Shown: positions 1 to 64,000 of the stretch, piece by piece
Numbering within the stretch: position 1 is the stretch's first letter
Layout: each line of letters begins with the position of its first letter
DNA from: a bacterium
Lineage (GTDB): Bacteria > Actinomycetota > Acidimicrobiia > Spongiisociales > Spongiisociaceae
Assembly: GCA_028821235.1 (NCBI GenBank)
Contig: JAPPGV010000161.1
Span: 291-64,290 of the forward strand
Length of the DNA: 64,000 nt
Direction of reading: 5' to 3'
Notes under the pieces: generated by a model
Told to the model about the DNA's origin: nothing
The model's input: only the letters and a program-made list of their open reading frames with translations
Databases searched by the model: none
Position numbers and translations under genes: made by a program

Positions 1-50
1 TATCGATGCCTGCCGGCGAACCAGGTCGGCCGCCATGAGAAGAGGGATGG

Positions 51-1127
51 ATGAGGTACGCCGAGATCACCGGTTGGGGTAAGGCCCTTCCTCCGACCGT
101 CCTCAGCAACGCCGACCTCGAGCGGCTGGTCGACACCAGCGACGAGTGGATCACCTCTCGCAGCGGCATCAAGGAGCGCCGCATCTCCCACGTGGCCGCC
201 AGCGACATGGCCGAGTTGGCCGCTCGCCGCGCCATCGCCGCGGCCGGCGTCGAGATGGAGAGCATCGATCTCGTCATCAATGCGACCTGTACCCCCGAGT
301 CGATCATTCCCGCCTCCGCTTCCTACGTTCAGGCCAAGCTGGGAGCGGTCAACGCCGGCGCCATGGACCTCAACGCCAACTGTTCGGGGTTCGTATACGC
401 CTACGTGACCGCCGACGCCCTGGTTCGGGCCGGGGTCGCCGACACGGTGGTGCTGGTCGGCGTGGAACGGCTCAGCTGGGTGCTCGACTACACGGACCGC
501 GCCACCTGCATCCTGTTCGGTGACGGGGCGGGAGCGGTCGTCCTCCAGCCGACCGATACCGAGGCCGGAGTGTTCGGCTCCGAGTTGGGGGTGGACGGAA
601 ACATGGCCGATCTCCTGTCCGTTAACGGGGACGGCACCGTCCAGCCCGGCTCCGCCGTCACACCTCCCCGGATCGTGATGCAGGGATCGGACGTGTTCCG
701 GCGGGCCGTGACCGCCATGGCGGATGCTTCGGAGGCGGTGGTACACGAGGCCGGATGGGATCTCGACGACATCGACCTCCTCATTCCCCATCAGGCGAAC
801 CAGCGGATCATCGACGCCACGTCGCGGCGGCTCAGGCTGGATCCCGCCCGGGTCTTCCTCAACATCCATGCCTACGGGAACACCAGCGCCGCCACCATCC
901 CGATCGCGCTGACCGAGGCCATCGAGGCCAGGCGGGTTCCTCCCCGCGCCAACCTGGTGTTCGCGGCCTTCGGTGGGGGTCTCACGTGGGCGGCAGCCGC
1001 GGTGCGGTTCGGCGAGCGGGTCACGCCCGTCAGCGAGGTCGATGATGAGCTTCCCGGTACCGAGGAGTCGGTGTGGGACTTGCTGGCGGCCAACTTCGAG
1101 TCCTTCGGGAGGCTTGAGCTCGAATGA
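51..1127 (+). CDS. fabH: 3-oxoacyl-ACP synthase III (KAS III)
   Basis: 358-aa ORF with KAS III catalytic contexts NANCSGFVYA (Cys), HQANQRII (His), YGNTSAATIP (Asn). First gene of fabH-fabG-acpP-fabF. It has about 35 extra C-terminal residues. Confidence 0.9.
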   Translation: MRYAEITGWGKALPPTVLSNADLERLVDTSDEWITSRSGIKERRISHVAASDMAELAARRAIAAAGVEMESIDLVINATCTPESIIPASASYVQAKLGAVNAGAMDLNANCSGFVYAYVTADALVRAGVADTVVLVGVERLSWVLDYTDRATCILFGDGAGAVVLQPTDTEAGVFGSELGVDGNMADLLSVNGDGTVQPGSAVTPPRIVMQGSDVFRRAVTAMADASEAVVHEAGWDLDDIDLLIPHQANQRIIDATSRRLRLDPARVFLNIHAYGNTSAATIPIALTEAIEARRVPPRANLVFAAFGGGLTWAAAAVRFGERVTPVSEVDDELPGTEESVWDLLAANFESFGRLELE

Positions 1128-1858
1128 GCAGGCTGGCCTTGGTGACCGGTGGCTCCCGAGGGATCGGGCGGGCCATCTCTCTATCCCTGGCCGGCCAGGG
1201 CTACACGGTGGCGGTCAACTACCGGAGCCGGCCCGGGCCGGCCGACGAGGTGGTGGAGAGCATCGGAGAAGCGGGGGGCTCGGCAGCCGCCTTCCGCGCG
1301 GATGTGAGCCGGGCGGACGACGTGACCAGGCTGTTGTCGGAAGTGGAGGACAGGTTCGGCCGTCCGACCGTCCTGGTCAACAACGCCGGTACCACGGACG
1401 ACAACCTGCTGCTGCGTATGGAGGAGGCCGCCTGGGACCGGCTGCTGGAGATAAACCTGAAGTCCGTCTACCTGTGCAGCAAGGCGGTGCTGCGGGGAAT
1501 GCTGAGGGAGAGGTGGGGGAGGATCGTGTCGATCGCCTCCGTGTCCGGCCTGGTCGGCAATCCGGGCCAGACCAACTACGCCGCCTCAAAGGCGGGGGTG
1601 ATCGCCTTCTCCAAGTCCCTCTCCAGGGAGGTCGGTTCCAGAGGGGTTACGGTAAACGCGGTCGCGCCGGGCTTTGTGCTTACCGAACTGACGTCCGGTC
1701 TGCCGGACTCGTTCCTGGAGCAGGTACGCTCTACGACCAGCCTCCGCAGGATCGGCCGGGCCGAGGAGATAGCTTCGGCCGTGGCGTTTCTGGTCTCGGA
1801 CGGCGCTTCGTACATAACCGGCCAAGTTCTGGTCGTCGACGGCGGTCTCGTCCTCTGA
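1124..1858 (+). CDS. fabG: 3-oxoacyl-ACP reductase (SDR family)
   Basis: TGGSRGIGRA cofactor motif, catalytic Y-x3-K in NYAASKAG, NAVAPGF. The start overlaps the fabH stop by 4 nt. Confidence 0.85.
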   Translation: MSRLALVTGGSRGIGRAISLSLAGQGYTVAVNYRSRPGPADEVVESIGEAGGSAAAFRADVSRADDVTRLLSEVEDRFGRPTVLVNNAGTTDDNLLLRMEEAAWDRLLEINLKSVYLCSKAVLRGMLRERWGRIVSIASVSGLVGNPGQTNYAASKAGVIAFSKSLSREVGSRGVTVNAVAPGFVLTELTSGLPDSFLEQVRSTTSLRRIGRAEEIASAVAFLVSDGASYITGQVLVVDGGLVL

Positions 1859-1900
1859 GTCGGGACCCCGCAACGCAATCACATCAAGGAGACAAGCAAC

Positions 1901-2146
1901 ATGGATCGCTCGCAAGTTCAGGCCAAGATGCGGGATCTGCTCGTTGACGAGTTAGGCCTCGATGCCGACAAGATCACGGACGCGGCGACTTTCGAGGAGG
2001 ACCTCGAGGTGGATTCGCTGGGAGTGGTCGAGCTACTGATGGCCCTCGAGGACGAGTTCGGCGTCAAGATTCCCGACGAGGAGGCCGAGAACATAACGGC
2101 GGTGGGCGAGGCGGTCGATCTGGTGGTCGCCAAGCTCTCCTCGTAA
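1901..2146 (+). CDS. acpP: acyl carrier protein
   Basis: 81-aa acidic protein with the phosphopantetheine attachment motif DSLGVVEL; lies between fabG and fabF. Confidence 0.9.
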   Translation: MDRSQVQAKMRDLLVDELGLDADKITDAATFEEDLEVDSLGVVELLMALEDEFGVKIPDEEAENITAVGEAVDLVVAKLSS

Positions 2147-2168
2147 GAGGGTTATTCGGGGGTCGTCC

Positions 2169-3422
2169 ATGCGCGCGGAGGCCCGGAGGGTGGTGGTGAC
2201 CGGTATGGGCGCCATCACGCCGCTCGGTCACACGGTCGAAGACACCTGGAAGGCGGCCCTGGCCGGCGAGTCCGGGATCGGTCCTATCACCCAGTTCGAT
2301 CCTTCCGGCGTCCAGACCAAATTCGCCGGTGAGGTCCGGGGCTGGGATCCGGAACTCGTCATCCCCAGGAGGGAGGCCCGCCGGCTCGACCGCTCGGCAC
2401 AGCTCTTCATATGCGCTGCCCAGCAGGCCATGGACGATTCAGACCTCGACTTCGTGGCCGATAGTTCGGACTCCCACCGGGCCGGGGTGGTGGTCGGATC
2501 CGGCCTCGGGGGGATGCTGTCCTTCGACAACCACATCAAGGTGATGCTGGACCGGGGGGCTTCCCGGATCAGCCCGCTGGCGGTCACGATGATCATCCCC
2601 AACGAGGCGGCCGGGTTGGCTTCCATCCGCTTCAACATGCGCGGGCCGGTGACCTGCGTGGTGACGGCGTGCGCGGCATCGGCCAACGCCATCGGCGACG
2701 CCGCCGAGCTGATCCGGCGGGGCGCCGCCGATGTCATGCTGGCAGGCGGAGCCGAGGCCACCATCTGCGAATTCGGCATCGGGTCATTCAACAGCAGCAA
2801 GGCGCTCAGCACCCGTAACGAGGATCCGACCGGCGCCTCCCGCCCGTTCGATGCGGATCGGGACGGCTTCGTCATGTCGGAGGGCGGTGTGTGCGTGATA
2901 CTCGAGGATCGTGAACGCGCACTTGCCAGGGGTGCTCGGATCCATGCCGAGGTGATCGGGTACGGGATGACGTCCGATGCCCATCACGTGACCCTGCCCC
3001 GTCCGGGCGGGGAAGGGGCGGCGCGGGCGATGGAGGCTGCCCTCGCCTCGGCCGGAATGGAGCCGGAGCAACTGGACTACATCAACGCCCACGGCACCTC
3101 GACCAAGGCCAACGACGTCACCGAGACCCAAGCGATCAAGCTGGCTTTGGGTGAGAAGGCGGCCCGGGCCGTCCCGGTCTCCTCCACCAAGTCGATGACC
3201 GGACACCTGATGGGCGGCGCCGGCGCCGTGGAGTCGATCTTCTGTATCCAGGCGATCAACCAAGGGATCATCCCGCCCACCATCAACTACACCACGCCCG
3301 ATCCCGACTGTGACCTCGACTACGTTCCCAACGAGCCGCGCGAGGCGGAGGTGGCGTACGCCATGACCAACTCGTTCGGGTTCGGCGGGCACAACGTGGT
3401 GCTCATCTTCGGACCGGGCTAG
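2169..3422 (+). CDS. fabF: 3-oxoacyl-ACP synthase II (KAS II)
   Basis: Active-site Cys context ACAASANAIGDA, His motifs HGTSTKAND and GHLMGGAG, C-terminal NSFGFGGHN. Confidence 0.9.
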   Translation: MRAEARRVVVTGMGAITPLGHTVEDTWKAALAGESGIGPITQFDPSGVQTKFAGEVRGWDPELVIPRREARRLDRSAQLFICAAQQAMDDSDLDFVADSSDSHRAGVVVGSGLGGMLSFDNHIKVMLDRGASRISPLAVTMIIPNEAAGLASIRFNMRGPVTCVVTACAASANAIGDAAELIRRGAADVMLAGGAEATICEFGIGSFNSSKALSTRNEDPTGASRPFDADRDGFVMSEGGVCVILEDRERALARGARIHAEVIGYGMTSDAHHVTLPRPGGEGAARAMEAALASAGMEPEQLDYINAHGTSTKANDVTETQAIKLALGEKAARAVPVSSTKSMTGHLMGGAGAVESIFCIQAINQGIIPPTINYTTPDPDCDLDYVPNEPREAEVAYAMTNSFGFGGHNVVLIFGPG

Positions 3423-3426
3423 AAAA

Positions 3427-3948
3427 CTACTGACTGCGGCGGGCGCGCAGGGCGATGAGGGTGATCGCCAGGCCCACGGTGCCCACCAGCGACACCGCGG
3501 CCAGGGCGAGGAGCAGCCAGAGGACGAGGGGGATACGCCCCATCAAGGCGCCCACGCCGAGCGCCACCGCGCCCAGCACGAAGGTCGCGCCGGCTCCGAC
3601 CACCAGCCCCACCAGAGTCATGTCCCACAGGGATCCTCGCCGGCCGCGCTCGGCACCGGGCCGGTCGACGGCTTCCGTCTCCCGGGCATCCTGGGGGGCA
3701 GAGAGGTCACCGCCGGGTGTATCCCGGCTTTCCGACCTCCATTCCCTCAGGGATCGGTCGGCCAGAACCACCACGATCCCGACCCCGGTGGCGGCCACGA
3801 GCGCTGACACCGCTGCGACCAGCAGGACGGACAGGGTGTCGCATGAGCTATCGAGGCATCCCACACGGGCGACGGTCCCGCCGATGAAACCTCCGATCAG
3901 CGCGGCCAGCCCGACCGGCACCGCGAAGGTGTAGCGCAGGCGGACCAT
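3427..3948 (-). CDS. hypothetical membrane protein
   Basis: I trimmed the 369-aa track ORF to the internal ATG at 3948 (MVRLRYTFAVPVGLAAL...). The product has hydrophobic helices at both ends and a charged middle. The upstream part of the track ORF is Arg/Gly/Pro-rich GC-artefact-like sequence. Confidence 0.5.
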   Translation of the reverse strand: MVRLRYTFAVPVGLAALIGGFIGGTVARVGCLDSSCDTLSVLLVAAVSALVAATGVGIVVVLADRSLREWRSESRDTPGGDLSAPQDARETEAVDRPGAERGRRGSLWDMTLVGLVVGAGATFVLGAVALGVGALMGRIPLVLWLLLALAAVSLVGTVGLAITLIALRARRSQ

Positions 3949-3950
3949 CC

Positions 3951-4712
3951 TCAGTCGGGCTCGTCCAGGGGCCGGCCCGATCGGCTGTAGCCGGCCGCCT
4001 CCATGAGCCCCGGCGGGGTCACTTCGGGCAGGATCGATACGGACTTGCCCCGTCGTGGCTGCGGAGGCTCGGTGGCCATGCGGGCGTCCGGCGTCCACGC
4101 CAGGTAGGTGAGCACCGCTGAAGCCGCTACCAGCAACGCCGCCGCCCAGGGGACCAGTCCGAGCGAGGCGAGGACGCCCAGCGGCAGGACGCCCAGCCGG
4201 ACCACCCAGAGGGATCCGTTGAGGGCCCGGGCGTAGGCCCATCCCGCCACCAGCCCGAACCCCACCAGGACCCAGCCGCCGACCGTGACCTCGGGCGCTC
4301 CCAACCGGCCGGTTATGCCGGGTATCCACACCAGGCCGAGCGCCAGGACCGTGGCCACCGTCGGTACCCGGTCCGGCTTCACCGGATGGAACCACTCGTC
4401 GAGCGACCGTGTCCACGCCAGCCCGGCTCCCGCCGCGCCGGTCGACAGCGCCAGACCCCAGAGGATGCTGATCGGCGTCAGGAGGGCCGTCAGCGCCCAG
4501 CCGGCTCCGACCACGGTGAGCGCGATGCGGACCCATCGTCCTGGCGACAGGAGCATGGCCACCACGAGCACCGCGGCCTCGATCACGAGCCCGATGGTCA
4601 CCAGCGAGGCGGCGCCGGCTTTCCAGGGTGACGTTCCGAACAGGACCTGTGCGGCCCAGAGCAGCCCGCTCAGCAGGACGAGAACCGCGGCCAGCGGCAC
4701 CCTATACGGCAT
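3951..4712 (-). CDS. hypothetical polytopic membrane protein
   Basis: I trimmed the 451-aa track ORF to the ATG at 4712 (MPYRVPLAAVLVLLSGLLW...). Several predicted TM helices. Its stop lies 2 nt before the start of the downstream membrane-protein gene. Confidence 0.5.
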   Translation of the reverse strand: MPYRVPLAAVLVLLSGLLWAAQVLFGTSPWKAGAASLVTIGLVIEAAVLVVAMLLSPGRWVRIALTVVGAGWALTALLTPISILWGLALSTGAAGAGLAWTRSLDEWFHPVKPDRVPTVATVLALGLVWIPGITGRLGAPEVTVGGWVLVGFGLVAGWAYARALNGSLWVVRLGVLPLGVLASLGLVPWAAALLVAASAVLTYLAWTPDARMATEPPQPRRGKSVSILPEVTPPGLMEAAGYSRSGRPLDEPD

Positions 4713-4760
4713 GGTCCCATTCTGGCGCACCGCCTCCTCGAACAGAAGCCGACCGGTACG

Positions 4761-5303
4761 ATGACCGGCGTGGTAGCGGATTACGAGGGCGAGTGGCCCG
4801 GAGAGGCCGTCTTCTGCCCTGCTTGCGGGGGCGAGCTCGACCGGGCCGAGATGTACGGCCGGGAGCGAGGGGTGTGCCCGGACTGTGGCCGCATCGAATT
4901 CCGGGCCCCGCAGCTGGCGGCCGCGGTGCTCCTGCGGGACCATGCCGGCCGGGTGCTTCTGGTCGAGCGCGGGCCGGGCGCCACCCGGTCCGGGCGCTGG
5001 TCGATTCCGGCCGGCTACGTGGACTACGGCGAGGACGTGCGCGATGCCGCCGCGCGGGAGCTTCTCGAGGAGACCGGTCTGGTCGCGACGATAGGCCCCC
5101 CGGTGTTCGTGGCCACCAACTTCCACGATCCGGCCAAGGTGAGCGTGTGCATTTGGTTCGCGGGTACCACCACCGACGGGGAGGCGGTCGCCGGGTCGGA
5201 CGCCTCCGACATCGGCTGGTTCGCGCTGGATGACCTGCCCGAGTTGGCGTTCGAGACGGACACCGCCCTGATCGAGCAACTCCGCACCGGAGACGTGGTC
5301 TAA
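4761..5303 (+). CDS. NUDIX hydrolase with N-terminal zinc ribbon
   Basis: Nudix box GYVDYGEDVRDAAARELLEETGL, preceded by CPACG...CPDCG. Confidence 0.8.
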   Translation: MTGVVADYEGEWPGEAVFCPACGGELDRAEMYGRERGVCPDCGRIEFRAPQLAAAVLLRDHAGRVLLVERGPGATRSGRWSIPAGYVDYGEDVRDAAARELLEETGLVATIGPPVFVATNFHDPAKVSVCIWFAGTTTDGEAVAGSDASDIGWFALDDLPELAFETDTALIEQLRTGDVV

Positions 5304-5899
5304 CAATCAGGAGCTACTCGAGAGGCTTGGCGCCATCCTGCGGATCGTGACAGGCTGATCACCTCGCAATGGCGAGGCTTGTCCTGATGGAGCCGGCCCA
5401 GGTGCTGCTTGGTCAGCTGCAGCCGGGCTGCCTGGATCGGATCCTGATGGGACACCACCACGACCTCTTGCCCGGAGTGGCGATCGGCCAGGTGGTCGAC
5501 CGCTCTCCCGACCCGAAGGGCCAGTTCCGTAACCGACTCGGGAGCGAAGTCCAGCCCAACGGGGTCGTTCAGGTAGGCGCCTAGCTCCCCGGGGAAATGG
5601 ATGTCCAGATCCGCCCAGGGCAGGCCGGCCCACCTGCTCATCAACGCCCACTCGGTCACCTCCGGCAGCACGAGCGGCTCGAGCCTGTGCGGGAGGGCGA
5701 TGACCTGCGCCGTCTCGCGGGCCCGAGCCAGCGGCGACGCGTAGACGGCGCCGATCGGATGCGCTGCCAGATGAGTACCTGCCCAGGTGGCCTGGCGCCG
5801 CCCCCCTTCGCTCAATCCGAATCCGGCCAGGTCGGCGTACACGACCTGGTCAGGGTTGTCGACCTCGCCGTGCCTGACCAGATGCACAACCGATACCAT
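5300..5899 (-). CDS. histidine phosphatase (phosphoglycerate mutase-like) family protein
   Basis: Start placed at the ATG at 5899, which gives MVSVVHLVRHGE with the RHG catalytic motif. The longer track ORF (to 6043) adds non-homologous-looking residues. Confidence 0.75.
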   Translation of the reverse strand: MVSVVHLVRHGEVDNPDQVVYADLAGFGLSEGGRRQATWAGTHLAAHPIGAVYASPLARARETAQVIALPHRLEPLVLPEVTEWALMSRWAGLPWADLDIHFPGELGAYLNDPVGLDFAPESVTELALRVGRAVDHLADRHSGQEVVVVSHQDPIQAARLQLTKQHLGRLHQDKPRHCEVISLSRSAGWRQASRVAPDC

Positions 5900-6120
5900 C
5901 CATCCAGCGTACTGTCCGATCCGCTCCGGGCCTCCGCGCACCAGGAGGTTCACCCTGTGAATACGGTGTGAACACGGCGCGTGAGTCCTCCACGCTTTGC
6001 GACATGCTCGCGACTTCGTGGTCCCTGAACATCGTTGCAGCACGGGTCGGACTGCGGGCTACGCAGTGCTCCGGGCTTGCGTATACTGCATAGCGATGGA
6101 CACGGACCGGAGCAGCTTCG

Positions 6121-6453
6121 ATGCCATTGAATGAGCGGGAGCAGCAGATCCTCGACGAGATCGAGCGCCAGTTTCAAGCCGAAGACCCGGAGTTCACCAA
6201 ACGCACTTCCTCGTTGAACCGCATTCCCCAGTGGTATCTACGCGTAGCGGTTGCCGGAGTCGTGATCGGCTCGCTGGTCCTACTCGTCACCTTTTCCTTC
6301 AACACCGTGCTTGCGGTGGGGGGGTTCTGCGTCCTGCTGCTGTCGACGGCGACTCTGATCCGCATCCTCCGGCTAACGACCCGGGTGCCGGGTCAGCCGA
6401 TGCGGGATTTTCTGCCGAATGGCCGAAACTCCCGCTGGCCATTTGGGCGCTGA
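6121..6453 (+). CDS. DUF3040-like small membrane protein
   Basis: N-terminal PLNEREQQILDEIERQFQAEDPEF followed by two hydrophobic helices, the pattern of actinobacterial DUF3040 proteins. Confidence 0.6.
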   Translation: MPLNEREQQILDEIERQFQAEDPEFTKRTSSLNRIPQWYLRVAVAGVVIGSLVLLVTFSFNTVLAVGGFCVLLLSTATLIRILRLTTRVPGQPMRDFLPNGRNSRWPFGR

Positions 6454-6583
6454 GCGCTCGTACAGGTTAGGATTCGCGGACCCCTCGCGGCGGAGGCTTC
6501 GACCAATTGAGCTTGACATCGCAGTTGCCTCTGCCAGGTTGCGGGCACGGTACGACACGGCTTAAGAGACTCCGGTAGCACTG

Positions 6584-7102
6584 GTGCCCCGGAGATCCCA
6601 GGGAGATAAGTTGTTGCAAGAAGGCTTCAATTCCGAGGATGCCTCGAGACTGACCGGAGCCACCCCATCCCAACTTCGATACTGGGACAAGTTGCGCCTG
6701 GTGCAGCCCTCCATCCAGGGCACGGAGGGTCGTCCGGGGAAGCGGAGGAAGTACTCGTTCCGGGACCTGGTGATGCTGCGGGTGGTGGTCACGCTCAAGG
6801 CCAACGGTCTGTCGCTCCAGCGGATCGGGCGGGCTTGGAACTACCTGCAGCGCCAGGGGGTTGATCCGAGAGACGTGAAGCTCGTGACCGACGGTGCAAC
6901 CGTCTTTTCCGTTGAGACCGACAACTTGCTGGATCTCCTCCAGGAAGGTCAGCTGTCCTTCTTCATGGAGTTGGAAGAGCTGACCCGCAAGGTCGACCGG
7001 GACGAGACCCTGTTCGAGCTGAATCGAGACCAGTTCCTGCACCACGTCGGGAAGAGCCTTCAATCCGTCCAGGACCAACTCGACGAGGCTGTCGGGATCT
7101 GA
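6584..7102 (+). CDS. MerR-family transcriptional regulator
   Basis: N-terminal HTH FNSEDASRLTGATPSQLRYWDKLRLVQPS. Exact start uncertain (GTG 6584 or a nearby TTG). Confidence 0.7.
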   Translation: MPRRSQGDKLLQEGFNSEDASRLTGATPSQLRYWDKLRLVQPSIQGTEGRPGKRRKYSFRDLVMLRVVVTLKANGLSLQRIGRAWNYLQRQGVDPRDVKLVTDGATVFSVETDNLLDLLQEGQLSFFMELEELTRKVDRDETLFELNRDQFLHHVGKSLQSVQDQLDEAVGI

Positions 7103-7107
7103 GAGTC

Positions 7108-7374
7108 GTGCCTGGCAGCTACGTGGCCGGGCGAATGGGCACCATATTCGTCAGGGTGGCGGTCCACCATCCGTCGCTTGCGTGGGAAGCGGTCCGGTTG
7201 GCGGCGGCGACGGCCGCTCCCGGCTGGTTCAGGAAGGCTCCGTTCGTGCCCCGGCCCGAGCCCGGTTACCTCGACTGGCGCATGCTGACCGCCTACGGCC
7301 GGCCCGATGCCATCCCGACGGAGAGGGAGGTGGAGGAGTTCCTCCGGTGGCGCCGAGCCCTGCGCCGTTTATAG
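7108..7374 (+). CDS. hypothetical protein (88 aa)
   Basis: ORF with GC-rich third codon positions, starting 5 nt after the MerR gene stop. No motif recognised. Confidence 0.4.
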   Translation: MPGSYVAGRMGTIFVRVAVHHPSLAWEAVRLAAATAAPGWFRKAPFVPRPEPGYLDWRMLTAYGRPDAIPTEREVEEFLRWRRALRRL

Positions 7375-7435
7375 TTGGTAGTTGCTTGTTTCTAGTTCTT
7401 AGTATCAGAGAAGAACAACTAACAACTAGAAACTA
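7372..7435. terminator. AT-rich extended palindrome between convergent genes (putative bidirectional terminator)
   Basis: Three TAGTT units (7372, 7379, 7393) face three AACTA units (7417, 7424, 7431). Inner stem gttctt/aagaac (7395-7400 / 7411-7416). Outer stem gtttcta/tagaaac (7388-7394 / 7427-7433). Spans both stop codons. Confidence 0.35.
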
Positions 7436-8001
7436 GGTTCGTTGCCCGGCTTCCATTTGATGGAGCACCCCATGGAGGGATACTGCTTCTCGGTTAACTG
7501 CCGCTCCTCGAGGACGGCGTCAAGGGCGGCTCGCAAGTCCTCCCCGGTAACCGGTACACCCGACCCCGGCCGTGATCGGTCGAACTGTCCTCGATAGACG
7601 AGGGTCCGCTCCGGGCCGAAGAGGAAGAAGTCCGGAGTGCAGGTCGCCGTGTAGCTCTTGGCCACTTCCTGGGTCTCGTCATACAGCACCGGGAACCGGT
7701 AGCCGCGCCGGCGCGCCACCCTCCCGAGCAGGTCGGGCGCGTCGTCCGGATAGTTCTCGGCGTCGTTGGCGCTGATACCGACGATGGCCACGTCGGCTTC
7801 GGCGTAGTCCCGGCCGAACTCGGCGAGACCCTGCTGGATGTGGACCACGTACGGGCAGTGGTTACAGATGAACATGACCACCAGCGCCTTGCTACCGGCA
7901 ACGTCATGGAGGCTGAGCCGGTCGCCGCTCACCGTGTCCGGAAGGTCGAAGCCGGGCGCCGGGGTTCCCAGCGCGAGCATCGCGGATGTTGCTGCGGGCA
8001 T
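7426..8001 (-). CDS. thioredoxin-fold protein (AhpC/TSA-like redoxin)
   Basis: 191 aa; ALVVMFICNHCPYV motif and overall redoxin-like layout. Confidence 0.7.
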   Translation of the reverse strand: MPAATSAMLALGTPAPGFDLPDTVSGDRLSLHDVAGSKALVVMFICNHCPYVVHIQQGLAEFGRDYAEADVAIVGISANDAENYPDDAPDLLGRVARRRGYRFPVLYDETQEVAKSYTATCTPDFFLFGPERTLVYRGQFDRSRPGSGVPVTGEDLRAALDAVLEERQLTEKQYPSMGCSIKWKPGNEPSF

Positions 8002-8065
8002 GTCGGTTACCTCGATCTCAAGAGGTCGGCAAGGTTATCACGGGCGCCGACCGTCTCCGGCGCCG

Positions 8066-8572
8066 TCAGGCCGGCTCGGCCAGGAGGTAAGGGACCCACT
8101 GCGGGTCCCTGGACTTGCTCAGGGCGGCGTACAGCCATCCCTGGTAGCTGGGTGTGACCGGGGTCCGGGTTAGCTTGAGGCCGGCCTGCTCGGGCAGCCG
8201 GCTTCCCTTCCGGACATTGCAGCGCCGGCAGCAGGCCACCACGTTCTCCCACGTATGCTTGCCGCCCCGGGCCTTGGGCACCACGTGATCGAGGCTCTCG
8301 GCGGGCGAGCGGCAGTACTGGCACCGGTGGTGGTCCCGGGCAAAGACCGCAGTCCTCGTGAGCGGGACGCGGCGGTGGTAGGGGACCTTCACGTAGTCGC
8401 GCAGCCGGACCACGGAGGGGACCTCGAACTTGTGGTCCGCGCTCCTCCATACCAGGTTGGTTGCGGCCACGGTGTCCGCCTTGGAGCGCAGTACCAGCAC
8501 TATGGCGCGCCGGGCGCTCACGATGGAGAGCGGCTCGTAAGTTGCGTTCAGAACCAGTGCTCGCTCTGCCAA
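8066..8572 (-). CDS. HNH endonuclease family protein
   Basis: HHRCQYC...DHVVPKARGGKHTWENVVACCRRCNVRKG (HNH / Cys4 motif). Confidence 0.85.
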   Translation of the reverse strand: MAERALVLNATYEPLSIVSARRAIVLVLRSKADTVAATNLVWRSADHKFEVPSVVRLRDYVKVPYHRRVPLTRTAVFARDHHRCQYCRSPAESLDHVVPKARGGKHTWENVVACCRRCNVRKGSRLPEQAGLKLTRTPVTPSYQGWLYAALSKSRDPQWVPYLLAEPA

Positions 8573-8686
8573 CCGGATACCTCTTCAGCTCGGGGTAACC
8601 ATACCAAGCCGGCGGGGCTGCTTTCGGGCCCGCGGGACGTGTCCGGGAGGGCGGCTCGGAACGCCCGCCCCGGCTATCCGGTGTTG

Positions 8687-9136
8687 CTAACCGGACCCGG
8701 CGCAGGAGGCGCAAACGCCATCGATCTCGAAGGAATGGCCGGCGGCCGTGAATCCCTTCTCCTCGGTCGCCGCCGACACCAGCGAGTCGATTATCGACTC
8801 GGTGTGCTCGGTCAACTCGATGTCGTCGATGGTTCCACATGACCTGCATATCAGGTGGTGGTGATGCCCCATCAGCCACTCCGCCAGTTCGTAGCGGATG
8901 TTCCCGCCCCTGCCATGGTGGGGGACCAGGATGCCGAGGTCGGACATGGTCGTCAAGGTGCGGTATATGGAGGACATGGGCACCGCTTCCTCCAGGTCCC
9001 CGTGCAGATCCCGGGCCGAGCGTGGGCCGTCGGATTGCTGCAAGGCCTGGACGAGGAGACGCCGTCCCTTGGTATAGCGAACCTCGGCCGAATTGAGACG
9101 CAACATCACCTGTTGCTCGATCTGTGAGGTCGCCAT
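8687..9136 (-). CDS. Fur-family metal-responsive transcriptional regulator
   Basis: N-terminal winged-helix region, HHHHLICRSCG and C-terminal CASC metal-site motifs. Confidence 0.85.
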   Translation of the reverse strand: MATSQIEQQVMLRLNSAEVRYTKGRRLLVQALQQSDGPRSARDLHGDLEEAVPMSSIYRTLTTMSDLGILVPHHGRGGNIRYELAEWLMGHHHHLICRSCGTIDDIELTEHTESIIDSLVSAATEEKGFTAAGHSFEIDGVCASCAGSG

Positions 9137-9351
9137 GGGGTCCTCAGGGGATTAGCCGGCCGGTTCTCTCGGGTGGTGCCAGGCCGGAGCGACCGTTGCC
9201 GTTCCGCGTATCTTGACACCGGTTCTCATCCTAGCCCGCCGGGCTTCGGCCCTTCCCGGGCACCTTCTCCACGCCGGCCGGGCGGTACGCCCGGCCGATC
9301 CGGACGTGCATGACCCACCGATTTCCGGCTGGTGTCAATTTGTGTAAGAAT

Positions 9352-9377
9352 AGTGTCGTCGAGTGGGAGGAAGTGGT
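9352..9377 (+). promoter_or_regulatory. candidate MraZ operator (phased GTGKN repeats)
   Basis: GTGTC (9352), GTGGG (9363), GTGGT (9373) at 10-11 nt phasing, 56-80 nt upstream of the mraZ start and just downstream of the AT-rich stretch tgtcaatttgtgtaagaatagtgt. Confidence 0.35.
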
Positions 9378-9432
9378 AGACTTCGGATCCCAGTTCCCCT
9401 GATCGACAGCGGACGGTACTACGAGCGGAGCG

Positions 9433-9882
9433 ATGAAGGAACGACGCCAGGAGTTTCTAGGCGAGTTGTCGCGGAAGGTCGACGGCAAGGGTCGCGTGGT
9501 GCTCCCGGCCGAATACCGCGATTTGCTCGACGGCGACTTCTACGTGACCAGGGGTCGAGACCGCTGCCTGTACGTGTTTCCGTGGGAGGTGTGGCAGAAG
9601 AGAAAGAGAGCACTCGGGGAGCTCGACGAGGCCAGTGCCGCGGGTCGGGCAGAGGTCAGGGCCTTCTTCTCGGGCGCCACCCGGCCCGACCTGGATTCGG
9701 CCGGTCGGGTACAGCTCTCGATGCGGTTGCGCGAGTATGCCGGGCTCTCGCAGGATGTGATCTTCGTAGGCGCGGGCGAGTACGCCGAGATTTGGGCCGC
9801 GGAGGCGTGGGCCCGCTACCAGCCATCGGCCATGGCGGCCTATTCCGGAGGACAGGAGGAATCACCACAGATCGACGACTGA
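9433..9882 (+). CDS. mraZ: transcriptional regulator MraZ
   Basis: Two SpoVT/AbrB-like halves (KVDGKGRVVLPAEYR and LDSAGRVQLSMRLRE); first gene of the dcw cluster. Confidence 0.9.
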   Translation: MKERRQEFLGELSRKVDGKGRVVLPAEYRDLLDGDFYVTRGRDRCLYVFPWEVWQKRKRALGELDEASAAGRAEVRAFFSGATRPDLDSAGRVQLSMRLREYAGLSQDVIFVGAGEYAEIWAAEAWARYQPSAMAAYSGGQEESPQIDD

Positions 9883-9999
9883 CACGAGACAACCCCCACC
9901 GGCACGATGACCTGCTCATTGCCAGCCCTCCGGACACCCATTGGATTGTCCCTACTCCGCCCGCAGTCCCTTAGGTAAGAAAGCATCGGAGGGCTGGCA

Positions 10000-10935
10000 A
10001 TGGGTCAGGAACCAGGAAAGAAGCCGGTGAGCGGTAGGCCGTTCCATGTACCCGTGATGCTGGAGGAGGTTGTGAGCTTGTTCTCGCCCATAAAGGATGG
10101 GGTGATCGTCGATGCGACCCTCGGCGGAGGAGGTCACACGGCTGCTCTTCTCGCCAGGCTCGACGACTCGGTCAGCATTCTCGGCATCGATCGCGATCCT
10201 GCCGCCGTCGACCGCATGTTTGAGCACGGCCGGCTCAGGCTCGTAGTGGGCAACTTCGGACAACTGGACCGGATCCTGGCGAGCCAGGGTCTGGACGAGA
10301 TAGCCGGAGTCCTGCTCGATCTCGGTGTCTCGAGCCATCAACTCGACGAGGGCAGGCGTGGCTTCTCGTACCGCCATGAGGGTCCGCTCGACATGCGAAT
10401 GGGTCCGGATGCCGCTCGCACAGCCCATGAGATCGTCAACCAGGCCTCTCCGGCCGAGCTCGGGAGGATCATCCGCTCGCTGGGAGAGGAGCGTTTCGCC
10501 AGGCGTATCGCCGGAGCGATCGTCGCGCATCGGCCCATCGAGACGACCGCCCGGCTGGCGGAGGTGGTCCGGCGGGCCATCCCCGCGGCCACCCGGCGAT
10601 CGGGCGGGCATCCGGCGCGCCGGACCTTCCAGGCGGTGCGGATGGCCGTGAACGAGGAGTTGGGCGCACTGTCAGCAGGGCTGGACTCCGGTATCGAAGC
10701 ACTCCGCCCGGGGGGTAGATGCGTGGCGATTGCCTATCACTCGCTCGAGGATCGGATCGTCAAGCGCCGGTTCCGGCGGGGGGAGGGCCGGGAACCCGGC
10801 CCGGTGCTTCCTGTCGCCCCGCCGGTCGAGTTGACGGCTCTAGCGCGCCGAGCCGTCAAGCCCGGTGAGGCAGAGGTGCTCCGCAATCCGAGGGCCCGGA
10901 GCGCCCGTCTCCGCGCTGTGGAGAAGGTGGCGTGA
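10000..10935 (+). CDS. rsmH: 16S rRNA (cytosine1402-N4)-methyltransferase
   Basis: HVPVML, SAM motif DATLGGGGHT, AYHSLEDRIVK. Position after mraZ. Confidence 0.9.
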   Translation: MGQEPGKKPVSGRPFHVPVMLEEVVSLFSPIKDGVIVDATLGGGGHTAALLARLDDSVSILGIDRDPAAVDRMFEHGRLRLVVGNFGQLDRILASQGLDEIAGVLLDLGVSSHQLDEGRRGFSYRHEGPLDMRMGPDAARTAHEIVNQASPAELGRIIRSLGEERFARRIAGAIVAHRPIETTARLAEVVRRAIPAATRRSGGHPARRTFQAVRMAVNEELGALSAGLDSGIEALRPGGRCVAIAYHSLEDRIVKRRFRRGEGREPGPVLPVAPPVELTALARRAVKPGEAEVLRNPRARSARLRAVEKVA

Positions 10936-11321
10936 CCGCACGCCGGCATCCGGTCGCCGCACCCGCTCCGGCGGGTCTCCGGGTCCTGTCCGGGGGAGGA
11001 GCGACGTGGTGGCGCCCGCTCACCTGGGTGATCTACACGGTGGTGGCGGTGGCGGCGTTCCTGGCGTTCATCTTCCTGCGGACCGCGGTCGACGAGGTGA
11101 TGTACGACATCAGCAATACGCAGGCGCAGATACAGGTGGAGCTGGAACGTAAGGCGCACCTGGAGGAGGAGAAGAGAGCGCTCCAGTCTCCGTGGGAGAT
11201 CGTGCCGATCGCAGAGAGAATGCTCGGAATGGTGCTGCCCGAAGACGTGATCCCGGTGTCCGCGGCAGAGACTGCTCCGATCGAAGACAGCGGAGGCTCG
11301 ACCCGGATCGGCGAAGGCTGA
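10932..11321 (+). CDS. ftsL: FtsL-like cell division protein
   Basis: 129 aa with a single TM helix (WVIYTVVAVAAFLAFIFL) followed by a coiled-coil-like segment; lies between rsmH and ftsI. Confidence 0.6.
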   Translation: MTARRHPVAAPAPAGLRVLSGGGATWWRPLTWVIYTVVAVAAFLAFIFLRTAVDEVMYDISNTQAQIQVELERKAHLEEEKRALQSPWEIVPIAERMLGMVLPEDVIPVSAAETAPIEDSGGSTRIGEG

Positions 11322-11325
11322 GCCG

Positions 11326-13080
11326 ATGGCGACCAACAAGCCGCGGAGGCTCGTCAAGCAGTCGACCGACGTGCGCTTGTTGTCGATAGCTCTCATCTTC
11401 GTCGGTTGCTGGGTGTTCATCGGCTACCAGCTGTACCAGGTTCAAGTCGTGGACGCGGCCGTGTACCGGGAGGCTGCCGACCGGCAACTCATCCGGGTCG
11501 AGGAGACCGCGGCGGTACGGGGCACCATCTTCGACCGGCAGAATCGGGAGCTGGCCATCACTTCCCAGTCCCGCTCCATCTATGCGGACCCGCGCCAGAT
11601 CGACGACCCGGCGGGCACGGCCTCCGTATTGAGCAAGCTTCTCGACATCGACATCCACGCGCTCCGGGACAAGCTGTACTCGGACACCACCTTCCAGTTC
11701 CTCGCCCGCCAGGTCGATACCGACACCGCAGCCCAGGTGGAGGATCTCGAGCTCCCGGGGATCCACCTCCTGCCCGAGCCCAAGCGGGTATACCCCTACG
11801 GACCGCTCGCTGCCCATGTGGTGGGGTTCGTCAACATAGACTCGGAGGGCATCGAGGGTGTCGAAGCCGAGTACGACGACCTGCTGACGGGCATTCCCGG
11901 ACGGGTGCTCGCCGAACGGGCGGCGAGAGGGCAGCTGATCCCGCAGGGCCGTACCGAGATAGAGCCCGCCGTGGCGGGCGCCGACCTGGTTCTGGCGATC
12001 GACCGGGAGATCCAGTTCATGGCCTACCGGGAGTGCGTGGAGACGTTGGCGGTTGCCCAGGCCGAGCGGTGTATCGCAGTGGCCATGGACCCCGCCACCT
12101 TCGAGGTGCTGGCCATGGCGGTGGCGCCGGCGTTCGACCCCACCACCAGGACCCAGGACGATATCGAGTCGGGCCGGCTCGTCAACATGGCCATCCGTTC
12201 CGTCTACGAGCCCGGCTCCACCCAGAAGGCGGTGACGGTGGCGGCCGCCCTCAATGAGGGAGTGGTGGCCTGGGACACCCAGTACCTGGTGCAGGATGAG
12301 TTCGAGGTGGTCGAGGGCACCTGTGACGGCGATGGTGAGCAGGAGTTCGGCTGCTACCGGGATTTCAGCCCCCATGAACCGATGGTGATGACGGTCAGGG
12401 ACTGCGTCCGCCTGTCCTCGAACGTATGCATGGTGAAGATCGGCCGTGATCTCGGCGTGGACAACCTGCGGTCGTACCTGGAGGCGTTCGGGTACGGACA
12501 GGTCACAGGCATCGACTACCCGGGCGAAGCCGGTGGAGCCGTCAACCTCCCGCACGGCTGCCCGACCTGCCCGGCGTCCGCCTCCATCGGGTATTCGCTC
12601 TCGGTCACCGCCCTGCAGATGGCCTCGGTCTACAGCACCATCGCCAACGGGGGCGTACGCCTGGGACCCCGCCTGATGATCGGTTGGGCGGATGGAGACG
12701 GCCTGCAGGAGACCGAGCCGGCACCCGGGACCAGGGTGATAACGGAGGACACGGCCCGGACGGTGCGCCTCCTGCTCAAGTCCGTGGTGGACAGCGGCAC
12801 CGGTACCAATGCGGCCGTGCCCGGGTACACGGTGGCCGGGAAGACCGGTACCACGCGGAGGTTCGACTTCGACGTCGGGGCGTATACCGCCGACTACGTC
12901 TCCAGCTTCGTTGGGATGGCGCCGGTCGACGACCCGCGCCTGGTGATAGTGGTCGTGGTCGACTCGCCTCAAGTGGGTTCGACCGTTGCCGAACGGACCG
13001 GCGGCGCGGTGGCCGCTCCGGCCTTCTCCCGGATCATGGAGGCGTCTCTCCACCAGATGGGAGTGCGACCGGATGCCTGA
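11326..13080 (+). CDS. ftsI: penicillin-binding protein (class B transpeptidase, FtsI-like)
   Basis: N-terminal TM helix; transpeptidase motifs STQK, SSN, KTGT. Confidence 0.9.
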   Translation: MATNKPRRLVKQSTDVRLLSIALIFVGCWVFIGYQLYQVQVVDAAVYREAADRQLIRVEETAAVRGTIFDRQNRELAITSQSRSIYADPRQIDDPAGTASVLSKLLDIDIHALRDKLYSDTTFQFLARQVDTDTAAQVEDLELPGIHLLPEPKRVYPYGPLAAHVVGFVNIDSEGIEGVEAEYDDLLTGIPGRVLAERAARGQLIPQGRTEIEPAVAGADLVLAIDREIQFMAYRECVETLAVAQAERCIAVAMDPATFEVLAMAVAPAFDPTTRTQDDIESGRLVNMAIRSVYEPGSTQKAVTVAAALNEGVVAWDTQYLVQDEFEVVEGTCDGDGEQEFGCYRDFSPHEPMVMTVRDCVRLSSNVCMVKIGRDLGVDNLRSYLEAFGYGQVTGIDYPGEAGGAVNLPHGCPTCPASASIGYSLSVTALQMASVYSTIANGGVRLGPRLMIGWADGDGLQETEPAPGTRVITEDTARTVRLLLKSVVDSGTGTNAAVPGYTVAGKTGTTRRFDFDVGAYTADYVSSFVGMAPVDDPRLVIVVVVDSPQVGSTVAERTGGAVAAPAFSRIMEASLHQMGVRPDA

Positions 13081-14533
13081 TGACCGGCTCACGCTTGCCG
13101 ACCTGGCAGCCCGCATCGGCGGTGACCTGAGGGGCGACCGATCGATCCTGATCGATGACGTGACCCACGACAGCCGCAGGGCCGGCCCCGGGTTCCTGTT
13201 CGTGGCGGTCCCCGGCCGGGTCGTGGACGGGCACCGATTCGTGGAGGATGCAACCCGGCGGGGAGCGGCCGCCGCCCTGGTGCAGGATTGGATACCGCCG
13301 GTCGCGATTCCCCAGATCCGCGTCCCCGATACCCGCCGGGTGCTCGGCGTGGCCGCCTCCATGGTGCATGGTGAGCCCTCCCGCGGCTTGGAGATCATCG
13401 GCGTGACCGGCACCAACGGCAAGACCACGGTTACGGTGATGCTGGAGGCGATCGCCCGCGCCGCGGGTCGATCGTTCGGGAGGATAGGAACGCTGGGGGT
13501 TACGGTGGAGGGGGTCGACGAGGTCCTCTCGCACACGACACCGGAGGGCGCCGACTTGCAACGTCTCTTTCGAAGAATGGTGAACAGCGGGGTCTCCACG
13601 GTGGCGATGGAGGTGTCCTCGCATGCCCTGGCCCTCAGCCGGGTCGAGGGGACCATTTTCAGGGTTGCCGCGTTCACAAACCTGTCCCAGGACCATCTCG
13701 ACTTCCACGGAGACATGGAGGACTACTACCGGGCCAAAGCCCGCCTGTTCGACGGGCGCGCCGCGGTTCACGTCATCGATGTGACCACCGCCGCCGGGCA
13801 GCGTCTGGCCGGCTCGGCTACCCGGCCCGTGGTCACGGTCGGCCGCGGGCCCGGCCACGATGTGTCGATCAACTCTCCTGACCCGGACCTGTCCCGAGCC
13901 CGCTTCCGCTGCGGGATCGGAGGTCGGGAGGTGGCGCTGAAGGTGCGTCCCGGAGGTCTTCACAACATCCACAACGCGGCCCTGGCGGCGGCGTGCGCCC
14001 ACCAGGTGGGTATCGGCTTCGGCCCTATCAGAGCAGGTCTTGCCGCCATGGCCGGCGTCAGGGGCCGGCTCGATCCGGTGGACATGGGTCAGCCCTTCCA
14101 GGTGCTGGTCGACTATGCCCACAGCCCCGAGGCGGTCGAGTCCGTGGTACGAACCGCCCGCGCCCACAGCAGCGGTTCGGTGATCGTGGTGGTCGGGGGC
14201 GCCGGAGATCGGGACGCCACGAAGCGCCCCCTGCTGGGCGCGGCTGCGGCCCGGGCCGACCTGGCCGTGATCACCTCCGACAATCCTCGTAGCGAGGATC
14301 CTGCCTCGCTGGTCGAGCAGGTGGTGGCGGGAACCCGGGACGGTCGGGCCCGCGTGCTGGCGGAGGTGGACCGGCACGTGGCCATCCGGCTGGCGATCGA
14401 CCATGCCTCTCCCGGCGACGTGGTGCTGATCCTGGGTAAGGGCCACGAGACGTACCAGGACTTCGGTGCGCGGGTGGTTCCGTTCGATGACCGGGAAGTC
14501 GCTGCTTCCTGGCTAGCGGTCCGGTCGGGATAG
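13073..14533 (+). CDS. murE: UDP-N-acetylmuramoyl-L-alanyl-D-glutamate--2,6-diaminopimelate ligase
   Basis: Start placed at ATG 13073 (MPDDRLTLADL), overlapping the ftsI stop. P-loop GVTGTNGKTT. The DNPR motif in TSDNPRSEDP indicates the meso-DAP type. Confidence 0.9.
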   Translation: MPDDRLTLADLAARIGGDLRGDRSILIDDVTHDSRRAGPGFLFVAVPGRVVDGHRFVEDATRRGAAAALVQDWIPPVAIPQIRVPDTRRVLGVAASMVHGEPSRGLEIIGVTGTNGKTTVTVMLEAIARAAGRSFGRIGTLGVTVEGVDEVLSHTTPEGADLQRLFRRMVNSGVSTVAMEVSSHALALSRVEGTIFRVAAFTNLSQDHLDFHGDMEDYYRAKARLFDGRAAVHVIDVTTAAGQRLAGSATRPVVTVGRGPGHDVSINSPDPDLSRARFRCGIGGREVALKVRPGGLHNIHNAALAAACAHQVGIGFGPIRAGLAAMAGVRGRLDPVDMGQPFQVLVDYAHSPEAVESVVRTARAHSSGSVIVVVGGAGDRDATKRPLLGAAAARADLAVITSDNPRSEDPASLVEQVVAGTRDGRARVLAEVDRHVAIRLAIDHASPGDVVLILGKGHETYQDFGARVVPFDDREVAASWLAVRSG

Positions 14534-14570
14534 CGGTCATGCTTGCGGACGGTCTCACGGGCGGCTTCCG

Positions 14571-15632
14571 ATGATCGCCATGCTCACCGCCGGCACGGTG
14601 GCCTTCGGGGTGGCCATCTTCGGCACCGCCTACGCAATCCGCCTGTTCCGGGCGCTGAACATCGGCCAGTTCATCCAGCAGGAGCTGGAAGGCCACATGC
14701 ACAAGTCGGGCACGCCCACGATGGGCGGCATCGTCATCATCGCCGCCATCCTGTGCGGCTATGCGGTGTCGCAGTTCCGGGTCCGGTTCGACGACCGGGG
14801 AGTCGATTTGGTCAATACCGGCTTCGAAACCTCCGGACTGCTCGTGATCGGCGCCATCGTCGGCATGGGCGTGGTCGGCTTCATCGACGACTACCAGAAG
14901 CTCTCCAGGTTCCGCAACAAGGGTCTGGGCATCACGGCCAAGCTGATCGGGCAGCTGGCGGTGGCCGGGCTCTTCACGTGGGGTGCGGTGGCAAGCGGGG
15001 CCTCCACGGCCCTCGCCTTCACCCGGCCCACGGCCCTCGATCTGGGAGCGGCGGCGTTTGCCATCTGGGTTCTCCTGCTGCTCACCGGCTTCGCCAACGC
15101 GGTCAACTTCACCGACGGCCTGGACGGGCTGGCATCCGGATCGGTGGCGCTGGTAGCGGCTTCGTACATGATCATCGCCTTCTGGATATTCCGGCACCCC
15201 GAGATCTACAACGTGGAGGGGAGCCTGGGTCTGGCGACCGTGGCGTCCGCAATCATGGGCGCCTCCCTCGGATTTCTCTGGTGGAACGCCTGTCCCGCCC
15301 GGATAATCATGGGGGATGTCGGGTCCCAGGCCCTCGGGGGCGGGATCACGGCCATAGCGTTGCTGACGAATACCCACCTGCTCCTCGTGATCCTGGGCGG
15401 CCTGTTCGTGATCGAAGCCCTATCGGTGATCATCCAGGTGGCGGGGTTCCGGTGGTTCGGGGGACGGCGGGTGTTCCGGATGGCGCCCATCCACCATCAC
15501 TTCGAGATGAAGGACTGGCCGGAGACCACCATCATCACCCGATTCTGGATAGTCGCCGCCATCGGCGTGGCCCTCGGCCTGGGGATCTTCTACGGGGACT
15601 TCCTCGCCGTGGGACCGGTGGGAGGTTCCTGA
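14571..15632 (+). CDS. mraY: phospho-N-acetylmuramoyl-pentapeptide transferase
   Basis: Polytopic membrane protein with NAVNFTDGLDGLA and MGDVGSQALGG motifs. Confidence 0.9.
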   Translation: MIAMLTAGTVAFGVAIFGTAYAIRLFRALNIGQFIQQELEGHMHKSGTPTMGGIVIIAAILCGYAVSQFRVRFDDRGVDLVNTGFETSGLLVIGAIVGMGVVGFIDDYQKLSRFRNKGLGITAKLIGQLAVAGLFTWGAVASGASTALAFTRPTALDLGAAAFAIWVLLLLTGFANAVNFTDGLDGLASGSVALVAASYMIIAFWIFRHPEIYNVEGSLGLATVASAIMGASLGFLWWNACPARIIMGDVGSQALGGGITAIALLTNTHLLLVILGGLFVIEALSVIIQVAGFRWFGGRRVFRMAPIHHHFEMKDWPETTIITRFWIVAAIGVALGLGIFYGDFLAVGPVGGS

Positions 15633-16981
15633 TGCGCACGCTGGTGTTGGGTGCGGGCATCTCGGGGCAGGCCGCGTCGCGCCTGCTGACTCGGCTCGGG
15701 ATGGGGCACCGCGTCTACGACCGGCGCGCCGACGCTCTCGATGACGCTCCACCGGGCGTGGAGATTGCCACCGGGGAGTGGGACCCCTCCATGCTGGCGG
15801 GCGTCTCGCTGGTGGTGGCCAGCCCCGGGTTCATGCCTCATCTGGCGCCGCTGACGGATGTCCGCGCGGCGGGGATACCGATCTGGAGCGAGGTCGAGTT
15901 GGCCGTGCGGCATCTCGACTGTCCGGTGATCGCCATCACCGGCACCAACGGCAAGACGACCGTGTGCCGCCAGACCACCGAGATGCTGGCCGCGTCGGGC
16001 ATCCGGGCGGTGGCGGCCGGCAACATAGGAGTCCCGATCAGCGATGTCCTACCTGGAACCTGCGAGGTGGCGGTCCTCGAGATCTCCAGCTTCCAGCTCG
16101 AGTACACCTACTCCCTGGCGCCGCGGGTCTCGGTGTTCATGAACGTGGCGGACGACCATGTGGACTGGCACCGATCGCTGGTCGCGTACCGGCTGGCCAA
16201 GGGCCGCATCTCCCGCCATCTCACCGACGAGGACCTCCTGGTGTACGACATCGGGGATGCGGGCGCGGTCGCCCATGCGTTGGGGGCGCCCGGCCGCAAG
16301 GCGCCGGTGACCGGTGCGGAGCCCGGCCCGGGTCCCGAAGGGCCGTTCGGGTTCGCCGCCGGTGGCCTGATGCTTCCCGGCGGCCCGGCGCCGATCCGGG
16401 AGATTCCCGACCTCGACTACTCCTTCCGGGTGAACCTGGCAGCCTCGGCCGTGGCCGCCGTCGAACTGGGCGCCGACCCGGCGGCGGTGGCCAGGGTGGC
16501 GTCCCGCTTCCGCCACCGGCACCACCGGCGGACAGTGGTGGGCTCGCTCGGCGACGTGACATGGGTGGACGACTCCAAGGCCACCAACCCGCACGCGGCC
16601 ATGGCGGCCATCCGCTCCTATCCGTCGGTGGTGCTCATCGCAGGCGGAGTGCGGAAGGGCCTGGACCTCTCCCCGCTCGTCCGGGCGCCCAACGTCCGCT
16701 ACATGGTGGCGATCGGGGAGTGCGGTCCCGACCTGGTGGAGATGGCCGCGGATCTGCCCACCGCCCTGGCCGGATCCATGGAGGAGGCGGTCCGGATGGC
16801 CTCCGACCAGGCCCGGGCCGGGGATACCGTCCTGCTCTCGCCGGGCACCACCGGTTTCGACATGTTCACCTGCTACGAGCACCGGGGGAACGTCTTCATC
16901 CAGCACGTAGACGAGTACCTGGGTCGGGTCCGCGCCGGGCGGGACCGGCGGGCGCCGGCATCCGCGGGGGTGGCTGAATGA
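15632..16981 (+). CDS. murD: UDP-N-acetylmuramoylalanine--D-glutamate ligase
   Basis: Start at ATG 15632 (MRTLVLGAGISG), overlapping the mraY stop. P-loop ITGTNGKTT. The 812-aa track ORF upstream of this start is an out-of-frame read across mraY. Confidence 0.9.
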   Translation: MRTLVLGAGISGQAASRLLTRLGMGHRVYDRRADALDDAPPGVEIATGEWDPSMLAGVSLVVASPGFMPHLAPLTDVRAAGIPIWSEVELAVRHLDCPVIAITGTNGKTTVCRQTTEMLAASGIRAVAAGNIGVPISDVLPGTCEVAVLEISSFQLEYTYSLAPRVSVFMNVADDHVDWHRSLVAYRLAKGRISRHLTDEDLLVYDIGDAGAVAHALGAPGRKAPVTGAEPGPGPEGPFGFAAGGLMLPGGPAPIREIPDLDYSFRVNLAASAVAAVELGADPAAVARVASRFRHRHHRRTVVGSLGDVTWVDDSKATNPHAAMAAIRSYPSVVLIAGGVRKGLDLSPLVRAPNVRYMVAIGECGPDLVEMAADLPTALAGSMEEAVRMASDQARAGDTVLLSPGTTGFDMFTCYEHRGNVFIQHVDEYLGRVRAGRDRRAPASAGVAE

Positions 16982-18165
16982 GCAACCGGCTGTCGTCGAT
17001 CGCGGACCTCCGCGCCTGGGCGCGCCGCCGGGACGAGATCGCTCTGTCCCGAACCAGGGTGGTGGTGTTCGTCCTGGTACTGGCCGCCTGTTTGCTGGTG
17101 ATCGGGCTGGGAGCCACCCTGTCGGCCTCATCGGCGTCCGGGATCATCCAGGAGTCGGATCGCTTGGCGGTCTTCAGGCGGCAGGCGCAGTGGGTGGCCG
17201 TCGGGGTCTGCGCCATGGTGATCATGGCCATGGTCCCCTACAACTGGTACCGGCGGATCGCCCCGTATGCCCTGGGCCTCTCGTTCTCAGGCCTCGTGGT
17301 GACCCTGATGGTCGGCGTGAGGAGGGGAGGCGCCAACCGGTGGCTGGAGTTCGGCGACCTGACCGTCCAGGTCTCCGAGTTCTCCAAGCTGGCCGTGATC
17401 GTGTTCCTGGCCGCCGTTCTCGCCCGGCGAAGAGATCGCCTCGACGAGGCGAGCCAGTGGATGGGTCCGATGGTGTTCGCGGTGGGCGGTACCTGTGCCC
17501 TGATCGTCTGGCAGCCCGACCTGGGGACCGCCATCATCGTGGCGGGCGCGGCCGGGGTCATGATGATCGCGGCCGGGGTGCCGTTCCGGTACATCGCCGG
17601 CATCGGAGCCACGGGACTGGCGGTGATCGGGTACGCCACGTACTCGCTCCAATACCGCCGCCAGCGATTCCTGTGCTTCCTGGACCCGCTGTCCGACCCG
17701 AGCGACGCCTGTTTCCAGATGATCCAGAGCCTCATCGCCCTCGGAAGCGGCCACTGGCTGGGTGTCGGGTTGGGCGCCTCCCGGTCCCGCTGGTCATACC
17801 TGCCCAATCCCTACACCGACTTCATCTTCACCATCATCGGTGAGGAGACCGGTTTCATCGGGGCGACAGCCCTGCTGGTGGCCCTGGCCGGCCTGTCACT
17901 GGTCGGCGTCTGGGTGGCCTACCGGACCAGCGACATGTTCGCCCGACTCCTCGCCAGCGGCATCACCGCCTGGCTCGGGGTGCAGTCGCTGGTCAACGTG
18001 GGGGGTGCGGTGGGCGCCATTCCCGTCACCGGCCTGGCCCTGCCCCTGGTGTCGGTCGGCGGCAGCGCGATGCTGGTGGCCATGGCCGGGGTCGGGATCC
18101 TGGTGAACGTGGCGCGCAACGCCCCTCACGTACCCGATCCGGTGCAGGAACGGCGAAAACGGTGA
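16978..18165 (+). CDS. ftsW: SEDS-family peptidoglycan glycosyltransferase FtsW
   Basis: About 10 TM helices; DLGTAIIV, PYTDFIFTIIGEETGFIG motifs. dcw position. Confidence 0.85.
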   Translation: MSNRLSSIADLRAWARRRDEIALSRTRVVVFVLVLAACLLVIGLGATLSASSASGIIQESDRLAVFRRQAQWVAVGVCAMVIMAMVPYNWYRRIAPYALGLSFSGLVVTLMVGVRRGGANRWLEFGDLTVQVSEFSKLAVIVFLAAVLARRRDRLDEASQWMGPMVFAVGGTCALIVWQPDLGTAIIVAGAAGVMMIAAGVPFRYIAGIGATGLAVIGYATYSLQYRRQRFLCFLDPLSDPSDACFQMIQSLIALGSGHWLGVGLGASRSRWSYLPNPYTDFIFTIIGEETGFIGATALLVALAGLSLVGVWVAYRTSDMFARLLASGITAWLGVQSLVNVGGAVGAIPVTGLALPLVSVGGSAMLVAMAGVGILVNVARNAPHVPDPVQERRKR

Positions 18166-19247
18166 CGTTCGCCATCGCCGCGGCGGGCACCGGTGGGCAC
18201 ATCTTTCCGGGCCTGGCGGTGGCCGAGCAGCTGGTCGCCGCGGGAGTCGGCCGGGAGAACGTGCTGTTCATCGGAGGGGACCGGATGGAGGTGGACCTGG
18301 TCCCGAAGGCGGGTTACCCCCTGCTGCGGGTACGTATACACGGCCTGGAGCGGCGCATGTCGCTCCGCAACCTCCGCATCCCGCGGCTCGTGTGGGAGGC
18401 TGCCCGGACCGTGGCGAGGGAGCTCGGGGACCGCAAGGTGGGGGCCGTGCTGTGCATGGGAAGCTACGTCACGGTGCCGGTCGCCATTGCGGCCCGGCGA
18501 ACCGGTGTGCCGCTCTACGTCCACGAGCAGAACGCCGGGGCCGGGCTGGCGAATCGCCTCGCCGGCCGCTGGGCAGACCGATCCCTGGTCTCGTTTCCCG
18601 ACACGAGAGGATTGGCCGGGGAGGTGGTCGGATACCCGCTGAGGTCAGCGCTCACCACGCTCGACAAGGCTTCCGTCCGGGCCGAGGCGCTGGCGCGCTA
18701 CGGACTGGTTTCCGGCGTGGACACGGTCGGGGTGATGGGAGGGAGCCTCGGCGCCGGCTCCATCAACGAAGCGGTCACCGCCCTGTCCGCGAACTGGAAG
18801 GGGGAACCCATCCAGATCGTTCACCTCGCGGGCGCGCGGAACCAGGATCAGGTATCCACCGCCGGGGACTCGCCCTCGGTGACGAGGCGGGTGCTGGGCT
18901 TCGAGGACCGGATGGACCTCTTCTACGGCGTCTCGGACGTGGTGATCGCCCGGGCCGGGGGAGGCGTGATGGAGGCGGCCGTCACCGGCACCCCCAGCGT
19001 CCTCGTACCCGGTTCGTTCGCCGGTCGCCACCAGCTCGCCAACGCCCGATCCATGGTCGAAGCCGGCGCCGCGGTGCTGGTGGACGATGCCGAGTTGGGT
19101 TCGGTGGGCGGGATTCTGGAGGACTTGCTGGCCGACCCCGAGCGGCGTGACCGGATGCGCCGGGCCGCAATTGACGCAGCCAGGCCGGGTGCTGCTGCCA
19201 CCATTGCCACCATGATGATGGATGGCGCGGATGTCGCGGCTCGATGA
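18162..19247 (+). CDS. murG: UDP-N-acetylglucosamine--lipid I transferase
   Basis: GTGGHIFPGLAVAE N-terminal motif, GGSLGA, ARAGGGVMEA. Confidence 0.9.
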   Translation: MTFAIAAAGTGGHIFPGLAVAEQLVAAGVGRENVLFIGGDRMEVDLVPKAGYPLLRVRIHGLERRMSLRNLRIPRLVWEAARTVARELGDRKVGAVLCMGSYVTVPVAIAARRTGVPLYVHEQNAGAGLANRLAGRWADRSLVSFPDTRGLAGEVVGYPLRSALTTLDKASVRAEALARYGLVSGVDTVGVMGGSLGAGSINEAVTALSANWKGEPIQIVHLAGARNQDQVSTAGDSPSVTRRVLGFEDRMDLFYGVSDVVIARAGGGVMEAAVTGTPSVLVPGSFAGRHQLANARSMVEAGAAVLVDDAELGSVGGILEDLLADPERRDRMRRAAIDAARPGAAATIATMMMDGADVAAR

Positions 19248-20592
19248 GGTCATACGAGTCCACCTAGTGGGGGCGGGCGGCGCCGGGATCGGCCCGCTCG
19301 CCAAGTTGCTGTCGGCCATGGGTCACGTCGTGTCGGGATCCGACCTGGTCGGGGGTGCCGGCCTCGAAGGGTTGGACGAGCACCGCGTGGAGACCTGGGT
19401 CGGGAGCCGTCCCGACCGGATGGCGGAGTGCCACCTGGTAGTGGCCTCATCGGCCGTTCCCGTTACGGACCCGGAGTTGGTGGCAGCGGGAGAGGCCGGG
19501 GTCACGGTGTGGGATCGTCCGCGCCTGCTCCACGAGATGACCGGTCGGATTCCGACCCTCGGTTTCACCGGCACGCACGGCAAGACCACCTCCACGGCCC
19601 TGGCGGTGACAGCGACGAGAGCCCTGGGGATAGACGCGTCCTTCATCGTGGGCGGTGACCTGGGGGGTTCCGGTGACAACGCCCACCTCGGCGAGGCGGA
19701 CCTCCTGATTCTCGAGGCCGACGAGGCGTTCGGAACCTTCGCCCATCTGGTCCTGGCCGGGCTTGTGGTCACCAATGTCGACTCCGACCACCTGGACCAC
19801 TTCGGGACGCAGGAGCACCTGGAGGATGCCTTCCGGGATGTAGTCGACCGAGTCGACGGTCCCGTGGTGGTAGGGGTGGACGACCCGGGCGGACGACGCC
19901 TGGCTGAGCGGACCGGGCGGCCCGGGTACGGCACGTCCCCCGATGCGGTCTGGAGGATCTCGGATGTCGAGCCCGGTCCCGGGTCCGTGTCCTTCCGGCT
20001 CGGCGGCCGGTTCCCTCCCGGATCGGTGACGGTGGGCAGGCCCGGCCTGCATACCGCCCGCAACGCCTGTGGCGTGCTCGCTCTGCTGTCCGAGCTCGAC
20101 TATGACCTGGCAGCTGCCATCGAGAGCCTGCCGCGCTTCGAGGGGGTGCGCCGCCGGCTCGAACATCGGGCCACGGTGGGCGGGGTGACCATCATCGACA
20201 GCTACGCCCACCATCCCGCCGAGGTGAAGGCAGACATCCAGGCCCTTGCCCCGGTGGATCGGAACCGGCTCTGGGTGGTGTTCCAACCCCATCTCTACTC
20301 GAGGACGGCGGCGTTGGCTTCCGAGTTCGGGGAAGCGCTCGCCGGGGCGGACCGGGTGGTGGTGACCGACATCTACGGGGCCCGTGAGGCGCCCCGGCCG
20401 GGAGTCACCGGCGAGTTGGTGGCCGACTCGGTCGATGACCGGCACCGGGCCGTGAGCTACGTCCCTGGCCTGGAGGAGGCGGCGGATCTGGTCGCCGGGG
20501 AGGTCCGGCCGCATGATTTGGTCCTCACGTTGGGCGCCGGTGACATCACCACGCTGCCGGACCGCCTGGTCGACCGGCTGGCGGCGCGCTGA
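19222..20592 (+). CDS. murC: UDP-N-acetylmuramate--L-alanine ligase
   Basis: VGAGGAGIGPLA Rossmann-like N-terminus, P-loop GTHGKTTST. Start is either ATG 19222 or 19231. Confidence 0.9.
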   Translation: MARMSRLDEVIRVHLVGAGGAGIGPLAKLLSAMGHVVSGSDLVGGAGLEGLDEHRVETWVGSRPDRMAECHLVVASSAVPVTDPELVAAGEAGVTVWDRPRLLHEMTGRIPTLGFTGTHGKTTSTALAVTATRALGIDASFIVGGDLGGSGDNAHLGEADLLILEADEAFGTFAHLVLAGLVVTNVDSDHLDHFGTQEHLEDAFRDVVDRVDGPVVVGVDDPGGRRLAERTGRPGYGTSPDAVWRISDVEPGPGSVSFRLGGRFPPGSVTVGRPGLHTARNACGVLALLSELDYDLAAAIESLPRFEGVRRRLEHRATVGGVTIIDSYAHHPAEVKADIQALAPVDRNRLWVVFQPHLYSRTAALASEFGEALAGADRVVVTDIYGAREAPRPGVTGELVADSVDDRHRAVSYVPGLEEAADLVAGEVRPHDLVLTLGAGDITTLPDRLVDRLAAR

Positions 20593-21527
20593 TGGAGGGC
20601 TGGGATGGACTCGTCGCCGGAGGCCGTGTCCGGGCGGAGGTGGAGCTGTCCCGGCTCACCACGTACAAGCTGGGCGGGCCGGCCCGCTGGTTCTGCGATC
20701 CCGGTTCGGTGGAGGAGTTGCGGTCGGTGTCGCTCGCGGCCCGGGCGCGCGGGATCGAGATGGTCGTCATGGGACGGGGAAGCAACCTGGTGGTGTCCGA
20801 CGAGGGATTCCCCGGTCTGGTGATCCGGCTGGGCGCAGGGTTCAGGCAGGTGGCGGTGGATCGGGAGGCGCGGATCGTCAGGGCGGGTGCGGCCGTCAGC
20901 CTGCCCGTGCTGGCTCGGCGGATGGCGGACGAGTCCCTGGCCGGGCTGGAGTTCTACGTCGGCATTCCCGGTTCGGTGGGAGGGGCGGTTCGCATGAACG
21001 CCGGATTCTTCGGCGTGGAGACCGTTGACGTGATCAGGTCGGCGTCGATCCTGGATGCCGGTTCGGGGTCGGTGATCGAACGGGAGGCCGGCGGGCTCGG
21101 GCTTGGCTACCGGACCAGCAATCTGGGCCCCGATGAAGTCGTGCTGGATGCTTCCTTCTCGGTGCGTGACGGGGATCGGGAGCGGATCGCGGCGCTGATG
21201 CGGCAGGCGATCCGTTGGCGGCGCGATCATCAGCCCGGCGGAACCCTCAACGCCGGTAGCGTGTTCCGCAACCCACCGGGTGACAGCGCCGGCCGGATCA
21301 TCGACGCGCTGGGGCTGAAGGGAATGCGCCGTGGTGGCGCACATGTCTCGCCGAAGCACGCCAACTTCTTCGTCGTGGATCCGGGGGGCACGGCGCAGGA
21401 TGTATTCGGCCTGGTCCGGGACGTGAGGCAACTGGTACTCGACAGGACGGGAATCCTGCTGGAACCGGAGGTGAGGTTCATCGGGTTTCCGCAGGATGGG
21501 GCAAGGCCTAGAGGAAACCGGGATTGA
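20592..21527 (+). CDS. murB: UDP-N-acetylenolpyruvoylglucosamine reductase
   Basis: FAD-binding region GRGSNLVVSD, AGSVFRNP, HANFFVV. The start overlaps the murC stop. Confidence 0.85.
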   Translation: MEGWDGLVAGGRVRAEVELSRLTTYKLGGPARWFCDPGSVEELRSVSLAARARGIEMVVMGRGSNLVVSDEGFPGLVIRLGAGFRQVAVDREARIVRAGAAVSLPVLARRMADESLAGLEFYVGIPGSVGGAVRMNAGFFGVETVDVIRSASILDAGSGSVIEREAGGLGLGYRTSNLGPDEVVLDASFSVRDGDRERIAALMRQAIRWRRDHQPGGTLNAGSVFRNPPGDSAGRIIDALGLKGMRRGGAHVSPKHANFFVVDPGGTAQDVFGLVRDVRQLVLDRTGILLEPEVRFIGFPQDGARPRGNRD

Positions 21528-22336
21528 CCATCGAGCCCCGCATCAAACGTCGGCGCCAGGAGGTCGCCGAACAGCAGGCTCGGGCTCGCATCCGGAGGTC
21601 CATCTGGATGCTGGTAATCATGGCCTGTGCCGGTGGTGTGGCGTGGTTCCTGGTGTCCCCGTTCATGAGTGTCGAGGAAGTGGCAGTCAGCGGCGCGGTG
21701 CGGGTGCCGGTCGAGGAGATACTCCACCGGAGCGGGGTGGTCGAAGGCAGGCCGCTGGTCACCATCCGGGCATCCACGGTGGAATCGGACCTCATGGAGG
21801 ACCCCAGGATCGCAGCCGCCTCCGTGAAGCTCGTGTTCCCCACCCGCGTCGAAGTGGTGTTGCGAGAGCGGGTGGACACCGCCTGGATCGACTTGGGGGA
21901 CAGGTGGGGCGTTCTGGCCGACGATGGAGTGGTGCTCGCATATGCGTCCACGCCCACCACCAGGCTCCCGCAGATACGGGTGGTCACCGATGACCCCGGC
22001 CTGGGCGTCAGGATCGAAGCCCCGGAGGTGAGCGGAGCGCTGGACTTCATCGCAGCCCTGCCCGGTCACCTGGCCGAGCGGAGCCTCTTCGAGGCCAGCG
22101 ATGGCGAACTCTGGGTCTGGGTGGGTAATCGGATAGCCCGGCTCGGCCTGCCGAGCGACATGGCGGCGAAGGCGACCTCGCTACTCACGATCCTCGACAC
22201 CGCCCCGGTCGGCCTCATCGATGTCACAGCCCCGAGCCGTCCTGCAGTCCGGCCCTGGAAGTCGGTCGGTAATACCCTGCCCGGACTCGAATACCTTAAA
22301 TCTCAACTAGAAGCAGAGATTTATCTAGAACCTTAA
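21524..22336 (+). CDS. ftsQ: cell division protein FtsQ
   Basis: Basic N-terminus, one TM helix (IWMLVIMACAGGVAWFLV), POTRA-like segment; lies before ftsZ. The last roughly 13 codons run into an AT-rich hairpin region. Confidence 0.75.
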   Translation: MTIEPRIKRRRQEVAEQQARARIRRSIWMLVIMACAGGVAWFLVSPFMSVEEVAVSGAVRVPVEEILHRSGVVEGRPLVTIRASTVESDLMEDPRIAAASVKLVFPTRVEVVLRERVDTAWIDLGDRWGVLADDGVVLAYASTPTTRLPQIRVVTDDPGLGVRIEAPEVSGALDFIAALPGHLAERSLFEASDGELWVWVGNRIARLGLPSDMAAKATSLLTILDTAPVGLIDVTAPSRPAVRPWKSVGNTLPGLEYLKSQLEAEIYLEP

Positions 22337-22436
22337 GGAATCGGATGGCGTATGCTTCCGAGTCTCCACTAGAACGCGAAACTTTGCCTGTAGGATTGGG
22401 TCCGTCCGGAGCGGACTGCCAATGCCGAAGCGGTGA

Positions 22437-23531
22437 ATGGAAGGAACGACGCACCCAATGACCGTTATCAACGAAAGCCCCCTCCGTAGCTACGTGGCTG
22501 TCATCAAGGTGGTCGGGGTAGGTGGCGGCGGTACGAACGCCGTCAACCGGATGATCGAGGCCGGAATCCGGGGAGTGGAGTTCATAGCCGTGAACACGGA
22601 CGCCCAGGCGCTGCTCATGTCGGACGCCGATGTGAAGCTCAACATCGGTGGCGAGCTCACGAAGGGACTCGGCGCCGGCGCGGACCCGTCGGTGGGGAAG
22701 ACCGCCGCCGAGGACAACAGGGAACAGATCGAGGAGGCGCTGGCCGGCTCGGATCTCGTATTCGTGACCGCCGGCGAGGGCGGGGGGACCGGAACGGGCG
22801 CTGCTCCCGTGGTGGCCGACATCGCCCGCGACCTCGATGCGTTGACCGTCGCGGTCGTCACCAGGCCCTTCGGGTTCGAGGGCCATCGCCGTTCCAAGCT
22901 GGCCGAGCAGGGCATCGCCGCGCTCAGGGAGGCGGTTGACGCCATGATCGTCATCCCGAACGACAACCTGCTCGAGGAGGCCGATCGCTCCACCACGATG
23001 ATGGAGGCCTTCGCGATGGCCGACCAGGTGTTAACGGACGGGGTGAACGGCATCGCCCAGATAATCACCACGCCGGGCCTCATCAACGTGGACTTCGCGG
23101 ATGTCAAGACGGTTCTCGGCGGAGCAGGTGCTGCCGTGCTCGGCATCGGACGGGCATCGGGCGAGAGCCGGGCGCTGCAGGCAGCCCAGCAGGCGATGTC
23201 CAGCCCCCTGCTCGAAACCACGATGGACGGGGCCAAGGGCGTCCTGCTCTCGATCTGCGGCCCGCCCGACATGACCCTGGCGGAGGTGAGCGAGGCGGCC
23301 ATGGCCGTTCAGGAGCACGCCGAGTCCGACGCCCAGATCATCTTCGGGGCCACGTCCGACGAGTCGGTCGGCCAGGAGGTACGTGTCACCGTCATCGCCG
23401 CCGGCGTGGGGTCGCCTTCCGCCGGTCCGTCCGGGCCGGGCGCGCGCTCCCGTTACTCCGACCGATCGGAGACCGTCTTCCGCTCGGACGAGGATGATCC
23501 GCTGGACATCCCCGACTGGCTCCGGGAATAG
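22437..23531 (+). CDS. ftsZ: cell division GTPase FtsZ
   Basis: Tubulin signature [20 protein letters not shown]. The start could instead be ATG 22458, which has a better-placed ggaagga SD-like sequence. Confidence 0.95.
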
Positions 23532-23571
23532 AGGGCACCCGGAGACGCCGGGAGACCCCGGCGGGTTGACC

Positions 23572-24201
23572 ATGCTGATCCGGCCTCCCGGGTTCCGCGG
23601 CGCCGCTTTCACCACGGCCGCGGCGGGCGACATGTTGTCCGGCGATCGCGGGGAAGTGTCAGGGACGCTCGGGATCCGGGCGGAATGGGCTTCGCTCCGG
23701 CAGGTTCATGGATCGGACGTCCTGACCGCTACCGAACCGGGCCGCGCCGGCCCGGGCGATGCCCTGGTCTCCGGCATCCGGGATCTCCCGCTGGCGGTGA
23801 TGACCGCCGACTGCGTGGGCGTGGTCCTCGAGACCGAGGATGCCGTGGGTGTCGCTCACGCCGGATGGAGGGGGGTGGTGGCAGGCGTGGTGGCTGCGGC
23901 AGCCCGCCGTCTGGAGGGCCTGGGCAGGCGGCCAGGCCCGGTGCTGAGGGCGGCCACGGGCCCGCTGATCGGGCCATGCTGTTTCGAGGTCGGGCCGGAG
24001 GTCGCCGGGTTGTTCCATGACCGCCACGTCAAGTCCATCGGCGGCATGACGACGGTGGATCTGGCGACCGCCGTCCGGGAACAGGTCCCGGAGGCCGAAT
24101 GGTGGTCGGTCGAGGCGTGTACTCGCTGCGAGGAGGGCTGGTTCTCGTTCCGGGCCGACCGCACCGAGCACCGGCTGGCGGCCCTGGGATGGATACCGTG
24201 A
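23572..24201 (+). CDS. pgeF: YfiH/PgeF (laccase-domain, DUF152) family protein
   Basis: Start at ATG 23572. Conserved MTADCVGV, HAGWRG, GPCCFEVG contexts. Position after ftsZ. Confidence 0.8.
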   Translation: MLIRPPGFRGAAFTTAAAGDMLSGDRGEVSGTLGIRAEWASLRQVHGSDVLTATEPGRAGPGDALVSGIRDLPLAVMTADCVGVVLETEDAVGVAHAGWRGVVAGVVAAAARRLEGLGRRPGPVLRAATGPLIGPCCFEVGPEVAGLFHDRHVKSIGGMTTVDLATAVREQVPEAEWWSVEACTRCEEGWFSFRADRTEHRLAALGWIP

Positions 24202-24857
24202 GCGTTGCCGCCCGTCTCCGCGAGGTCGTCCGGCGCGTCGATGAGGCTGCGCGCCGCTCGGGCCGGGACCGCGACGACGTGAAGATCGTGGCGATCGGCA
24301 AGGGCCGCCCACCCGCCGTACTGGAGGAAGCCGTCGCCGCCGGACATCGGGTGTTCGGGGAGAACCGGGGGCAGGAGTTGGCGTCGAAGGCCGGCCGGCT
24401 CCCGAGCAACCTCGAGTGGCACTTCGTGGGTCCGCTCCAGACCAACAAGGTGCGCATCGTCCGGCCCTTGGTGTCGCTCTTGCATTCCTTCGACCGGGAC
24501 CGGCTGGTGAAGCCGTGGCTGCGGGGAGAGGACCGGCCCCCACCGACCCTGCTCCAGGTCAATATCGGGCAGGAGCCCCAGAAGTCTGGAGTCGACCCCC
24601 GACTCGTGGTCGAGACTTTCGAGCGGTGGGAGTCGGCGGGGGTCCCGCTGACCGGGGTGATGGCGATACCTCCGATGGGCGCCATACCCGAGGATTCCCG
24701 GCCCTACTTCGTCCGTATGCGTGAGATCAGGGACGAGTTGTCCGCCCGGTTGGAGCGGCCGATGGCCCTTAGCATGGGGATGACGGACGATTTCGAGGTG
24801 GCGATCGAGGAAGGATCCACCATCGTCCGCATCGGACGGGCTATCTTTGGGGTCTGA
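24189..24857 (+). CDS. yggS: YggS-family pyridoxal-phosphate homeostasis protein
   Basis: Start at ATG 24189 (MDTVSVAARL). HFVGPLQTNKV and MGMTDDFEVAIEEGSTIVRIGRAIFG. Confidence 0.85.
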   Translation: MDTVSVAARLREVVRRVDEAARRSGRDRDDVKIVAIGKGRPPAVLEEAVAAGHRVFGENRGQELASKAGRLPSNLEWHFVGPLQTNKVRIVRPLVSLLHSFDRDRLVKPWLRGEDRPPPTLLQVNIGQEPQKSGVDPRLVVETFERWESAGVPLTGVMAIPPMGAIPEDSRPYFVRMREIRDELSARLERPMALSMGMTDDFEVAIEEGSTIVRIGRAIFGV

Positions 24858-24874
24858 GCCGTCGCGGTACAGAA

Positions 24875-25429
24875 ATGAGCGCCATGAACAAACTGCTGAC
24901 ATGGATGGGTCTCGTGGACGAAGGAGAGCCCGCCCTGAACCCTGGTTATGGAACCAGGCCCGATATGCCCAGCCGCCGGCCTCCGCCGCGGAGCCAGTTC
25001 CGCATAGTGGACGACCAGCCACCCACATCGGGAGACCGGAGCTCACGGATCGCCGAGCCGGTCCCCCCCTACCAGCGGCCTGCGGTGGTTTCCGCCCGGG
25101 GTGACTCGGATGTCATCGTGCGGGGTCCGGAGGCGGCCGTCATCTCGGCCAGCTACACCGAGATACTCGAGGCCCGCGGCTTCGATGACGTGAGGAAGGT
25201 CGCCGACGTGCTCCGGGAACAGGTTCCGGTGGTGGTGAACCTGAAGAGCCTCGATCCTCCGACGGTACGGAGGTTGGTCGACTTCCTGTGCGGACTGGTG
25301 TACGCGCTGGAGGGGACGATCCAGAAACCGGCCGCGGGAGTCTTGCTGGTGCGCCCTCCGAGGGTGACGATCACCCGGCAGGAGCTACAGCGCCTGGCCT
25401 CCCTGGGCCTGTACGACATCGACGTCTGA
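24875..25429 (+). CDS. sepF: cell division protein SepF
   Basis: N-terminal MNKLLTWMGLVDE, disordered linker, C-terminal SepF core (VPVVVNLKSLDPPTVRRLVDFLCGLVYALEG). Confidence 0.85.
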   Translation: MSAMNKLLTWMGLVDEGEPALNPGYGTRPDMPSRRPPPRSQFRIVDDQPPTSGDRSSRIAEPVPPYQRPAVVSARGDSDVIVRGPEAAVISASYTEILEARGFDDVRKVADVLREQVPVVVNLKSLDPPTVRRLVDFLCGLVYALEGTIQKPAAGVLLVRPPRVTITRQELQRLASLGLYDIDV

Positions 25430-25436
25430 GGCGGGC

Positions 25437-25694
25437 TTGATCCGGCTGATCTGCAATCTGCTGCAGCTCTACGTGGTTGCGATCGTCGCCCGGGCCGTGC
25501 TGAGTTGGGTCGAGGTTCCCGGGGATCACCCGGTCGGCCGCGCGGTGGCGGTGCTCTCGCGGATCGTGGATCCGCCGCTCCGGCCGCTCCGGCGGTCCCT
25601 TCCCGCCATTCCTGTGGGTGGGGTCAGGCTGGACCTGTCCCCGATCATCCTGATAGTGGCGATAATGATCGTGGCGAGGATCATATGCGGATGA
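25437..25694 (+). CDS. yggT: YggT-family membrane protein
   Basis: 85 aa, two hydrophobic helices, conserved position after sepF. Non-ATG start per the ORF track. Confidence 0.7.
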   Translation: MIRLICNLLQLYVVAIVARAVLSWVEVPGDHPVGRAVAVLSRIVDPPLRPLRRSLPAIPVGGVRLDLSPIILIVAIMIVARIICG

Positions 25695-25704
25695 CGAGGC
25701 TGGT

Positions 25705-26103
25705 ATGCGGATAACTTCGAACGAGGTCCAGGCGGTCAAGTTCTCGGTCGCCCTGCGCGGATACGCCGCGGACGAGGTGGACGCCTTTCTCGAGATCGTG
25801 GTCAAGACGATCTCCGAGTACGAGGGCCAACATGATCGGCTGCAGCGTGAGGTCGGCCGGTTGCGGACGGCGCTCGACGAATGCCGGGAGAACCGGATCG
25901 CCGAGGGTTCCGGCAAGGCCCGGACCGTGGTGACCGTCCAGGCCGATGAGGCGGTGGCCCGGGTTCGGGACATGATCGACGAGGCCGCCCGGACATCGGA
26001 GCAGATGGTCGAGAACGTGCTGGAGGCGGGTGAACACCTGCTGGACCAATTCCGCGCCGCGATGACCCCCGGAGCGCAGCAGGACGGTCCCGTCCCGCGT
26101 TGA
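25705..26103 (+). CDS. DivIVA-domain protein (short)
   Basis: N-terminal ITSNEVQAVKFSVALRGYAADEVDAFLE (DivIVA lipid-binding domain) followed by a coiled-coil. Confidence 0.75.
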   Translation: MRITSNEVQAVKFSVALRGYAADEVDAFLEIVVKTISEYEGQHDRLQREVGRLRTALDECRENRIAEGSGKARTVVTVQADEAVARVRDMIDEAARTSEQMVENVLEAGEHLLDQFRAAMTPGAQQDGPVPR

Positions 26104-26128
26104 ACAGCGGTCCGCCGAGGGGTTCCAG

Positions 26129-27421
26129 ATGCCGCTTCCGTCCTCCGAGGGGTCGCCTCCCGTGACATCCCTGCCCCGGCGCGCCGACGTGGCGGTGATC
26201 GGGGGCGGCGTGGTCGGGTTGTGCGTAGCGTACGAGTTGGCGGCGCACGGCCGCCAGGTGGTCGTGATCGACGGGGGACCGATCGCACGCGGTAGCGCCG
26301 CGGGCAACGCCGGGCTGATCACCCCGAGTCATCTGATCCCCATGGCCGCCCCCGGCGTGCTGTCCGGTGTGGTGCGGGGGATGATCCGGCGCACCGGGCC
26401 GGTGACGGTGCGTCCGTCCGTCGACCCGTCGTACCTGCGCTGGATGGTCCGGTTCGCGCTCAAATGCACTTCCCGTGCAGCCGAGGCCGGGGCTGTCGCC
26501 CTGCGCGCCCTCGGGTTCTTGAGCGCTGACCTGGCGGTGGAGTGGATCGAACGGGACGGGATCGAGTGCGGCTACCGCCGGCTCGGGCTCTATCACGTCT
26601 ACGGAGACCCCGGGGCCTTCGCCGCGGCGCGGCACGAGGCCGACACGATGGAGCGTCACGGCGTGGCCATCGAGAGATACGGCGCCGCCGAACTCCGCGA
26701 GCGGGAGCCGGCGCTGGACGAGGGCATCATCGGGGGGTTCCGGTGCGTGGACGACGCCGGTCTGGATCCCGCCCGCTTCATGGCCGGAATCGTGTCGGTG
26801 CTGTCGGGACGCGGGGTGGTGTTCGTCCCCCGGACGACGTTGCTGGACTTCCGGACCTCGGACGGCGCGGTGGACAGGCTGGTGACCTCGCGGGGCGACC
26901 TGGCGGCTGACGAGGTCGTGATAGCCACCGGCGCGTGGACCCCCGGGGTGGCCACGCTGCTCGGCGAGTCGGTACCCATACAGGCCGGCAAGGGATACAG
27001 CATGACGGTGGCGGCGCCTCGCCGGGGCCCTCGCACCAACCTCCTGATAGGAGACAGGTGGGTGGCGGTGAACCCGATGGGAGACCTGCTGAGGATGAGC
27101 GGCTGGCTGGAACTGGGGCGCCTCGATACCCGGCCCTCGCTCCGGCGGCTGGCGCAGATCGAGGCGAACGTCCGATCCCGCGTGCGGCTCGATCCCGAGC
27201 TCACCGTGCTGGAGAGATGGGCCGGTCTGCGACCGGTTACGCCCGACGGGCTTCCCATAATCGGTCGGTCGCCCGGCTGGCGCAACGTCACCTACGCCGT
27301 CGGGCACGGCAAGCTCGGCCTGTCGCTCGGGCCGGTGACCGGCCGGCTGGTGGCCCAGACCGTCTGCGACCGACCCACCGACCTCGAGCTGGATCCTTTC
27401 TCGCCCCGCCGATTCGGCTAG
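26129..27421 (+). CDS. FAD-dependent oxidoreductase (DAO / D-amino-acid dehydrogenase-like)
   Basis: Dinucleotide-binding motif VAVIGGGVVGLCVAYELA; length and layout of the DAO family. Confidence 0.8.
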   Translation: MPLPSSEGSPPVTSLPRRADVAVIGGGVVGLCVAYELAAHGRQVVVIDGGPIARGSAAGNAGLITPSHLIPMAAPGVLSGVVRGMIRRTGPVTVRPSVDPSYLRWMVRFALKCTSRAAEAGAVALRALGFLSADLAVEWIERDGIECGYRRLGLYHVYGDPGAFAAARHEADTMERHGVAIERYGAAELREREPALDEGIIGGFRCVDDAGLDPARFMAGIVSVLSGRGVVFVPRTTLLDFRTSDGAVDRLVTSRGDLAADEVVIATGAWTPGVATLLGESVPIQAGKGYSMTVAAPRRGPRTNLLIGDRWVAVNPMGDLLRMSGWLELGRLDTRPSLRRLAQIEANVRSRVRLDPELTVLERWAGLRPVTPDGLPIIGRSPGWRNVTYAVGHGKLGLSLGPVTGRLVAQTVCDRPTDLELDPFSPRRFG

Positions 27422-27425
27422 AGGG

Positions 27426-30400
27426 CTAGCCGGCCTTCTCGAGGCGCACCGACAGGGTGCTCTGGCCGATCTCGAATCTGGTCCCGCCCTCCATGGGTCC
27501 GGAGAGGATCGCCACCGCCAGCACCTCGCCGGCGATGAAGTCGGCATGGGTGTCGATGGCCTCGTAGAGGAGGTCGTCCTCGGTGTGGTACCGGAGCCGG
27601 ATCCGGTCGGTCACCTCGAGCCCGAGGTCGCGTCGGGCGCGCTGGATCCGTGACACCACCTCGCGGGCCAGGCCCTCGCTCCGTAGCTCGCCGGTCAGCA
27701 CCGTGTCGAGCGCCACCGACAGCGAGCCATCCGATGCCACCGCCAATCCCGGACGGGGGTTCCTGGTGATGACCACGTCGTCGGCGCTCAACTCGTGCCC
27801 GGCGACGGTCATCCCGCCGGCCTCGAGCAGGGACGCCACCTGTTCCGAGGGCAGGGCGGCCAGCGCGGCGGCGACCTCCCGGACCGCGGCGCCGAGGCGG
27901 GGACCGAGGCGCTTGTAGTTGGCCTTGGCCGCCAACTCGACCACCGACAGCTCGTCATCACGGGTGCCGATCTCCTTGACGTTCAACTCCTCGGCGATCA
28001 CCGCGCCGTGACGACGAACCGCGGCCGTCACCTCCGGATCGCGCGTGATGACCGCCAGCCGCGCCAGCGGCTGGCGAACGCCGATCGAGTGATCCGAACG
28101 GAGCGACCGCCCGAGCGTCACCACCGTGCGGGCCACGTCCATCGTCCGTTCGAGGTCCTCGTCGATCGCGCCCTCGTCCACCACCGGGTAGTCGGTGTGA
28201 TGGACGCTGGAGGCTTCCGGGACCAGGCCGGCGTGGATCTCCTCGGTTATGAAGGGCAGGACGGGCGCCAGCAGGCGGCTGAAGGTCACCAGCACCTCGT
28301 AGAGGGTGGCGAAGGCGGCTTGCTTGTCGGCCTCGTTGCCCTCACGAGCCCGCCAGAACCGGCGCCTGGACCTTCGGACGTACCAGTTGGTCAGGTCGTT
28401 GACGAAGCCGAGCGCAGGGCCCACCACGGCGTACAGGTAGTAGCCCTCCATCAACTCGTTGGTCCGCCGGATCAGCGACTGCAGGACGCTCAGTATCCAG
28501 CGGTCGATCTCGGGCCGGTCGGCGGGGGCGGGCGCCGACCGGAGGTCTTGGAACCGGATACCGTCCGCCTCGGCATAGGTGGTGAAGAAGGAATAGGCGT
28601 TCCAGAACGGCAGTATCACGGTCCGCACCACCTCGCGTACCCCCGCCTCGGAGAAGCGGAGTGGCTCGGCGCGGAGCACCGGCGAGTCGATCAGGTAGGC
28701 CCGGACGGCGTCTCCCCCGTACCGGTCCAGAACCGCGGAGGGCTCGGGGTAGTTCTTCAGGCGCTTCGACATCTTGCGCCCGTCCTCGGCCAGGATCATG
28801 CCGTTGACAACGCAGTTGCGGAAAGCCACCTCGTCGAACAGGGCGGCGGCCAGCACGTGAAGGGTGTAGAACCATCCCCGCGTCTGGTCGAGACCCTCGG
28901 CGATGAAGTCGGCTGGGAAGGTCCGCGGGAAGCGTTCCTCGTTCTCGAAGGGGTAGTGATACTGGGCGTAAGGCATCGACCCGGACTCGAACCAGCAGTC
29001 CAGCACTTCGGGCACGCGGACCATGACGCCCCCGTTCGAGCATGACGGGCACGGATAGGTCACCTCATCCACCACGTGCTTGTGGAGGTCCTCCAACCAG
29101 ACGCCGGTCCGTTCGGCCAGATCTTCCCGGCTACCCATGCATTCCTGATGGCCGCAGGAATCGCATTCCCACACCGGGATGCAGCTCCCCCAGAACCGGT
29201 TGCGGGAGACCGCCCAGTCCCGGGCGTCCTCCAGCCAGTTCCCGAACCGGTTGGCCCCCACCGGCCCCGGCACCCAGTGGATCGACCCGTTCAGCTCCAC
29301 CATCCGGTCGCGGATCGCCTCGACGCGCACGAACCAGGTCGGGATGGCCTTGTAGATGAGCGGCTGATCGGTGCGGTAGCAGAAGGGGTAGGAGTGGACG
29401 ATCCGCTCGTTCTTCAGCAGCGCTCCCGATTCCTGAAGCAGGCCGATGATGGCGTCGGCCGCTTCGAACACATGGACCCCGGCCAGGTCGGGGGTGGCGG
29501 CGGTGAACCTCGCCTCGAGGTCGACGGGATCGACGATCACATCCAGGTCTGCGTCCGCCAGCGCGTAGAGGTCCTCCTCGCCGTAGGCGGGCGCCATGTG
29601 GACCAGGCCGGTCCCCTCGTCGGTGGTCACCGAGGGGCTGCGAATAACCCGGAAGGCCCCGCGGGTGTGCCGATCCTCGAAGTAGGCGAAGGGCGGCCGG
29701 TAACGCACGCCGAGCAGCTCGGTGCCGGAGGCGACCGCAGCCGGCCGGCGGGCCTCGCCGAAGACCTCCTCCACCCGGCGGGCAGCCACCCAGTGGCGGT
29801 CACCGCGGTCCTCGACCGCCACGTACTCGATATCCGGGCCGACCGCGACCGCCAGGTTGCCGGGAAGCGTCCAGGGAGTGGTGGTCCAGATGGTCAGGTA
29901 GTCGCCGGGGCGGGCCGGCCCGCTCGGGTCAGGGGCCTCGAGGATCTCCAGGCGGACCGTGATGGCGGGATCGGGGTGGTCGCGATAGCCGCCCAGGCTC
30001 ACCTCGAAGTTGGACAGGGTGGTCCCGGCGGCCCACGAGTAGGGAAGTACCTTGAAGGCCCGGTAGACCAGGCCCTTGTCCCACAGGGCCCGGAATACCC
30101 ACCAGACGCTCTCCATGAACTCGGGGTCCATGGTCTTGTAGTCGTTCCTGAAGTCGACCCAGCGGCCGATGCGGCGGGTTATGCCCTCCCAGTCAGCGGT
30201 GGTGACCTCGACCATCCGGCGGCAGGCGTCGTTGAAGACGGTCACGCCGAGATCCTCGATCTGGCGGGGGCCCGAGATGCCGAGTTGCTGCTCGACCTCC
30301 ATCTCGACCGGCAGGCCGTGGGTGTCCCAGCCGAAGCGGCGCTCCACCCGGTGCCCTCGCATGGTCCAGTAGCGAGGGACGATGTCCTTGATGATCCCGG

Positions 30401-30617
30401 CCAGGATGTGGCCGTAATGGGGGCTCCCGGAGGCGAACGGGGGTCCGTCGTAGAACGTGTACTCGTGCTCGCGCGGTCGCATCTCTACGGAGGCGTGGAA
30501 GGCGCCGGTCTCGTCCCAACGCTCCAGGATGCGCGCGTCGAGTGCCGGGAGGTCGAGACCGGGAGGCACCCGGGTGAAGTCGGAGACCGGCGGGGAGTCG
30601 GGTTGGCTACCTGGCAT
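27426..30617 (-). CDS. ileS: isoleucine--tRNA ligase
   Basis: 1063 aa; HIGH-type motif PHYGHILAG, KMSKS motif KMSKRL, CP1 editing region. Confidence 0.95.
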   Translation of the reverse strand: MPGSQPDSPPVSDFTRVPPGLDLPALDARILERWDETGAFHASVEMRPREHEYTFYDGPPFASGSPHYGHILAGIIKDIVPRYWTMRGHRVERRFGWDTHGLPVEMEVEQQLGISGPRQIEDLGVTVFNDACRRMVEVTTADWEGITRRIGRWVDFRNDYKTMDPEFMESVWWVFRALWDKGLVYRAFKVLPYSWAAGTTLSNFEVSLGGYRDHPDPAITVRLEILEAPDPSGPARPGDYLTIWTTTPWTLPGNLAVAVGPDIEYVAVEDRGDRHWVAARRVEEVFGEARRPAAVASGTELLGVRYRPPFAYFEDRHTRGAFRVIRSPSVTTDEGTGLVHMAPAYGEEDLYALADADLDVIVDPVDLEARFTAATPDLAGVHVFEAADAIIGLLQESGALLKNERIVHSYPFCYRTDQPLIYKAIPTWFVRVEAIRDRMVELNGSIHWVPGPVGANRFGNWLEDARDWAVSRNRFWGSCIPVWECDSCGHQECMGSREDLAERTGVWLEDLHKHVVDEVTYPCPSCSNGGVMVRVPEVLDCWFESGSMPYAQYHYPFENEERFPRTFPADFIAEGLDQTRGWFYTLHVLAAALFDEVAFRNCVVNGMILAEDGRKMSKRLKNYPEPSAVLDRYGGDAVRAYLIDSPVLRAEPLRFSEAGVREVVRTVILPFWNAYSFFTTYAEADGIRFQDLRSAPAPADRPEIDRWILSVLQSLIRRTNELMEGYYLYAVVGPALGFVNDLTNWYVRRSRRRFWRAREGNEADKQAAFATLYEVLVTFSRLLAPVLPFITEEIHAGLVPEASSVHHTDYPVVDEGAIDEDLERTMDVARTVVTLGRSLRSDHSIGVRQPLARLAVITRDPEVTAAVRRHGAVIAEELNVKEIGTRDDELSVVELAAKANYKRLGPRLGAAVREVAAALAALPSEQVASLLEAGGMTVAGHELSADDVVITRNPRPGLAVASDGSLSVALDTVLTGELRSEGLAREVVSRIQRARRDLGLEVTDRIRLRYHTEDDLLYEAIDTHADFIAGEVLAVAILSGPMEGGTRFEIGQSTLSVRLEKAG

Positions 30618-30765
30618 GATCCTGGGAATAGCTGGCGGGCGCCATCGTACCCGTAGCTGCTGGTGGTGACGGAACCCGGCCGGCGGGCCGGAGCGATGCC
30701 TGCGGCTGGGTCACGGACCTGCTACCTTCAGTCGGCCCCACAGTCGCGCCCGGAGGAAGAGCGGT

Positions 30766-31146
30766 ATGGCATCTCGCCGCAAGCTGGCCGAGTCCACACT
30801 CGCACGTTTCAAGAGGCTCCTCGAGGAGAAGGAGCGGAGCCTCGTCTCGGTGATCGCCGACCACGAAGCCGAGCGGAGCGAGGTCAGGATGGCCGAGACC
30901 GCGGCCGAGCGCAGACCCGATCCGGACTCGGCCGATGGCGGCTCGATGGCCTTCGAGTTCGAGAAGGAGTTGTCGGTGGACCGCAACAGCCGTGACCTGC
31001 TCGGCCAGGTCCGCAGCGCGCTGCAGGCACTGGAGGACGGTACCTACGGCGAGTGTCGAGTCTGTGGAGGCACCATCCCGGTGGCGCGCCTGCGGGCCCT
31101 TCCGCAGACCAGCCTGTGCGTGAAGTGCGCGTCGCGGCGGCGCTGA
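30766..31146 (+). CDS. DksA/TraR-family C4 zinc-finger protein
   Basis: Coiled-coil N-terminus and CRVCGGTIPVARLRALPQTSLCVKC zinc finger. Confidence 0.8.
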   Translation: MASRRKLAESTLARFKRLLEEKERSLVSVIADHEAERSEVRMAETAAERRPDPDSADGGSMAFEFEKELSVDRNSRDLLGQVRSALQALEDGTYGECRVCGGTIPVARLRALPQTSLCVKCASRRR

Positions 31147-31592
31147 GCAGCCGACGCATCAATGCCGGCCTCCTGGGCGGGGCCGTTCTGGTAGCCGATC
31201 AGATCAGCAAGCTCTGGGCGCGAACGGCGCTGGCCGACCAGAACCTCGTGATCATTCCCGGCTGGTTCCGGCTCGCGGTCACCGAGAACTCGGGGGCGGC
31301 CTTCTCCCTGTTCCAGGGTTACGGGTCCTGGTTGGGGTTGGCCGCCGTCGTGGTGGCGTTCCTGATCCTGGTAATGGTGGAGCGCACCAGGAGCACCACC
31401 GAGTTGGTGGGGTTGGGTCTGGTGCTCGGCGGGGCGATCGGAAACCTCGTCGATCGGCTCCTGGGCGGACCATGGATGTCCGGCGCGGTCACAGACTTCA
31501 TCGACTTCAGCTTCTGGCCCACCTTCAACGTTGCCGACTCCTCCATCACGGTGGGCGTGGTGATCCTCGTATGGGCGGCCAGACGCATCTGA
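31125..31592 (+). CDS. lspA: lipoprotein signal peptidase II
   Basis: NSGAAFS, GGAIGNLVDR, FNVAD motifs. Start uncertain: GTG 31125 or 31116, overlapping the dksA-like gene end. The track start at 31053 is probably too early. Confidence 0.75.
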   Translation: MRVAAALSSRRINAGLLGGAVLVADQISKLWARTALADQNLVIIPGWFRLAVTENSGAAFSLFQGYGSWLGLAAVVVAFLILVMVERTRSTTELVGLGLVLGGAIGNLVDRLLGGPWMSGAVTDFIDFSFWPTFNVADSSITVGVVILVWAARRI

Positions 31593-32512
31593 CCGTCCCC
31601 GAATCCCTGGACGGCGCCCGCTTCGACCTGATCCTGGCCCGGCTGGCCGGGGTGAGCAGGGCGAGAGCCAGGCGGATGATCGAGTCCGGCGGAGCGGGGC
31701 TGACAGCAGCCGGGCCGGACAGTGGAGGCCGGCCCAGCACCCGGCTCGGCGCCGGTGACGGCCTCTGGTTCGTGCCTCCCGAGACCGCCCCGTTGCGACC
31801 GTATCCCGTCGAGTTGGACGTCCGCTACGAGGACCGCTACCTGGCGGTGATCGGCAAGCCCGCGGGGATGGTCACCCATCCGGGGCCCGGACACGTCGAG
31901 GCGACGCTGGTCTCGGCGCTTCTCCATCGGTGGCCTGAGGTCGAGGGGGTTGGTGAGTACCCGCGGTGGGGGATAGTTCACCGCCTTGACATGGACACCT
32001 CGGGGGCCATCCTCATCGCCCGGCACCCGCTCGCGCACCGTCGCCTGACCGAGGCGATGGCCGCCAGGGAGGTGCGCCGCCGCTACCTCACGCTCACCCA
32101 CGGCGGCTTCGCCGTCGCCTCCGGGACGATCGAGGCGCCGATCGATCGGCGGCGGACGAGACGGTTCGTGGGTCCCGGCGGCAAGCCCGCCGTCACGCAC
32201 TACCGCTGGCTGGCCACGTGGGACCGTCCCGTGCTGAGCCTGCTGGAGGTGACTCTCGAGACGGGGCGTACCCACCAGATCCGGGTGCATCTGGGCTCGA
32301 TCGACCGGCCGGTGGTGGGGGATCGGGTCTACGGGCGGCCCGCCCGGGCCGGCGTCGATCCGGGGCGCGTATGGCTCCATGCCCACCGGCTCGGTCTCGT
32401 CCACCCGGTCACCCGCCAGGACCTCGACGTGGAGGTGCCCCTTACCTCCGATCTCCGGTCGAGCCTCGAAGCCCTCGGTAGGCCCGCCGAGGGAGAGGTG
32501 CCGCGGGAATAA
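31571..32512 (+). CDS. rluD: RluA-family 23S rRNA pseudouridine synthase (RluD-like)
   Basis: Start at ATG 31571. S4-like N-terminus and catalytic HRLDMDTSG motif. Confidence 0.85.
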   Translation: MGGQTHLTVPESLDGARFDLILARLAGVSRARARRMIESGGAGLTAAGPDSGGRPSTRLGAGDGLWFVPPETAPLRPYPVELDVRYEDRYLAVIGKPAGMVTHPGPGHVEATLVSALLHRWPEVEGVGEYPRWGIVHRLDMDTSGAILIARHPLAHRRLTEAMAAREVRRRYLTLTHGGFAVASGTIEAPIDRRRTRRFVGPGGKPAVTHYRWLATWDRPVLSLLEVTLETGRTHQIRVHLGSIDRPVVGDRVYGRPARAGVDPGRVWLHAHRLGLVHPVTRQDLDVEVPLTSDLRSSLEALGRPAEGEVPRE

Positions 32513-32607
32513 TCCCGAACAAGCCAGGTTGACGCGCCGGAGTTCGCTAGTGTTTCGGATCGCTGGGTGCCCCTGACCGGTCGACGGATAGCGGTCAAGG
32601 ATGGGGC

Positions 32608-35600
32608 ATGGCGAGTAACGGTTTCGTCCACCTCCACGTGCACAGCGAGTTCTCGATGCTCGACGGCGCAGCGCGGATCGAAGACGCCGTAGCGGCGGTC
32701 GTATCAGACGGCCAGCCGGCGCTGGGCCTGACTGATCACGGCGTGCTCTACGGCGCGGTCGACTTCTACCGGGCCGCCACCGCGGCAGGCATCAAGCCGA
32801 TTCTCGGCGTGGAGGGCTACCTGACCACCGGCTCCCGCTTCGATCGGCCCACCGGGCCCGACAACGTCCGCCATCACATCACCCTGCTGGCCGAGACGCA
32901 GACCGGCTACTCCAACCTGGTCAAGCTGGTCAGCAGGGCCTTCCTGGAGGGTTACTACTACAAGCCCCGCATGGACCACGAGCTGCTGGCCGAGTATGCC
33001 GAGGGCATCATCGCCACCAGTGGCTGCCTGTCCGGTCATGTGCCGACGCTGCTGGCCCCGGACGCGCCGCGAGAGGACGGGTACGGTGGCGGCCGGCGGG
33101 ACTTGGAGAAAGCCGTGGAGGCAGCCGGCCTCTACCAGGACATCTTCGGCCGGGACCGGTTCTTCATCGAGCTCCACGACCTCGGCCTGGAGAGCCAGCA
33201 GCGCATCCTCCCCGACCTGGTGGAGATCTCGCAGCGGGTCGGCGCTCCGCTCCTGGCCACCAACGATGCCCACTACACCCGCCAGGACGAGGCGGCCGCC
33301 CACGATGTCCTGCTCTGCATCCAGACGGGGTCGACCATGGGGGACCCGGACCGGAGCCTCCGTTTCGAGGGCGAGGAGTTCTATCTGAAGACCCCTCGGG
33401 AGATGCGGGACCGGTTCCCGGAGGACACTTATCCCGATGCGTGCGACAACACGCTCCTGATCGCCGAGCGCGTGAACGTGGATCTGGACTTCGACCAGTT
33501 GCTCCTGCCCCACTTTCCGGTCCCGGACGGCCACACGGCCATGTCCTACCTGCGGGAGTTGGTGACCGAGGGCGCTCGCCGCCGCTACGAGGGCCGGACC
33601 GGCGGCGAGGTCGGGCAGCGCATAGAGCACGAGATGCGGATCATCGAGGACATGGGCTTCCCCGACTACTTCCTGATCGTGTGGGACCTGGTGCGCTACG
33701 CGAGGTCGCGCCTGATCAGGGTCGGCCCGGGGCGGGGCTCGGCGGCCGGGTCGATCGTGGCCTACTCGCTGGGTATCACCGATCTGGACCCGATCGGGTA
33801 CGGCCTGATCTTCGAGCGCTTCCTCAACCCCGGCCGGCGCGAGATGCCGGACATCGACATGGACTTCGACGAGCGTTTCCGGGGCGACATCATCCGGTAC
33901 GCGGCCGACAAGTACGGATCCGATCACGTGGCCCAGATCGTCACCTTCTCCACGATCAAGGGGAAGCAGGCTATTCGTGACTCGGCCCGGGTCCAGGGTT
34001 TCCCGTACGCGATGGGGGACCGCCTGGCCAAGCTGATGCCGGATCCGGTCCTGGGACGGGAGGCATCGCTCGACATCTGCTTCAACCCCCCGGCCCACGA
34101 TGCCGATGGGATCACCAAGGAGTGGTATGCCAACGCCGCCGGGCTGCGGGAGGACTACCGGGACAAGGAGGACGCCCGCCTGGTCCTGGACACCGCGCGG
34201 GGTCTGGAAGGGCTCCGCCGCCAGGACTCGATCCACGCCGCGGCGGTGGTGATCGCTCCCCGGCCGCTCACCGACCTGGTGCCGGTGCAGCGCAAGGGCG
34301 AGGACGCCGAGGTGGTCACCCAGTACGAGATGCATGCCATCGAGAAGCTGGGCCTGCTCAAGATGGACATTCTCGGCCTGCGCACGCTGTCGACCATCGA
34401 CCGGACGCTGGACCTGATCGAACGGAGCACCGGGGACCGGCCCGACATCGACCGGGTCCCCCTGGACGATGCCGACACCTACGAGATGCTCTGCAGAGGC
34501 GACACCATCGGTGTCTTCCAGCTGGAAGGTACCGCCATGCGCTCCCTGATCAGGAGCCTACGGCCGGACCGATTCCAGGACATGATCGCCCTCGTGGCCC
34601 TGTACCGGCCCGGCCCGATGTCGAACGACTGGCACCACGCCTACGCCAACCGCAAGAACCGGCGCAGCAAGGTGGATTATCCCCATCCGGCCACCGAGGG
34701 CGTGCTGAGCGAGACCTACGGCCTCATGATCTACCAGGAACAGGTCATGCAGATCGCCCGCGACATCGCGGGGTACTCCATGGCCGACGCCGACGCCCTC
34801 CGCAAGGCCATGGGCAAGAAGATCCCCGCCATCATGGAGCAGGAACGGGACAAGTTCGTGGCCGGCGTGGTGGCGGGCGGCAACACGCCGGAGTTCGGGG
34901 GAGAGCTGTTCGACTCGATCGAGGGCTTCGCCGGTTATGGCTTCAACAAGTCGCACAGCGCCGCCTACGGCCTGCTGGCCTACCAGACCGCCTACCTCAA
35001 GGTTCGCTTCCCGGCCGAATACATGGCCGCCCTGCTCACGTCGTCGCACCGGGAGAAGGACCGTAACCGCCTGTACCTGAGCGAGTGCCGAGTGATGGGG
35101 CTGGAGGTGTCGGCGCCGTCGGTCAACGCCTCCGAGAGCGACTTCACCGTCCGGGACGGCAGGATCGTGTTCGGACTCTCCGGGGTGCGGAACGTCGGGT
35201 CGGCGGTGGTGGAGAAGATCATCGAGGCCCGCCACGCCGGGGGCGCCTTCGCGGACTTCCAGGACTTCGCCAACCGGGTGGAGGCCACGGCCCTCAACAA
35301 GCGGGTGGTGGCCTCGCTGATCAGGGCGGGCGCCTTCGAAGACCTGGGGCACACCCGAAGAGGCCTGAACGAGGTGGCGGAGTTGATGATCGAGCGTACG
35401 CTGGCGCGGAGGCGGCACGAGGAGGCGGGTCAGTTCAGCTTGTTCGGCGGGGAAGCCGAGGTTCCGGAGTTCGACGAGGTGGCGATTCCGGAGGATGAGT
35501 GGAACAAGTTCGTCCTGCTGGCCCACGAGAAGGAGATGCTGGGCCTCTACGTATCGGACCATCCGCTGAACGGTCTGGGCCGGGCCCTGGCGCAGCACAC

Positions 35601-36129
35601 CAACGCGACCGTGTCCGGGCTGGCGGCGCTGGCGGACGGGGAGCGGGTGAGGGTCGGCGGGATCGTCAGCGGAATCACCCGCCGCTACACCAGCTCGGGG
35701 GAGCAGATGGCCTACTTCAACATCGAGGACCTCGACAGCTCGGTCGAGGTGGTGGTGTTTGCGAAGACCCTGGCCTCGGCCGACGAGATTCTGGAGGAGG
35801 ACGCCATCATGGTGGTGGAGGGCAGGCTGAGCAACCGGGATGAGGTGAAGGTCCGGGCCTTCCGAATCACCAGACCCAAGCTCGTCCCCGACAGCGACCT
35901 CAGGCTGCGCCTGGAGCCCCGCCGGGCGCTAACGGATCAGGATGCCTTCATGGAGTCGCTGCGCGAGCTCAAGCAGGTGGTGTCCAACCATCCGGGGCCG
36001 GCGCCGGTCTACATCGACCTCACCGCCGGGGAGAGTCGGAAGGTCTTCCAGCTCGACGAGAAAGTGGAACTGTCGTCCTCGCTCTACGCCGAGGTGAGGG
36101 GCATCTTCGGGGAGGCGGCCCTCGCCTAG
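32608..36129 (+). CDS. dnaE: DNA polymerase III alpha subunit
   Basis: 1173 aa; PHP domain FVHLHVHSEFSMLDGA, polymerase core, C-terminal OB region. Confidence 0.95.
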   Translation: MASNGFVHLHVHSEFSMLDGAARIEDAVAAVVSDGQPALGLTDHGVLYGAVDFYRAATAAGIKPILGVEGYLTTGSRFDRPTGPDNVRHHITLLAETQTGYSNLVKLVSRAFLEGYYYKPRMDHELLAEYAEGIIATSGCLSGHVPTLLAPDAPREDGYGGGRRDLEKAVEAAGLYQDIFGRDRFFIELHDLGLESQQRILPDLVEISQRVGAPLLATNDAHYTRQDEAAAHDVLLCIQTGSTMGDPDRSLRFEGEEFYLKTPREMRDRFPEDTYPDACDNTLLIAERVNVDLDFDQLLLPHFPVPDGHTAMSYLRELVTEGARRRYEGRTGGEVGQRIEHEMRIIEDMGFPDYFLIVWDLVRYARSRLIRVGPGRGSAAGSIVAYSLGITDLDPIGYGLIFERFLNPGRREMPDIDMDFDERFRGDIIRYAADKYGSDHVAQIVTFSTIKGKQAIRDSARVQGFPYAMGDRLAKLMPDPVLGREASLDICFNPPAHDADGITKEWYANAAGLREDYRDKEDARLVLDTARGLEGLRRQDSIHAAAVVIAPRPLTDLVPVQRKGEDAEVVTQYEMHAIEKLGLLKMDILGLRTLSTIDRTLDLIERSTGDRPDIDRVPLDDADTYEMLCRGDTIGVFQLEGTAMRSLIRSLRPDRFQDMIALVALYRPGPMSNDWHHAYANRKNRRSKVDYPHPATEGVLSETYGLMIYQEQVMQIARDIAGYSMADADALRKAMGKKIPAIMEQERDKFVAGVVAGGNTPEFGGELFDSIEGFAGYGFNKSHSAAYGLLAYQTAYLKVRFPAEYMAALLTSSHREKDRNRLYLSECRVMGLEVSAPSVNASESDFTVRDGRIVFGLSGVRNVGSAVVEKIIEARHAGGAFADFQDFANRVEATALNKRVVASLIRAGAFEDLGHTRRGLNEVAELMIERTLARRRHEEAGQFSLFGGEAEVPEFDEVAIPEDEWNKFVLLAHEKEMLGLYVSDHPLNGLGRALAQHTNATVSGLAALADGERVRVGGIVSGITRRYTSSGEQMAYFNIEDLDSSVEVVVFAKTLASADEILEEDAIMVVEGRLSNRDEVKVRAFRITRPKLVPDSDLRLRLEPRRALTDQDAFMESLRELKQVVSNHPGPAPVYIDLTAGESRKVFQLDEKVELSSSLYAEVRGIFGEAALA

Positions 36130-36147
36130 GGCGCCGGCTAGGCGCCC
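36129..36147. terminator. GC hairpin between convergent dnaE and aroQ-fusion genes
   Basis: gggcgcc (36129-36135) / loop ggcta / ggcgccc (36141-36147), a perfect 7-bp stem. It touches the dnaE stop (36127-36129) and contains the minus-strand stop (36138-36140). No U-tract. Confidence 0.35.
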
Positions 36148-37280
36148 AGGCAGGCGTGCGCCACCTCCTCCCATCCGGCGGCGAGGGGCGAGATCACGTC
36201 CATGTGGTCGGCCTCCAGTACCTCGACCAGGTGGGATCGGTCGCCGGCCGCCAAGGCCGCCTTGACGAAGCGGCGGCTCTGCTCCGGCGCTACCGACCGG
36301 TCCATGAGGCCGTGCACCGCCACCGTCGGGACACCGGAGGGAAGGGCACGGATGGGGTCGACCGCCGGGAGGCGAGCGTGGCGGTCGTCGCCCAGGAAGG
36401 CCGAGATGAGCCCGTCGAAACCGGAACCGACGTTCTCCAGGTCGAGCATTCCCGCCAGCGTGACGAAGCCGGCCGGACGCACGGAGGCGGTCTTGGCGGC
36501 GAAGAATCCCAGTTGGGCGCCGGCGGAGTGCCCGATCACCGTCACCCGGTCCAGGTCGAGGCGATGGTCGCCGGAGATGGAGGACAGGGCGCCGACCGCG
36601 GCGGTAACGTCCGCCATGGAGTCCCGCCAACCGCCCACCGGTGGGATCCGCCGGTACTCGATATTCCAGGTGGCCGTTCCCCTCGCGGCCAGGTCGACCG
36701 CGGCCCCGTCCATCAGGTCACGGGTGTAGGGGTCCGCCCATCCGCCACCGTGGACCAGGATCGCCACCGGGTGGGGTCCGGGAGCATCGGGAAGCCGCAG
36801 ATCGGCCACCTGGTCGGGGTGCGGCCCGTAGGCCAGGATGAGAGGGGGATGGGCCGCCCGGTAGTGGAGATGGGAAATGGCGTCCAGGTAGCCGGTGACG
36901 CCCCGGCCGAAGATCTGGTACGCGCAGGCCGGCTCGGTCACGGAGATGCGCCGCCATGGCTCGCGTTCCCGAACATTGGAGATATGGATCTCTACGGTGG
37001 GGATCCCGACCGCCTCTATGGCGTCGTGGAGGGCATAGCTGGTGTGGGAGAAGGCGCCGGGGTTGAAAACGATCCCGTCAGCGGTCTCCCGCGCGGCGTG
37101 AATGGCGTCGATCAACTCTCCCTCGTGATTGGACTGGAAGTCCTCGAGGCGATGACCGAGCCGGGCCGCGTGCGCGTGGCACTGCTCGGCCACGTCTTCG
37201 AGCGTGTCCGAGCCGTAGACCTCCGGGGCGCGCGTGCCCAGGAGGTTGAGGTTGGGGCCGTTCAGCAAGAGGATTCGCAT
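36138..37280 (-). CDS. aroQ: fusion protein: type II 3-dehydroquinate dehydratase (N-terminal) + alpha/beta hydrolase (C-terminal)
   Basis: Residues 1-145 are MRILLLNGPNLNLLGTR...EIHISNVREREPWRR (DHQase II). Residues about 150-380 carry HGGGW (oxyanion), GHSAG (nucleophile elbow), and later Asp and His (HGLMDRS, EADHMD). Confidence 0.8.
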   Translation of the reverse strand: MRILLLNGPNLNLLGTRAPEVYGSDTLEDVAEQCHAHAARLGHRLEDFQSNHEGELIDAIHAARETADGIVFNPGAFSHTSYALHDAIEAVGIPTVEIHISNVREREPWRRISVTEPACAYQIFGRGVTGYLDAISHLHYRAAHPPLILAYGPHPDQVADLRLPDAPGPHPVAILVHGGGWADPYTRDLMDGAAVDLAARGTATWNIEYRRIPPVGGWRDSMADVTAAVGALSSISGDHRLDLDRVTVIGHSAGAQLGFFAAKTASVRPAGFVTLAGMLDLENVGSGFDGLISAFLGDDRHARLPAVDPIRALPSGVPTVAVHGLMDRSVAPEQSRRFVKAALAAGDRSHLVEVLEADHMDVISPLAAGWEEVAHACLGA

Positions 37281-37421
37281 GGTTACCAGAGCGTAGGCGG
37301 GTCTGGGCGCCAGTTGGGATGATTAGTCCCCCGACGCCGCGGGGCGGGTGATCACCACACCACCCGGCCGACCGGGAGCGGTACGGCCCGGCCGGTACAC
37401 TCGGGCCGGGAAGGCGATGCG

Positions 37422-38489
37422 GTGAGAGACGGCAACATAGGCTTCGGCCTGGTCGGGACCGGTATGTCGGGTGGCTTCATGGCCAAGGAGCTCGACTTCG
37501 TCGACGGCGCCGAGCTGGTGGCGGTGTGCAGCCGGAACGAGTCCAACGTCCGGGGATTCGCCGAGGCCCACGACGCCAGGCACTGGTTCACCGATTACCG
37601 GCGGTTGGTGGAACACGATGATGTCGATGTGGTGGTCGTCTCGGTTCCCACCGGTCTGCACGCCGAGGTGGCGATCGCCGCCTCGAACTCCGGCAAGCAT
37701 GCCTTGGTGGAGAAGCCCCTTGACACCACGCTGGAGAGGGCTGATCGGATGATCGCCGTCTGCCGGGCGAACAACACCAAGCTCGGGGTGGTCTTCCAGA
37801 TGCGTTTCGGTGTGGTGGCCCGCACCCTCAAGGAGGCGGTCGACTCGGGTCGTCTGGGGCGGGTGTTCCTGAGCGACGCGGTTGACAAGTCGAGCCGGAC
37901 GGCTGCCTATTACGACTCTGCCGCCTGGCGGGGAACCGAGGCGCTCGAGGGCGGGGGCTGTCTGATGACCCAGTCCATCCACATAATCGACCTCCTGCAG
38001 CATCTGATGGGACCGGTGCGGTCTGTGATGGGCCGGGTGGCTACCCAGTTCCACGACATCGAGGTGGAGGACACCGCTACCGCGGTGGTCAGTTTCACCA
38101 ACGGCGCTATGGGGATCATCGAGAGCACTTCCTCGGTCCGGACCGCTCTCAAGTCCCGGATCGAGCTGCACGGCGAGCTGGGCACCGTGGTCGCCAACGC
38201 CCAGTACGACAGGTTCCTTGTCTGGGATGTAGAGGGTGACGAGGATCGGGTGGAGGTGGACCCGGACTTCGGGTTGACCGACATCGACGATCCCTGGGCC
38301 TACCCGCAGACCCGCCACCGGATCCAGCTCCAGGACATGGTCGACGCCATCCGAGAGGATCGTGATCCGGTGCTCACCGGTGAGGACGCCCGGGTGTCTC
38401 TGGCCATAATCGCGGCCATCTACGAGTCCTCCCGGCTGGGGAGGGAGGTCTTCCTCGATGCCTACCGGCCGGGGAACCCCGTCCCCTGA
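37422..38489 (+). CDS. Gfo/Idh/MocA-family NAD(P)-dependent oxidoreductase
   Basis: N-terminal Rossmann IGFGLVGTGMSGGF, EKP motif in VEKPLD; 355 aa. The last 46 codons lie inside the left direct repeat. Confidence 0.85.
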   Translation: MRDGNIGFGLVGTGMSGGFMAKELDFVDGAELVAVCSRNESNVRGFAEAHDARHWFTDYRRLVEHDDVDVVVVSVPTGLHAEVAIAASNSGKHALVEKPLDTTLERADRMIAVCRANNTKLGVVFQMRFGVVARTLKEAVDSGRLGRVFLSDAVDKSSRTAAYYDSAAWRGTEALEGGGCLMTQSIHIIDLLQHLMGPVRSVMGRVATQFHDIEVEDTATAVVSFTNGAMGIIESTSSVRTALKSRIELHGELGTVVANAQYDRFLVWDVEGDEDRVEVDPDFGLTDIDDPWAYPQTRHRIQLQDMVDAIREDRDPVLTGEDARVSLAIIAAIYESSRLGREVFLDAYRPGNPVP

Positions 38490-38492
38490 GTC
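38347..38492. repeat. left copy of 146-bp direct repeat (authentic 3' end of the oxidoreductase gene)
   Basis: Hand alignment to 40298-40443 gives 144/146 identical. Mismatches at 38354 (a vs c) and 38480 (c vs t). Confidence 0.9.
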
Positions 38493-40235
38493 TCAGACGG
38501 GGCCGTAATCGAGGACCGACGACCGTCCTGCGATGGCCACGACCCGCACGAGCAACGACTTGCCGTCCGCGTCCATCAAGTGCAGATCTTCATCTCCGGG
38601 GACGAAAGGGACCGGCTGCTGCTGTCCGCCGTTGATGGCGATGTTGGAGGCATAGAGGTACGTCCGGTAGCTGGCGTCGAGAATCGGATTGAGCCGGCCG
38701 GCTAGACCCGGTACGTGACCGGTCGACTCTGCGAACACGACGGAACCGCCATCCGCATTGGGGGTCAACTCGACTGCGAGCGCTCGCTCCATCGGCAACC
38801 AGCCTCGTTCGACATGTGCCGCGTAGCCCTTTCGAGCCACGAACACCGTCATTGGCAGGTGAACGGAGTGCAGGTCAAGGCGCGCCTCGCCCTCAGCGTC
38901 AGTGCGGTCCCGCTTCCAGGTGTTGTTCGGGAACAGTGCCAGCACATCCGCGCCGGCGAGCGGTGATCCGCCGCTACGCACCGTGACCACCACAGTGGCC
39001 GGGTCCGCGTGAACCTCGGCGGCGGGGAGAGTAATGCACAACTCCGAATTATCGATGAGCCGGAACTGTGCGTCCTTCCCGGATAACTCGCTGGTCTCGC
39101 GGCTGATGATAGAAACACCGTCGCCACGGCGCTCCATGAAGTGTTGCCGGCCTCCGGTACCCTCGACCCCACCGACGCTCATGCGGCCCAGGATTGAGGC
39201 GAGTACCTGGTTACGAGTCACCTGTCGCTCCATCATGCTCTCGACGGTCAGATTGTTGGGAAGTCCGCCCGGAGATCTCAACTCAAGGCGATCAGAAAAG
39301 ACCGACAACCGGATTCTGCTGCCTCGGATCGAGTAGTCACGGTGCACGACCGCATTCACCAGAGCCTCAAAGACCGCTCGCGAGCTGTATTGGGGCAGGT
39401 TCACCCGAGCGGGGTCCTTGCGCGCACCGACACGCATGTTTCGCATGACGAACGCGAGTGCCTGGGTGATCTGCTTATTGATCGGACCGACGATGTCCTG
39501 TGCGTCGATCTGCGCAGATGAGCGGTCAACGCCCTTGTAGCGAACGGCCGTGACCTCCGCGCCCGGAACGAACTCTCGGGGCTGCCGGGTGCACGCCAGA
39601 ATGCCCGCCACGGTGGCCAGAACCGCGCCGTGGCTGTCGGTACGCAATAGTCCGAGCTTCTCGAGCCCCAACCGGGGGTCGCGCAAGCCCTCAGCGCTGA
39701 GCAAGGGCTTCCACAGGTCCTTGTCGAGGGTTGAGAAGCCCGTGCCAGCGACCATCTGCTCGTCGAAACCGGTGAACCGAGCCTGGCCGCGCCTTTGCGC
39801 CAGGCGCATCCGCTCGTCGGGCGACATGGGCTGCTTGGCACTGCCCACGCGCACGAAGCTGCCCCCAGGGCTGTCGTATTGCGCGTCCCCTTCCGGTATG
39901 GAGACAAGGAGGAACGGCCGTTCATCCAGCTCCCTTCGGAACGTCTCGATCCTGACCGGTGGCTTGATGGAGTCCGTGCAGATCTCCCTGACCAGGCCCT
40001 CGAGTTTGTCCAGTTGGTAGCGGGACATTCCTGGCACATCGCCCGCGTCGGTGACGCCGAGCAGAAGGACGCCGCCCCTGGCATTCGCGAAAGCGGCGAT
40101 CTCGTCGGCCCAACTGTCGCGATGGTGCCGCGCGGGGTCGCTGGCGCGAAAATCAACATCTTTGAATTCCCAAGCGCTGTCCTCGCCGAGGCGAAGTTGG
40201 CGCCGAATCTCGTAGTCGGTGTACGCCATCGTCAT
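38493..40235 (-). CDS. AlbA_2 (Schlafen-like divergent AAA) / HATPase_c_4 domain protein with atypical beta-rich C-terminus
   Basis: N-terminus GEDSAWEFKDV...FANARGGVLLLGV (AlbA_2-like). Middle VFEALVNAVVHRDYSIRGSRIRLSVFSDRLELRSPGGLP (HATPase_c_4-like). The C-terminal roughly 170 aa are unassigned, and the first part looks like a carboxypeptidase-regulatory-like domain. Confidence 0.7.
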   Translation of the reverse strand: MTMAYTDYEIRRQLRLGEDSAWEFKDVDFRASDPARHHRDSWADEIAAFANARGGVLLLGVTDAGDVPGMSRYQLDKLEGLVREICTDSIKPPVRIETFRRELDERPFLLVSIPEGDAQYDSPGGSFVRVGSAKQPMSPDERMRLAQRRGQARFTGFDEQMVAGTGFSTLDKDLWKPLLSAEGLRDPRLGLEKLGLLRTDSHGAVLATVAGILACTRQPREFVPGAEVTAVRYKGVDRSSAQIDAQDIVGPINKQITQALAFVMRNMRVGARKDPARVNLPQYSSRAVFEALVNAVVHRDYSIRGSRIRLSVFSDRLELRSPGGLPNNLTVESMMERQVTRNQVLASILGRMSVGGVEGTGGRQHFMERRGDGVSIISRETSELSGKDAQFRLIDNSELCITLPAAEVHADPATVVVTVRSGGSPLAGADVLALFPNNTWKRDRTDAEGEARLDLHSVHLPMTVFVARKGYAAHVERGWLPMERALAVELTPNADGGSVVFAESTGHVPGLAGRLNPILDASYRTYLYASNIAINGGQQQPVPFVPGDEDLHLMDADGKSLLVRVVAIAGRSSVLDYGPV

Positions 40236-40297
40236 CGTGCCCTCGCGAGCGGCCCTGTCGGTATCTCTATGCTACCCATGGACTCCTCCGGCAACCT

Positions 40298-40440
40298 CCA
40301 TCCGCGAGGATCGTGATCCGGTGCTCACCGGTGAGGACGCCCGGGTGTCTCTGGCCATAATCGCGGCCATCTACGAGTCCTCCCGGCTGGGGAGGGAGGT
40401 CTTCCTCGATGCCTACCGGCCGGGGAACCCTGTCCCCTGA
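40298..40440 (+). pseudogene. orphan duplicate of the last 46 codons plus stop of the Gfo/Idh/MocA gene (right direct repeat, which extends to 40443)
   Basis: The translation ends ...REDRDPVLTGEDARVSLAIIAAIYESSRLGREVFLDAYRPGNPVP, identical to the C-terminus of the 37422-38489 product. The upstream context is unrelated. Confidence 0.85.
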
Positions 40441-40454
40441 GTCCGGGTGGGTCG

Positions 40455-42653
40455 CTAGTAGTCGTCGCGCCGGCGGGGTGCGTTGATCTCGCTTCCGAGG
40501 TGGAAGGTCACGCGCCGGAGCTCACCCTGGAACGGGAATGGCGCTTCGTAGCGAGTGCTGATGGGACCGTACTCGTCACGGCCCACGTCCATACCGGCCA
40601 GGGAGATCCAGATCAGTACGCGGTCGAAGTCGAACCACTCGCCTTGGTGGTCACCGGCGGTCAGACGACCCCGGCCGGCCCTCTCGCCGACAAGGTCGAA
40701 GTCGAACCCTAACGTCAGGGGGTCGCCGTCCGGCACGGAGATGCTGTGGGCTATGACCGGCCCCGCCGCGTTGTACTCGTAGTGGAGGCGCCCGTCCTTC
40801 ATGTACAGCACGAAGCCGGATGTCGGGTGGCCGTAGGCGACGATCACACCCTCCATCTCACCGGAAGCGACAGCCTCGATCTGGTAGGAACAATGCTCGA
40901 TCGGGGGTGTGGCGGCCCGCTCGACGTGGCTGAGGGGTGGGTAGTAGTCGACCCGCCGCCGGTAGAGCGGAGAGCGCTCGTCCATGCTGTAGGACCAGAA
41001 CAGCTCCATGTAGCGGTCGTCCAGCGGCAGCACATCGTTCGCCTCCGCCTCGTGCCAGAACAGGCGGTCCAGTTCAGCCAGCCTCTCGGGCTCGGAGGCG
41101 GCGAGGTCATTGGACTCGGAGAAGTCCTCGTCAAGGTGGTAGAGCTCCCACTCCTCCGTCGCATAGGGATCGCCGGGCGTGTGGCGAGTGACCGCCTTCC
41201 ATCCGTCCGCCCAGATCCCCCGGTGACCGGTCATCTCGAAGTACTGCGGGCCCTTGCGGCTTGGCACGGTCGGATCACCGAACGTGTAGGCCATGCTCTT
41301 GCCGTGGATCGGCAACTGGGAACGCCCCAGGTACTCGGCGGGCGGCTCCACTCCCGCCACCTCGTAGATGGTGGGTGCGATGTCGATCATGTGGTGGAAC
41401 TGATCAAGCACGGCGCCGGGGGAGGCCATACGGTCCCCCCACCGGACTATCAACGGAACCCTGATGCCTCCGCCGTGGGTGTAGCGCTTGTACCACTTGA
41501 GAGGCGTGTTGGAGGCTTGTGCCCAGCCCCTTGCGTACTGCGAGTCGGCGGTGGGACCTCCGATCTCGTCGATCCGATCGATGATGTCCGCTGCCCCGGG
41601 CTCGATGTCGTTGAAGAAGTGGATGCGCCCGAAGGCCCCGATGTCCCGGCCGTCCATGGCCGCCCCGTTGTCGGAGCACACGAAGATGAGCGTGTTGTCC
41701 CAGCGGCCCACCCGCTTCAGGTGGTCGAACAGGCGTCCGAGCGCTGCGTCGGTGTGCTCGATGAAGGCGGCGTAGGCCTCCTGGAGGCGCGCCGACACCA
41801 GACGCTCCTCCGCGGTGAGGCTCGCCCACGGGCGAACATCGGGATTGCTCGGGGGCAGCTCGGTACCGGGCGGGATGATGCCTGCTTCCAACTGCCGCTC
41901 GTACCTGTCCTCACGGATCCGGTCCCAGCCGGCGTCGAATCGCCCGCGGACCCTCTCCATGTACTCGGGGGGCGCATGGTGCGGTGCGTGGGCAGCGCCG
42001 AGAGGAAGGTAGAGAAACAACGGGTCCCAAGGGCGGTGGGCGATATGGTCGGAGACGAACCGTGAGGAACGGTCTATCAGGTCATCGGTCAGGTGGTATC
42101 CGTCCTCCGGCCTGGCCGGAGGCTCGATGTGGTGGTTGTCGCGCACCAGTTCGGGGTAGTAGTGGTCGGCCGCGCCCCCCAGAAACCCGTAGAAACCGTT
42201 GAAACCCCGGGCCAGCGGCCAGTCGCCGTAGGGCCCTGCCGGTCCCTGGCTGTCGGCCGGGAGCAGGTGCCACTTCCCGGCCGCAAATGTGTTCCACCCG
42301 GACTCGCGCAGCACCTCGGAGACGAGTGCCGCCCTCCTGGTGACCCGCTCCTGGCCGCTGGGGTAGTCGTAACGGGTCCCGGTGAGCATCCGCATGCCCA
42401 CCGCATGGTGGTTTCGGCCGCTCAGCAGGCAGGCTCGCGACGGCGAGCACAGCGTGGTGGCGTGGAAGTTGTTGTAGCGGTGGCCGCCCGCGGCCAGTGC
42501 GTCGAGGTTGGGCGTGGCGATCTCGGATCCGTAGCACCCCAGGTCCGAGAAGCCGATGTCGTCGAACATGATGAGCAGCACGTCCGGCCTGCGGCCGTTA
42601 CCTTCGGTCGCACCGCCCGTGCGCGGCTTCCGTTCTGTTCCACCGCCGTCCAT
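40455..42653 (-). CDS. arylsulfatase-family sulfatase (Cys-type)
   Basis: LIMFDDIGFSDLGCYG and the formylglycine motif CSPSRACLLSGRNHH. 732 aa. No N-terminal signal peptide evident. Confidence 0.9.
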   Translation of the reverse strand: MDGGGTERKPRTGGATEGNGRRPDVLLIMFDDIGFSDLGCYGSEIATPNLDALAAGGHRYNNFHATTLCSPSRACLLSGRNHHAVGMRMLTGTRYDYPSGQERVTRRAALVSEVLRESGWNTFAAGKWHLLPADSQGPAGPYGDWPLARGFNGFYGFLGGAADHYYPELVRDNHHIEPPARPEDGYHLTDDLIDRSSRFVSDHIAHRPWDPLFLYLPLGAAHAPHHAPPEYMERVRGRFDAGWDRIREDRYERQLEAGIIPPGTELPPSNPDVRPWASLTAEERLVSARLQEAYAAFIEHTDAALGRLFDHLKRVGRWDNTLIFVCSDNGAAMDGRDIGAFGRIHFFNDIEPGAADIIDRIDEIGGPTADSQYARGWAQASNTPLKWYKRYTHGGGIRVPLIVRWGDRMASPGAVLDQFHHMIDIAPTIYEVAGVEPPAEYLGRSQLPIHGKSMAYTFGDPTVPSRKGPQYFEMTGHRGIWADGWKAVTRHTPGDPYATEEWELYHLDEDFSESNDLAASEPERLAELDRLFWHEAEANDVLPLDDRYMELFWSYSMDERSPLYRRRVDYYPPLSHVERAATPPIEHCSYQIEAVASGEMEGVIVAYGHPTSGFVLYMKDGRLHYEYNAAGPVIAHSISVPDGDPLTLGFDFDLVGERAGRGRLTAGDHQGEWFDFDRVLIWISLAGMDVGRDEYGPISTRYEAPFPFQGELRRVTFHLGSEINAPRRRDDY

Positions 42654-42777
42654 TACTCGGCGAGCCTACTCCGCCGCCCGCGCATGGCGCACGCTCAGCT
42701 CAGGGCTCGCGGACTCAAGACCTCCTCCCTCGGTGGGCAATCCCGAGCCGAGAGGTCGTCATCTGGTCGCCGCCCCT

Positions 42778-42806
42778 TTGACACCCATGACAGGTGTATC
42801 TACGGT
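42778..42806 (+). promoter_or_regulatory. candidate promoter for the ABC importer genes
   Basis: TTGACA (42778-42783) - 17 nt - TACGGT (42801-42806), about 80 nt upstream of the binding-protein start. The spacer contains CACCCATG. Confidence 0.25.
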
Positions 42807-42884
42807 CCTTGGGGACAGGCTCAGGGGGTCTGGATCCCCGCTCAGGCTTGCACCCATGTGCAATCACTTCGGAGGGAGGATCTG

Positions 42885-44303
42885 ATGATTGCCCGAAACC
42901 GGAAACACCTTTCCGTTCTACTACTTTTCACAGTCTTGGCGCTAGTAGCGGCCGCGTGCGGGTCCGACGAAGACAGCACACCGGCTACGGCCGCCGCGAC
43001 CCAAGCGACAACCACCACGGCAGCCATGGCGGAGGAAGCTCCGACCACCACCGAAGCGATGGAAGAGGCTCCCGCCACCACCGAGGCGATGGAAGAGGAA
43101 GCTCCGACCACCACCGAGGCGATGGAAGAAGAGATGATGGGAACCATGGCTGACGTTCCCATGTACGACACTTGGGATGACGTACTCGCTGCTGCCGACG
43201 GCACCACGGTCAACTGGCACATGTGGGGCGGCAACGAAAACCTCAACTCCTGGGTCGACACGTATATCGGCGATGTCGTGAAGGAGCGCTACAACGTCAC
43301 GCTCAACCGGGTCCCGCTCGGCGACACCGTCGAAGCCGTCAACCTGGTCCTCAACGAGCACCAGGCCGGGGTGACCGAAGGCGGCAGCGTCGACATGATC
43401 TGGATCAACGGTGACAACTTCAAGACCCTGAAGGAAGCTGAGCTCCTGTTCGGACCGTGGTCGGAGGGGATCCCCAACGCGGCGCATGTCAACTGGGACG
43501 ACCCTTCGATCGCCTACGACTTCGGCGTCTCGGTCGATGGCCTCGAATCGCCGTGGGGATCGGCGCAGATGGTCTTCGTGTACAACTCGGCCTACGTGCC
43601 GGAACCGCCCAGGACCTTCGAGGCACTGGCGGAGTGGGTTCACGCCAACCCGGGCCTGTTCACCTACATGGCCCCGCCGGACTTCCACGGCCTGAGCTTT
43701 GTGAAGCACATGTTCTACTGGGCGGCCGACGACTACTCGGTGTTCCAGCAACCCTTCGACCAGGCGGTGTTCGACAGCATCGCGCCGAAGGTGTGGGAGT
43801 ACCTGAACGACATCGAGCCCGACTTGTGGCGCGGCGGCGACACCTATCCGACCAGTATCGGGGCCCTGCAGGACCTGCTGGCTAACAGCGAGGTCTACTT
43901 CGGCATGTCGCTAAACCCGCGGCGGCCGTCAACCCTGATCAACAACGGCACGTATCCGGACACCATCCGCACCTGGGTGATGGACACGGGGACGCTCACC
44001 AACAAGAACTACGTGACGATCCCGAAGAACGCCTCAAACCCGGCGGGCGCGATGATCGTCGCCAACCACATACTCAGCACCGAGAACCAGCTGATCCAGG
44101 CCAACCCGGAGCAGTGGGGATGGGGGCTCCCGACAGACACCACGACCTGGACACAGGAAGAGCGTGACATCCTCAACTCGTACGACCGGGGAGTGGCAAC
44201 CCTTCCCTTCGACGTCCTAGCCGCGGCCGGATTGCCCGAGCCGCACGCCTCCTGGCCAACGCAGATGGAGGCGGGCTGGATCGAGAACGTCCTCGAGGCC
44301 TAG
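42885..44303 (+). CDS. ABC transporter substrate-binding lipoprotein
   Basis: Start at ATG 42885, after the ggagggagga SD. Lipobox LVAAAC|GS. Repetitive Thr/Glu-rich linker followed by a solute-binding fold. Confidence 0.8.
   Translation: MIARNRKHLSVLLLFTVLALVAAACGSDEDSTPATAAATQATTTTAAMAEEAPTTTEAMEEAPATTEAMEEEAPTTTEAMEEEMMGTMADVPMYDTWDDVLAAADGTTVNWHMWGGNENLNSWVDTYIGDVVKERYNVTLNRVPLGDTVEAVNLVLNEHQAGVTEGGSVDMIWINGDNFKTLKEAELLFGPWSEGIPNAAHVNWDDPSIAYDFGVSVDGLESPWGSAQMVFVYNSAYVPEPPRTFEALAEWVHANPGLFTYMAPPDFHGLSFVKHMFYWAADDYSVFQQPFDQAVFDSIAPKVWEYLNDIEPDLWRGGDTYPTSIGALQDLLANSEVYFGMSLNPRRPSTLINNGTYPDTIRTWVMDTGTLTNKNYVTIPKNASNPAGAMIVANHILSTENQLIQANPEQWGWGLPTDTTTWTQEERDILNSYDRGVATLPFDVLAAAGLPEPHASWPTQMEAGWIENVLEA
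43026..43133 (+). repeat. in-frame tandem repeat (about 3.3 copies of 30-33 nt) encoding AMEE(E)AP(T/A)TTE
   Basis: atggcggaggaagctccgaccaccaccgaagcg / atggaagaggctcccgccaccaccgaggcg / atggaagaggaagctccgaccaccaccgaggcg / atggaagaagag. Confidence 0.8.
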
Positions 44304-44310
44304 TCAAGAG

Positions 44311-45273
44311 GTGAGCAGCACGGTGGGGCCGGCGCCCGCTCAGGCAACCGGCCCCACGCCACCTCCGTCGGGGACCGAGCTCGGTCCCATGACGCTTGAA
44401 CGACGCCAGACGCCCCTGAGGGAGCGGCTGAAGATCCCGCTGATGCTGACGCCGGCGATGGCGGTGATCCTCCTGCTGTTCCTCGGGGGGCTGGTCGCGG
44501 GTCTCATGCAGAGCCTCGGCTACTTCCCGGCCGCCGGCCTCACCGAGTTCACCTTCCGCCACTACGTGGACGCGGTCACCGACCGGAACTTCCTCGTCTC
44601 GCTGTGGACCACGTTCCGCATCGCCTTCTCGGTCACGCTGCTGTCGACCGTCTTCGCCGTCGGCGCGGCTCTCGTCCTTAGGCAGCGCTTCCCGGGTAGC
44701 CGTCTGGCGACGTTCCTATTCCAGATTCCTCTCCCCGTACCCCACCTGGTGGCCGCCAGCGCCGTCATCCTGCTGTTCGCCCAGAGTGGTCTCCTGTCTC
44801 GCATAGGAGCTGCACTGGGACTGATCAACGCTCCGGGCGACTTCCCGGCGATCCTGTACGACAACGCCAGCATCGGAGTGATGCTGTCGTTCATGTGGAA
44901 GGAGATACCGTTCGTAGGCCTGGTGGTGCTCGCCATCCTCCAGAGCGTCGGTCCCCAGTACGAGGAGTTGGCCCAGACCCTGGGAGCTACCAAGCGGCAA
45001 CGGCTCGTACACGTCTTGCTGCCTCTCATCATGCCCGGGGTGGTCTCCACGTGGATCATCGTGTTCGCCTTCACGTTCGCGAACTTCGAGATCCCGCTCC
45101 TGCTCGGACAGAGCTTCCCGACCACCCTTCCGGTTCAAGCCTTCCGGGAGTTTCAGCGTCCCGAACTGACATCGCGGCCCAAGGGGATGGCCATTGCCAT
45201 CGTGTTGGCCGTCATCACGGTCCTCCTGCTGATCGCATACAGGCGGCTGGCCCGCTACTCGAGGTCGACGTGA
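44311..45273 (+). CDS. ABC transporter permease
   Basis: Six TM helices and the EAA-type loop ELAQTLGATKRQRLVHVLLPLIMPG. Start uncertain (44311 or 44389). Confidence 0.85.
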   Translation: MSSTVGPAPAQATGPTPPPSGTELGPMTLERRQTPLRERLKIPLMLTPAMAVILLLFLGGLVAGLMQSLGYFPAAGLTEFTFRHYVDAVTDRNFLVSLWTTFRIAFSVTLLSTVFAVGAALVLRQRFPGSRLATFLFQIPLPVPHLVAASAVILLFAQSGLLSRIGAALGLINAPGDFPAILYDNASIGVMLSFMWKEIPFVGLVVLAILQSVGPQYEELAQTLGATKRQRLVHVLLPLIMPGVVSTWIIVFAFTFANFEIPLLLGQSFPTTLPVQAFREFQRPELTSRPKGMAIAIVLAVITVLLLIAYRRLARYSRST

Positions 45274-45292
45274 AACGGGCGGTGGGGATCCG

Positions 45293-46174
45293 ATGACCTC
45301 GCCAGATGCTCCCGGGCCTGCCCCGGGTCCGGACCAGGCAGTGAGCGAACGACGGATGCCCGGGCGGCGGCAGATCAACTGGTTGCGTTGGGCCACCGTA
45401 ACCGTCATCGTGGTGTCGGTGGTGCTGCCGGGTGTGTCGCTGCTGCTGAGGTCCTTCGCCTTCCGCTGGCACTATCCCGACGTTGTTCCCGGTGAGTGGG
45501 GCTTGGACGCCTGGACCTACACCATCGACGACACGTCACGTGTGTTCGAATCGCTCGGAAACAGCCTACGCATCGCGCTGCTGACCACCACTCTGGCGCT
45601 CCTGGTCGGTATGCCCGCAGCCCGAGCCCTGGGCCAGCACCAGTTCCGCGGCAAGCGGGTAGTGGAGTGGATCCTGATGATGCCGATCATCGTGCCTGCG
45701 CTGGTAGCCGCCATGGGGATCCACATCGTGTTCATCAGGCTGGGCCTCACCGCGACCGTCCTGGGCGTGTCGCTGGTCCACTTGATACCGGCCACACCGT
45801 ATTTCGTCCTGGTGATGTCCAGCGTGTTCGCCAACTACAGCCCGGCCCTGGAGGAGACGGCCCGGACCCTCGGCGCCAACAAGATACGGGTGTTCCGGTA
45901 CGTCACCCTGCCCGCCATCTCGTCGGGACTGCTCGTGGCCTGCCTCTTCACGTTCCTGATCTCGTGGTCGCAGTACGTGACCACGGTTCTGATCGGCAGC
46001 GGAATTCTGATCACCCTGCCGATGGTGCTCTTCCCGTTCCTCGGGCAGGGCAATGCCGCGGTGGCGGCCTCGATTACATTGATCTTCGTCGCACCCGCGG
46101 TCATGGTGTTGATCCTGACCTCTAGGTCGTTGGGGCGCGGCTCGACCGTGATGGGAGGTTTCGGCAAGGTATGA
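45293..46174 (+). CDS. ABC transporter permease
   Basis: TM helices and the EAA-type loop ETARTLGANKIRVFRYVTLPAISSG. Confidence 0.85.
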   Translation: MTSPDAPGPAPGPDQAVSERRMPGRRQINWLRWATVTVIVVSVVLPGVSLLLRSFAFRWHYPDVVPGEWGLDAWTYTIDDTSRVFESLGNSLRIALLTTTLALLVGMPAARALGQHQFRGKRVVEWILMMPIIVPALVAAMGIHIVFIRLGLTATVLGVSLVHLIPATPYFVLVMSSVFANYSPALEETARTLGANKIRVFRYVTLPAISSGLLVACLFTFLISWSQYVTTVLIGSGILITLPMVLFPFLGQGNAAVAASITLIFVAPAVMVLILTSRSLGRGSTVMGGFGKV

Positions 46175-47235
46175 CGGATGTGTCTCTCGTCCATCTCGGA
46201 CGGGCCTTCGGTGACAAGTGGGCGGTCAAGGACCTGAACCTGGAAATCGCCTCGGGGGAGATGGTTGCCCTGCTCGGTCCTTCCGGGTGTGGCAAGACCA
46301 CCACCCTGCGAATGATCACCGGGCTGGCCCGCCCTACCACGGGGGATGTGCTGTTCGACGGGTCATCGGTGGTGGAGGTCCCAACCGAACGGCGAGGTGC
46401 GGTGCTCATCTTCCAGCAGCATCTCCTGTTCCCCACCATGACCGTGGCCCAGAACGTCGGCTTCGGCCTCAAGATGGCCGGCATGGGCAAGGACGAGATC
46501 AACCGGAGGGTGGAGGAAATGCTGGAACGGGTCGAGTTGTCCGGCTTCGGCACCCGCAAGGCGCACCAACTGTCCGGAGGCCAGCAGCAGCGGGTGGCGC
46601 TGGCCAGAGGCCTGGTCACCCATCCCAAGGTCCTGTTGCTCGACGAGCCGCTCGCCAACCTCGACGCGAACCTGCGCATCACCATGCGCCACCTGATCCG
46701 CTCGATCCAACGAGATCTCGGGATCACCGCCATCTTCGTTACCCACGACCAGGAGGAGGCGGTCATGCTCGCCGACCGGATCGCCCTGATGTTCGACGGG
46801 ACCCTGCAGCAGGTCGGCAGGCCGGACGAGTTCTATCGCCATCCCCGCACGGCCGGCATCGCCAGCTTCTTCCGCAGCCAGAACTTCCTGCCTGGGACTC
46901 GCCACGGCGACGTGGTCAGCACAGGCGCGGGCGACCTCGCAGTGGGCCACAACGTGGCCGCCACCGGCGATGGGCCGGTCGTCGTCACGGCGCGGCCGGA
47001 GACCCTGGAGCTGTCGAACCGGCCGGGCGGGGAGAACAACCTTCCGGCGACGGTGACCTCGGCGATATACATGGGTACCCATACCCAGGTCTTCGTGCAG
47101 CTGGCGGACACCACATGGACGGTCCACGCCCCGCCGTCCGTCACTCTCAACACGGGCGACCAGGTGTTCGTCGAGTTGCCCAAGGAGCACATCTGGATAC
47201 TCGAAGATGACTCGGCAGCCCAGGACGGCCGGTAG
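46171..47235 (+). CDS. ABC transporter ATP-binding protein (importer type with C-terminal regulatory domain)
   Basis: Walker A GPSGCGKTT, signature LSGGQQQRVALARG, Walker B LLLDEP. Confidence 0.9.
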   Translation: MTDVSLVHLGRAFGDKWAVKDLNLEIASGEMVALLGPSGCGKTTTLRMITGLARPTTGDVLFDGSSVVEVPTERRGAVLIFQQHLLFPTMTVAQNVGFGLKMAGMGKDEINRRVEEMLERVELSGFGTRKAHQLSGGQQQRVALARGLVTHPKVLLLDEPLANLDANLRITMRHLIRSIQRDLGITAIFVTHDQEEAVMLADRIALMFDGTLQQVGRPDEFYRHPRTAGIASFFRSQNFLPGTRHGDVVSTGAGDLAVGHNVAATGDGPVVVTARPETLELSNRPGGENNLPATVTSAIYMGTHTQVFVQLADTTWTVHAPPSVTLNTGDQVFVELPKEHIWILEDDSAAQDGR

Positions 47236-47274
47236 GAGCCCCCCGACCCCGGCGAGGCTTGATTGGAGCAGGTG

Positions 47275-49533
47275 ATGGGCGGTCCTCAGAGAGTCGGAAA
47301 GACGAGAGAAGAGTCCGAGGTTCGCTGGCCGCAATCCTCGCCCGTTGCCGACGGCCGGACCAACGTGGTGGTGATCCTCCTGGACGACGTCGGCTTCGGA
47401 CAGATCGGGTGCTACGGGTCGTCGATCCGCACACCCAACATTGACGCGCTGGCGGCCGACGGGATCCGCTACTCGGCTTTCCACACCACCGCCCTGTGCT
47501 CACCGACGCGGGCGGCGTTGCTGACCGGGCGGAACCATCACAGCTGCGGCATGGCCAGCATCCCGCAGCTGGCCTTGGGGTATCCCGGCCACAACGCGGT
47601 GATGCCCCCCACGCACGGGATGCTCTCGGAGATCCTGCGGGATCGCGGATACAACACCTTCGCGGTTGGCAAGTGGCACCTGACGCCTGACTACGAGCAG
47701 ACGGCGGCCGGCCCGTTCGACCGCTGGCCCCTCGGGCGGGGATTCGAGCGTTTCTACGGGTTCCTGATGGGGATGATCGACCACTGGCACCCGGGCGCCC
47801 TCGCCCAGGACAACCAGTTCGTCGACCGTCCCGGCGGAAACGGCTACCACCTGAGCGTCGACCTGACCGACCGGGCGATCGACTACTTGGCGGGCGCCCA
47901 CTCGGCCAACCCCGCCAAGCCGTTCTTCCTGTACCTGGCCTACGGGGCGGGCCACTCTCCCCACCACGTACCGCTGGAGTACGCCGACGCCTACCGGGGT
48001 GTCTTCGACGACGGCTGGGACCTGGAACGGCAGCGGGTGCTGGACCGCCAGAAGGAGCTGGGGCTGATGGCGGAATCGGTGGAGCTCCCGGAGCGAAACT
48101 GGGGAGTGGCGGCCTGGGATACGCTGTCGGACGACCACAAACGACTGTACACCCGGATGCAGGAGGTCTACGCCGGTTTCGTCACGCACACCGATGAGCA
48201 GATCGGGCGGGTGGTGGAGTTCCTGCGCCGCATCGGCCGGCTTGACGACACGATGATCGTGTTCCTGTCCGACAACGGCGCCAGCCTCGAGGGCCAGGAG
48301 CACGGGATCATCAACGAGTACGCCATGTACAACGCCTTGTCCCCGGAGTTCCCCGAGCTCCTGGAGCACATCGACCGGATCGGCGGGCCCGGTTACATGA
48401 ATCACTACCCCCGGGGCTGGTCGATGGCCGGCAACACACCCTTCCGGGAGTGGAAACGGTCCGTATGGCAGGGTGGGATCGCCGATCCCCTCATCGTCCG
48501 GTGGCCGGACCGGATCCGGACCGCCGGTGAGATCCGGCGCCAGTACCACCACGTAACCGACGTGATGCCCACCATCCTCGAGGCACTCGACATCGAGCCT
48601 CCGTCAAGTATCGATGGCGTACCCCAATCCGAGATCGAGGGCGTGAGCATGTGGTACAGCGTCCTGGAGCCCGACGCCCGGTCCCGCAAGCGGGTGCAGT
48701 ACTACGAGATGCTGGGACATCGCGCCATCTATTACGACGGCTGGAAGGCGGTGGCCGATCATCCTCCCATGAGCAGCCGGGGCGACTTCGACCAGGACCG
48801 CTGGTTCCTCTACGACATGGAGGCCGACCCCAACGAGACCAATGATCTGTCCGCTGAGCATCCTGACATGGTCCAGGATCTGGTTGACCGCTGGTGGGTG
48901 GAGGCCGGCCGGTACAACGTTCTCCCCATCGACGACCGCGGTCACGAGCGCTGGCCCGATCCCCGACCCTCAGTCGGCCCCGACCGGGACACATTCGAGT
49001 ACCTGCCCAACACCCAACCAGTCTTCGCGCGGGGAGCGGTCAACACCCTCAACCGGGACTTTGACATCGTCACCACGGTTTCTCCCTGCCCCTCCGGAGT
49101 GACCGAGGGCGTCATCTTCGCCCACGGCAACCGATTCGGCGGCTATACCCTCTTCGTCAAGGACGGAGAGGCGCGTTTCGTCTACAACCTGTGCGGCATT
49201 CGGGAATACCGGGTGACCGCCCCCCTGCCGGAGGGCGATGGCCCGGTGAGGGTGTCGGTCATCTACAGGAGAGAAGCGGACCATCGAGGCAACGTGCGGT
49301 TGATCGTCGGGGAGGCCGAACCCGTCAAGGGACGCATCGGCATGACCATCCCCTGGGTCTTCCCCGCCCACGGCAGTCTCAACTGCGGCTTGGACAGAGG
49401 CCTGTCGGTCTGCCCGGACTACGTAGCCCCGTTCGCCTTCACCGGGCGGATAGACGGAGTCTCCGTCACCGTCGGGGAACAGGGCAGCCTGGACAAAGCC
49501 AAGATCCTCGAAGCCGCACTCGCCGAACAGTAG
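47275..49533 (+). CDS. arylsulfatase-family sulfatase (Cys-type), paralog of 40455-42653
   Basis: ILLDDVGFGQIGCYG and CSPTRAALLTGRNHH. Start taken at ATG 47275 after ggagcagg (the track start 47263 is also possible). No signal peptide evident. Confidence 0.9.
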   Translation: MGGPQRVGKTREESEVRWPQSSPVADGRTNVVVILLDDVGFGQIGCYGSSIRTPNIDALAADGIRYSAFHTTALCSPTRAALLTGRNHHSCGMASIPQLALGYPGHNAVMPPTHGMLSEILRDRGYNTFAVGKWHLTPDYEQTAAGPFDRWPLGRGFERFYGFLMGMIDHWHPGALAQDNQFVDRPGGNGYHLSVDLTDRAIDYLAGAHSANPAKPFFLYLAYGAGHSPHHVPLEYADAYRGVFDDGWDLERQRVLDRQKELGLMAESVELPERNWGVAAWDTLSDDHKRLYTRMQEVYAGFVTHTDEQIGRVVEFLRRIGRLDDTMIVFLSDNGASLEGQEHGIINEYAMYNALSPEFPELLEHIDRIGGPGYMNHYPRGWSMAGNTPFREWKRSVWQGGIADPLIVRWPDRIRTAGEIRRQYHHVTDVMPTILEALDIEPPSSIDGVPQSEIEGVSMWYSVLEPDARSRKRVQYYEMLGHRAIYYDGWKAVADHPPMSSRGDFDQDRWFLYDMEADPNETNDLSAEHPDMVQDLVDRWWVEAGRYNVLPIDDRGHERWPDPRPSVGPDRDTFEYLPNTQPVFARGAVNTLNRDFDIVTTVSPCPSGVTEGVIFAHGNRFGGYTLFVKDGEARFVYNLCGIREYRVTAPLPEGDGPVRVSVIYRREADHRGNVRLIVGEAEPVKGRIGMTIPWVFPAHGSLNCGLDRGLSVCPDYVAPFAFTGRIDGVSVTVGEQGSLDKAKILEAALAEQ

Positions 49534-49657
49534 TGATGGGACCCGGTGCGGTCCGACCGAGAGCCGCGACCGGAGCGATGCCCTCGCTGGCTATTCGAGT
49601 GACGACACCTCGAAGGCGGCGCTGAGCCGACCCGGTTCTCGGCCCTGATGGACTTGA

Positions 49658-49732
49658 GGTCCTGTGGCGCAGTTCGGTCCGCGCGCCTGCTTTGGGAGCA
49701 GGAGGCCGCCGGTTCGAATCCGGCTAGCCCGA
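49658..49732 (+). tRNA. tRNA-Pro(UGG)-like element with a defective acceptor stem (possible pseudo-tRNA or attachment-site remnant)
   Basis: D arm gcgc/agttcggtcc/gcgc. Anticodon arm cctgc/ttTGGga/gcagg. Variable loop aggcc. T arm gccgg/ttcgaat/ccggc. 3' acceptor strand tagcccg plus discriminator A. The 5' strand ggtcctg pairs at only 4 of 7 positions (it would need cgggcta). Confidence 0.6.
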
Positions 49733-49741
49733 CCCTGCCGA

Positions 49742-49763
49742 TATAGTACAATCGAGTAGTACA
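49742..49763 (+). promoter_or_regulatory. candidate promoter/operator of the toxin-antitoxin operon
   Basis: TATAGT -10-like hexamer (49742-49747). Direct repeats TAGTACA at 49744-49750 and 49757-49763. SD agggagg lies 7 nt before the GTG at 49784. Confidence 0.3.
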
Positions 49764-49783
49764 GATCAGCAGGGAGGCGTCCC

Positions 49784-50071
49784 GTGTCAACCGCCGCCAA
49801 GTCCTCAGCGGTGCCCGATTCGATCCCATTCTCGGAGTTTCGGGCGAACTGCTCTCGCATCTTGGACCAAGTAGAGGAAACCGGCAACCCCATCACCGTC
49901 ACAAAGAACGGACGTCCGGTGGCCTCGATAACGCCCTGCCCGAAGCAGCCTACGAGCTTTTGGGACCGGCTTGGTGAGATCGTCAAAGTAGAGCCGGGCG
50001 CAGATATCGACAACATAGGCGAAGCAGAATGGGGTGCCGATTGGTGCCCCACCCATGAGGTGACCGGCTGA
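49784..50071 (+). CDS. Phd/YefM-type antitoxin
   Basis: 95 aa. IPFSEFRANCSRILDQVEETGNPITVTKNGRPVASITP is typical of the Phd/YefM N-terminal fold. The stop overlaps the toxin start (tgatg). Confidence 0.75.
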   Translation: MSTAAKSSAVPDSIPFSEFRANCSRILDQVEETGNPITVTKNGRPVASITPCPKQPTSFWDRLGEIVKVEPGADIDNIGEAEWGADWCPTHEVTG

Positions 50072-50484
50072 TGCCGGGCCTGCTGCTGGACACCAACGTT
50101 GTCCTGCGATCGGACCAGCATCGTAAGCACGAGGTGAGCCGGGCAGCAACAAAGCTGATTGACGCCGCCGCCGCTAATGGAGAGGCAGCCCTCAGTTCCA
50201 TAACCTTCTTGGAAGTCGCCACGCTCGCAGAGAAAGGCAGAATCAGCGTTGACGCCGAAGAGTTGTACCGGTATGTCATTCAGAACGGAATCCGGGTGAT
50301 CCCGCTGGACGCACGTATGGCCATGCGCGCCGGGCAATTGTCAGGAGAGGGATATGCAGGCCGCGACCCCGCCGACCGCATGATCGTCGCCACAGCGATA
50401 CTCGCCGGATGCGACCTCATCACGATGGACCGGGAAATGATTGCCTGGAACGGCCCCTTGCGGGTCATCGACGCCCGCGCCTGA
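50071..50484 (+). CDS. vapC: PIN-domain ribonuclease toxin VapC
   Basis: 137 aa with conserved acidic positions in LLLDTNVV, FLEVATLAE, DPADRMIVATA, ITMD. Confidence 0.8.
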   Translation: MPGLLLDTNVVLRSDQHRKHEVSRAATKLIDAAAANGEAALSSITFLEVATLAEKGRISVDAEELYRYVIQNGIRVIPLDARMAMRAGQLSGEGYAGRDPADRMIVATAILAGCDLITMDREMIAWNGPLRVIDARA

Positions 50485-50649
50485 CCCCGCCGGCTCTCGG
50501 TAATCAGGCTATACGCGTCTGAGTTCCACAGCGGATGTGAGGGGGGAAGTGAGCGGCTCAGCACGTTAGATCGGCGTCGCTCTTAAGATCGACGTGTACA
50601 GCAGGAGGTCCCGATCTTTCACGACTTCGGTGGGGGATGGTGGTCGTAC

Positions 50650-52602
50650 GTGCGCCACGACCGGGACCAGCGCGGTCCCGAGATCGATCGGGCGCTACTA
50701 CGACGTGTCTTCGCCTACGGTCAGCCCTACCGGATGTTGCTGGCCGGGGTCCTGGTCACCATCCTCGTGGTATCGGGCCTCACGGTGGTGCCGCCGCTCC
50801 TGATCCGGGACCTGGTCGACAACGCCATTCCGGCCGCCGATGTGCGGCGGCTGACCCTCCTGGGCGTGGCCATGGTGGTGGTGCCGCTCATCAGCGTGTC
50901 GGTGGGCGCGCTCCAGCGGTGGATGAGCGCGAAGGCGGGGGAGGGGATCATCTACGACCTGCGCCGGGCCCTGTACACCCACCTCCAGGGCATGTCGCTG
51001 CGGTTCTTCACCGAGACCAAGACCGGCGAGCTGGTGTCCCGCCTCAACAACGACGTGGTAGGCGCCCAGACCGCCATCACCGGCACGTTCGTCACCATCG
51101 TGTCGAACGTGGTCTCCGTGGTGGCCATCCTGGCGGTGATGCTCCAGGCGGAGTGGCGCCTCACCCTCCTGGCGGTGGCCGCACTGCCGCTGTTCGTCTA
51201 CCCGGCCCGGCGGGTCGGGCAGATGCTCCGCGCCATCACCCGGCGCCAGATGCGGCACAACGGGGCGATGGCGGCCATCCTCAACGAGACCTTCAACGTG
51301 AGCGGCGCCCTGCTGGTCAAGCTGTTCGGGCGCCGCAACGAGGAGATGGCCCGCTTCTCCGCCGAGGCCGGGATGGTCCGCGACCTCGGCGTCCGGTCCG
51401 CGGTGGTGGGGAGGTGGTTCTTCGCCGCGCTCGGGCTGGTCGGCGCCATCGGTACCGCGGCCGTGTTCTGGGTAGGCGGGTACCTGGTCATCCAGGGCTC
51501 CATGAGCCTCGGGACGGTCATCATGTTCTCGAGCCTCCTGGTGCAGCTGTACGGGCCCCTGTCGGCCATGTCCAACGCCCGGGTGGAGTTCGCCACCTCC
51601 CTGGTGTCGTTCGAGCGGGTCTTCGAGGTGCTGGACCTCCGCCAGGAGATAGTGGAGCGTCGGGACGCCACCGACCTCCGGCCCGTGAGCGGGACGGTGG
51701 AGTTCGACGGGGTGTCCTTCCGGTACCTGGAGACGGAACCGGTCGGGTTGACGGCTATAGCAAGGCCCGGCCAGCCGGACGAGCCTCCCCCGTCCCAGCA
51801 GCCTCCCACCCGGCGCTGGGCGCTGGAGAATGCCGACTTCCGGATCGAGGCGGGCGAGGTGGCGGCCCTGGTCGGGCCGTCGGGGGCCGGAAAGACCACG
51901 GTCAGCTACCTCATCCCCCGGCTCTACGACGTGAGCAGGGGCTCGGTACGCATCGACGGGGTGGACGTTAGGGACGCCACCACCGAGTCGCTCGAGCGCT
52001 CCGTGGGCGTGGTCACCCAGGAGACCTTCCTGTTCCACGACTCGATCGCAGCCAACCTGAGGTATGCCAAGCCGGACGCCACGGAGGAAGAACTTGTAAC
52101 GGCGGCCCGGGCCGCCAACATCCACGACTTCGTGGCCGGCTTGCCGGATGGCTACGAGACGGTCGTGGGGGAGCGTGGCTACCGGCTCTCCGGCGGGGAG
52201 AAGCAACGGATCGCCCTGGCAAGGGTGATACTCGAGGACCCGCGCATCCTGATCCTCGACGAAGCCACCGCTCATCTCGACTCGGAGTCCGAGGCCCTGA
52301 TCCAGGAGGCTCTGGAGCGGGTGATGGTGGGCCGCACCTCGCTCGTCATCGCCCACCGCCTGTCGACGATCCGCGCCGCCGACCGGATCCTGGTGCTCGA
52401 CGGTGGCCGGTTGGTCGAGCAGGGCACCCACGAGGTCCTGCTGGAGGAGGACGGCCTCTACGCCCGGATGTACCGCACCCAGTTCCGCGGCAAGGGACCG
52501 GGGCGGGTCAGGCCCCCAGCATTCGAGACACCAGCGGGAAACGGTGGGCGAGAAGCAGGACCGAGCCGTCCTGGCACACCCACAGGTGCTCGTTCGCCCT
52601 GA
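50650..52602 (+). CDS. ABC exporter, fused permease/ATPase (MsbA/ABCB-like)
   Basis: Six-helix TMD followed by an NBD with Walker A GPSGAGKTT, signature LSGGEKQRIALAR, Walker B ILILDEATA. About 38 aa of low-complexity tail after the usual ...YRTQF end. Confidence 0.85.
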   Translation: MRHDRDQRGPEIDRALLRRVFAYGQPYRMLLAGVLVTILVVSGLTVVPPLLIRDLVDNAIPAADVRRLTLLGVAMVVVPLISVSVGALQRWMSAKAGEGIIYDLRRALYTHLQGMSLRFFTETKTGELVSRLNNDVVGAQTAITGTFVTIVSNVVSVVAILAVMLQAEWRLTLLAVAALPLFVYPARRVGQMLRAITRRQMRHNGAMAAILNETFNVSGALLVKLFGRRNEEMARFSAEAGMVRDLGVRSAVVGRWFFAALGLVGAIGTAAVFWVGGYLVIQGSMSLGTVIMFSSLLVQLYGPLSAMSNARVEFATSLVSFERVFEVLDLRQEIVERRDATDLRPVSGTVEFDGVSFRYLETEPVGLTAIARPGQPDEPPPSQQPPTRRWALENADFRIEAGEVAALVGPSGAGKTTVSYLIPRLYDVSRGSVRIDGVDVRDATTESLERSVGVVTQETFLFHDSIAANLRYAKPDATEEELVTAARAANIHDFVAGLPDGYETVVGERGYRLSGGEKQRIALARVILEDPRILILDEATAHLDSESEALIQEALERVMVGRTSLVIAHRLSTIRAADRILVLDGGRLVEQGTHEVLLEEDGLYARMYRTQFRGKGPGRVRPPAFETPAGNGGREAGPSRPGTPTGARSP

Positions 52603-52921
52603 ACCAGCGGTGCGGCGGTATGGCGTCCATAGTGGATCGGTCGGAGGAGTCGGGGGGCCGGAAGGCCATGACCTCGCCGGCCGGGGCGCCGATCGCCTCC
52701 ACCCGGCCGACCAGGCGGTAGTCGGCGAAGAGCGCCGCCATGCCCCCGAAGGAGTCCCGGTTGCGGAAGGTCACCGTCCCGCATTTCCGGCAGGTGGCGA
52801 CCGCCACGCCGTGGCGGATCACCGGGGTGGTGTCATGGGTACCGCACATCACCACCATCGTGCCACGAGCCTGTGACAGAACCCGGTATTTGAGCCGGTT
52901 CTCCATGTTCCCGGATGACAC
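52508..52921 (-). CDS. hypothetical Cys-containing protein (137 aa)
   Basis: GC-rich third codon positions throughout. MCGTHD and CRKCG motifs. No family recognised. Convergently overlaps the ABC exporter tail by 95 nt. Confidence 0.4.
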   Translation of the reverse strand: MSSGNMENRLKYRVLSQARGTMVVMCGTHDTTPVIRHGVAVATCRKCGTVTFRNRDSFGGMAALFADYRLVGRVEAIGAPAGEVMAFRPPDSSDRSTMDAIPPHRWFRANEHLWVCQDGSVLLLAHRFPLVSRMLGA

Positions 52922-53047
52922 GGACGGGCATCAGACGCCGCCAGGTCACCGCTGCGGTGCGTCGGCCGTTCGCTCGGCTGCGGTATGGCGGCTCCGTTTT
53001 GGCGATCATCGCGGCTGTTCGTAGGATTGGCTTCTCGCGGAGGTGGC

Positions 53048-53467
53048 GTGGATCTTTCCGATTATCTCCCAATAGCACTCATGCTGGTGCTGGCGCTGCT
53101 GTTCGCCGGCGTGTCACTGATCGTCTCCTACCTCATCTCGTACAAGCGCCCGACTGCTGAGAAGCTCGAGCCCTACGAGTGCGGCATCATCACCGAGGCC
53201 GAGCCGATCCAGCGCTTCCCGGTCAAGTTCTACCTCGTAGCCATCCTCTTCGTCATCTTCGATGTCGAGATAATCTTCCTGTTCGCCTGGGCGTCGGTGT
53301 TCGGGACGCTGGGCTGGGGCGGGGTGGCCGCGATCGCCATCTTCACCCTGCTGATAGTCGAGACCCTCGGCTACGTGTGGAAGCGCGGCGCGCTGGACTG
53401 GAACGTCTCGCGGCGCGCCCGGTACCGGCCGTCCGCGGATGCCCCGGTGGGCGAGCCGGCGGCCTGA
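53048..53467 (+). CDS. nuoA: NADH-quinone oxidoreductase subunit A
   Basis: Start GTG 53048 after ggaggtgg. LEPYECG and [12 protein letters not shown] motifs. Confidence 0.85.
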
Positions 53468-53937
53468 TGGCTCAACTGACCTCTCCTCCGCAGATCCTGA
53501 CCACCACGCTGGGGAAGGCCATGCGGTGGTCTCAGCAGCAGTCGATGTGGCCCGCCACGTTCGGCCTGGCCTGCTGCGCCATCGAGATGATGGCCACCGG
53601 CACCGCCCACAACGACCTGGCCCGATTCGGCATGGAGGTGTTCCGGGCGTCTCCCCGCCAGGCCGACCTGATGGTGGTGGCCGGCCGCGTGTCGCAGAAG
53701 ATGGCCCCGGTCCTGCGCCAGGTGTACGACCAGATGGCGGATCCCAAATGGGTGATCTCGATGGGTGCCTGCGCCTCGACCGGAGGCATGTTCAACAACT
53801 ATGCCCTGGTCCAGGGCGTCGATCAGATCGTCCCCGTCGACGTGTACGTACCGGGATGCCCGCCGGGCCCCCAGTCGCTGATGCACGGGATACTCACCCT
53901 GCAGGACAAGGTGGTGTCGGGGGAGTTGGCTCGTTGA
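53467..53937 (+). CDS. nuoB: NADH-quinone oxidoreductase subunit B
   Basis: [23 protein letters not shown] (N2 cluster ligands). Confidence 0.9.
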
Positions 53938-54446
53938 TGTCCGGCGACAGCTCGCCCGGTCCTCCGGCCGCCGCCGACGAGGTGTTGGCGAGCCTCAGCG
54001 AAGCGGTTCCCTCCGCCGAGGCCGGCCACTCCGTGGGCGATCATGTCATCCGCGTGCCGGCCGAGGATCTGGCCAGGCTCGCCGGGGCGGCCCGCGACCA
54101 CGGATTCGAGATGTGTTCGGACATCACCGTGGTCGATTATCTGGGAAAGCGGAGGGTCCGGTTCGAGGTGGTGGTCAACCTGCTGTCCGTGCGGCACAAC
54201 CGCCGCCTCCGCATACTCGTGCCGGTCCCGGAAGGTGATCCCGAAGTGCCGTCCCTGGTTCCGGTCTATCCCGGCGCTAACTTCCTCGAGCGTGAGGCGT
54301 ACGACATGTTCGGCATCCGCTTCGCCGGCCATCCCGATCTCACCCGCATCCTGATGCCCGACGACTGGATGGGCCATCCTCTCCGCCGCGACTTCGAGGT
54401 GGGCGCCGTCCCCGTCCAGTTCAAAGCCTCGCCCCGGGTGACATGA
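53937..54446 (+). CDS. nuoC: NADH-quinone oxidoreductase subunit C
   Basis: YPGANFLEREAYDMFGIRFAGHPD motif. 169 aa. Confidence 0.85.
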   Translation: MSGDSSPGPPAAADEVLASLSEAVPSAEAGHSVGDHVIRVPAEDLARLAGAARDHGFEMCSDITVVDYLGKRRVRFEVVVNLLSVRHNRRLRILVPVPEGDPEVPSLVPVYPGANFLEREAYDMFGIRFAGHPDLTRILMPDDWMGHPLRRDFEVGAVPVQFKASPRVT

Positions 54447-55801
54447 TGGCTGAGCCGACCGCCACCACCGACATCTGGGTGTCCGGCACCGAAGCCCCCG
54501 AGGTCTCGGAGTGGATGGTGGCCGGGACCGACGAGGGCGCTCAGGAGATGGAGCGCGACGAGACGGTCGAGAGGAGCGTCGAGCAGCGGGGCTCCCGCGT
54601 CGTCGACGACTGGGTGGTCGACGACACCGTTGACGACGACGAGCGGATGATCGTCAACATGGGACCCCAGCACCCTTCCACCCACGGGGTGCTGAGGCTC
54701 AATATCGAACTGGAAGGTGAGATCGTCCGCAGGGTCAAGCCGATCATCGGCTACCTCCACACCGGTATGGAGAAGACCGCCGAGACCCTGACCTTCCTCC
54801 AGGGCGGCACCAACGTCACCCGCATGGACTATCTGGCGCCTCTCCACAACGAGCTCTGCTACTCGCTGGCGACAGAGAAGCTGCTGGGCGTGGAGATCCC
54901 GCCGCGCGCCCAGGCCATCCGGATCCTGATGACCGAGCTGAACCGGGTGTCCTCACACCTGGTCGCCACCGCCACCAACGGTATGGACATCGGCGCGCTC
55001 TCGATGATGATGTACGGCTTCCGGGAACGGGAGTTGATCCTGGCCTTCTTCGAGAAGACCACCGGCCTGCGGATGAACCACAACTACATCCGTCCGGGCG
55101 GCGTGGCGGCCGACCTGCCGGACGGGTGGGAGGAGGACGTGGCCGAGATCCTGGAGAGGATCCCGCTGGCCATGCGGGACTACGAGGACCTCCTGAAGGA
55201 GAACCCCATCTGGTTGGGCCGTACCCGCGGAGTCGGGATAATCACGGTGGACGAGTGCCTGGCCTACGGCGTCACCGGCCCGACCCTACGGGCGGCGGGA
55301 GTGCCGTGGGATCTGCGCAAGTCCCAGCCCTATTCGGGCATCGAAGCCTACGAGTTCGACGTGGTGACCGGGAGCCGCGGGGATGTCTACGACCGCTACC
55401 GGGTCCGGATCGGTGAGATGCACCAGTCGTTGCGCATCATCGAACAGGTGGTGGACACCATGCCCCGCGGTGACTACAAGACCGCCGACCGCAAGGTGTC
55501 ACCCCCTCCGAGGCAGCGCATCGACGAGTCGATGGAGGCCCTCATCCATCACTTCAAGATATACACCGAAGGGTTCAAGGTCCCCGCCGGGGAGACCTAT
55601 GTGGCGATCGAGGCGCCGAGGGGGGAACTGGGCTGCTACCTGGTGTCCGACGGAAGCGGCGCGCCGTTGCGCATGCACACGCGGGCGCCCTCCTTCTCCA
55701 ACCTCCAGGCTCTTCCGATCATGATGGCGGACTCGTTGGTGGCCGACACCGTGGCCTGCATAGCGTCGCTCGACCCGGTGATGGGCGATGTGGACCGGTA
55801 G
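54443..55801 (+). CDS. nuoD: NADH-quinone oxidoreductase subunit D
   Basis: NMGPQHPSTHGVLRL, YLHTGMEK, EAPRGELG motifs. About 45-aa acidic N-terminal extension. Confidence 0.9.
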   Translation: MMAEPTATTDIWVSGTEAPEVSEWMVAGTDEGAQEMERDETVERSVEQRGSRVVDDWVVDDTVDDDERMIVNMGPQHPSTHGVLRLNIELEGEIVRRVKPIIGYLHTGMEKTAETLTFLQGGTNVTRMDYLAPLHNELCYSLATEKLLGVEIPPRAQAIRILMTELNRVSSHLVATATNGMDIGALSMMMYGFRERELILAFFEKTTGLRMNHNYIRPGGVAADLPDGWEEDVAEILERIPLAMRDYEDLLKENPIWLGRTRGVGIITVDECLAYGVTGPTLRAAGVPWDLRKSQPYSGIEAYEFDVVTGSRGDVYDRYRVRIGEMHQSLRIIEQVVDTMPRGDYKTADRKVSPPPRQRIDESMEALIHHFKIYTEGFKVPAGETYVAIEAPRGELGCYLVSDGSGAPLRMHTRAPSFSNLQALPIMMADSLVADTVACIASLDPVMGDVDR

Positions 55802-55807
55802 GCGGAG

Positions 55808-57823
55808 ATGACTTACGCCTGGTCGGAAGCCGCCGAGGAACGGGCCCGGCAGGTCATCGCACGCTACCCCCGGCGCCGCTCCGCGATCATGCCTCTTCTC
55901 TACATCGCCATGAAGGAGGATCTGGACCGGGGCGCGGACCGGCTCACCGAGGACGGCATGCGCCGGGTGGCGGAGTTGGTGGGCGTGACCCCCGCCCAGG
56001 TGGTGGCGGTGGCCAGCTTCTACACGATGTACAAGCGGGACCGGGTCGGCAAGTACCTGGTATCGGTCTGCACGTCTATCTCGTGCTGGCTCGACGGCGC
56101 CGACGCGGTGCTCCATGCGGTCGAGTCCGAGGCCGGGGTCCCGTCCGGCCATACCGACCGCGACGGAGCCATCACCCCCGAGCACGTCGAGTGCATCGGC
56201 GCCTGCGGAGGGGCTCCCGCGGTCCAGGTCAACTACGAGTTCGTGGAGGGGGTCACGCCTGCCAAGGCGAGGGAGATGGTGCGCTGGCTCCGGTCCGAGG
56301 AGCCCGAGGCGGTGACCGGCGACGAGCTCCAGGACAGGTTCGGCGGGCGGACTGCGTTCCCCTGGGCCATACCCGAACCGGCGGGTGTCGCCGGACCGGT
56401 TCCGGCCTGCGCGTCCCTGGGAACGGCGGTTCCGTCCAACGGTCACGTTCCCGACCTGGACACGTCGAGCACGGTGGGGAACGGCGACCTCCCGATGATC
56501 CTCACCGACCGGATGAACCGCCACCCGCTCAACAGCCACGCGCTGTCCACCTACGAGGCCACCGGGGGTTACTCCGCGCTCCGCAGGGTGCTCGGCGACC
56601 CTGGCATGACCCCTGCCGAGATCACCGACGACATCAAGGCCTCCATGTTGCGGGGCCGGGGCGGGGCCGGGTTCCCGGCAGGTGTCAAGTGGAGTTTCCT
56701 GGCGCCGGCCCGCCCGTCCTACCTGGTGGTCAACGCCGACGAGTCGGAGCCCGGCACCTTCAAGGACCGCCAGCTCATGGAGCGTGATCCGCACCAGATG
56801 ATCGAGGGCATCGTGATCTCCTCCTACGCGACCGACGTGAACCACGCCTTCGTGTACGTCCGGGGCGAGTACCCGAAGGCGGCCCGGCGGGTGGAGGCCG
56901 CGGTCGAGGAGGCTTACCGGGCCGGGTATCTCGGCCGGGACATTCTCGGATCGGGTTACGACCTCGAACTGACCGTCCACCTGGGCGCCGGCGCCTACAT
57001 CTGCGGGGAGGAGACCGCCCTGCTCAACAGCCTGGAGGGCAAGCGGGGCGAGCCCCGGATCAAGCCGCCCTACTTCCCTGCCGCCAAGGGCCTCTACATG
57101 ATGCCCACCATCGTGAACAACGTGGAGACCCTGTCCAACGTTCCCTGGATCATCATGGAGGGCGCCGCCGCCTATGCCGCCATCGGCCCCGGAGGCTCGC
57201 CCGGCAAGCGGATGTGCTCCATCTCCGGCCACGTCAACCGTCCGGGCAACTACGAGATCGTGGAGGGTCTGACCTGGCGGGAGCTGATCTTCGACCTGGC
57301 GGGTGGCATCCGCGACGGCAACCGGCTCAAGGCCTGGGTGCCGGGCGGGGCCTCCGCTCCCTGGTTCGTCCCCGAGCTCCACCTCGACACCGAGGTCACC
57401 AAGGAGGCGATCGACGGGCACGGATCGATGACCGGCTCCGGAGCGGTCATCGTGATGGACCACACCACCGACATGGTGGCGGCCGCCGAACGCCTGGTGC
57501 GGTTCTTCGCCCACGAGTCCTGCGGGCAGTGCACCCCGTGCCGCGAGGGAACCGTCTGGATCGACCTGATCCTGCGGCGCATCATGGACCGCCAGGGCCG
57601 CCCGGTGGACGCCGACCTGCTGCTGGACGTGTCCGACAACATCTCGCCCGGACTCCAATGGCCCCCCGCCATGACCACCATCTGCCCGCTCGGGCCCTCG
57701 GCGGTCTCTCCAGTCGTGTCCCTCCTCCAGTATTTCCGCGACGAGGTGGACAGCTACCTGGAGCAGGCCGACCTGCTGGCGCAGGCCAACCTGGTGCCCG
57801 TGTCGATCGGCGGCGTGAGATGA
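55808..57823 (+). CDS. nuoEF: NuoE and NuoF encoded in one uninterrupted 671-aa reading frame (fusion, or nuoF initiating internally)
   Basis: NuoE part: CTSISC...CIGACGGAP (2Fe-2S). A roughly 40-aa Pro/Gly/Ser linker follows. NuoF part starts at PMILTDRM... with GRGGAGFPAGVKW (FMN) and ESCGQCTPCREG (4Fe-4S). No stop codon between the two parts. Confidence 0.8.
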   Translation: MTYAWSEAAEERARQVIARYPRRRSAIMPLLYIAMKEDLDRGADRLTEDGMRRVAELVGVTPAQVVAVASFYTMYKRDRVGKYLVSVCTSISCWLDGADAVLHAVESEAGVPSGHTDRDGAITPEHVECIGACGGAPAVQVNYEFVEGVTPAKAREMVRWLRSEEPEAVTGDELQDRFGGRTAFPWAIPEPAGVAGPVPACASLGTAVPSNGHVPDLDTSSTVGNGDLPMILTDRMNRHPLNSHALSTYEATGGYSALRRVLGDPGMTPAEITDDIKASMLRGRGGAGFPAGVKWSFLAPARPSYLVVNADESEPGTFKDRQLMERDPHQMIEGIVISSYATDVNHAFVYVRGEYPKAARRVEAAVEEAYRAGYLGRDILGSGYDLELTVHLGAGAYICGEETALLNSLEGKRGEPRIKPPYFPAAKGLYMMPTIVNNVETLSNVPWIIMEGAAAYAAIGPGGSPGKRMCSISGHVNRPGNYEIVEGLTWRELIFDLAGGIRDGNRLKAWVPGGASAPWFVPELHLDTEVTKEAIDGHGSMTGSGAVIVMDHTTDMVAAAERLVRFFAHESCGQCTPCREGTVWIDLILRRIMDRQGRPVDADLLLDVSDNISPGLQWPPAMTTICPLGPSAVSPVVSLLQYFRDEVDSYLEQADLLAQANLVPVSIGGVR

Positions 57824-60255
57824 GCGGGGACGACCGGACGATGGTCGGCCTGACTATCGACGGCGTTGAGGTGGAGGCGCCCGCCGGAGAGCTGCTGATC
57901 AAGGCTGCCGAGGACAACGGCGTCTACATCCCGCGCTTCTGCTGGCACCCGCGGATGAACCCGGTGGGGATGTGCCGGATGTGCCTGGTCGAGATCGAGA
58001 CCCCCCGGGGCAGGATCATCGTTCCCTCGTGCGTGCAGCCGGTCAACGACGGGATGGTGGCTTACACCGAGTCGGCCCCTGCCAAGAAAGCGCAGGAAGG
58101 AGTGCTCGAGTTCCTCCTGGCCAACCATCCGCTCGACTGCCCGGTGTGCGACAAGGGCGGTGAGTGCCCCCTCCAGGACCAGACCATGTCATACGGACCC
58201 GGAGAGAGCCGTTTCGTCGAGGAGAAGCGCCACTTCGCCAAGCCGGTGCCGATCAGCGACCTGGTCCTGCTCGACCGGGAACGCTGCATCCTCTGCGCCC
58301 GCTGCACCAGGTTCTCGGATGAGATCTCCGGGGATCCGCTGATCGAGTTCCAGGGCCGCAGCGGCCATACCCAGGTACTCACCTTCCCGGACGAGCCGTT
58401 CAATTCCTATTTCTCGGGCAACACCGTGGAGATCTGCCCGGTGGGGGCTCTGACCGCCGTTCCCTACCGCTTCCGGGCCCGGCCGTGGGACCTCACCGTC
58501 GGTGAGAGCACCGGGACCGTGCACACCGAGGGCGCCGGAATCTCGGTACACGTGTCCCAGAACCGCGTGCTCCGCTTCCTGGGGCTCGACATCGACGCCA
58601 CCAACCAGGGTTGGCTGTCCGACAAGGAGCGGTTCGGCTTCGAGTTCATCGGCTCTCCGGAGCGGCTCCGCACCCCGCTGATCAGGGACGGCGACGGCTT
58701 TCGCGAGGCCGGGTGGGGCGAAGCCCTCGACCTGGTGTCGGAGCGGCTCCGGGCGGCGATCGCGAACGGCGGCGGTGCGTCGGTGGCGGCCCTGGGTGGG
58801 GCTCGGGGCACCAACGAGGACGCCTACGCCCTGTCCAAGTTCATGCGGGTGACGGTGGGGTCCAACCACCTCGACGCCGGGCTCGGCGACGGCCTCCCCG
58901 CCAGGTTCCTCACCGGACTGGCGGGTCGGGGCCGGATCGACGACCTCGAGACCGCCCGGACCATCCTGCTGTGGGGTCCCGACCTCAAGGAGACCCACCC
59001 CATCCTCTACCTGCGGGTCCGGCGCGCTGCCCAGGAGTTGGGCGCCACGCTGATCGTGGTCCATCCCCGCCGGACCGGGCTGGACGACCGGGCCGACCAC
59101 AAGCTGACCTACCGGCCCGGGGAGGGTGCGCAGATCCTGGAGCGGCTGAAGGCCGGCAGCGGGGAGTTCCAGCCCGTGCGGGAGGCGCTGGACCGGGGTC
59201 CCCTGGTAGCGCTGGTGGGGCGTCCCGGGCTGGCCGAGGATCCCCGCCTGGCCGAGTCGGTGGCAGCGTTCGCCCGGTCCCTCGACGCGTCCATGCTCCC
59301 GCTGGTTCATCGCGGCAACACGTTCGGAGCGCTCGACATGGGGGTGGCCCCGGACCTGCTCCCGGGCCGCCTGCCGGTCGAGGGAGCGGCAGGACCCCTG
59401 GTCGATGCCTGGGGCGCCATTCCGCCGGGTCCCGGTCTCGATGCCGTCGGGATCGCGGCCGCCTGCGGCGCAGGGGAGATCGAGGTGCTCCTCCTGTACG
59501 GCGCCGATCCGGTCCGCGACCTGGTGGGCTTCGACGGAGCCGCCGCCCTGTCAGGAGCAGGCTTCGTGGTGGCGATGGACCTCTTCCTCACCGACTCCTC
59601 CCGCCGGGCCGATGTGGTGTTCCCCGCTCTGGGCTTCGGGGAGAAGAAGGGCACGGTGACCAACCTGGAGGGCCGCGTCCAGATGGTCAACCGGTTGGTG
59701 CCGGGGCCCGGACAGGCGCGAGCCGACTGGTCGGTCCTGGACGATCTGGCTGATCGCCTCGGCCGCCCGCTCGACCTGGGCTCCGAGCGGGACATCGCCG
59801 ACGAGGTCTCCCGGCTGGCGCCTGCCTACGCCGGCATTACCTGGGACCACCTCGAGTGGGATGCGCGGGAAGGCGAGGTGGCCCCGATGGACCCCGCCGA
59901 CCAGCCGTTCGTCCACGAGCCCCGTCACCAGGAGCTCAACGGCCGGCTCGACGGGCACACTCTCCATCTGGCCCGCACCCTCTATGACGACGGCGTGCTG
60001 TTGCGGCACTGCCCCTCCCTGGCGCCCCTGGCGCCCGGGGCGGGCGCCTACCTGACCCCTGCCCACGCCGCCTCGCTGGCGGTAGCGGAGGGCGATGAGG
60101 TGGTGGTCCGGATCGGCGGCCAGACGGTGCGGTTGCCGGCGCGGATCGATCAGAGCCTGGCGGAGGGCTCGGTCTACATTCCCTTCAACCAGCCCGGCAT
60201 GGGAGCTGTGGACAACTCGCTCGGCGTCAGCGTCTCGGTGAGGGAGCCGTCCTGA
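57820..60255 (+). CDS. nuoG: NADH-quinone oxidoreductase subunit G
   Basis: Start ATG 57820, overlapping the nuoF stop. Cluster motifs CRMCLVEI, HPLDCPVCDKGGECPLQD, RCILCARCTRF. Confidence 0.9.
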   Translation: MSGDDRTMVGLTIDGVEVEAPAGELLIKAAEDNGVYIPRFCWHPRMNPVGMCRMCLVEIETPRGRIIVPSCVQPVNDGMVAYTESAPAKKAQEGVLEFLLANHPLDCPVCDKGGECPLQDQTMSYGPGESRFVEEKRHFAKPVPISDLVLLDRERCILCARCTRFSDEISGDPLIEFQGRSGHTQVLTFPDEPFNSYFSGNTVEICPVGALTAVPYRFRARPWDLTVGESTGTVHTEGAGISVHVSQNRVLRFLGLDIDATNQGWLSDKERFGFEFIGSPERLRTPLIRDGDGFREAGWGEALDLVSERLRAAIANGGGASVAALGGARGTNEDAYALSKFMRVTVGSNHLDAGLGDGLPARFLTGLAGRGRIDDLETARTILLWGPDLKETHPILYLRVRRAAQELGATLIVVHPRRTGLDDRADHKLTYRPGEGAQILERLKAGSGEFQPVREALDRGPLVALVGRPGLAEDPRLAESVAAFARSLDASMLPLVHRGNTFGALDMGVAPDLLPGRLPVEGAAGPLVDAWGAIPPGPGLDAVGIAAACGAGEIEVLLLYGADPVRDLVGFDGAAALSGAGFVVAMDLFLTDSSRRADVVFPALGFGEKKGTVTNLEGRVQMVNRLVPGPGQARADWSVLDDLADRLGRPLDLGSERDIADEVSRLAPAYAGITWDHLEWDAREGEVAPMDPADQPFVHEPRHQELNGRLDGHTLHLARTLYDDGVLLRHCPSLAPLAPGAGAYLTPAHAASLAVAEGDEVVVRIGGQTVRLPARIDQSLAEGSVYIPFNQPGMGAVDNSLGVSVSVREPS

Positions 60256-61340
60256 TGGACTGGATCGATCTGGGTCTGGTAGCGCTGCGCGTGGTGGTCA
60301 TCTTCGGGCTGCTCCAGGTCGTGACCATCCTCCTCATCTGGTTCGAGCGCAAGGTGGTGGCCGACATGCAGAACCGGGTCGGCCCTGACCGGGCCGGTCC
60401 GTTCGGGATCCTCCAGACCGTGGCGGACGGTGTGAAGCTGTTCTTCAAGGAGCAGGTGACGCCCCGCAAGGTCGAGCTCGGCCTCTACCTGGCCGCGCCG
60501 ATGCTGGCTGCCGTTCCCGCCTTCCTGATGTTCATGGTGGTGCCGTTCGGCCGTCCCGTCCGCATCAACCTGGGCGGTGAGGACCGGCTCATCCCCATCC
60601 AGGGCGCCGACCTCAACATCGGGCTGCTCTACGTGCTGGCCATGTCGTCTGTGGCCGTCTACGCGGTGGTGCTGGCCGGCTGGTCCTCGGGCTCCAAGTA
60701 CCCGTTGCTGGGCGGGGTGCGGGCCACCGCCCAGGCCATCTCCTACGAGGCGGCCATGGGCCTGGCGCTGGTGCCGGTGGTGCTCTTCACCGGCTCGCTG
60801 CGGCTCTCCGAGATCGTGGCCGCCCAGTCGGGGAGCCTGACTTTCTTCGACAGGGCGATCGCCCTCCCGGCCTGGAACGTGATCGTTCTCGCTCCCTCGT
60901 TCCTGATCTTCTTCATCGCCGCGGTCGCCGAGACCAACCGGGCTCCCTTCGATCTGGTCGAGGCGGAGCAGGAGATCGTGGGCGGGTTCCACACCGAGTA
61001 CTCCGGGTTGCGCTTCGCGCTGTTCTTCCTGGCCGAGTACATCAACATCTTCACCATGTCGGGCCTGGCCGTGACCCTGTTCCTGGGAGGCTGGGCCGGA
61101 CCCACCTGGGACGGCTCGGTGCCGCTGCTGGTGAGCGCCATCCTCCCGACCGTCTGGTTCTTCGTGAAGGTGGTGGTGTTCCTGTTCATTTTCGTATGGC
61201 TGCGGGCCACGCTCCCGCGCCTCCGTTACGACCAGCTGATGACCCTCGGCTGGAAACGGCTCATACCGGCCTCGCTGGTGTGGCTGTTCTTCATCGGGGG
61301 AGCGATGGCTGTTCGCCAGTTCGGGCTTCCATGGGGGTGA
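60255..61340 (+). CDS. nuoH: NADH-quinone oxidoreductase subunit H
   Basis: [36 protein letters not shown] motifs. Confidence 0.9.
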
Positions 61341-61341
61341 T

Positions 61342-62003
<662 letters not shown>

Positions 62004-62004
<1 letters not shown>

Positions 62005-62600
62005 TGGTGGAGCTGGTCATCTTCGCGCTCATGGGGGCGGTGGCGTTGGCAGGCGCCATCGGTGTGGTCCGGGCTCGCAACCCCGTGTACGGGGCGATGG
62101 GCCTGATGGCCACGCTCTTCGCCCTGGCGGTCTTCTACGTGGTCCACCTGGCGCACTTCGTGGCGGTGGTGCAGGTGATCGTGTACGCCGGAGCGGTCAT
62201 CACCCTGTTCCTCTTCGTGATCATGTTCGTGGGCGTGGACCGGGCCGAGGACCTCACCGAGAAGCTGGCGGTGCAACGACCGGTGGCGCTGATCGTCCTG
62301 GTGGGGGTGGTGGTGGCGGCCGGCGCGCTGGTGGTCACCGGCCGCTTCGACTGGGTGATCACGTCCGGTGAGCCCCAGGTGGTGACGGGGACCATCGAGG
62401 AGATCGGCGAGAACCTCATCTCGGTCGGTCCGCCGTCCGGCCGCGAGGCTTCGAGGTGGCTGTTGCCGTTCGAGGCCACGTCGCTGCTGCTGATCGTCGC
62501 GGCCGTGGGGGCGATAGCGCTGGCCTTCTACCGCCCGCGACGCAAGGACGAGGCATCCGGCAGCCGGGACGCCGGCCCCGGGTCAGGATCGGGTCCATGA
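62004..62600 (+). CDS. nuoJ: NADH-quinone oxidoreductase subunit J
   Basis: Hydrophobic N-terminus, [19 protein letters not shown] motif, operon position. Confidence 0.85.
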
Positions 62601-62902
62601 TCGTCACCGCCGGCTGGTACATGACGCTCGCCGCCGTCCTGTTCCTCATCGGGGCGGGCGGGCTGCTGCTCCGCAACAACGCCCTCGTCATGTTCATGTC
62701 CGTGGAGTTGATGCTCAACGCGGTCAACCTGACCTTCGTGGCGGCGGCCCGCGCCCACGGTGACATCGGGGGGCAGATGGCCGTGCTGTTCGTGCTGGTG
62801 GTGGCGGCGGCCGAGGTGGCGGTCGGCCTGGCCATCATCGTGTCGATCTTCCGATCCCGCCGAACCGCCTCGGTGGACGAGCTCTCGGAGCTGTCGGGAT
62901 GA
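62597..62902 (+). CDS. nuoK: NADH-quinone oxidoreductase subunit K
   Basis: Start ATG 62597. 101 aa with three TM helices, [11 protein letters not shown] and [11 protein letters not shown] motifs. Confidence 0.9.
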
Positions 62903-62975
62903 CCCGCGCCCGCGGGGAGGGTGGTCCGGCCCGCTGCTCCGGGCCTCCGGCGCGGCGGTCGGTGCGAGCGGCGCC

Positions 62976-64000
62976 GTGACCGGCTACCTCTGGATCGTCA
63001 TCGCCCTGCCGCTGGCCGGCGCCCTGTTCAACCACTTCTTGGGACGCCGGATCGGGGAGCCCCGCGCGGCCGGCCCGGCCATCCTGGCGGTGCTCGGATC
63101 CTTCGCCTACGCGGCCGTGGCGGCCCGCGACTTCTTCATCTCGGCCGACGCCTCCGAAGATGCGGTGGCGGTGGTGCACCTGTTCGACTGGATACCGGGC
63201 CTGGGCGCCAGGGCCGAGCTGCTGTGGGACCCCCTCTCGGCCACCATGACCCTGGTCGTCACCGGCGTGGGCGCCCTCATCCACATCTACTCGGTGGGGT
63301 ACATGCACGGCGATCCCCGGTTCGGCCGCTTCTTCACCTACCTGAACCTGTTCATCGCCTCGATGCTGATCCTGGTGCTTGCCAACAACTTCGCCCTCCT
63401 GTTCGTGGGCTGGGAGCTGGTGGGCCTCTGCTCCTACCTCTTGATCTCCTTCTGGTACACCCGCCCCTCGGCCGCCGCGGCCGGCAAGAAGGCGTTCGTG
63501 GTGAACCGGATCGGGGACTTCGGTTTCATGGTGGCTCTGATGATCATCTTCCTCTCGTTCGGCACCCTCTCCTACACGGAGGTGCTCCACGAACCCGGAA
63601 TGGTGATCGGCGCCGGCACCGCCACCGCCATCGGCCTGCTGCTGCTGGTGGGGGCGGCCGGTAAGTCGGCCCAGCTACCCCTGCACGTCTGGCTGCCCGA
63701 CGCCATGGAGGGCCCAACTCCGGTGTCGGCCCTGATCCATGCCGCCACCATGGTCACGGCGGGCGTCTACATGGTGGCGCGCTGCGCGGCCATCTTCGGA
63801 CTGTCGGACGTGGCCGGTGGGGTGGTGGCCACGGTGGGGGCGCTCACGGCGCTGATGGCCGCCACCATCGCCATTGCCCAGCGCGACATCAAGCGGGTGT
63901 TGGCCTACTCGACCATCAGCCAGTTGGGCTACATGTTCATGGCGGTCGGCGTGGCAGGTTACGTGGCGGGCCTGTTCCACCTCGTAACCCACGCGGTCTT
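62976..64000 (+). CDS. nuoL: NADH-quinone oxidoreductase subunit L (5' part; runs off the window)
   Basis: Open frame from GTG 62976. My translation reads VTGYLWIVIALPLAG...GWELVGLCSYLLISFW...KSAQLPLHVWLPDAMEGPTPVSALIHAATMV. Not in the ORF track because no stop falls inside the window. Confidence 0.85.
   Translation, partial: MTGYLWIVIALPLAGALFNHFLGRRIGEPRAAGPAILAVLGSFAYAAVAARDFFISADASEDAVAVVHLFDWIPGLGARAELLWDPLSATMTLVVTGVGALIHIYSVGYMHGDPRFGRFFTYLNLFIASMLILVLANNFALLFVGWELVGLCSYLLISFWYTRPSAAAAGKKAFVVNRIGDFGFMVALMIIFLSFGTLSYTEVLHEPGMVIGAGTATAIGLLLLVGAAGKSAQLPLHVWLPDAMEGPTPVSALIHAATMVTAGVYMVARCAAIFGLSDVAGGVVATVGALTALMAATIAIAQRDIKRVLAYSTISQLGYMFMAVGVAGYVAGLFHLVTHAV

Follow-up and report, generated by a model that had tools for sequence, protein, structure and literature searches.

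A 146-bp direct repeat of a Gfo/Idh/MocA gene end around an SLFN/AlbA_2-HATPase gene in a sponge-associated member of Acidimicrobiia, and its probable origin by illegitimate recombination

The repeat, the enclosed gene and the neighbouring island

In the 64-kb stretch of DNA that was analysed (referred to as the window), an intact gene for a Gfo/Idh/MocA oxidoreductase of 355 aa (37422 to 38489, plus strand; an ORF matching the Pfam families GFO_IDH_MocA, GFO_IDH_MocA_C and GFO_IDH_MocA_C3) is followed by an accessory gene for a protein of 580 aa (38493 to 40235, minus strand), and further on by a variable island of about 10 kb (40452 to 50530), recognized from its gene content and from comparison with relatives. 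The island contains a sulfatase gene on the minus strand (40455-42653), genes for an SBP, two permeases and an ABC ATPase, a PhdYeFM/PIN toxin-antitoxin pair, a second sulfatase gene on the plus strand (47263-49533) and a tRNA-Pro (49658-49731). Self-comparison of the window shows that the 580-aa gene is bracketed by a direct repeat of 146 nt, the two copies of which (38347-38492 and 40298-40443, plus strand) are identical at 144 of the 146 positions. This pair is the sole long repeat in the window, and its 51-nt core has exactly 2 matches there, compared with 0 expected from 100 shuffles. The left copy, whose sequence will be referred to as allele A, consists of the last 143 nt of the Gfo ORF, in frame and inclusive of the stop codon of the functional gene, plus the 3 nt GTC. 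The right copy, an orphan, is a Gfo 3' end that occupies its native place beside the sulfatase gene; it ends 11 nt from the stop of this convergent gene and is followed by the native spacer found 3' of Gfo (40444-40451, as seen from the alignment with the related locus L004). The 1805 bp between the repeats hold a single minus-strand ORF, the stop of which abuts the left repeat. No recombinase or transposase domain was detected by Pfam among the genes called between about 27.4 and 50.2 kb of the window, and no terminal inverted repeats are present at the ends of the unit. In all of these respects the alignments bear out a sequence-only reading of this DNA, which had described the near-identical repeats, the in-frame and orphan Gfo ends, the single enclosed gene and a unit free of mobility genes and inverted repeats. 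The lower G+C content that it had noted for the insert is also real but modest (0.637 versus 0.674 for the window, at the 3.5th percentile of 1805-bp windows), with a GC3 of 0.77 in the unit against 0.86-0.91 in the neighbouring genes.

The 580-aa protein contains an SLFN_AlbA_2 domain (residues 18-138; PF04326, 67.0 bits, cut-off 25.3) and an HATPase_c_4 domain (residues 305-403; PF13749, 66.4 bits, cut-off 26), both scoring above the Pfam gathering thresholds, and its C-terminal region of about 170 aa is conserved and matches no Pfam family. A sequence search of the PDB matched 3lmm, 2kyy and Schlafen cores. The protein has no match in NCBIfam, the PADLOC models gave just weak partial matches to pAgo-associated and Aga models (E 1e-10 to 1e-14) and no full-length match, and no partner genes of a PADLOC system were found in the window; none of the NCBIfam, PADLOC and PDB searches assigned a function to it. 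In the literature on COG2865 and on long target duplications, nothing specific to this gene was found. The gene is preceded by 62 nt (40236-40297, minus strand) that are conserved in related units and include the hexamers TAGCAT (40274-40269) and TTGCCG (40294-40289). As a scan for the sigma-70 consensus flagged nothing in this conserved region, it is regarded here as a putative promoter only. It is shorter than the corresponding region of its relatives, which share about 70-85 nt. Compared with the consensus unit, the window unit is trimmed at both ends, with about 16-20 nt of conserved upstream sequence and a tail of about 12 nt missing.

The same locus in related lineages

Both junctions of the insert are also present in L002, a second short-read assembly from another sample, and in L009, a long-read assembly. 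Because these junctions are common to three independent metagenome assemblies, one of them long-read, the possibility of an assembly artefact was rejected. Orthologues of the Gfo gene in a matching DnaE-DHQase context were identified in L004, L100, L104 and L009. In L100 and L101 the genes occur in the order DnaE-DHQase-Gfo-sulfatase-SBP with one copy of the segment, so that the island is present, the SLFN gene is absent and the site is empty. The single segment of L100 (6926-7059) aligns to both repeat copies, and its homology to the right copy begins exactly at 40298. Similarly, the Gfo end and downstream spacer of L004 (8932-9088) align to the right copy and on to 40451. The repeat is a true duplication of target sequence. 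The sequence-only reading, which had proposed an insertion with duplication and had pointed to relatives as the place to look for empty sites, is upheld in this regard by the real empty site of L100/L101. The island is lacking at this place in L004, L104 and L109, where the core homology picks up again at window 50531-50567. The one lineage obtained by scanning JGI metagenomes with the sulfatase (L090/L091) is more distant, and its DNA past the sulfatase stop is unrelated.

In L104, L108 and L109 the SLFN unit is found at this same Gfo/ABC-nuo locus and the second repeat is absent. The homology of L104 to the window is unbroken for 2.9 kb, from Gfo through the unit to window 40304, after which there are about 140 bp and then ABC. 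The left junctions are not the same, as the window has the complete Gfo end, GTC and a tail-less unit, whereas L104 has Gfo minus 18 nt and an 11-nt tail. Due to this difference, a single ancestral Gfo-SLFN junction would have had to undergo two small deletions later on, unless there was a parental haplotype, not seen so far, that already had the junction of the window; among the related lineages, no haplotype was found that has this left junction and lacks the island. A neighbor-joining tree groups the units of the window, L002 and L009 together with the units of L104 and L108 and separates them from units found in other contexts. The nucleotide identity of the units of L104, L108 and L109 to the window unit is 88-90.5% (88.2% for L104 and 90.5% for L109, where the unit occupies the same spot), and that of the core genes is 87-93%. 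As the closest units are at this locus without a second repeat and have diverged like core genes, the SLFN gene is probably an older resident of the locus. However, the identity of the window unit to that of L104 (88%) is no higher than to units from unrelated contexts (87-89%), and hence vertical descent is argued from the topology of the tree and from states common to the 5' regions, and not just from distance. What seems to be newer is the orphan Gfo end together with the 10-kb sulfatase island (40298-50530), and most likely the orphan repeat came in with this island.

The units of the window, L002 and L009 share 98.6-99% identity, whereas the adjoining repeats are 86-90% and the core genes about 90% identical, and the change in divergence falls 10-50 nt from the edges of the unit. 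Such a mosaic fits replacement of the flanks by recombination with donors that lack the unit. Allele A is common to the window and L002, and the Gfo ends of relatives deviate from it at 14-20 of the 146 positions. The right copy of the window differs from that of L002 at 18 and from that of L009 at 16 of 146 positions, and in the L002 right copy 11 of the 16 within-codon differences are at third positions by a hand count of the listed positions, a pattern suggesting that the right copy was copied from functional Gfo alleles. Within a single strain, the left and right copies differ at 2 positions in the window, 20 in L002 and 14 in L009.

If the repeat were the outcome of a purely local event, i.e. 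an ancient duplication (tandem or segmental) of the end of Gfo within one lineage, or an assembly error, with no horizontal input, then the closeness of the repeats and the lack of any mobility function encoded in the unit would be accounted for. However, junctions common to three independent assemblies, the existence of both empty and alternatively filled sites, the 98.6% identity of the unit between lineages with core genes about 90% identical, and the homologous units in unrelated contexts and phyla make a local origin extremely improbable.

Related units in other genomic contexts

Related loci, 388 in number, were found in GTDB species genomes from many phyla, and related 1.8-kb units are present in at least 7 other genomic contexts. 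The enclosed gene is an accessory one prone to horizontal transfer, and to this extent the sequence-only reading of an insertion is supported. In pairwise comparisons across these contexts, the homology of the units stops about 65-85 nt upstream of the ATG and 1-15 nt past the stop, and for foreign units that are 83-88% identical in nucleotide sequence it is confined to the part of the window from 38489/38492 to 40277-40304. At their ends, the foreign units have neither Gfo-like sequence nor any other shared att. A minority of the loci have flanking repeats, whose sequences and lengths differ between loci. Bracketing repeats were detected at 9 of 74 SLFN loci, compared with one strong case in 139 shifted controls (Fisher p = 4e-4). 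L046 and L063 show an intact gene, the SLFN gene, an orphan 3' end of that intact gene and the native downstream gene, in these cases at hsdM/hsdS, and the same order is probably present in L076 at a small nucleotidyltransferase-like gene; these loci, L076 with the stated qualification, are counted as true parallels. The bracketing repeats of L045 and L051, which are IS-related (rve_3), and those of L016, L028, L070 and L082, which are non-coding or paralogous and of unclear origin, were not accepted as such. The duplicated stretch of the window measures 146 nt, those of the other loci about 54-140 nt.

A scan of 81 loci revealed no shared sequence recurring at both ends of the unit. The sequence GGTTGCC, considered as a terminal direct repeat or core motif, was discarded, as it is present at both unit ends only in L012. 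A 16-nt boundary motif has two occurrences only in L015, where 36 nt with the upstream boundary motif are duplicated, and a 13-nt version allowing mismatches has 9 matches in the window against 2.6 expected, scattered in coding DNA. In L018 the unit abuts an apparent tRNA gene.

Site-specific elements, inclusive of CIMEs, are delimited by attL and attR sites sharing a core with an attP that is present in every copy, and they are moved by a tyrosine or serine recombinase of their own or supplied in trans; IS elements and transposons encode a transposase, end in terminal inverted repeats and duplicate a short piece of target of constant length; and integron gene cassettes carry an attC site downstream of a promoterless ORF. 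An IS or transposon was rejected in view of the absence of inverted repeats at the unit ends and of a transposase domain, and the varying length of the duplication. As to an integron cassette, the sequence of the unit past the stop (0-3 nt, and about 12 nt in relatives) is by its length too short for an attC, and the unit carries its own conserved upstream region. An attP carried by the unit is contradicted by foreign units without a repeat and by left and right copies that both vary between the window, L002 and L009; separate site-specific insertions, each newly duplicating the target in its own strain, are contradicted by the number of differences between the copies of L002 and of L009; and a CIME using the same site and junctions at each integration is contradicted by the differing junctions of L104, L108 and L109, where there is no second repeat.

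The locus does resemble integrative elements and CIMEs that insert at gene 3' ends and bring along a replacement for the gene end, in that the 3' end of a host gene is present twice, as direct repeats, and the gene itself is left intact; it differs from them in having no integrase, no att in relatives, trimmed ends with microhomology and a size of only 1.8 kb. If a site-specific recombinase encoded at another place had acted in trans on a CIME-like or integron-like cassette, then the repeats would be attL and attR, and the rather sharp unit boundaries across at least 7 contexts, the bracketing repeats at several other loci and the cases of L018 and L015 could be understood. However, the repeats are target-derived and specific to each locus (Gfo, hsdM and others), no shared core, terminal inverted repeat or attC-like structure is seen in a unit ending so close to its stop codon, the window ends are trimmed relative to the consensus ends, and the putative attL and attR both vary within L002 and L009, contrary to what is expected of an attP carried by the unit. 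Sharp boundaries are likewise expected if only fragments retaining the promoter and ORF survive repeated transfers. This explanation is therefore very improbable.

Scarcely more probable, and still quite unlikely, is that the unit is a minimal single-gene cassette that spreads among sponge symbionts by an undescribed mechanism, acting in trans or through its own protein, and that it could be inserted beside gene 3' ends with variable target duplications of about 50-150 nt. This reading is kept open by the agreement of the unit boundaries within about 10-20 nt in at least 7 contexts, by the repeat enrichment (9/74 versus 1/139) and the duplicated boundary motif of L015, and by the occurrence of the order intact gene-unit-orphan 3' end at three or more loci (the window, L046/L063 and L076). 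Both a CIME-like element and a new cassette mechanism had been put forward in the sequence-only reading, and neither fits well with homologous units that share no att, with trimmed ends and a 7-nt microhomology at a junction, or with the few and differing repeats at other loci and the missing second repeat in L104, L108 and L109. Of its proposal of site-specific or Campbell-type integration, the site-specific part is not sustained, there being no shared att at homologous units, whereas a Campbell-type single crossover is retained as one of the two routes considered below.

The microhomology joint and the origin of the duplication

The right junction contains the 7-nt sequence CCATCCG (40298-40304, plus strand), which is common to the upstream end of the unit, as seen in L104 and L109, and to codon 309 of Gfo. 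Related units read ...GGCAACCTCCAT(T/C)CGG... at this place (L104), or CCGGATGG on the gene strand (L109), and Gfo reads GCCATCCG(A/C)G; the homology of the window to foreign units ends within the same 40298-40304. Microhomology is present at the two junctions, of 2-3 nt and 7 nt.

We consider it fairly likely that the repeat was left behind by a single event of homology-assisted illegitimate recombination, which merged two alternative accessory segments that are found at one variable spot behind Gfo in related sponge-derived lineages of Acidimicrobiia. This explanation takes in the observed duplication, empty site, alternative arrangements, microhomology, trimmed unit ends and divergence mosaic. 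In one parental haplotype, of the kind seen in L104, L108 and L109, the convergent SLFN/AlbA_2-HATPase gene would have lain between Gfo and ABC-nuo, and in the other, of the L100/L101 kind, Gfo would have been directly followed by the sulfatase island. Haplotypes of both parental types are seen in related lineages (Gfo-SLFN-ABC/nuo in L104, Gfo-island in L100 and L101). On one side, ordinary homologous recombination would have occurred in ABC-nuo or Gfo/DnaE, and on the other, an illegitimate joint in CCATCCG would have connected the upstream end of the SLFN unit to Gfo codon 309. As this joint lies 146 nt before the Gfo end, two copies of that end would result, one in the working gene and one as an orphan by the island. 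The route may have been a linear one, as in HFIR, or equally the fragment may have been end-joined into a circle and then integrated by a single crossover through the 146-bp homology; which of the two was taken, as well as the direction of transfer and the route of DNA uptake, we infer rather than observe. The arrangement would then have moved between species-level lineages by homologous recombination, with the flanks replaced up to the edges of the insert. Since the two copies in the window are nearly identical, with 2 differences, the merger needs parents with almost equal Gfo ends, or later gene conversion. Near-identical copies are also what a fresh target duplication would give, and this counts against the merger, as do the differing left junctions of the window and L104 and a unit identity to L104 that does not exceed that to units from unrelated contexts.

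A fresh duplication of this kind would arise if the unit had been inserted de novo, by a two-ended illegitimate event with a long target duplication, into an island-bearing chromosome resembling that of L100. In such an event, a trimmed linear fragment with the SLFN gene and its promoter would be captured where the chromosome had a staggered break, or through template switching during replication (NHEJ/MMEJ or MMBIR-like), and the filling-in of 146-nt overhangs would duplicate the Gfo end. This is in keeping with window junctions that are both novel compared with every related unit (the tail and the distal upstream region are missing), with microhomology at both of them, with the existence of an empty site, with the enrichment of bracketing repeats around this gene family, and with a difference of 1.4% between the window copies, which is on a par with the 1.0-1.4% by which the units of the three strains have diverged. 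However, it needs the coincidence that the unit came to lie in the same orientation, at most 18 nt from where the sister lineages L104, L108 and L109 already carry the units most closely related to it; further, the identity of the copies is not general, as those of L002 and L009 differ at many more positions, and a bracketing repeat is lacking at the majority of the loci in this family. Hence a two-ended insertion is rather unlikely.

Illegitimate recombination that makes duplications of this size is an already known process. HFIR involves one homologous anchor and one illegitimate joint (PMC5361080; de Vries & Wackernagel 2002, Prudhomme et al. 2002 and Meier & Wackernagel 2003, as cited therein). 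In a conjugation assay in E. coli, the PCR product diagnostic of a duplication was obtained from 56 of 60 clones, and 14 sequenced clones had duplications of the homologous end of 109-950 bp, formed by circularisation and a single crossover (PMC3240628), a range into which the 146-bp repeat of the window falls. The merger proposed here resembles HFIR and circularisation in having one homologous side, one microhomology joint and no dedicated recombinase, and in the trapping of foreign DNA beside a conserved anchor gene. It differs in that the event is inferred from natural metagenome haplotypes and was not directly observed, and in that two accessory segments would have been merged at a hot spot, instead of a marker being trapped. 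In Rhs, CDI and T6SS effector-immunity loci, the displacement of C-terminal ends or modules leaves orphan 3' ends (PMC5361080), and there, as in the window, a segment is anchored by a conserved upstream gene and an old 3' end with its downstream partner is orphaned. However, the anchor in the window is a housekeeping-type oxidoreductase gene and not a polymorphic toxin, and the single orphan has no matching immunity function. Although the result opens no long-standing question, it provides a natural case, in uncultivated sponge-associated Acidimicrobiia, in which accessory genes would have been stacked at a hot spot without mobile-element machinery, one microhomology joint plus homologous recombination being enough for this and leaving behind a long direct repeat that looks like att sites. 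For the annotation of islands, it follows that direct repeats of gene 3' ends alone should not be interpreted as implying integrase action.

The enclosed gene, judged from its sequence, is probably defence-related, and the 580-aa SLFN/AlbA_2-HATPase protein is a reasonable candidate for a defence function. Members of this family occur in sponge-symbiont MAGs across many phyla, with 59-90% identity in the best-matching segment, and they are frequently found inside type I R-M operons, where in many phyla the SLFN gene sits directly after hsdM and before hsdS. The AlbA_2/Schlafen-like plus HATPase_c_4 proteins embedded in these operons have the same two-domain architecture as the window protein, whereas the gene of the window clade is solitary, with its own upstream region and no adjoining R-M gene.

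The direct repeat and the empty site

The segments 38347-38492 and 40298-40443 form the sole long direct repeat detected by a repeat search of the 64-kb window (146 nt, 99% identity), and a 51-nt core of this repeat occurs exactly 2 times in the window, compared to 0 occurrences expected from 100 shuffles. By reading of the sequence, the two copies differ only by A/C at 38354/40305 and C/T at 38483/40434. The left copy corresponds to the in-frame 3' terminus of the Gfo/Idh/MocA oxidoreductase ORF (Gfo; 37422-38489) plus GTC, and the right copy is an orphan situated 11 nt from the stop codon of a convergent sulfatase gene (40455-42653). The 1805 bp between them (the unit) contain a single ORF on the minus strand (38493-40235), whose stop codon abuts the left repeat and which encodes a 580-aa protein with the Pfam domains SLFN_AlbA_2 and HATPase_c_4 (the SLFN gene). 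The sequence-only reading, which had described a single-gene insert flanked by repeats duplicating the 3' end of Gfo, with an orphan right copy before the sulfatase gene, is thus borne out. It also correctly noted the lack of a recombinase or terminal inverted repeats, as the latter are absent from the unit ends and the genes called from ~27.4 to 50.2 kb of the window have no recombinase domain on record. The lower G+C content that it claimed does exist, but the drop is modest (0.637 in the unit versus 0.674 in the window, the 3.5th percentile among windows of the same size); GC3 is 0.77 in the SLFN gene versus 0.86-0.91 in the neighbouring genes. A called 39-aa ORF at 40321-40440 (L001 12900-13019) is the orphan Gfo C-terminus, in frame from a GTG, and is likely a non-functional remnant.

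The window belongs to the ENA metagenome scaffold ROBB21-1_SAMN13943213 scaffold_686. The possibility that the duplication is an assembly artefact, which the earlier reading had left to be checked, is ruled out, as the same arrangement and both junctions recur in two further assemblies, viz. L002 (a contig from another sample) and L009 (a long-read assembly, sample ERZ25069412). The empty sites that this reading led one to look for in relatives are present in contigs L100 (NGUY21-1 scaffold_1897) and L101, where the convergent sulfatase and the remainder of the sulfatase island come directly after DnaE-DHQase-Gfo, with a single copy of the repeated segment and no SLFN gene. In blastn, L100 5965-7059 matches window 37387-38480 and L100 6926-9197 matches window 40298-42587; since these two alignments overlap, one stretch of L100 (6926-7059) aligns to both repeat copies, the homology to the right copy beginning exactly at 40298. 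The repeat is a genuine duplication of the target sequence.

Haplotypes at the Gfo locus

Around the shared core genes (DnaE, DHQase, Gfo ... ABC, nuo) four kinds of haplotypes are seen. In type (a) (L004-L007), Gfo is followed by 41 bp and ABC-nuo, and both the SLFN gene and the island are lacking; in type (b) (L100, L101), it is followed by the island without the SLFN gene; in type (c) (L104, L108, L109), Gfo or its remnant is followed by the SLFN gene, ~140-170 bp and ABC-nuo, without a second repeat; and in type (d) (the window, L002, L009), the order is Gfo, SLFN gene, orphan Gfo end, island and ABC-nuo. The island (40452-50530) comprises a sulfatase, an SBP, two permeases, an ABC ATPase, a second sulfatase, tRNA-Pro (49658-49731) and a PhdYeFM/PIN pair. 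It sits between Gfo and the ABC/nuo core genes, is absent in the sister lineages L004 and L104 and present in L100, and no integrase was seen within it; the tRNA-Pro gene lies inside it, away from the edge. Within type (c), the last 18 nt of Gfo are replaced in L104, where the gene reads into the tail of the unit; in L108, Gfo is reduced to a 78-bp internal fragment joined to the second sulfatase of the island; and in L109, Gfo is wholly deleted, the unit abuts the region upstream of a 529-aa gene, and the SLFN gene (3183-4982) is split into ORFs of 156 and 438 aa, making it probably a pseudogene. In L108 6520-6655, the SLFN stop codon is followed by 54 bp and then by the Gfo fragment (window 38027-38104), which directly joins the 3' end of the second sulfatase (window 49541), and this segment is another rearrangement of the same components.

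In a neighbour-joining tree of the unit coding sequence, the window, L002 and L009 group with L104 and L108, apart from the units in other contexts. The units of these five loci also share states in the 5' region (e.g. TAGCAT and GGCACGATG), and the identity between the window and L104 in the unit (88.2%) is similar to that in the core genes (87-93%). Due to these observations the SLFN gene appears to have resided at this locus since before these lineages split, and it is probably the older component at this site. What appears to be new in the window, relative to its nearest SLFN-bearing relatives, is the block 40298-50530, which consists of 146 nt from the end of Gfo, 8 nt of the spacer natively found downstream of it (as aligned with L004), the ~10-kb island, tRNA-Pro and the PhdYeFM/PIN toxin-antitoxin pair.

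Junctions, divergence and the origin of the repeat

The homology of the window to L104, L108 and L109 ends at 40302-40304. The sequence at this end is GGCAACCTCCAT(T/C)CGG in the related units (CCGGATGGAGGTTGCC in L109, on the gene strand) and, at codon 309 of Gfo, GACGCCATCCG(A/C)GAGG; because of the letters that they share there, the joint is placed within a 7-nt microhomology, CCATCCG. At the opposite end of the unit the overlap is at most 2-3 nt (GTC/TC). The simplest account of this structure, which we regard as reasonably probable, is a merger by an event of the homology-facilitated illegitimate recombination (HFIR) type, in which a type (c) and a type (b) haplotype would have been combined in one recombination event that was homologous on one side (in ABC-nuo, or in Gfo/DnaE) and illegitimate, at CCATCCG, on the other. 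HFIR is known from Acinetobacter, Streptococcus pneumoniae and Pseudomonas stutzeri (see PMC5361080 for a summary with references). When a conjugation assay in E. coli was designed to detect it, 56 of 60 clones gave a duplication-diagnostic PCR product and the 14 sequenced clones carried duplications of 109-950 bp of the homologous end; according to the authors, the incoming fragment had circularised before a single crossover took place (PMC3240628). By a circular route of this kind, a fragment extending from Gfo codon 309 through the SLFN unit would close at CCATCCG, and the circle would then integrate via the 146-bp homology into the island-bearing chromosome. The linear and circular routes involve one illegitimate joint each and both yield exactly the observed structure; we have no preference between them, and either haplotype may have been the recipient. 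The main difficulty for the merger is that the Gfo/unit junctions are not the same in the window, where a complete Gfo end and GTC are followed by a unit without its tail, and in L104, where a truncated Gfo is followed by an 11-nt tail. The merger would thus need an ancestor with a complete Gfo end and tail, followed by two small deletions, or else an unobserved parental haplotype; the deletion-proneness of this junction is seen in L108 and L109.

Both novel junctions of the window's unit, as well as the near-identity of its two repeat copies, are also accounted for if a trimmed unit was inserted de novo into a type (b) chromosome, with both ends illegitimate and a 146-nt target duplication, a process that could have involved staggered-break repair or template switching. 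However, this chief rival of the merger needs the coincidence that the unit arrived in the same orientation and within 18 nt of the place where the sister lineages hold the most closely related units, and we consider it unlikely. Both the merger and this two-ended insertion are forms of illegitimate recombination without dedicated machinery.

The three type (d) loci differ from each other in a mosaic manner. The identity of L002 and L009 to the window is, respectively, 99.7% and 94.3% in the Gfo body, 100% and 88.8% in the left repeat, 98.9% and 98.6% in the unit, 88.8% and 90.2% in the right repeat (87.7% and 89.0% over all 146 nt) and 96.0% for both in the first sulfatase; for DnaE and DHQase, which lie outside the L002 contig, it is 91.2% and 90.0% in L009. 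The divergence shifts ~10 nt or less from the left edge of the unit and within 20-50 nt of its right edge, and the variable sites within the unit are scattered evenly. Within each locus, the two repeat copies can be told apart at 2 positions (window), 20 positions (L002) and 14 positions (L009). This pattern rules out a carried attP, and likewise a series of separate insertions that each generated a new duplication. When the orphan copy of L002 is compared to that of the window, 11 of the 16 within-codon differences are third-position changes (hand count), which suggests that the orphan was copied from working Gfo alleles. We infer that recombination with the many unit-free strains would replace a flank only as far as the heterology edge, and that a tract across the unit would delete it; due to this, unit-bearing genomes would have flanks drawn from the whole population, while the unit itself would remain young.

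The SLFN unit in other genomes

The blastn-type check proposed with the sequence-only reading does find the unit elsewhere. The closest foreign loci by nucleotide (L010-L015, L018, L020, L021; 83-88% identity) match the window only from 38489/38492 to 40277-40304, i.e. over the unit, and their flanks are unrelated. In pairwise comparisons covering at least 7 contexts, the homology stops ~65-85 nt upstream of the ATG and 1-15 nt past the stop, and the window's unit lacks ~16-20 nt of upstream sequence and a ~12-nt post-stop tail that are common to its relatives. The unit ends are inexact, and no common terminal repeat, att-like core or attC-like structure was found at them. The conserved upstream stretch, in which a TAGC(A/G)T hexamer lies 33 nt upstream of the ATG, is a predicted promoter; a sigma-70 consensus scan did not flag it. 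Our reading is that the unit represents the minimal piece in which the promoter and the ORF are retained. In L015 (4040-4160), two copies of a 36-nt direct repeat, GAAGACGTA(A/G)GCCC(C/G)ACCGAATCGAGGTTGCCG, lie ~72 nt apart and duplicate the upstream boundary of the unit, and the first copy runs on as GATCAG..., similar to the tails seen in L012 and L020. The MAG CBDBEL01 has a unit on each of two contigs (L010 and L011); the two sequences are identical over at least 130 nt of the upstream flank and 100 nt of the downstream flank, and could represent a duplicated region or a multi-copy element. In L018/L105, a stretch ~40 nt past the stop of the unit resembles the 3' part of a putative tRNA gene on the opposite strand (GGGATTTGAACCC...), and 4-6 kb upstream L105 also carries genes for a cytosine methylase and an MTaX1-domain protein.

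The family of the 580-aa protein is large and conserved, with 3880 database proteins at E <= 1e-20 and 388 related loci in GTDB species genomes. The best 80 of these 388 loci (L010-L089) are nearly all from MAGs, several with sponge-symbiont names (Poribacteria, Candidatus Poriferisodalis), and come from Acidimicrobiia (Ca. Aldehydirespirator, Ca. Poriferisodalis), Chloroflexota, Poribacteria, Acidobacteriota, Latescibacterota, Thermodesulfobacteriota and Flavobacteriales. Their amino-acid identity is 59-90% (best-matching segment) in MAGs from at least 7 phyla, which implies extensive transfer across phyla; the SLFN gene is an accessory gene that has been transferred widely. Many of these genomes have it directly after a type I hsdM and before hsdS, and in Poribacteria and others it starts within ~30 nt of the hsdM end. 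For the 580-aa protein, PADLOC gave partial matches only, to pAgo-associated models, NCBIfam gave no match, and a PDB sequence search found an uncharacterised 583-aa protein (3lmm), a RecG-related domain and Schlafen cores. Based on the genomic contexts, a defence-related role may reasonably be proposed.

Direct repeats of 54 nt or more (E < 1e-14) bracket 9 of the 74 testable family loci, compared to 1 strong case among 139 shifted control placements (Fisher p = 4e-4). Two of these repeats (L045, L051) are IS-related (rve_3) and four (L016, L028, L070, L082) are non-coding or paralogous sequences. L046, L063 and probably L076 have the architecture of the window, which is the one that anchor-assisted capture predicts. 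In L046 and L063, a complete hsdM is followed by a spacer and the SLFN gene, and then by an orphan hsdM 3' end with a ribosome-binding site and hsdS, the repeats being 87-89% identical; the L076 repeat is the end of a small nucleotidyltransferase-like ORF (weak Pfam support). The orphan 3' ends at Rhs and T6SS loci (PMC5361080) resemble those of these three loci and the window. The recurrence of an intact gene, a unit and an orphan 3' end at other loci could also be taken to favour a cassette-type mechanism, which we consider improbable. The new mobile element or cassette that the sequence-only reading had entertained is not borne out. The evidence instead points to the repeat having arisen as a side effect of illegitimate recombination, assisted by homology, at a variable hot spot, and this case is a new example of an already known process.

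Three further features of the region may be noted. Between the DHQase gene and Gfo, the loci L004 (6227-7813), L009 (5036-6682), L102, L104 (13249-14838) and L109 have a gene of 528-548 aa without a Pfam, PADLOC or NCBIfam match, in whose place the window has 29 bp only (37301-37329) and L100 an 83-aa ORF; this gene is a second case of presence/absence polymorphism, located on the opposite side of Gfo. A single 380-aa ORF (36138-37280 of the window) combines a type II dehydroquinase domain with a C-terminal alpha/beta-hydrolase domain (BD-FAE / Peptidase_S9-like), and this fusion is kept in all relatives examined. Lastly, the 5' part of the solute-binding-protein gene (42979-43129) contains four tandem copies of a 30-33-nt repeat encoding a repeated TTEAMEE(E)AP-like linker, in which L002 differs from the window by a 3-nt indel (43125-43127).
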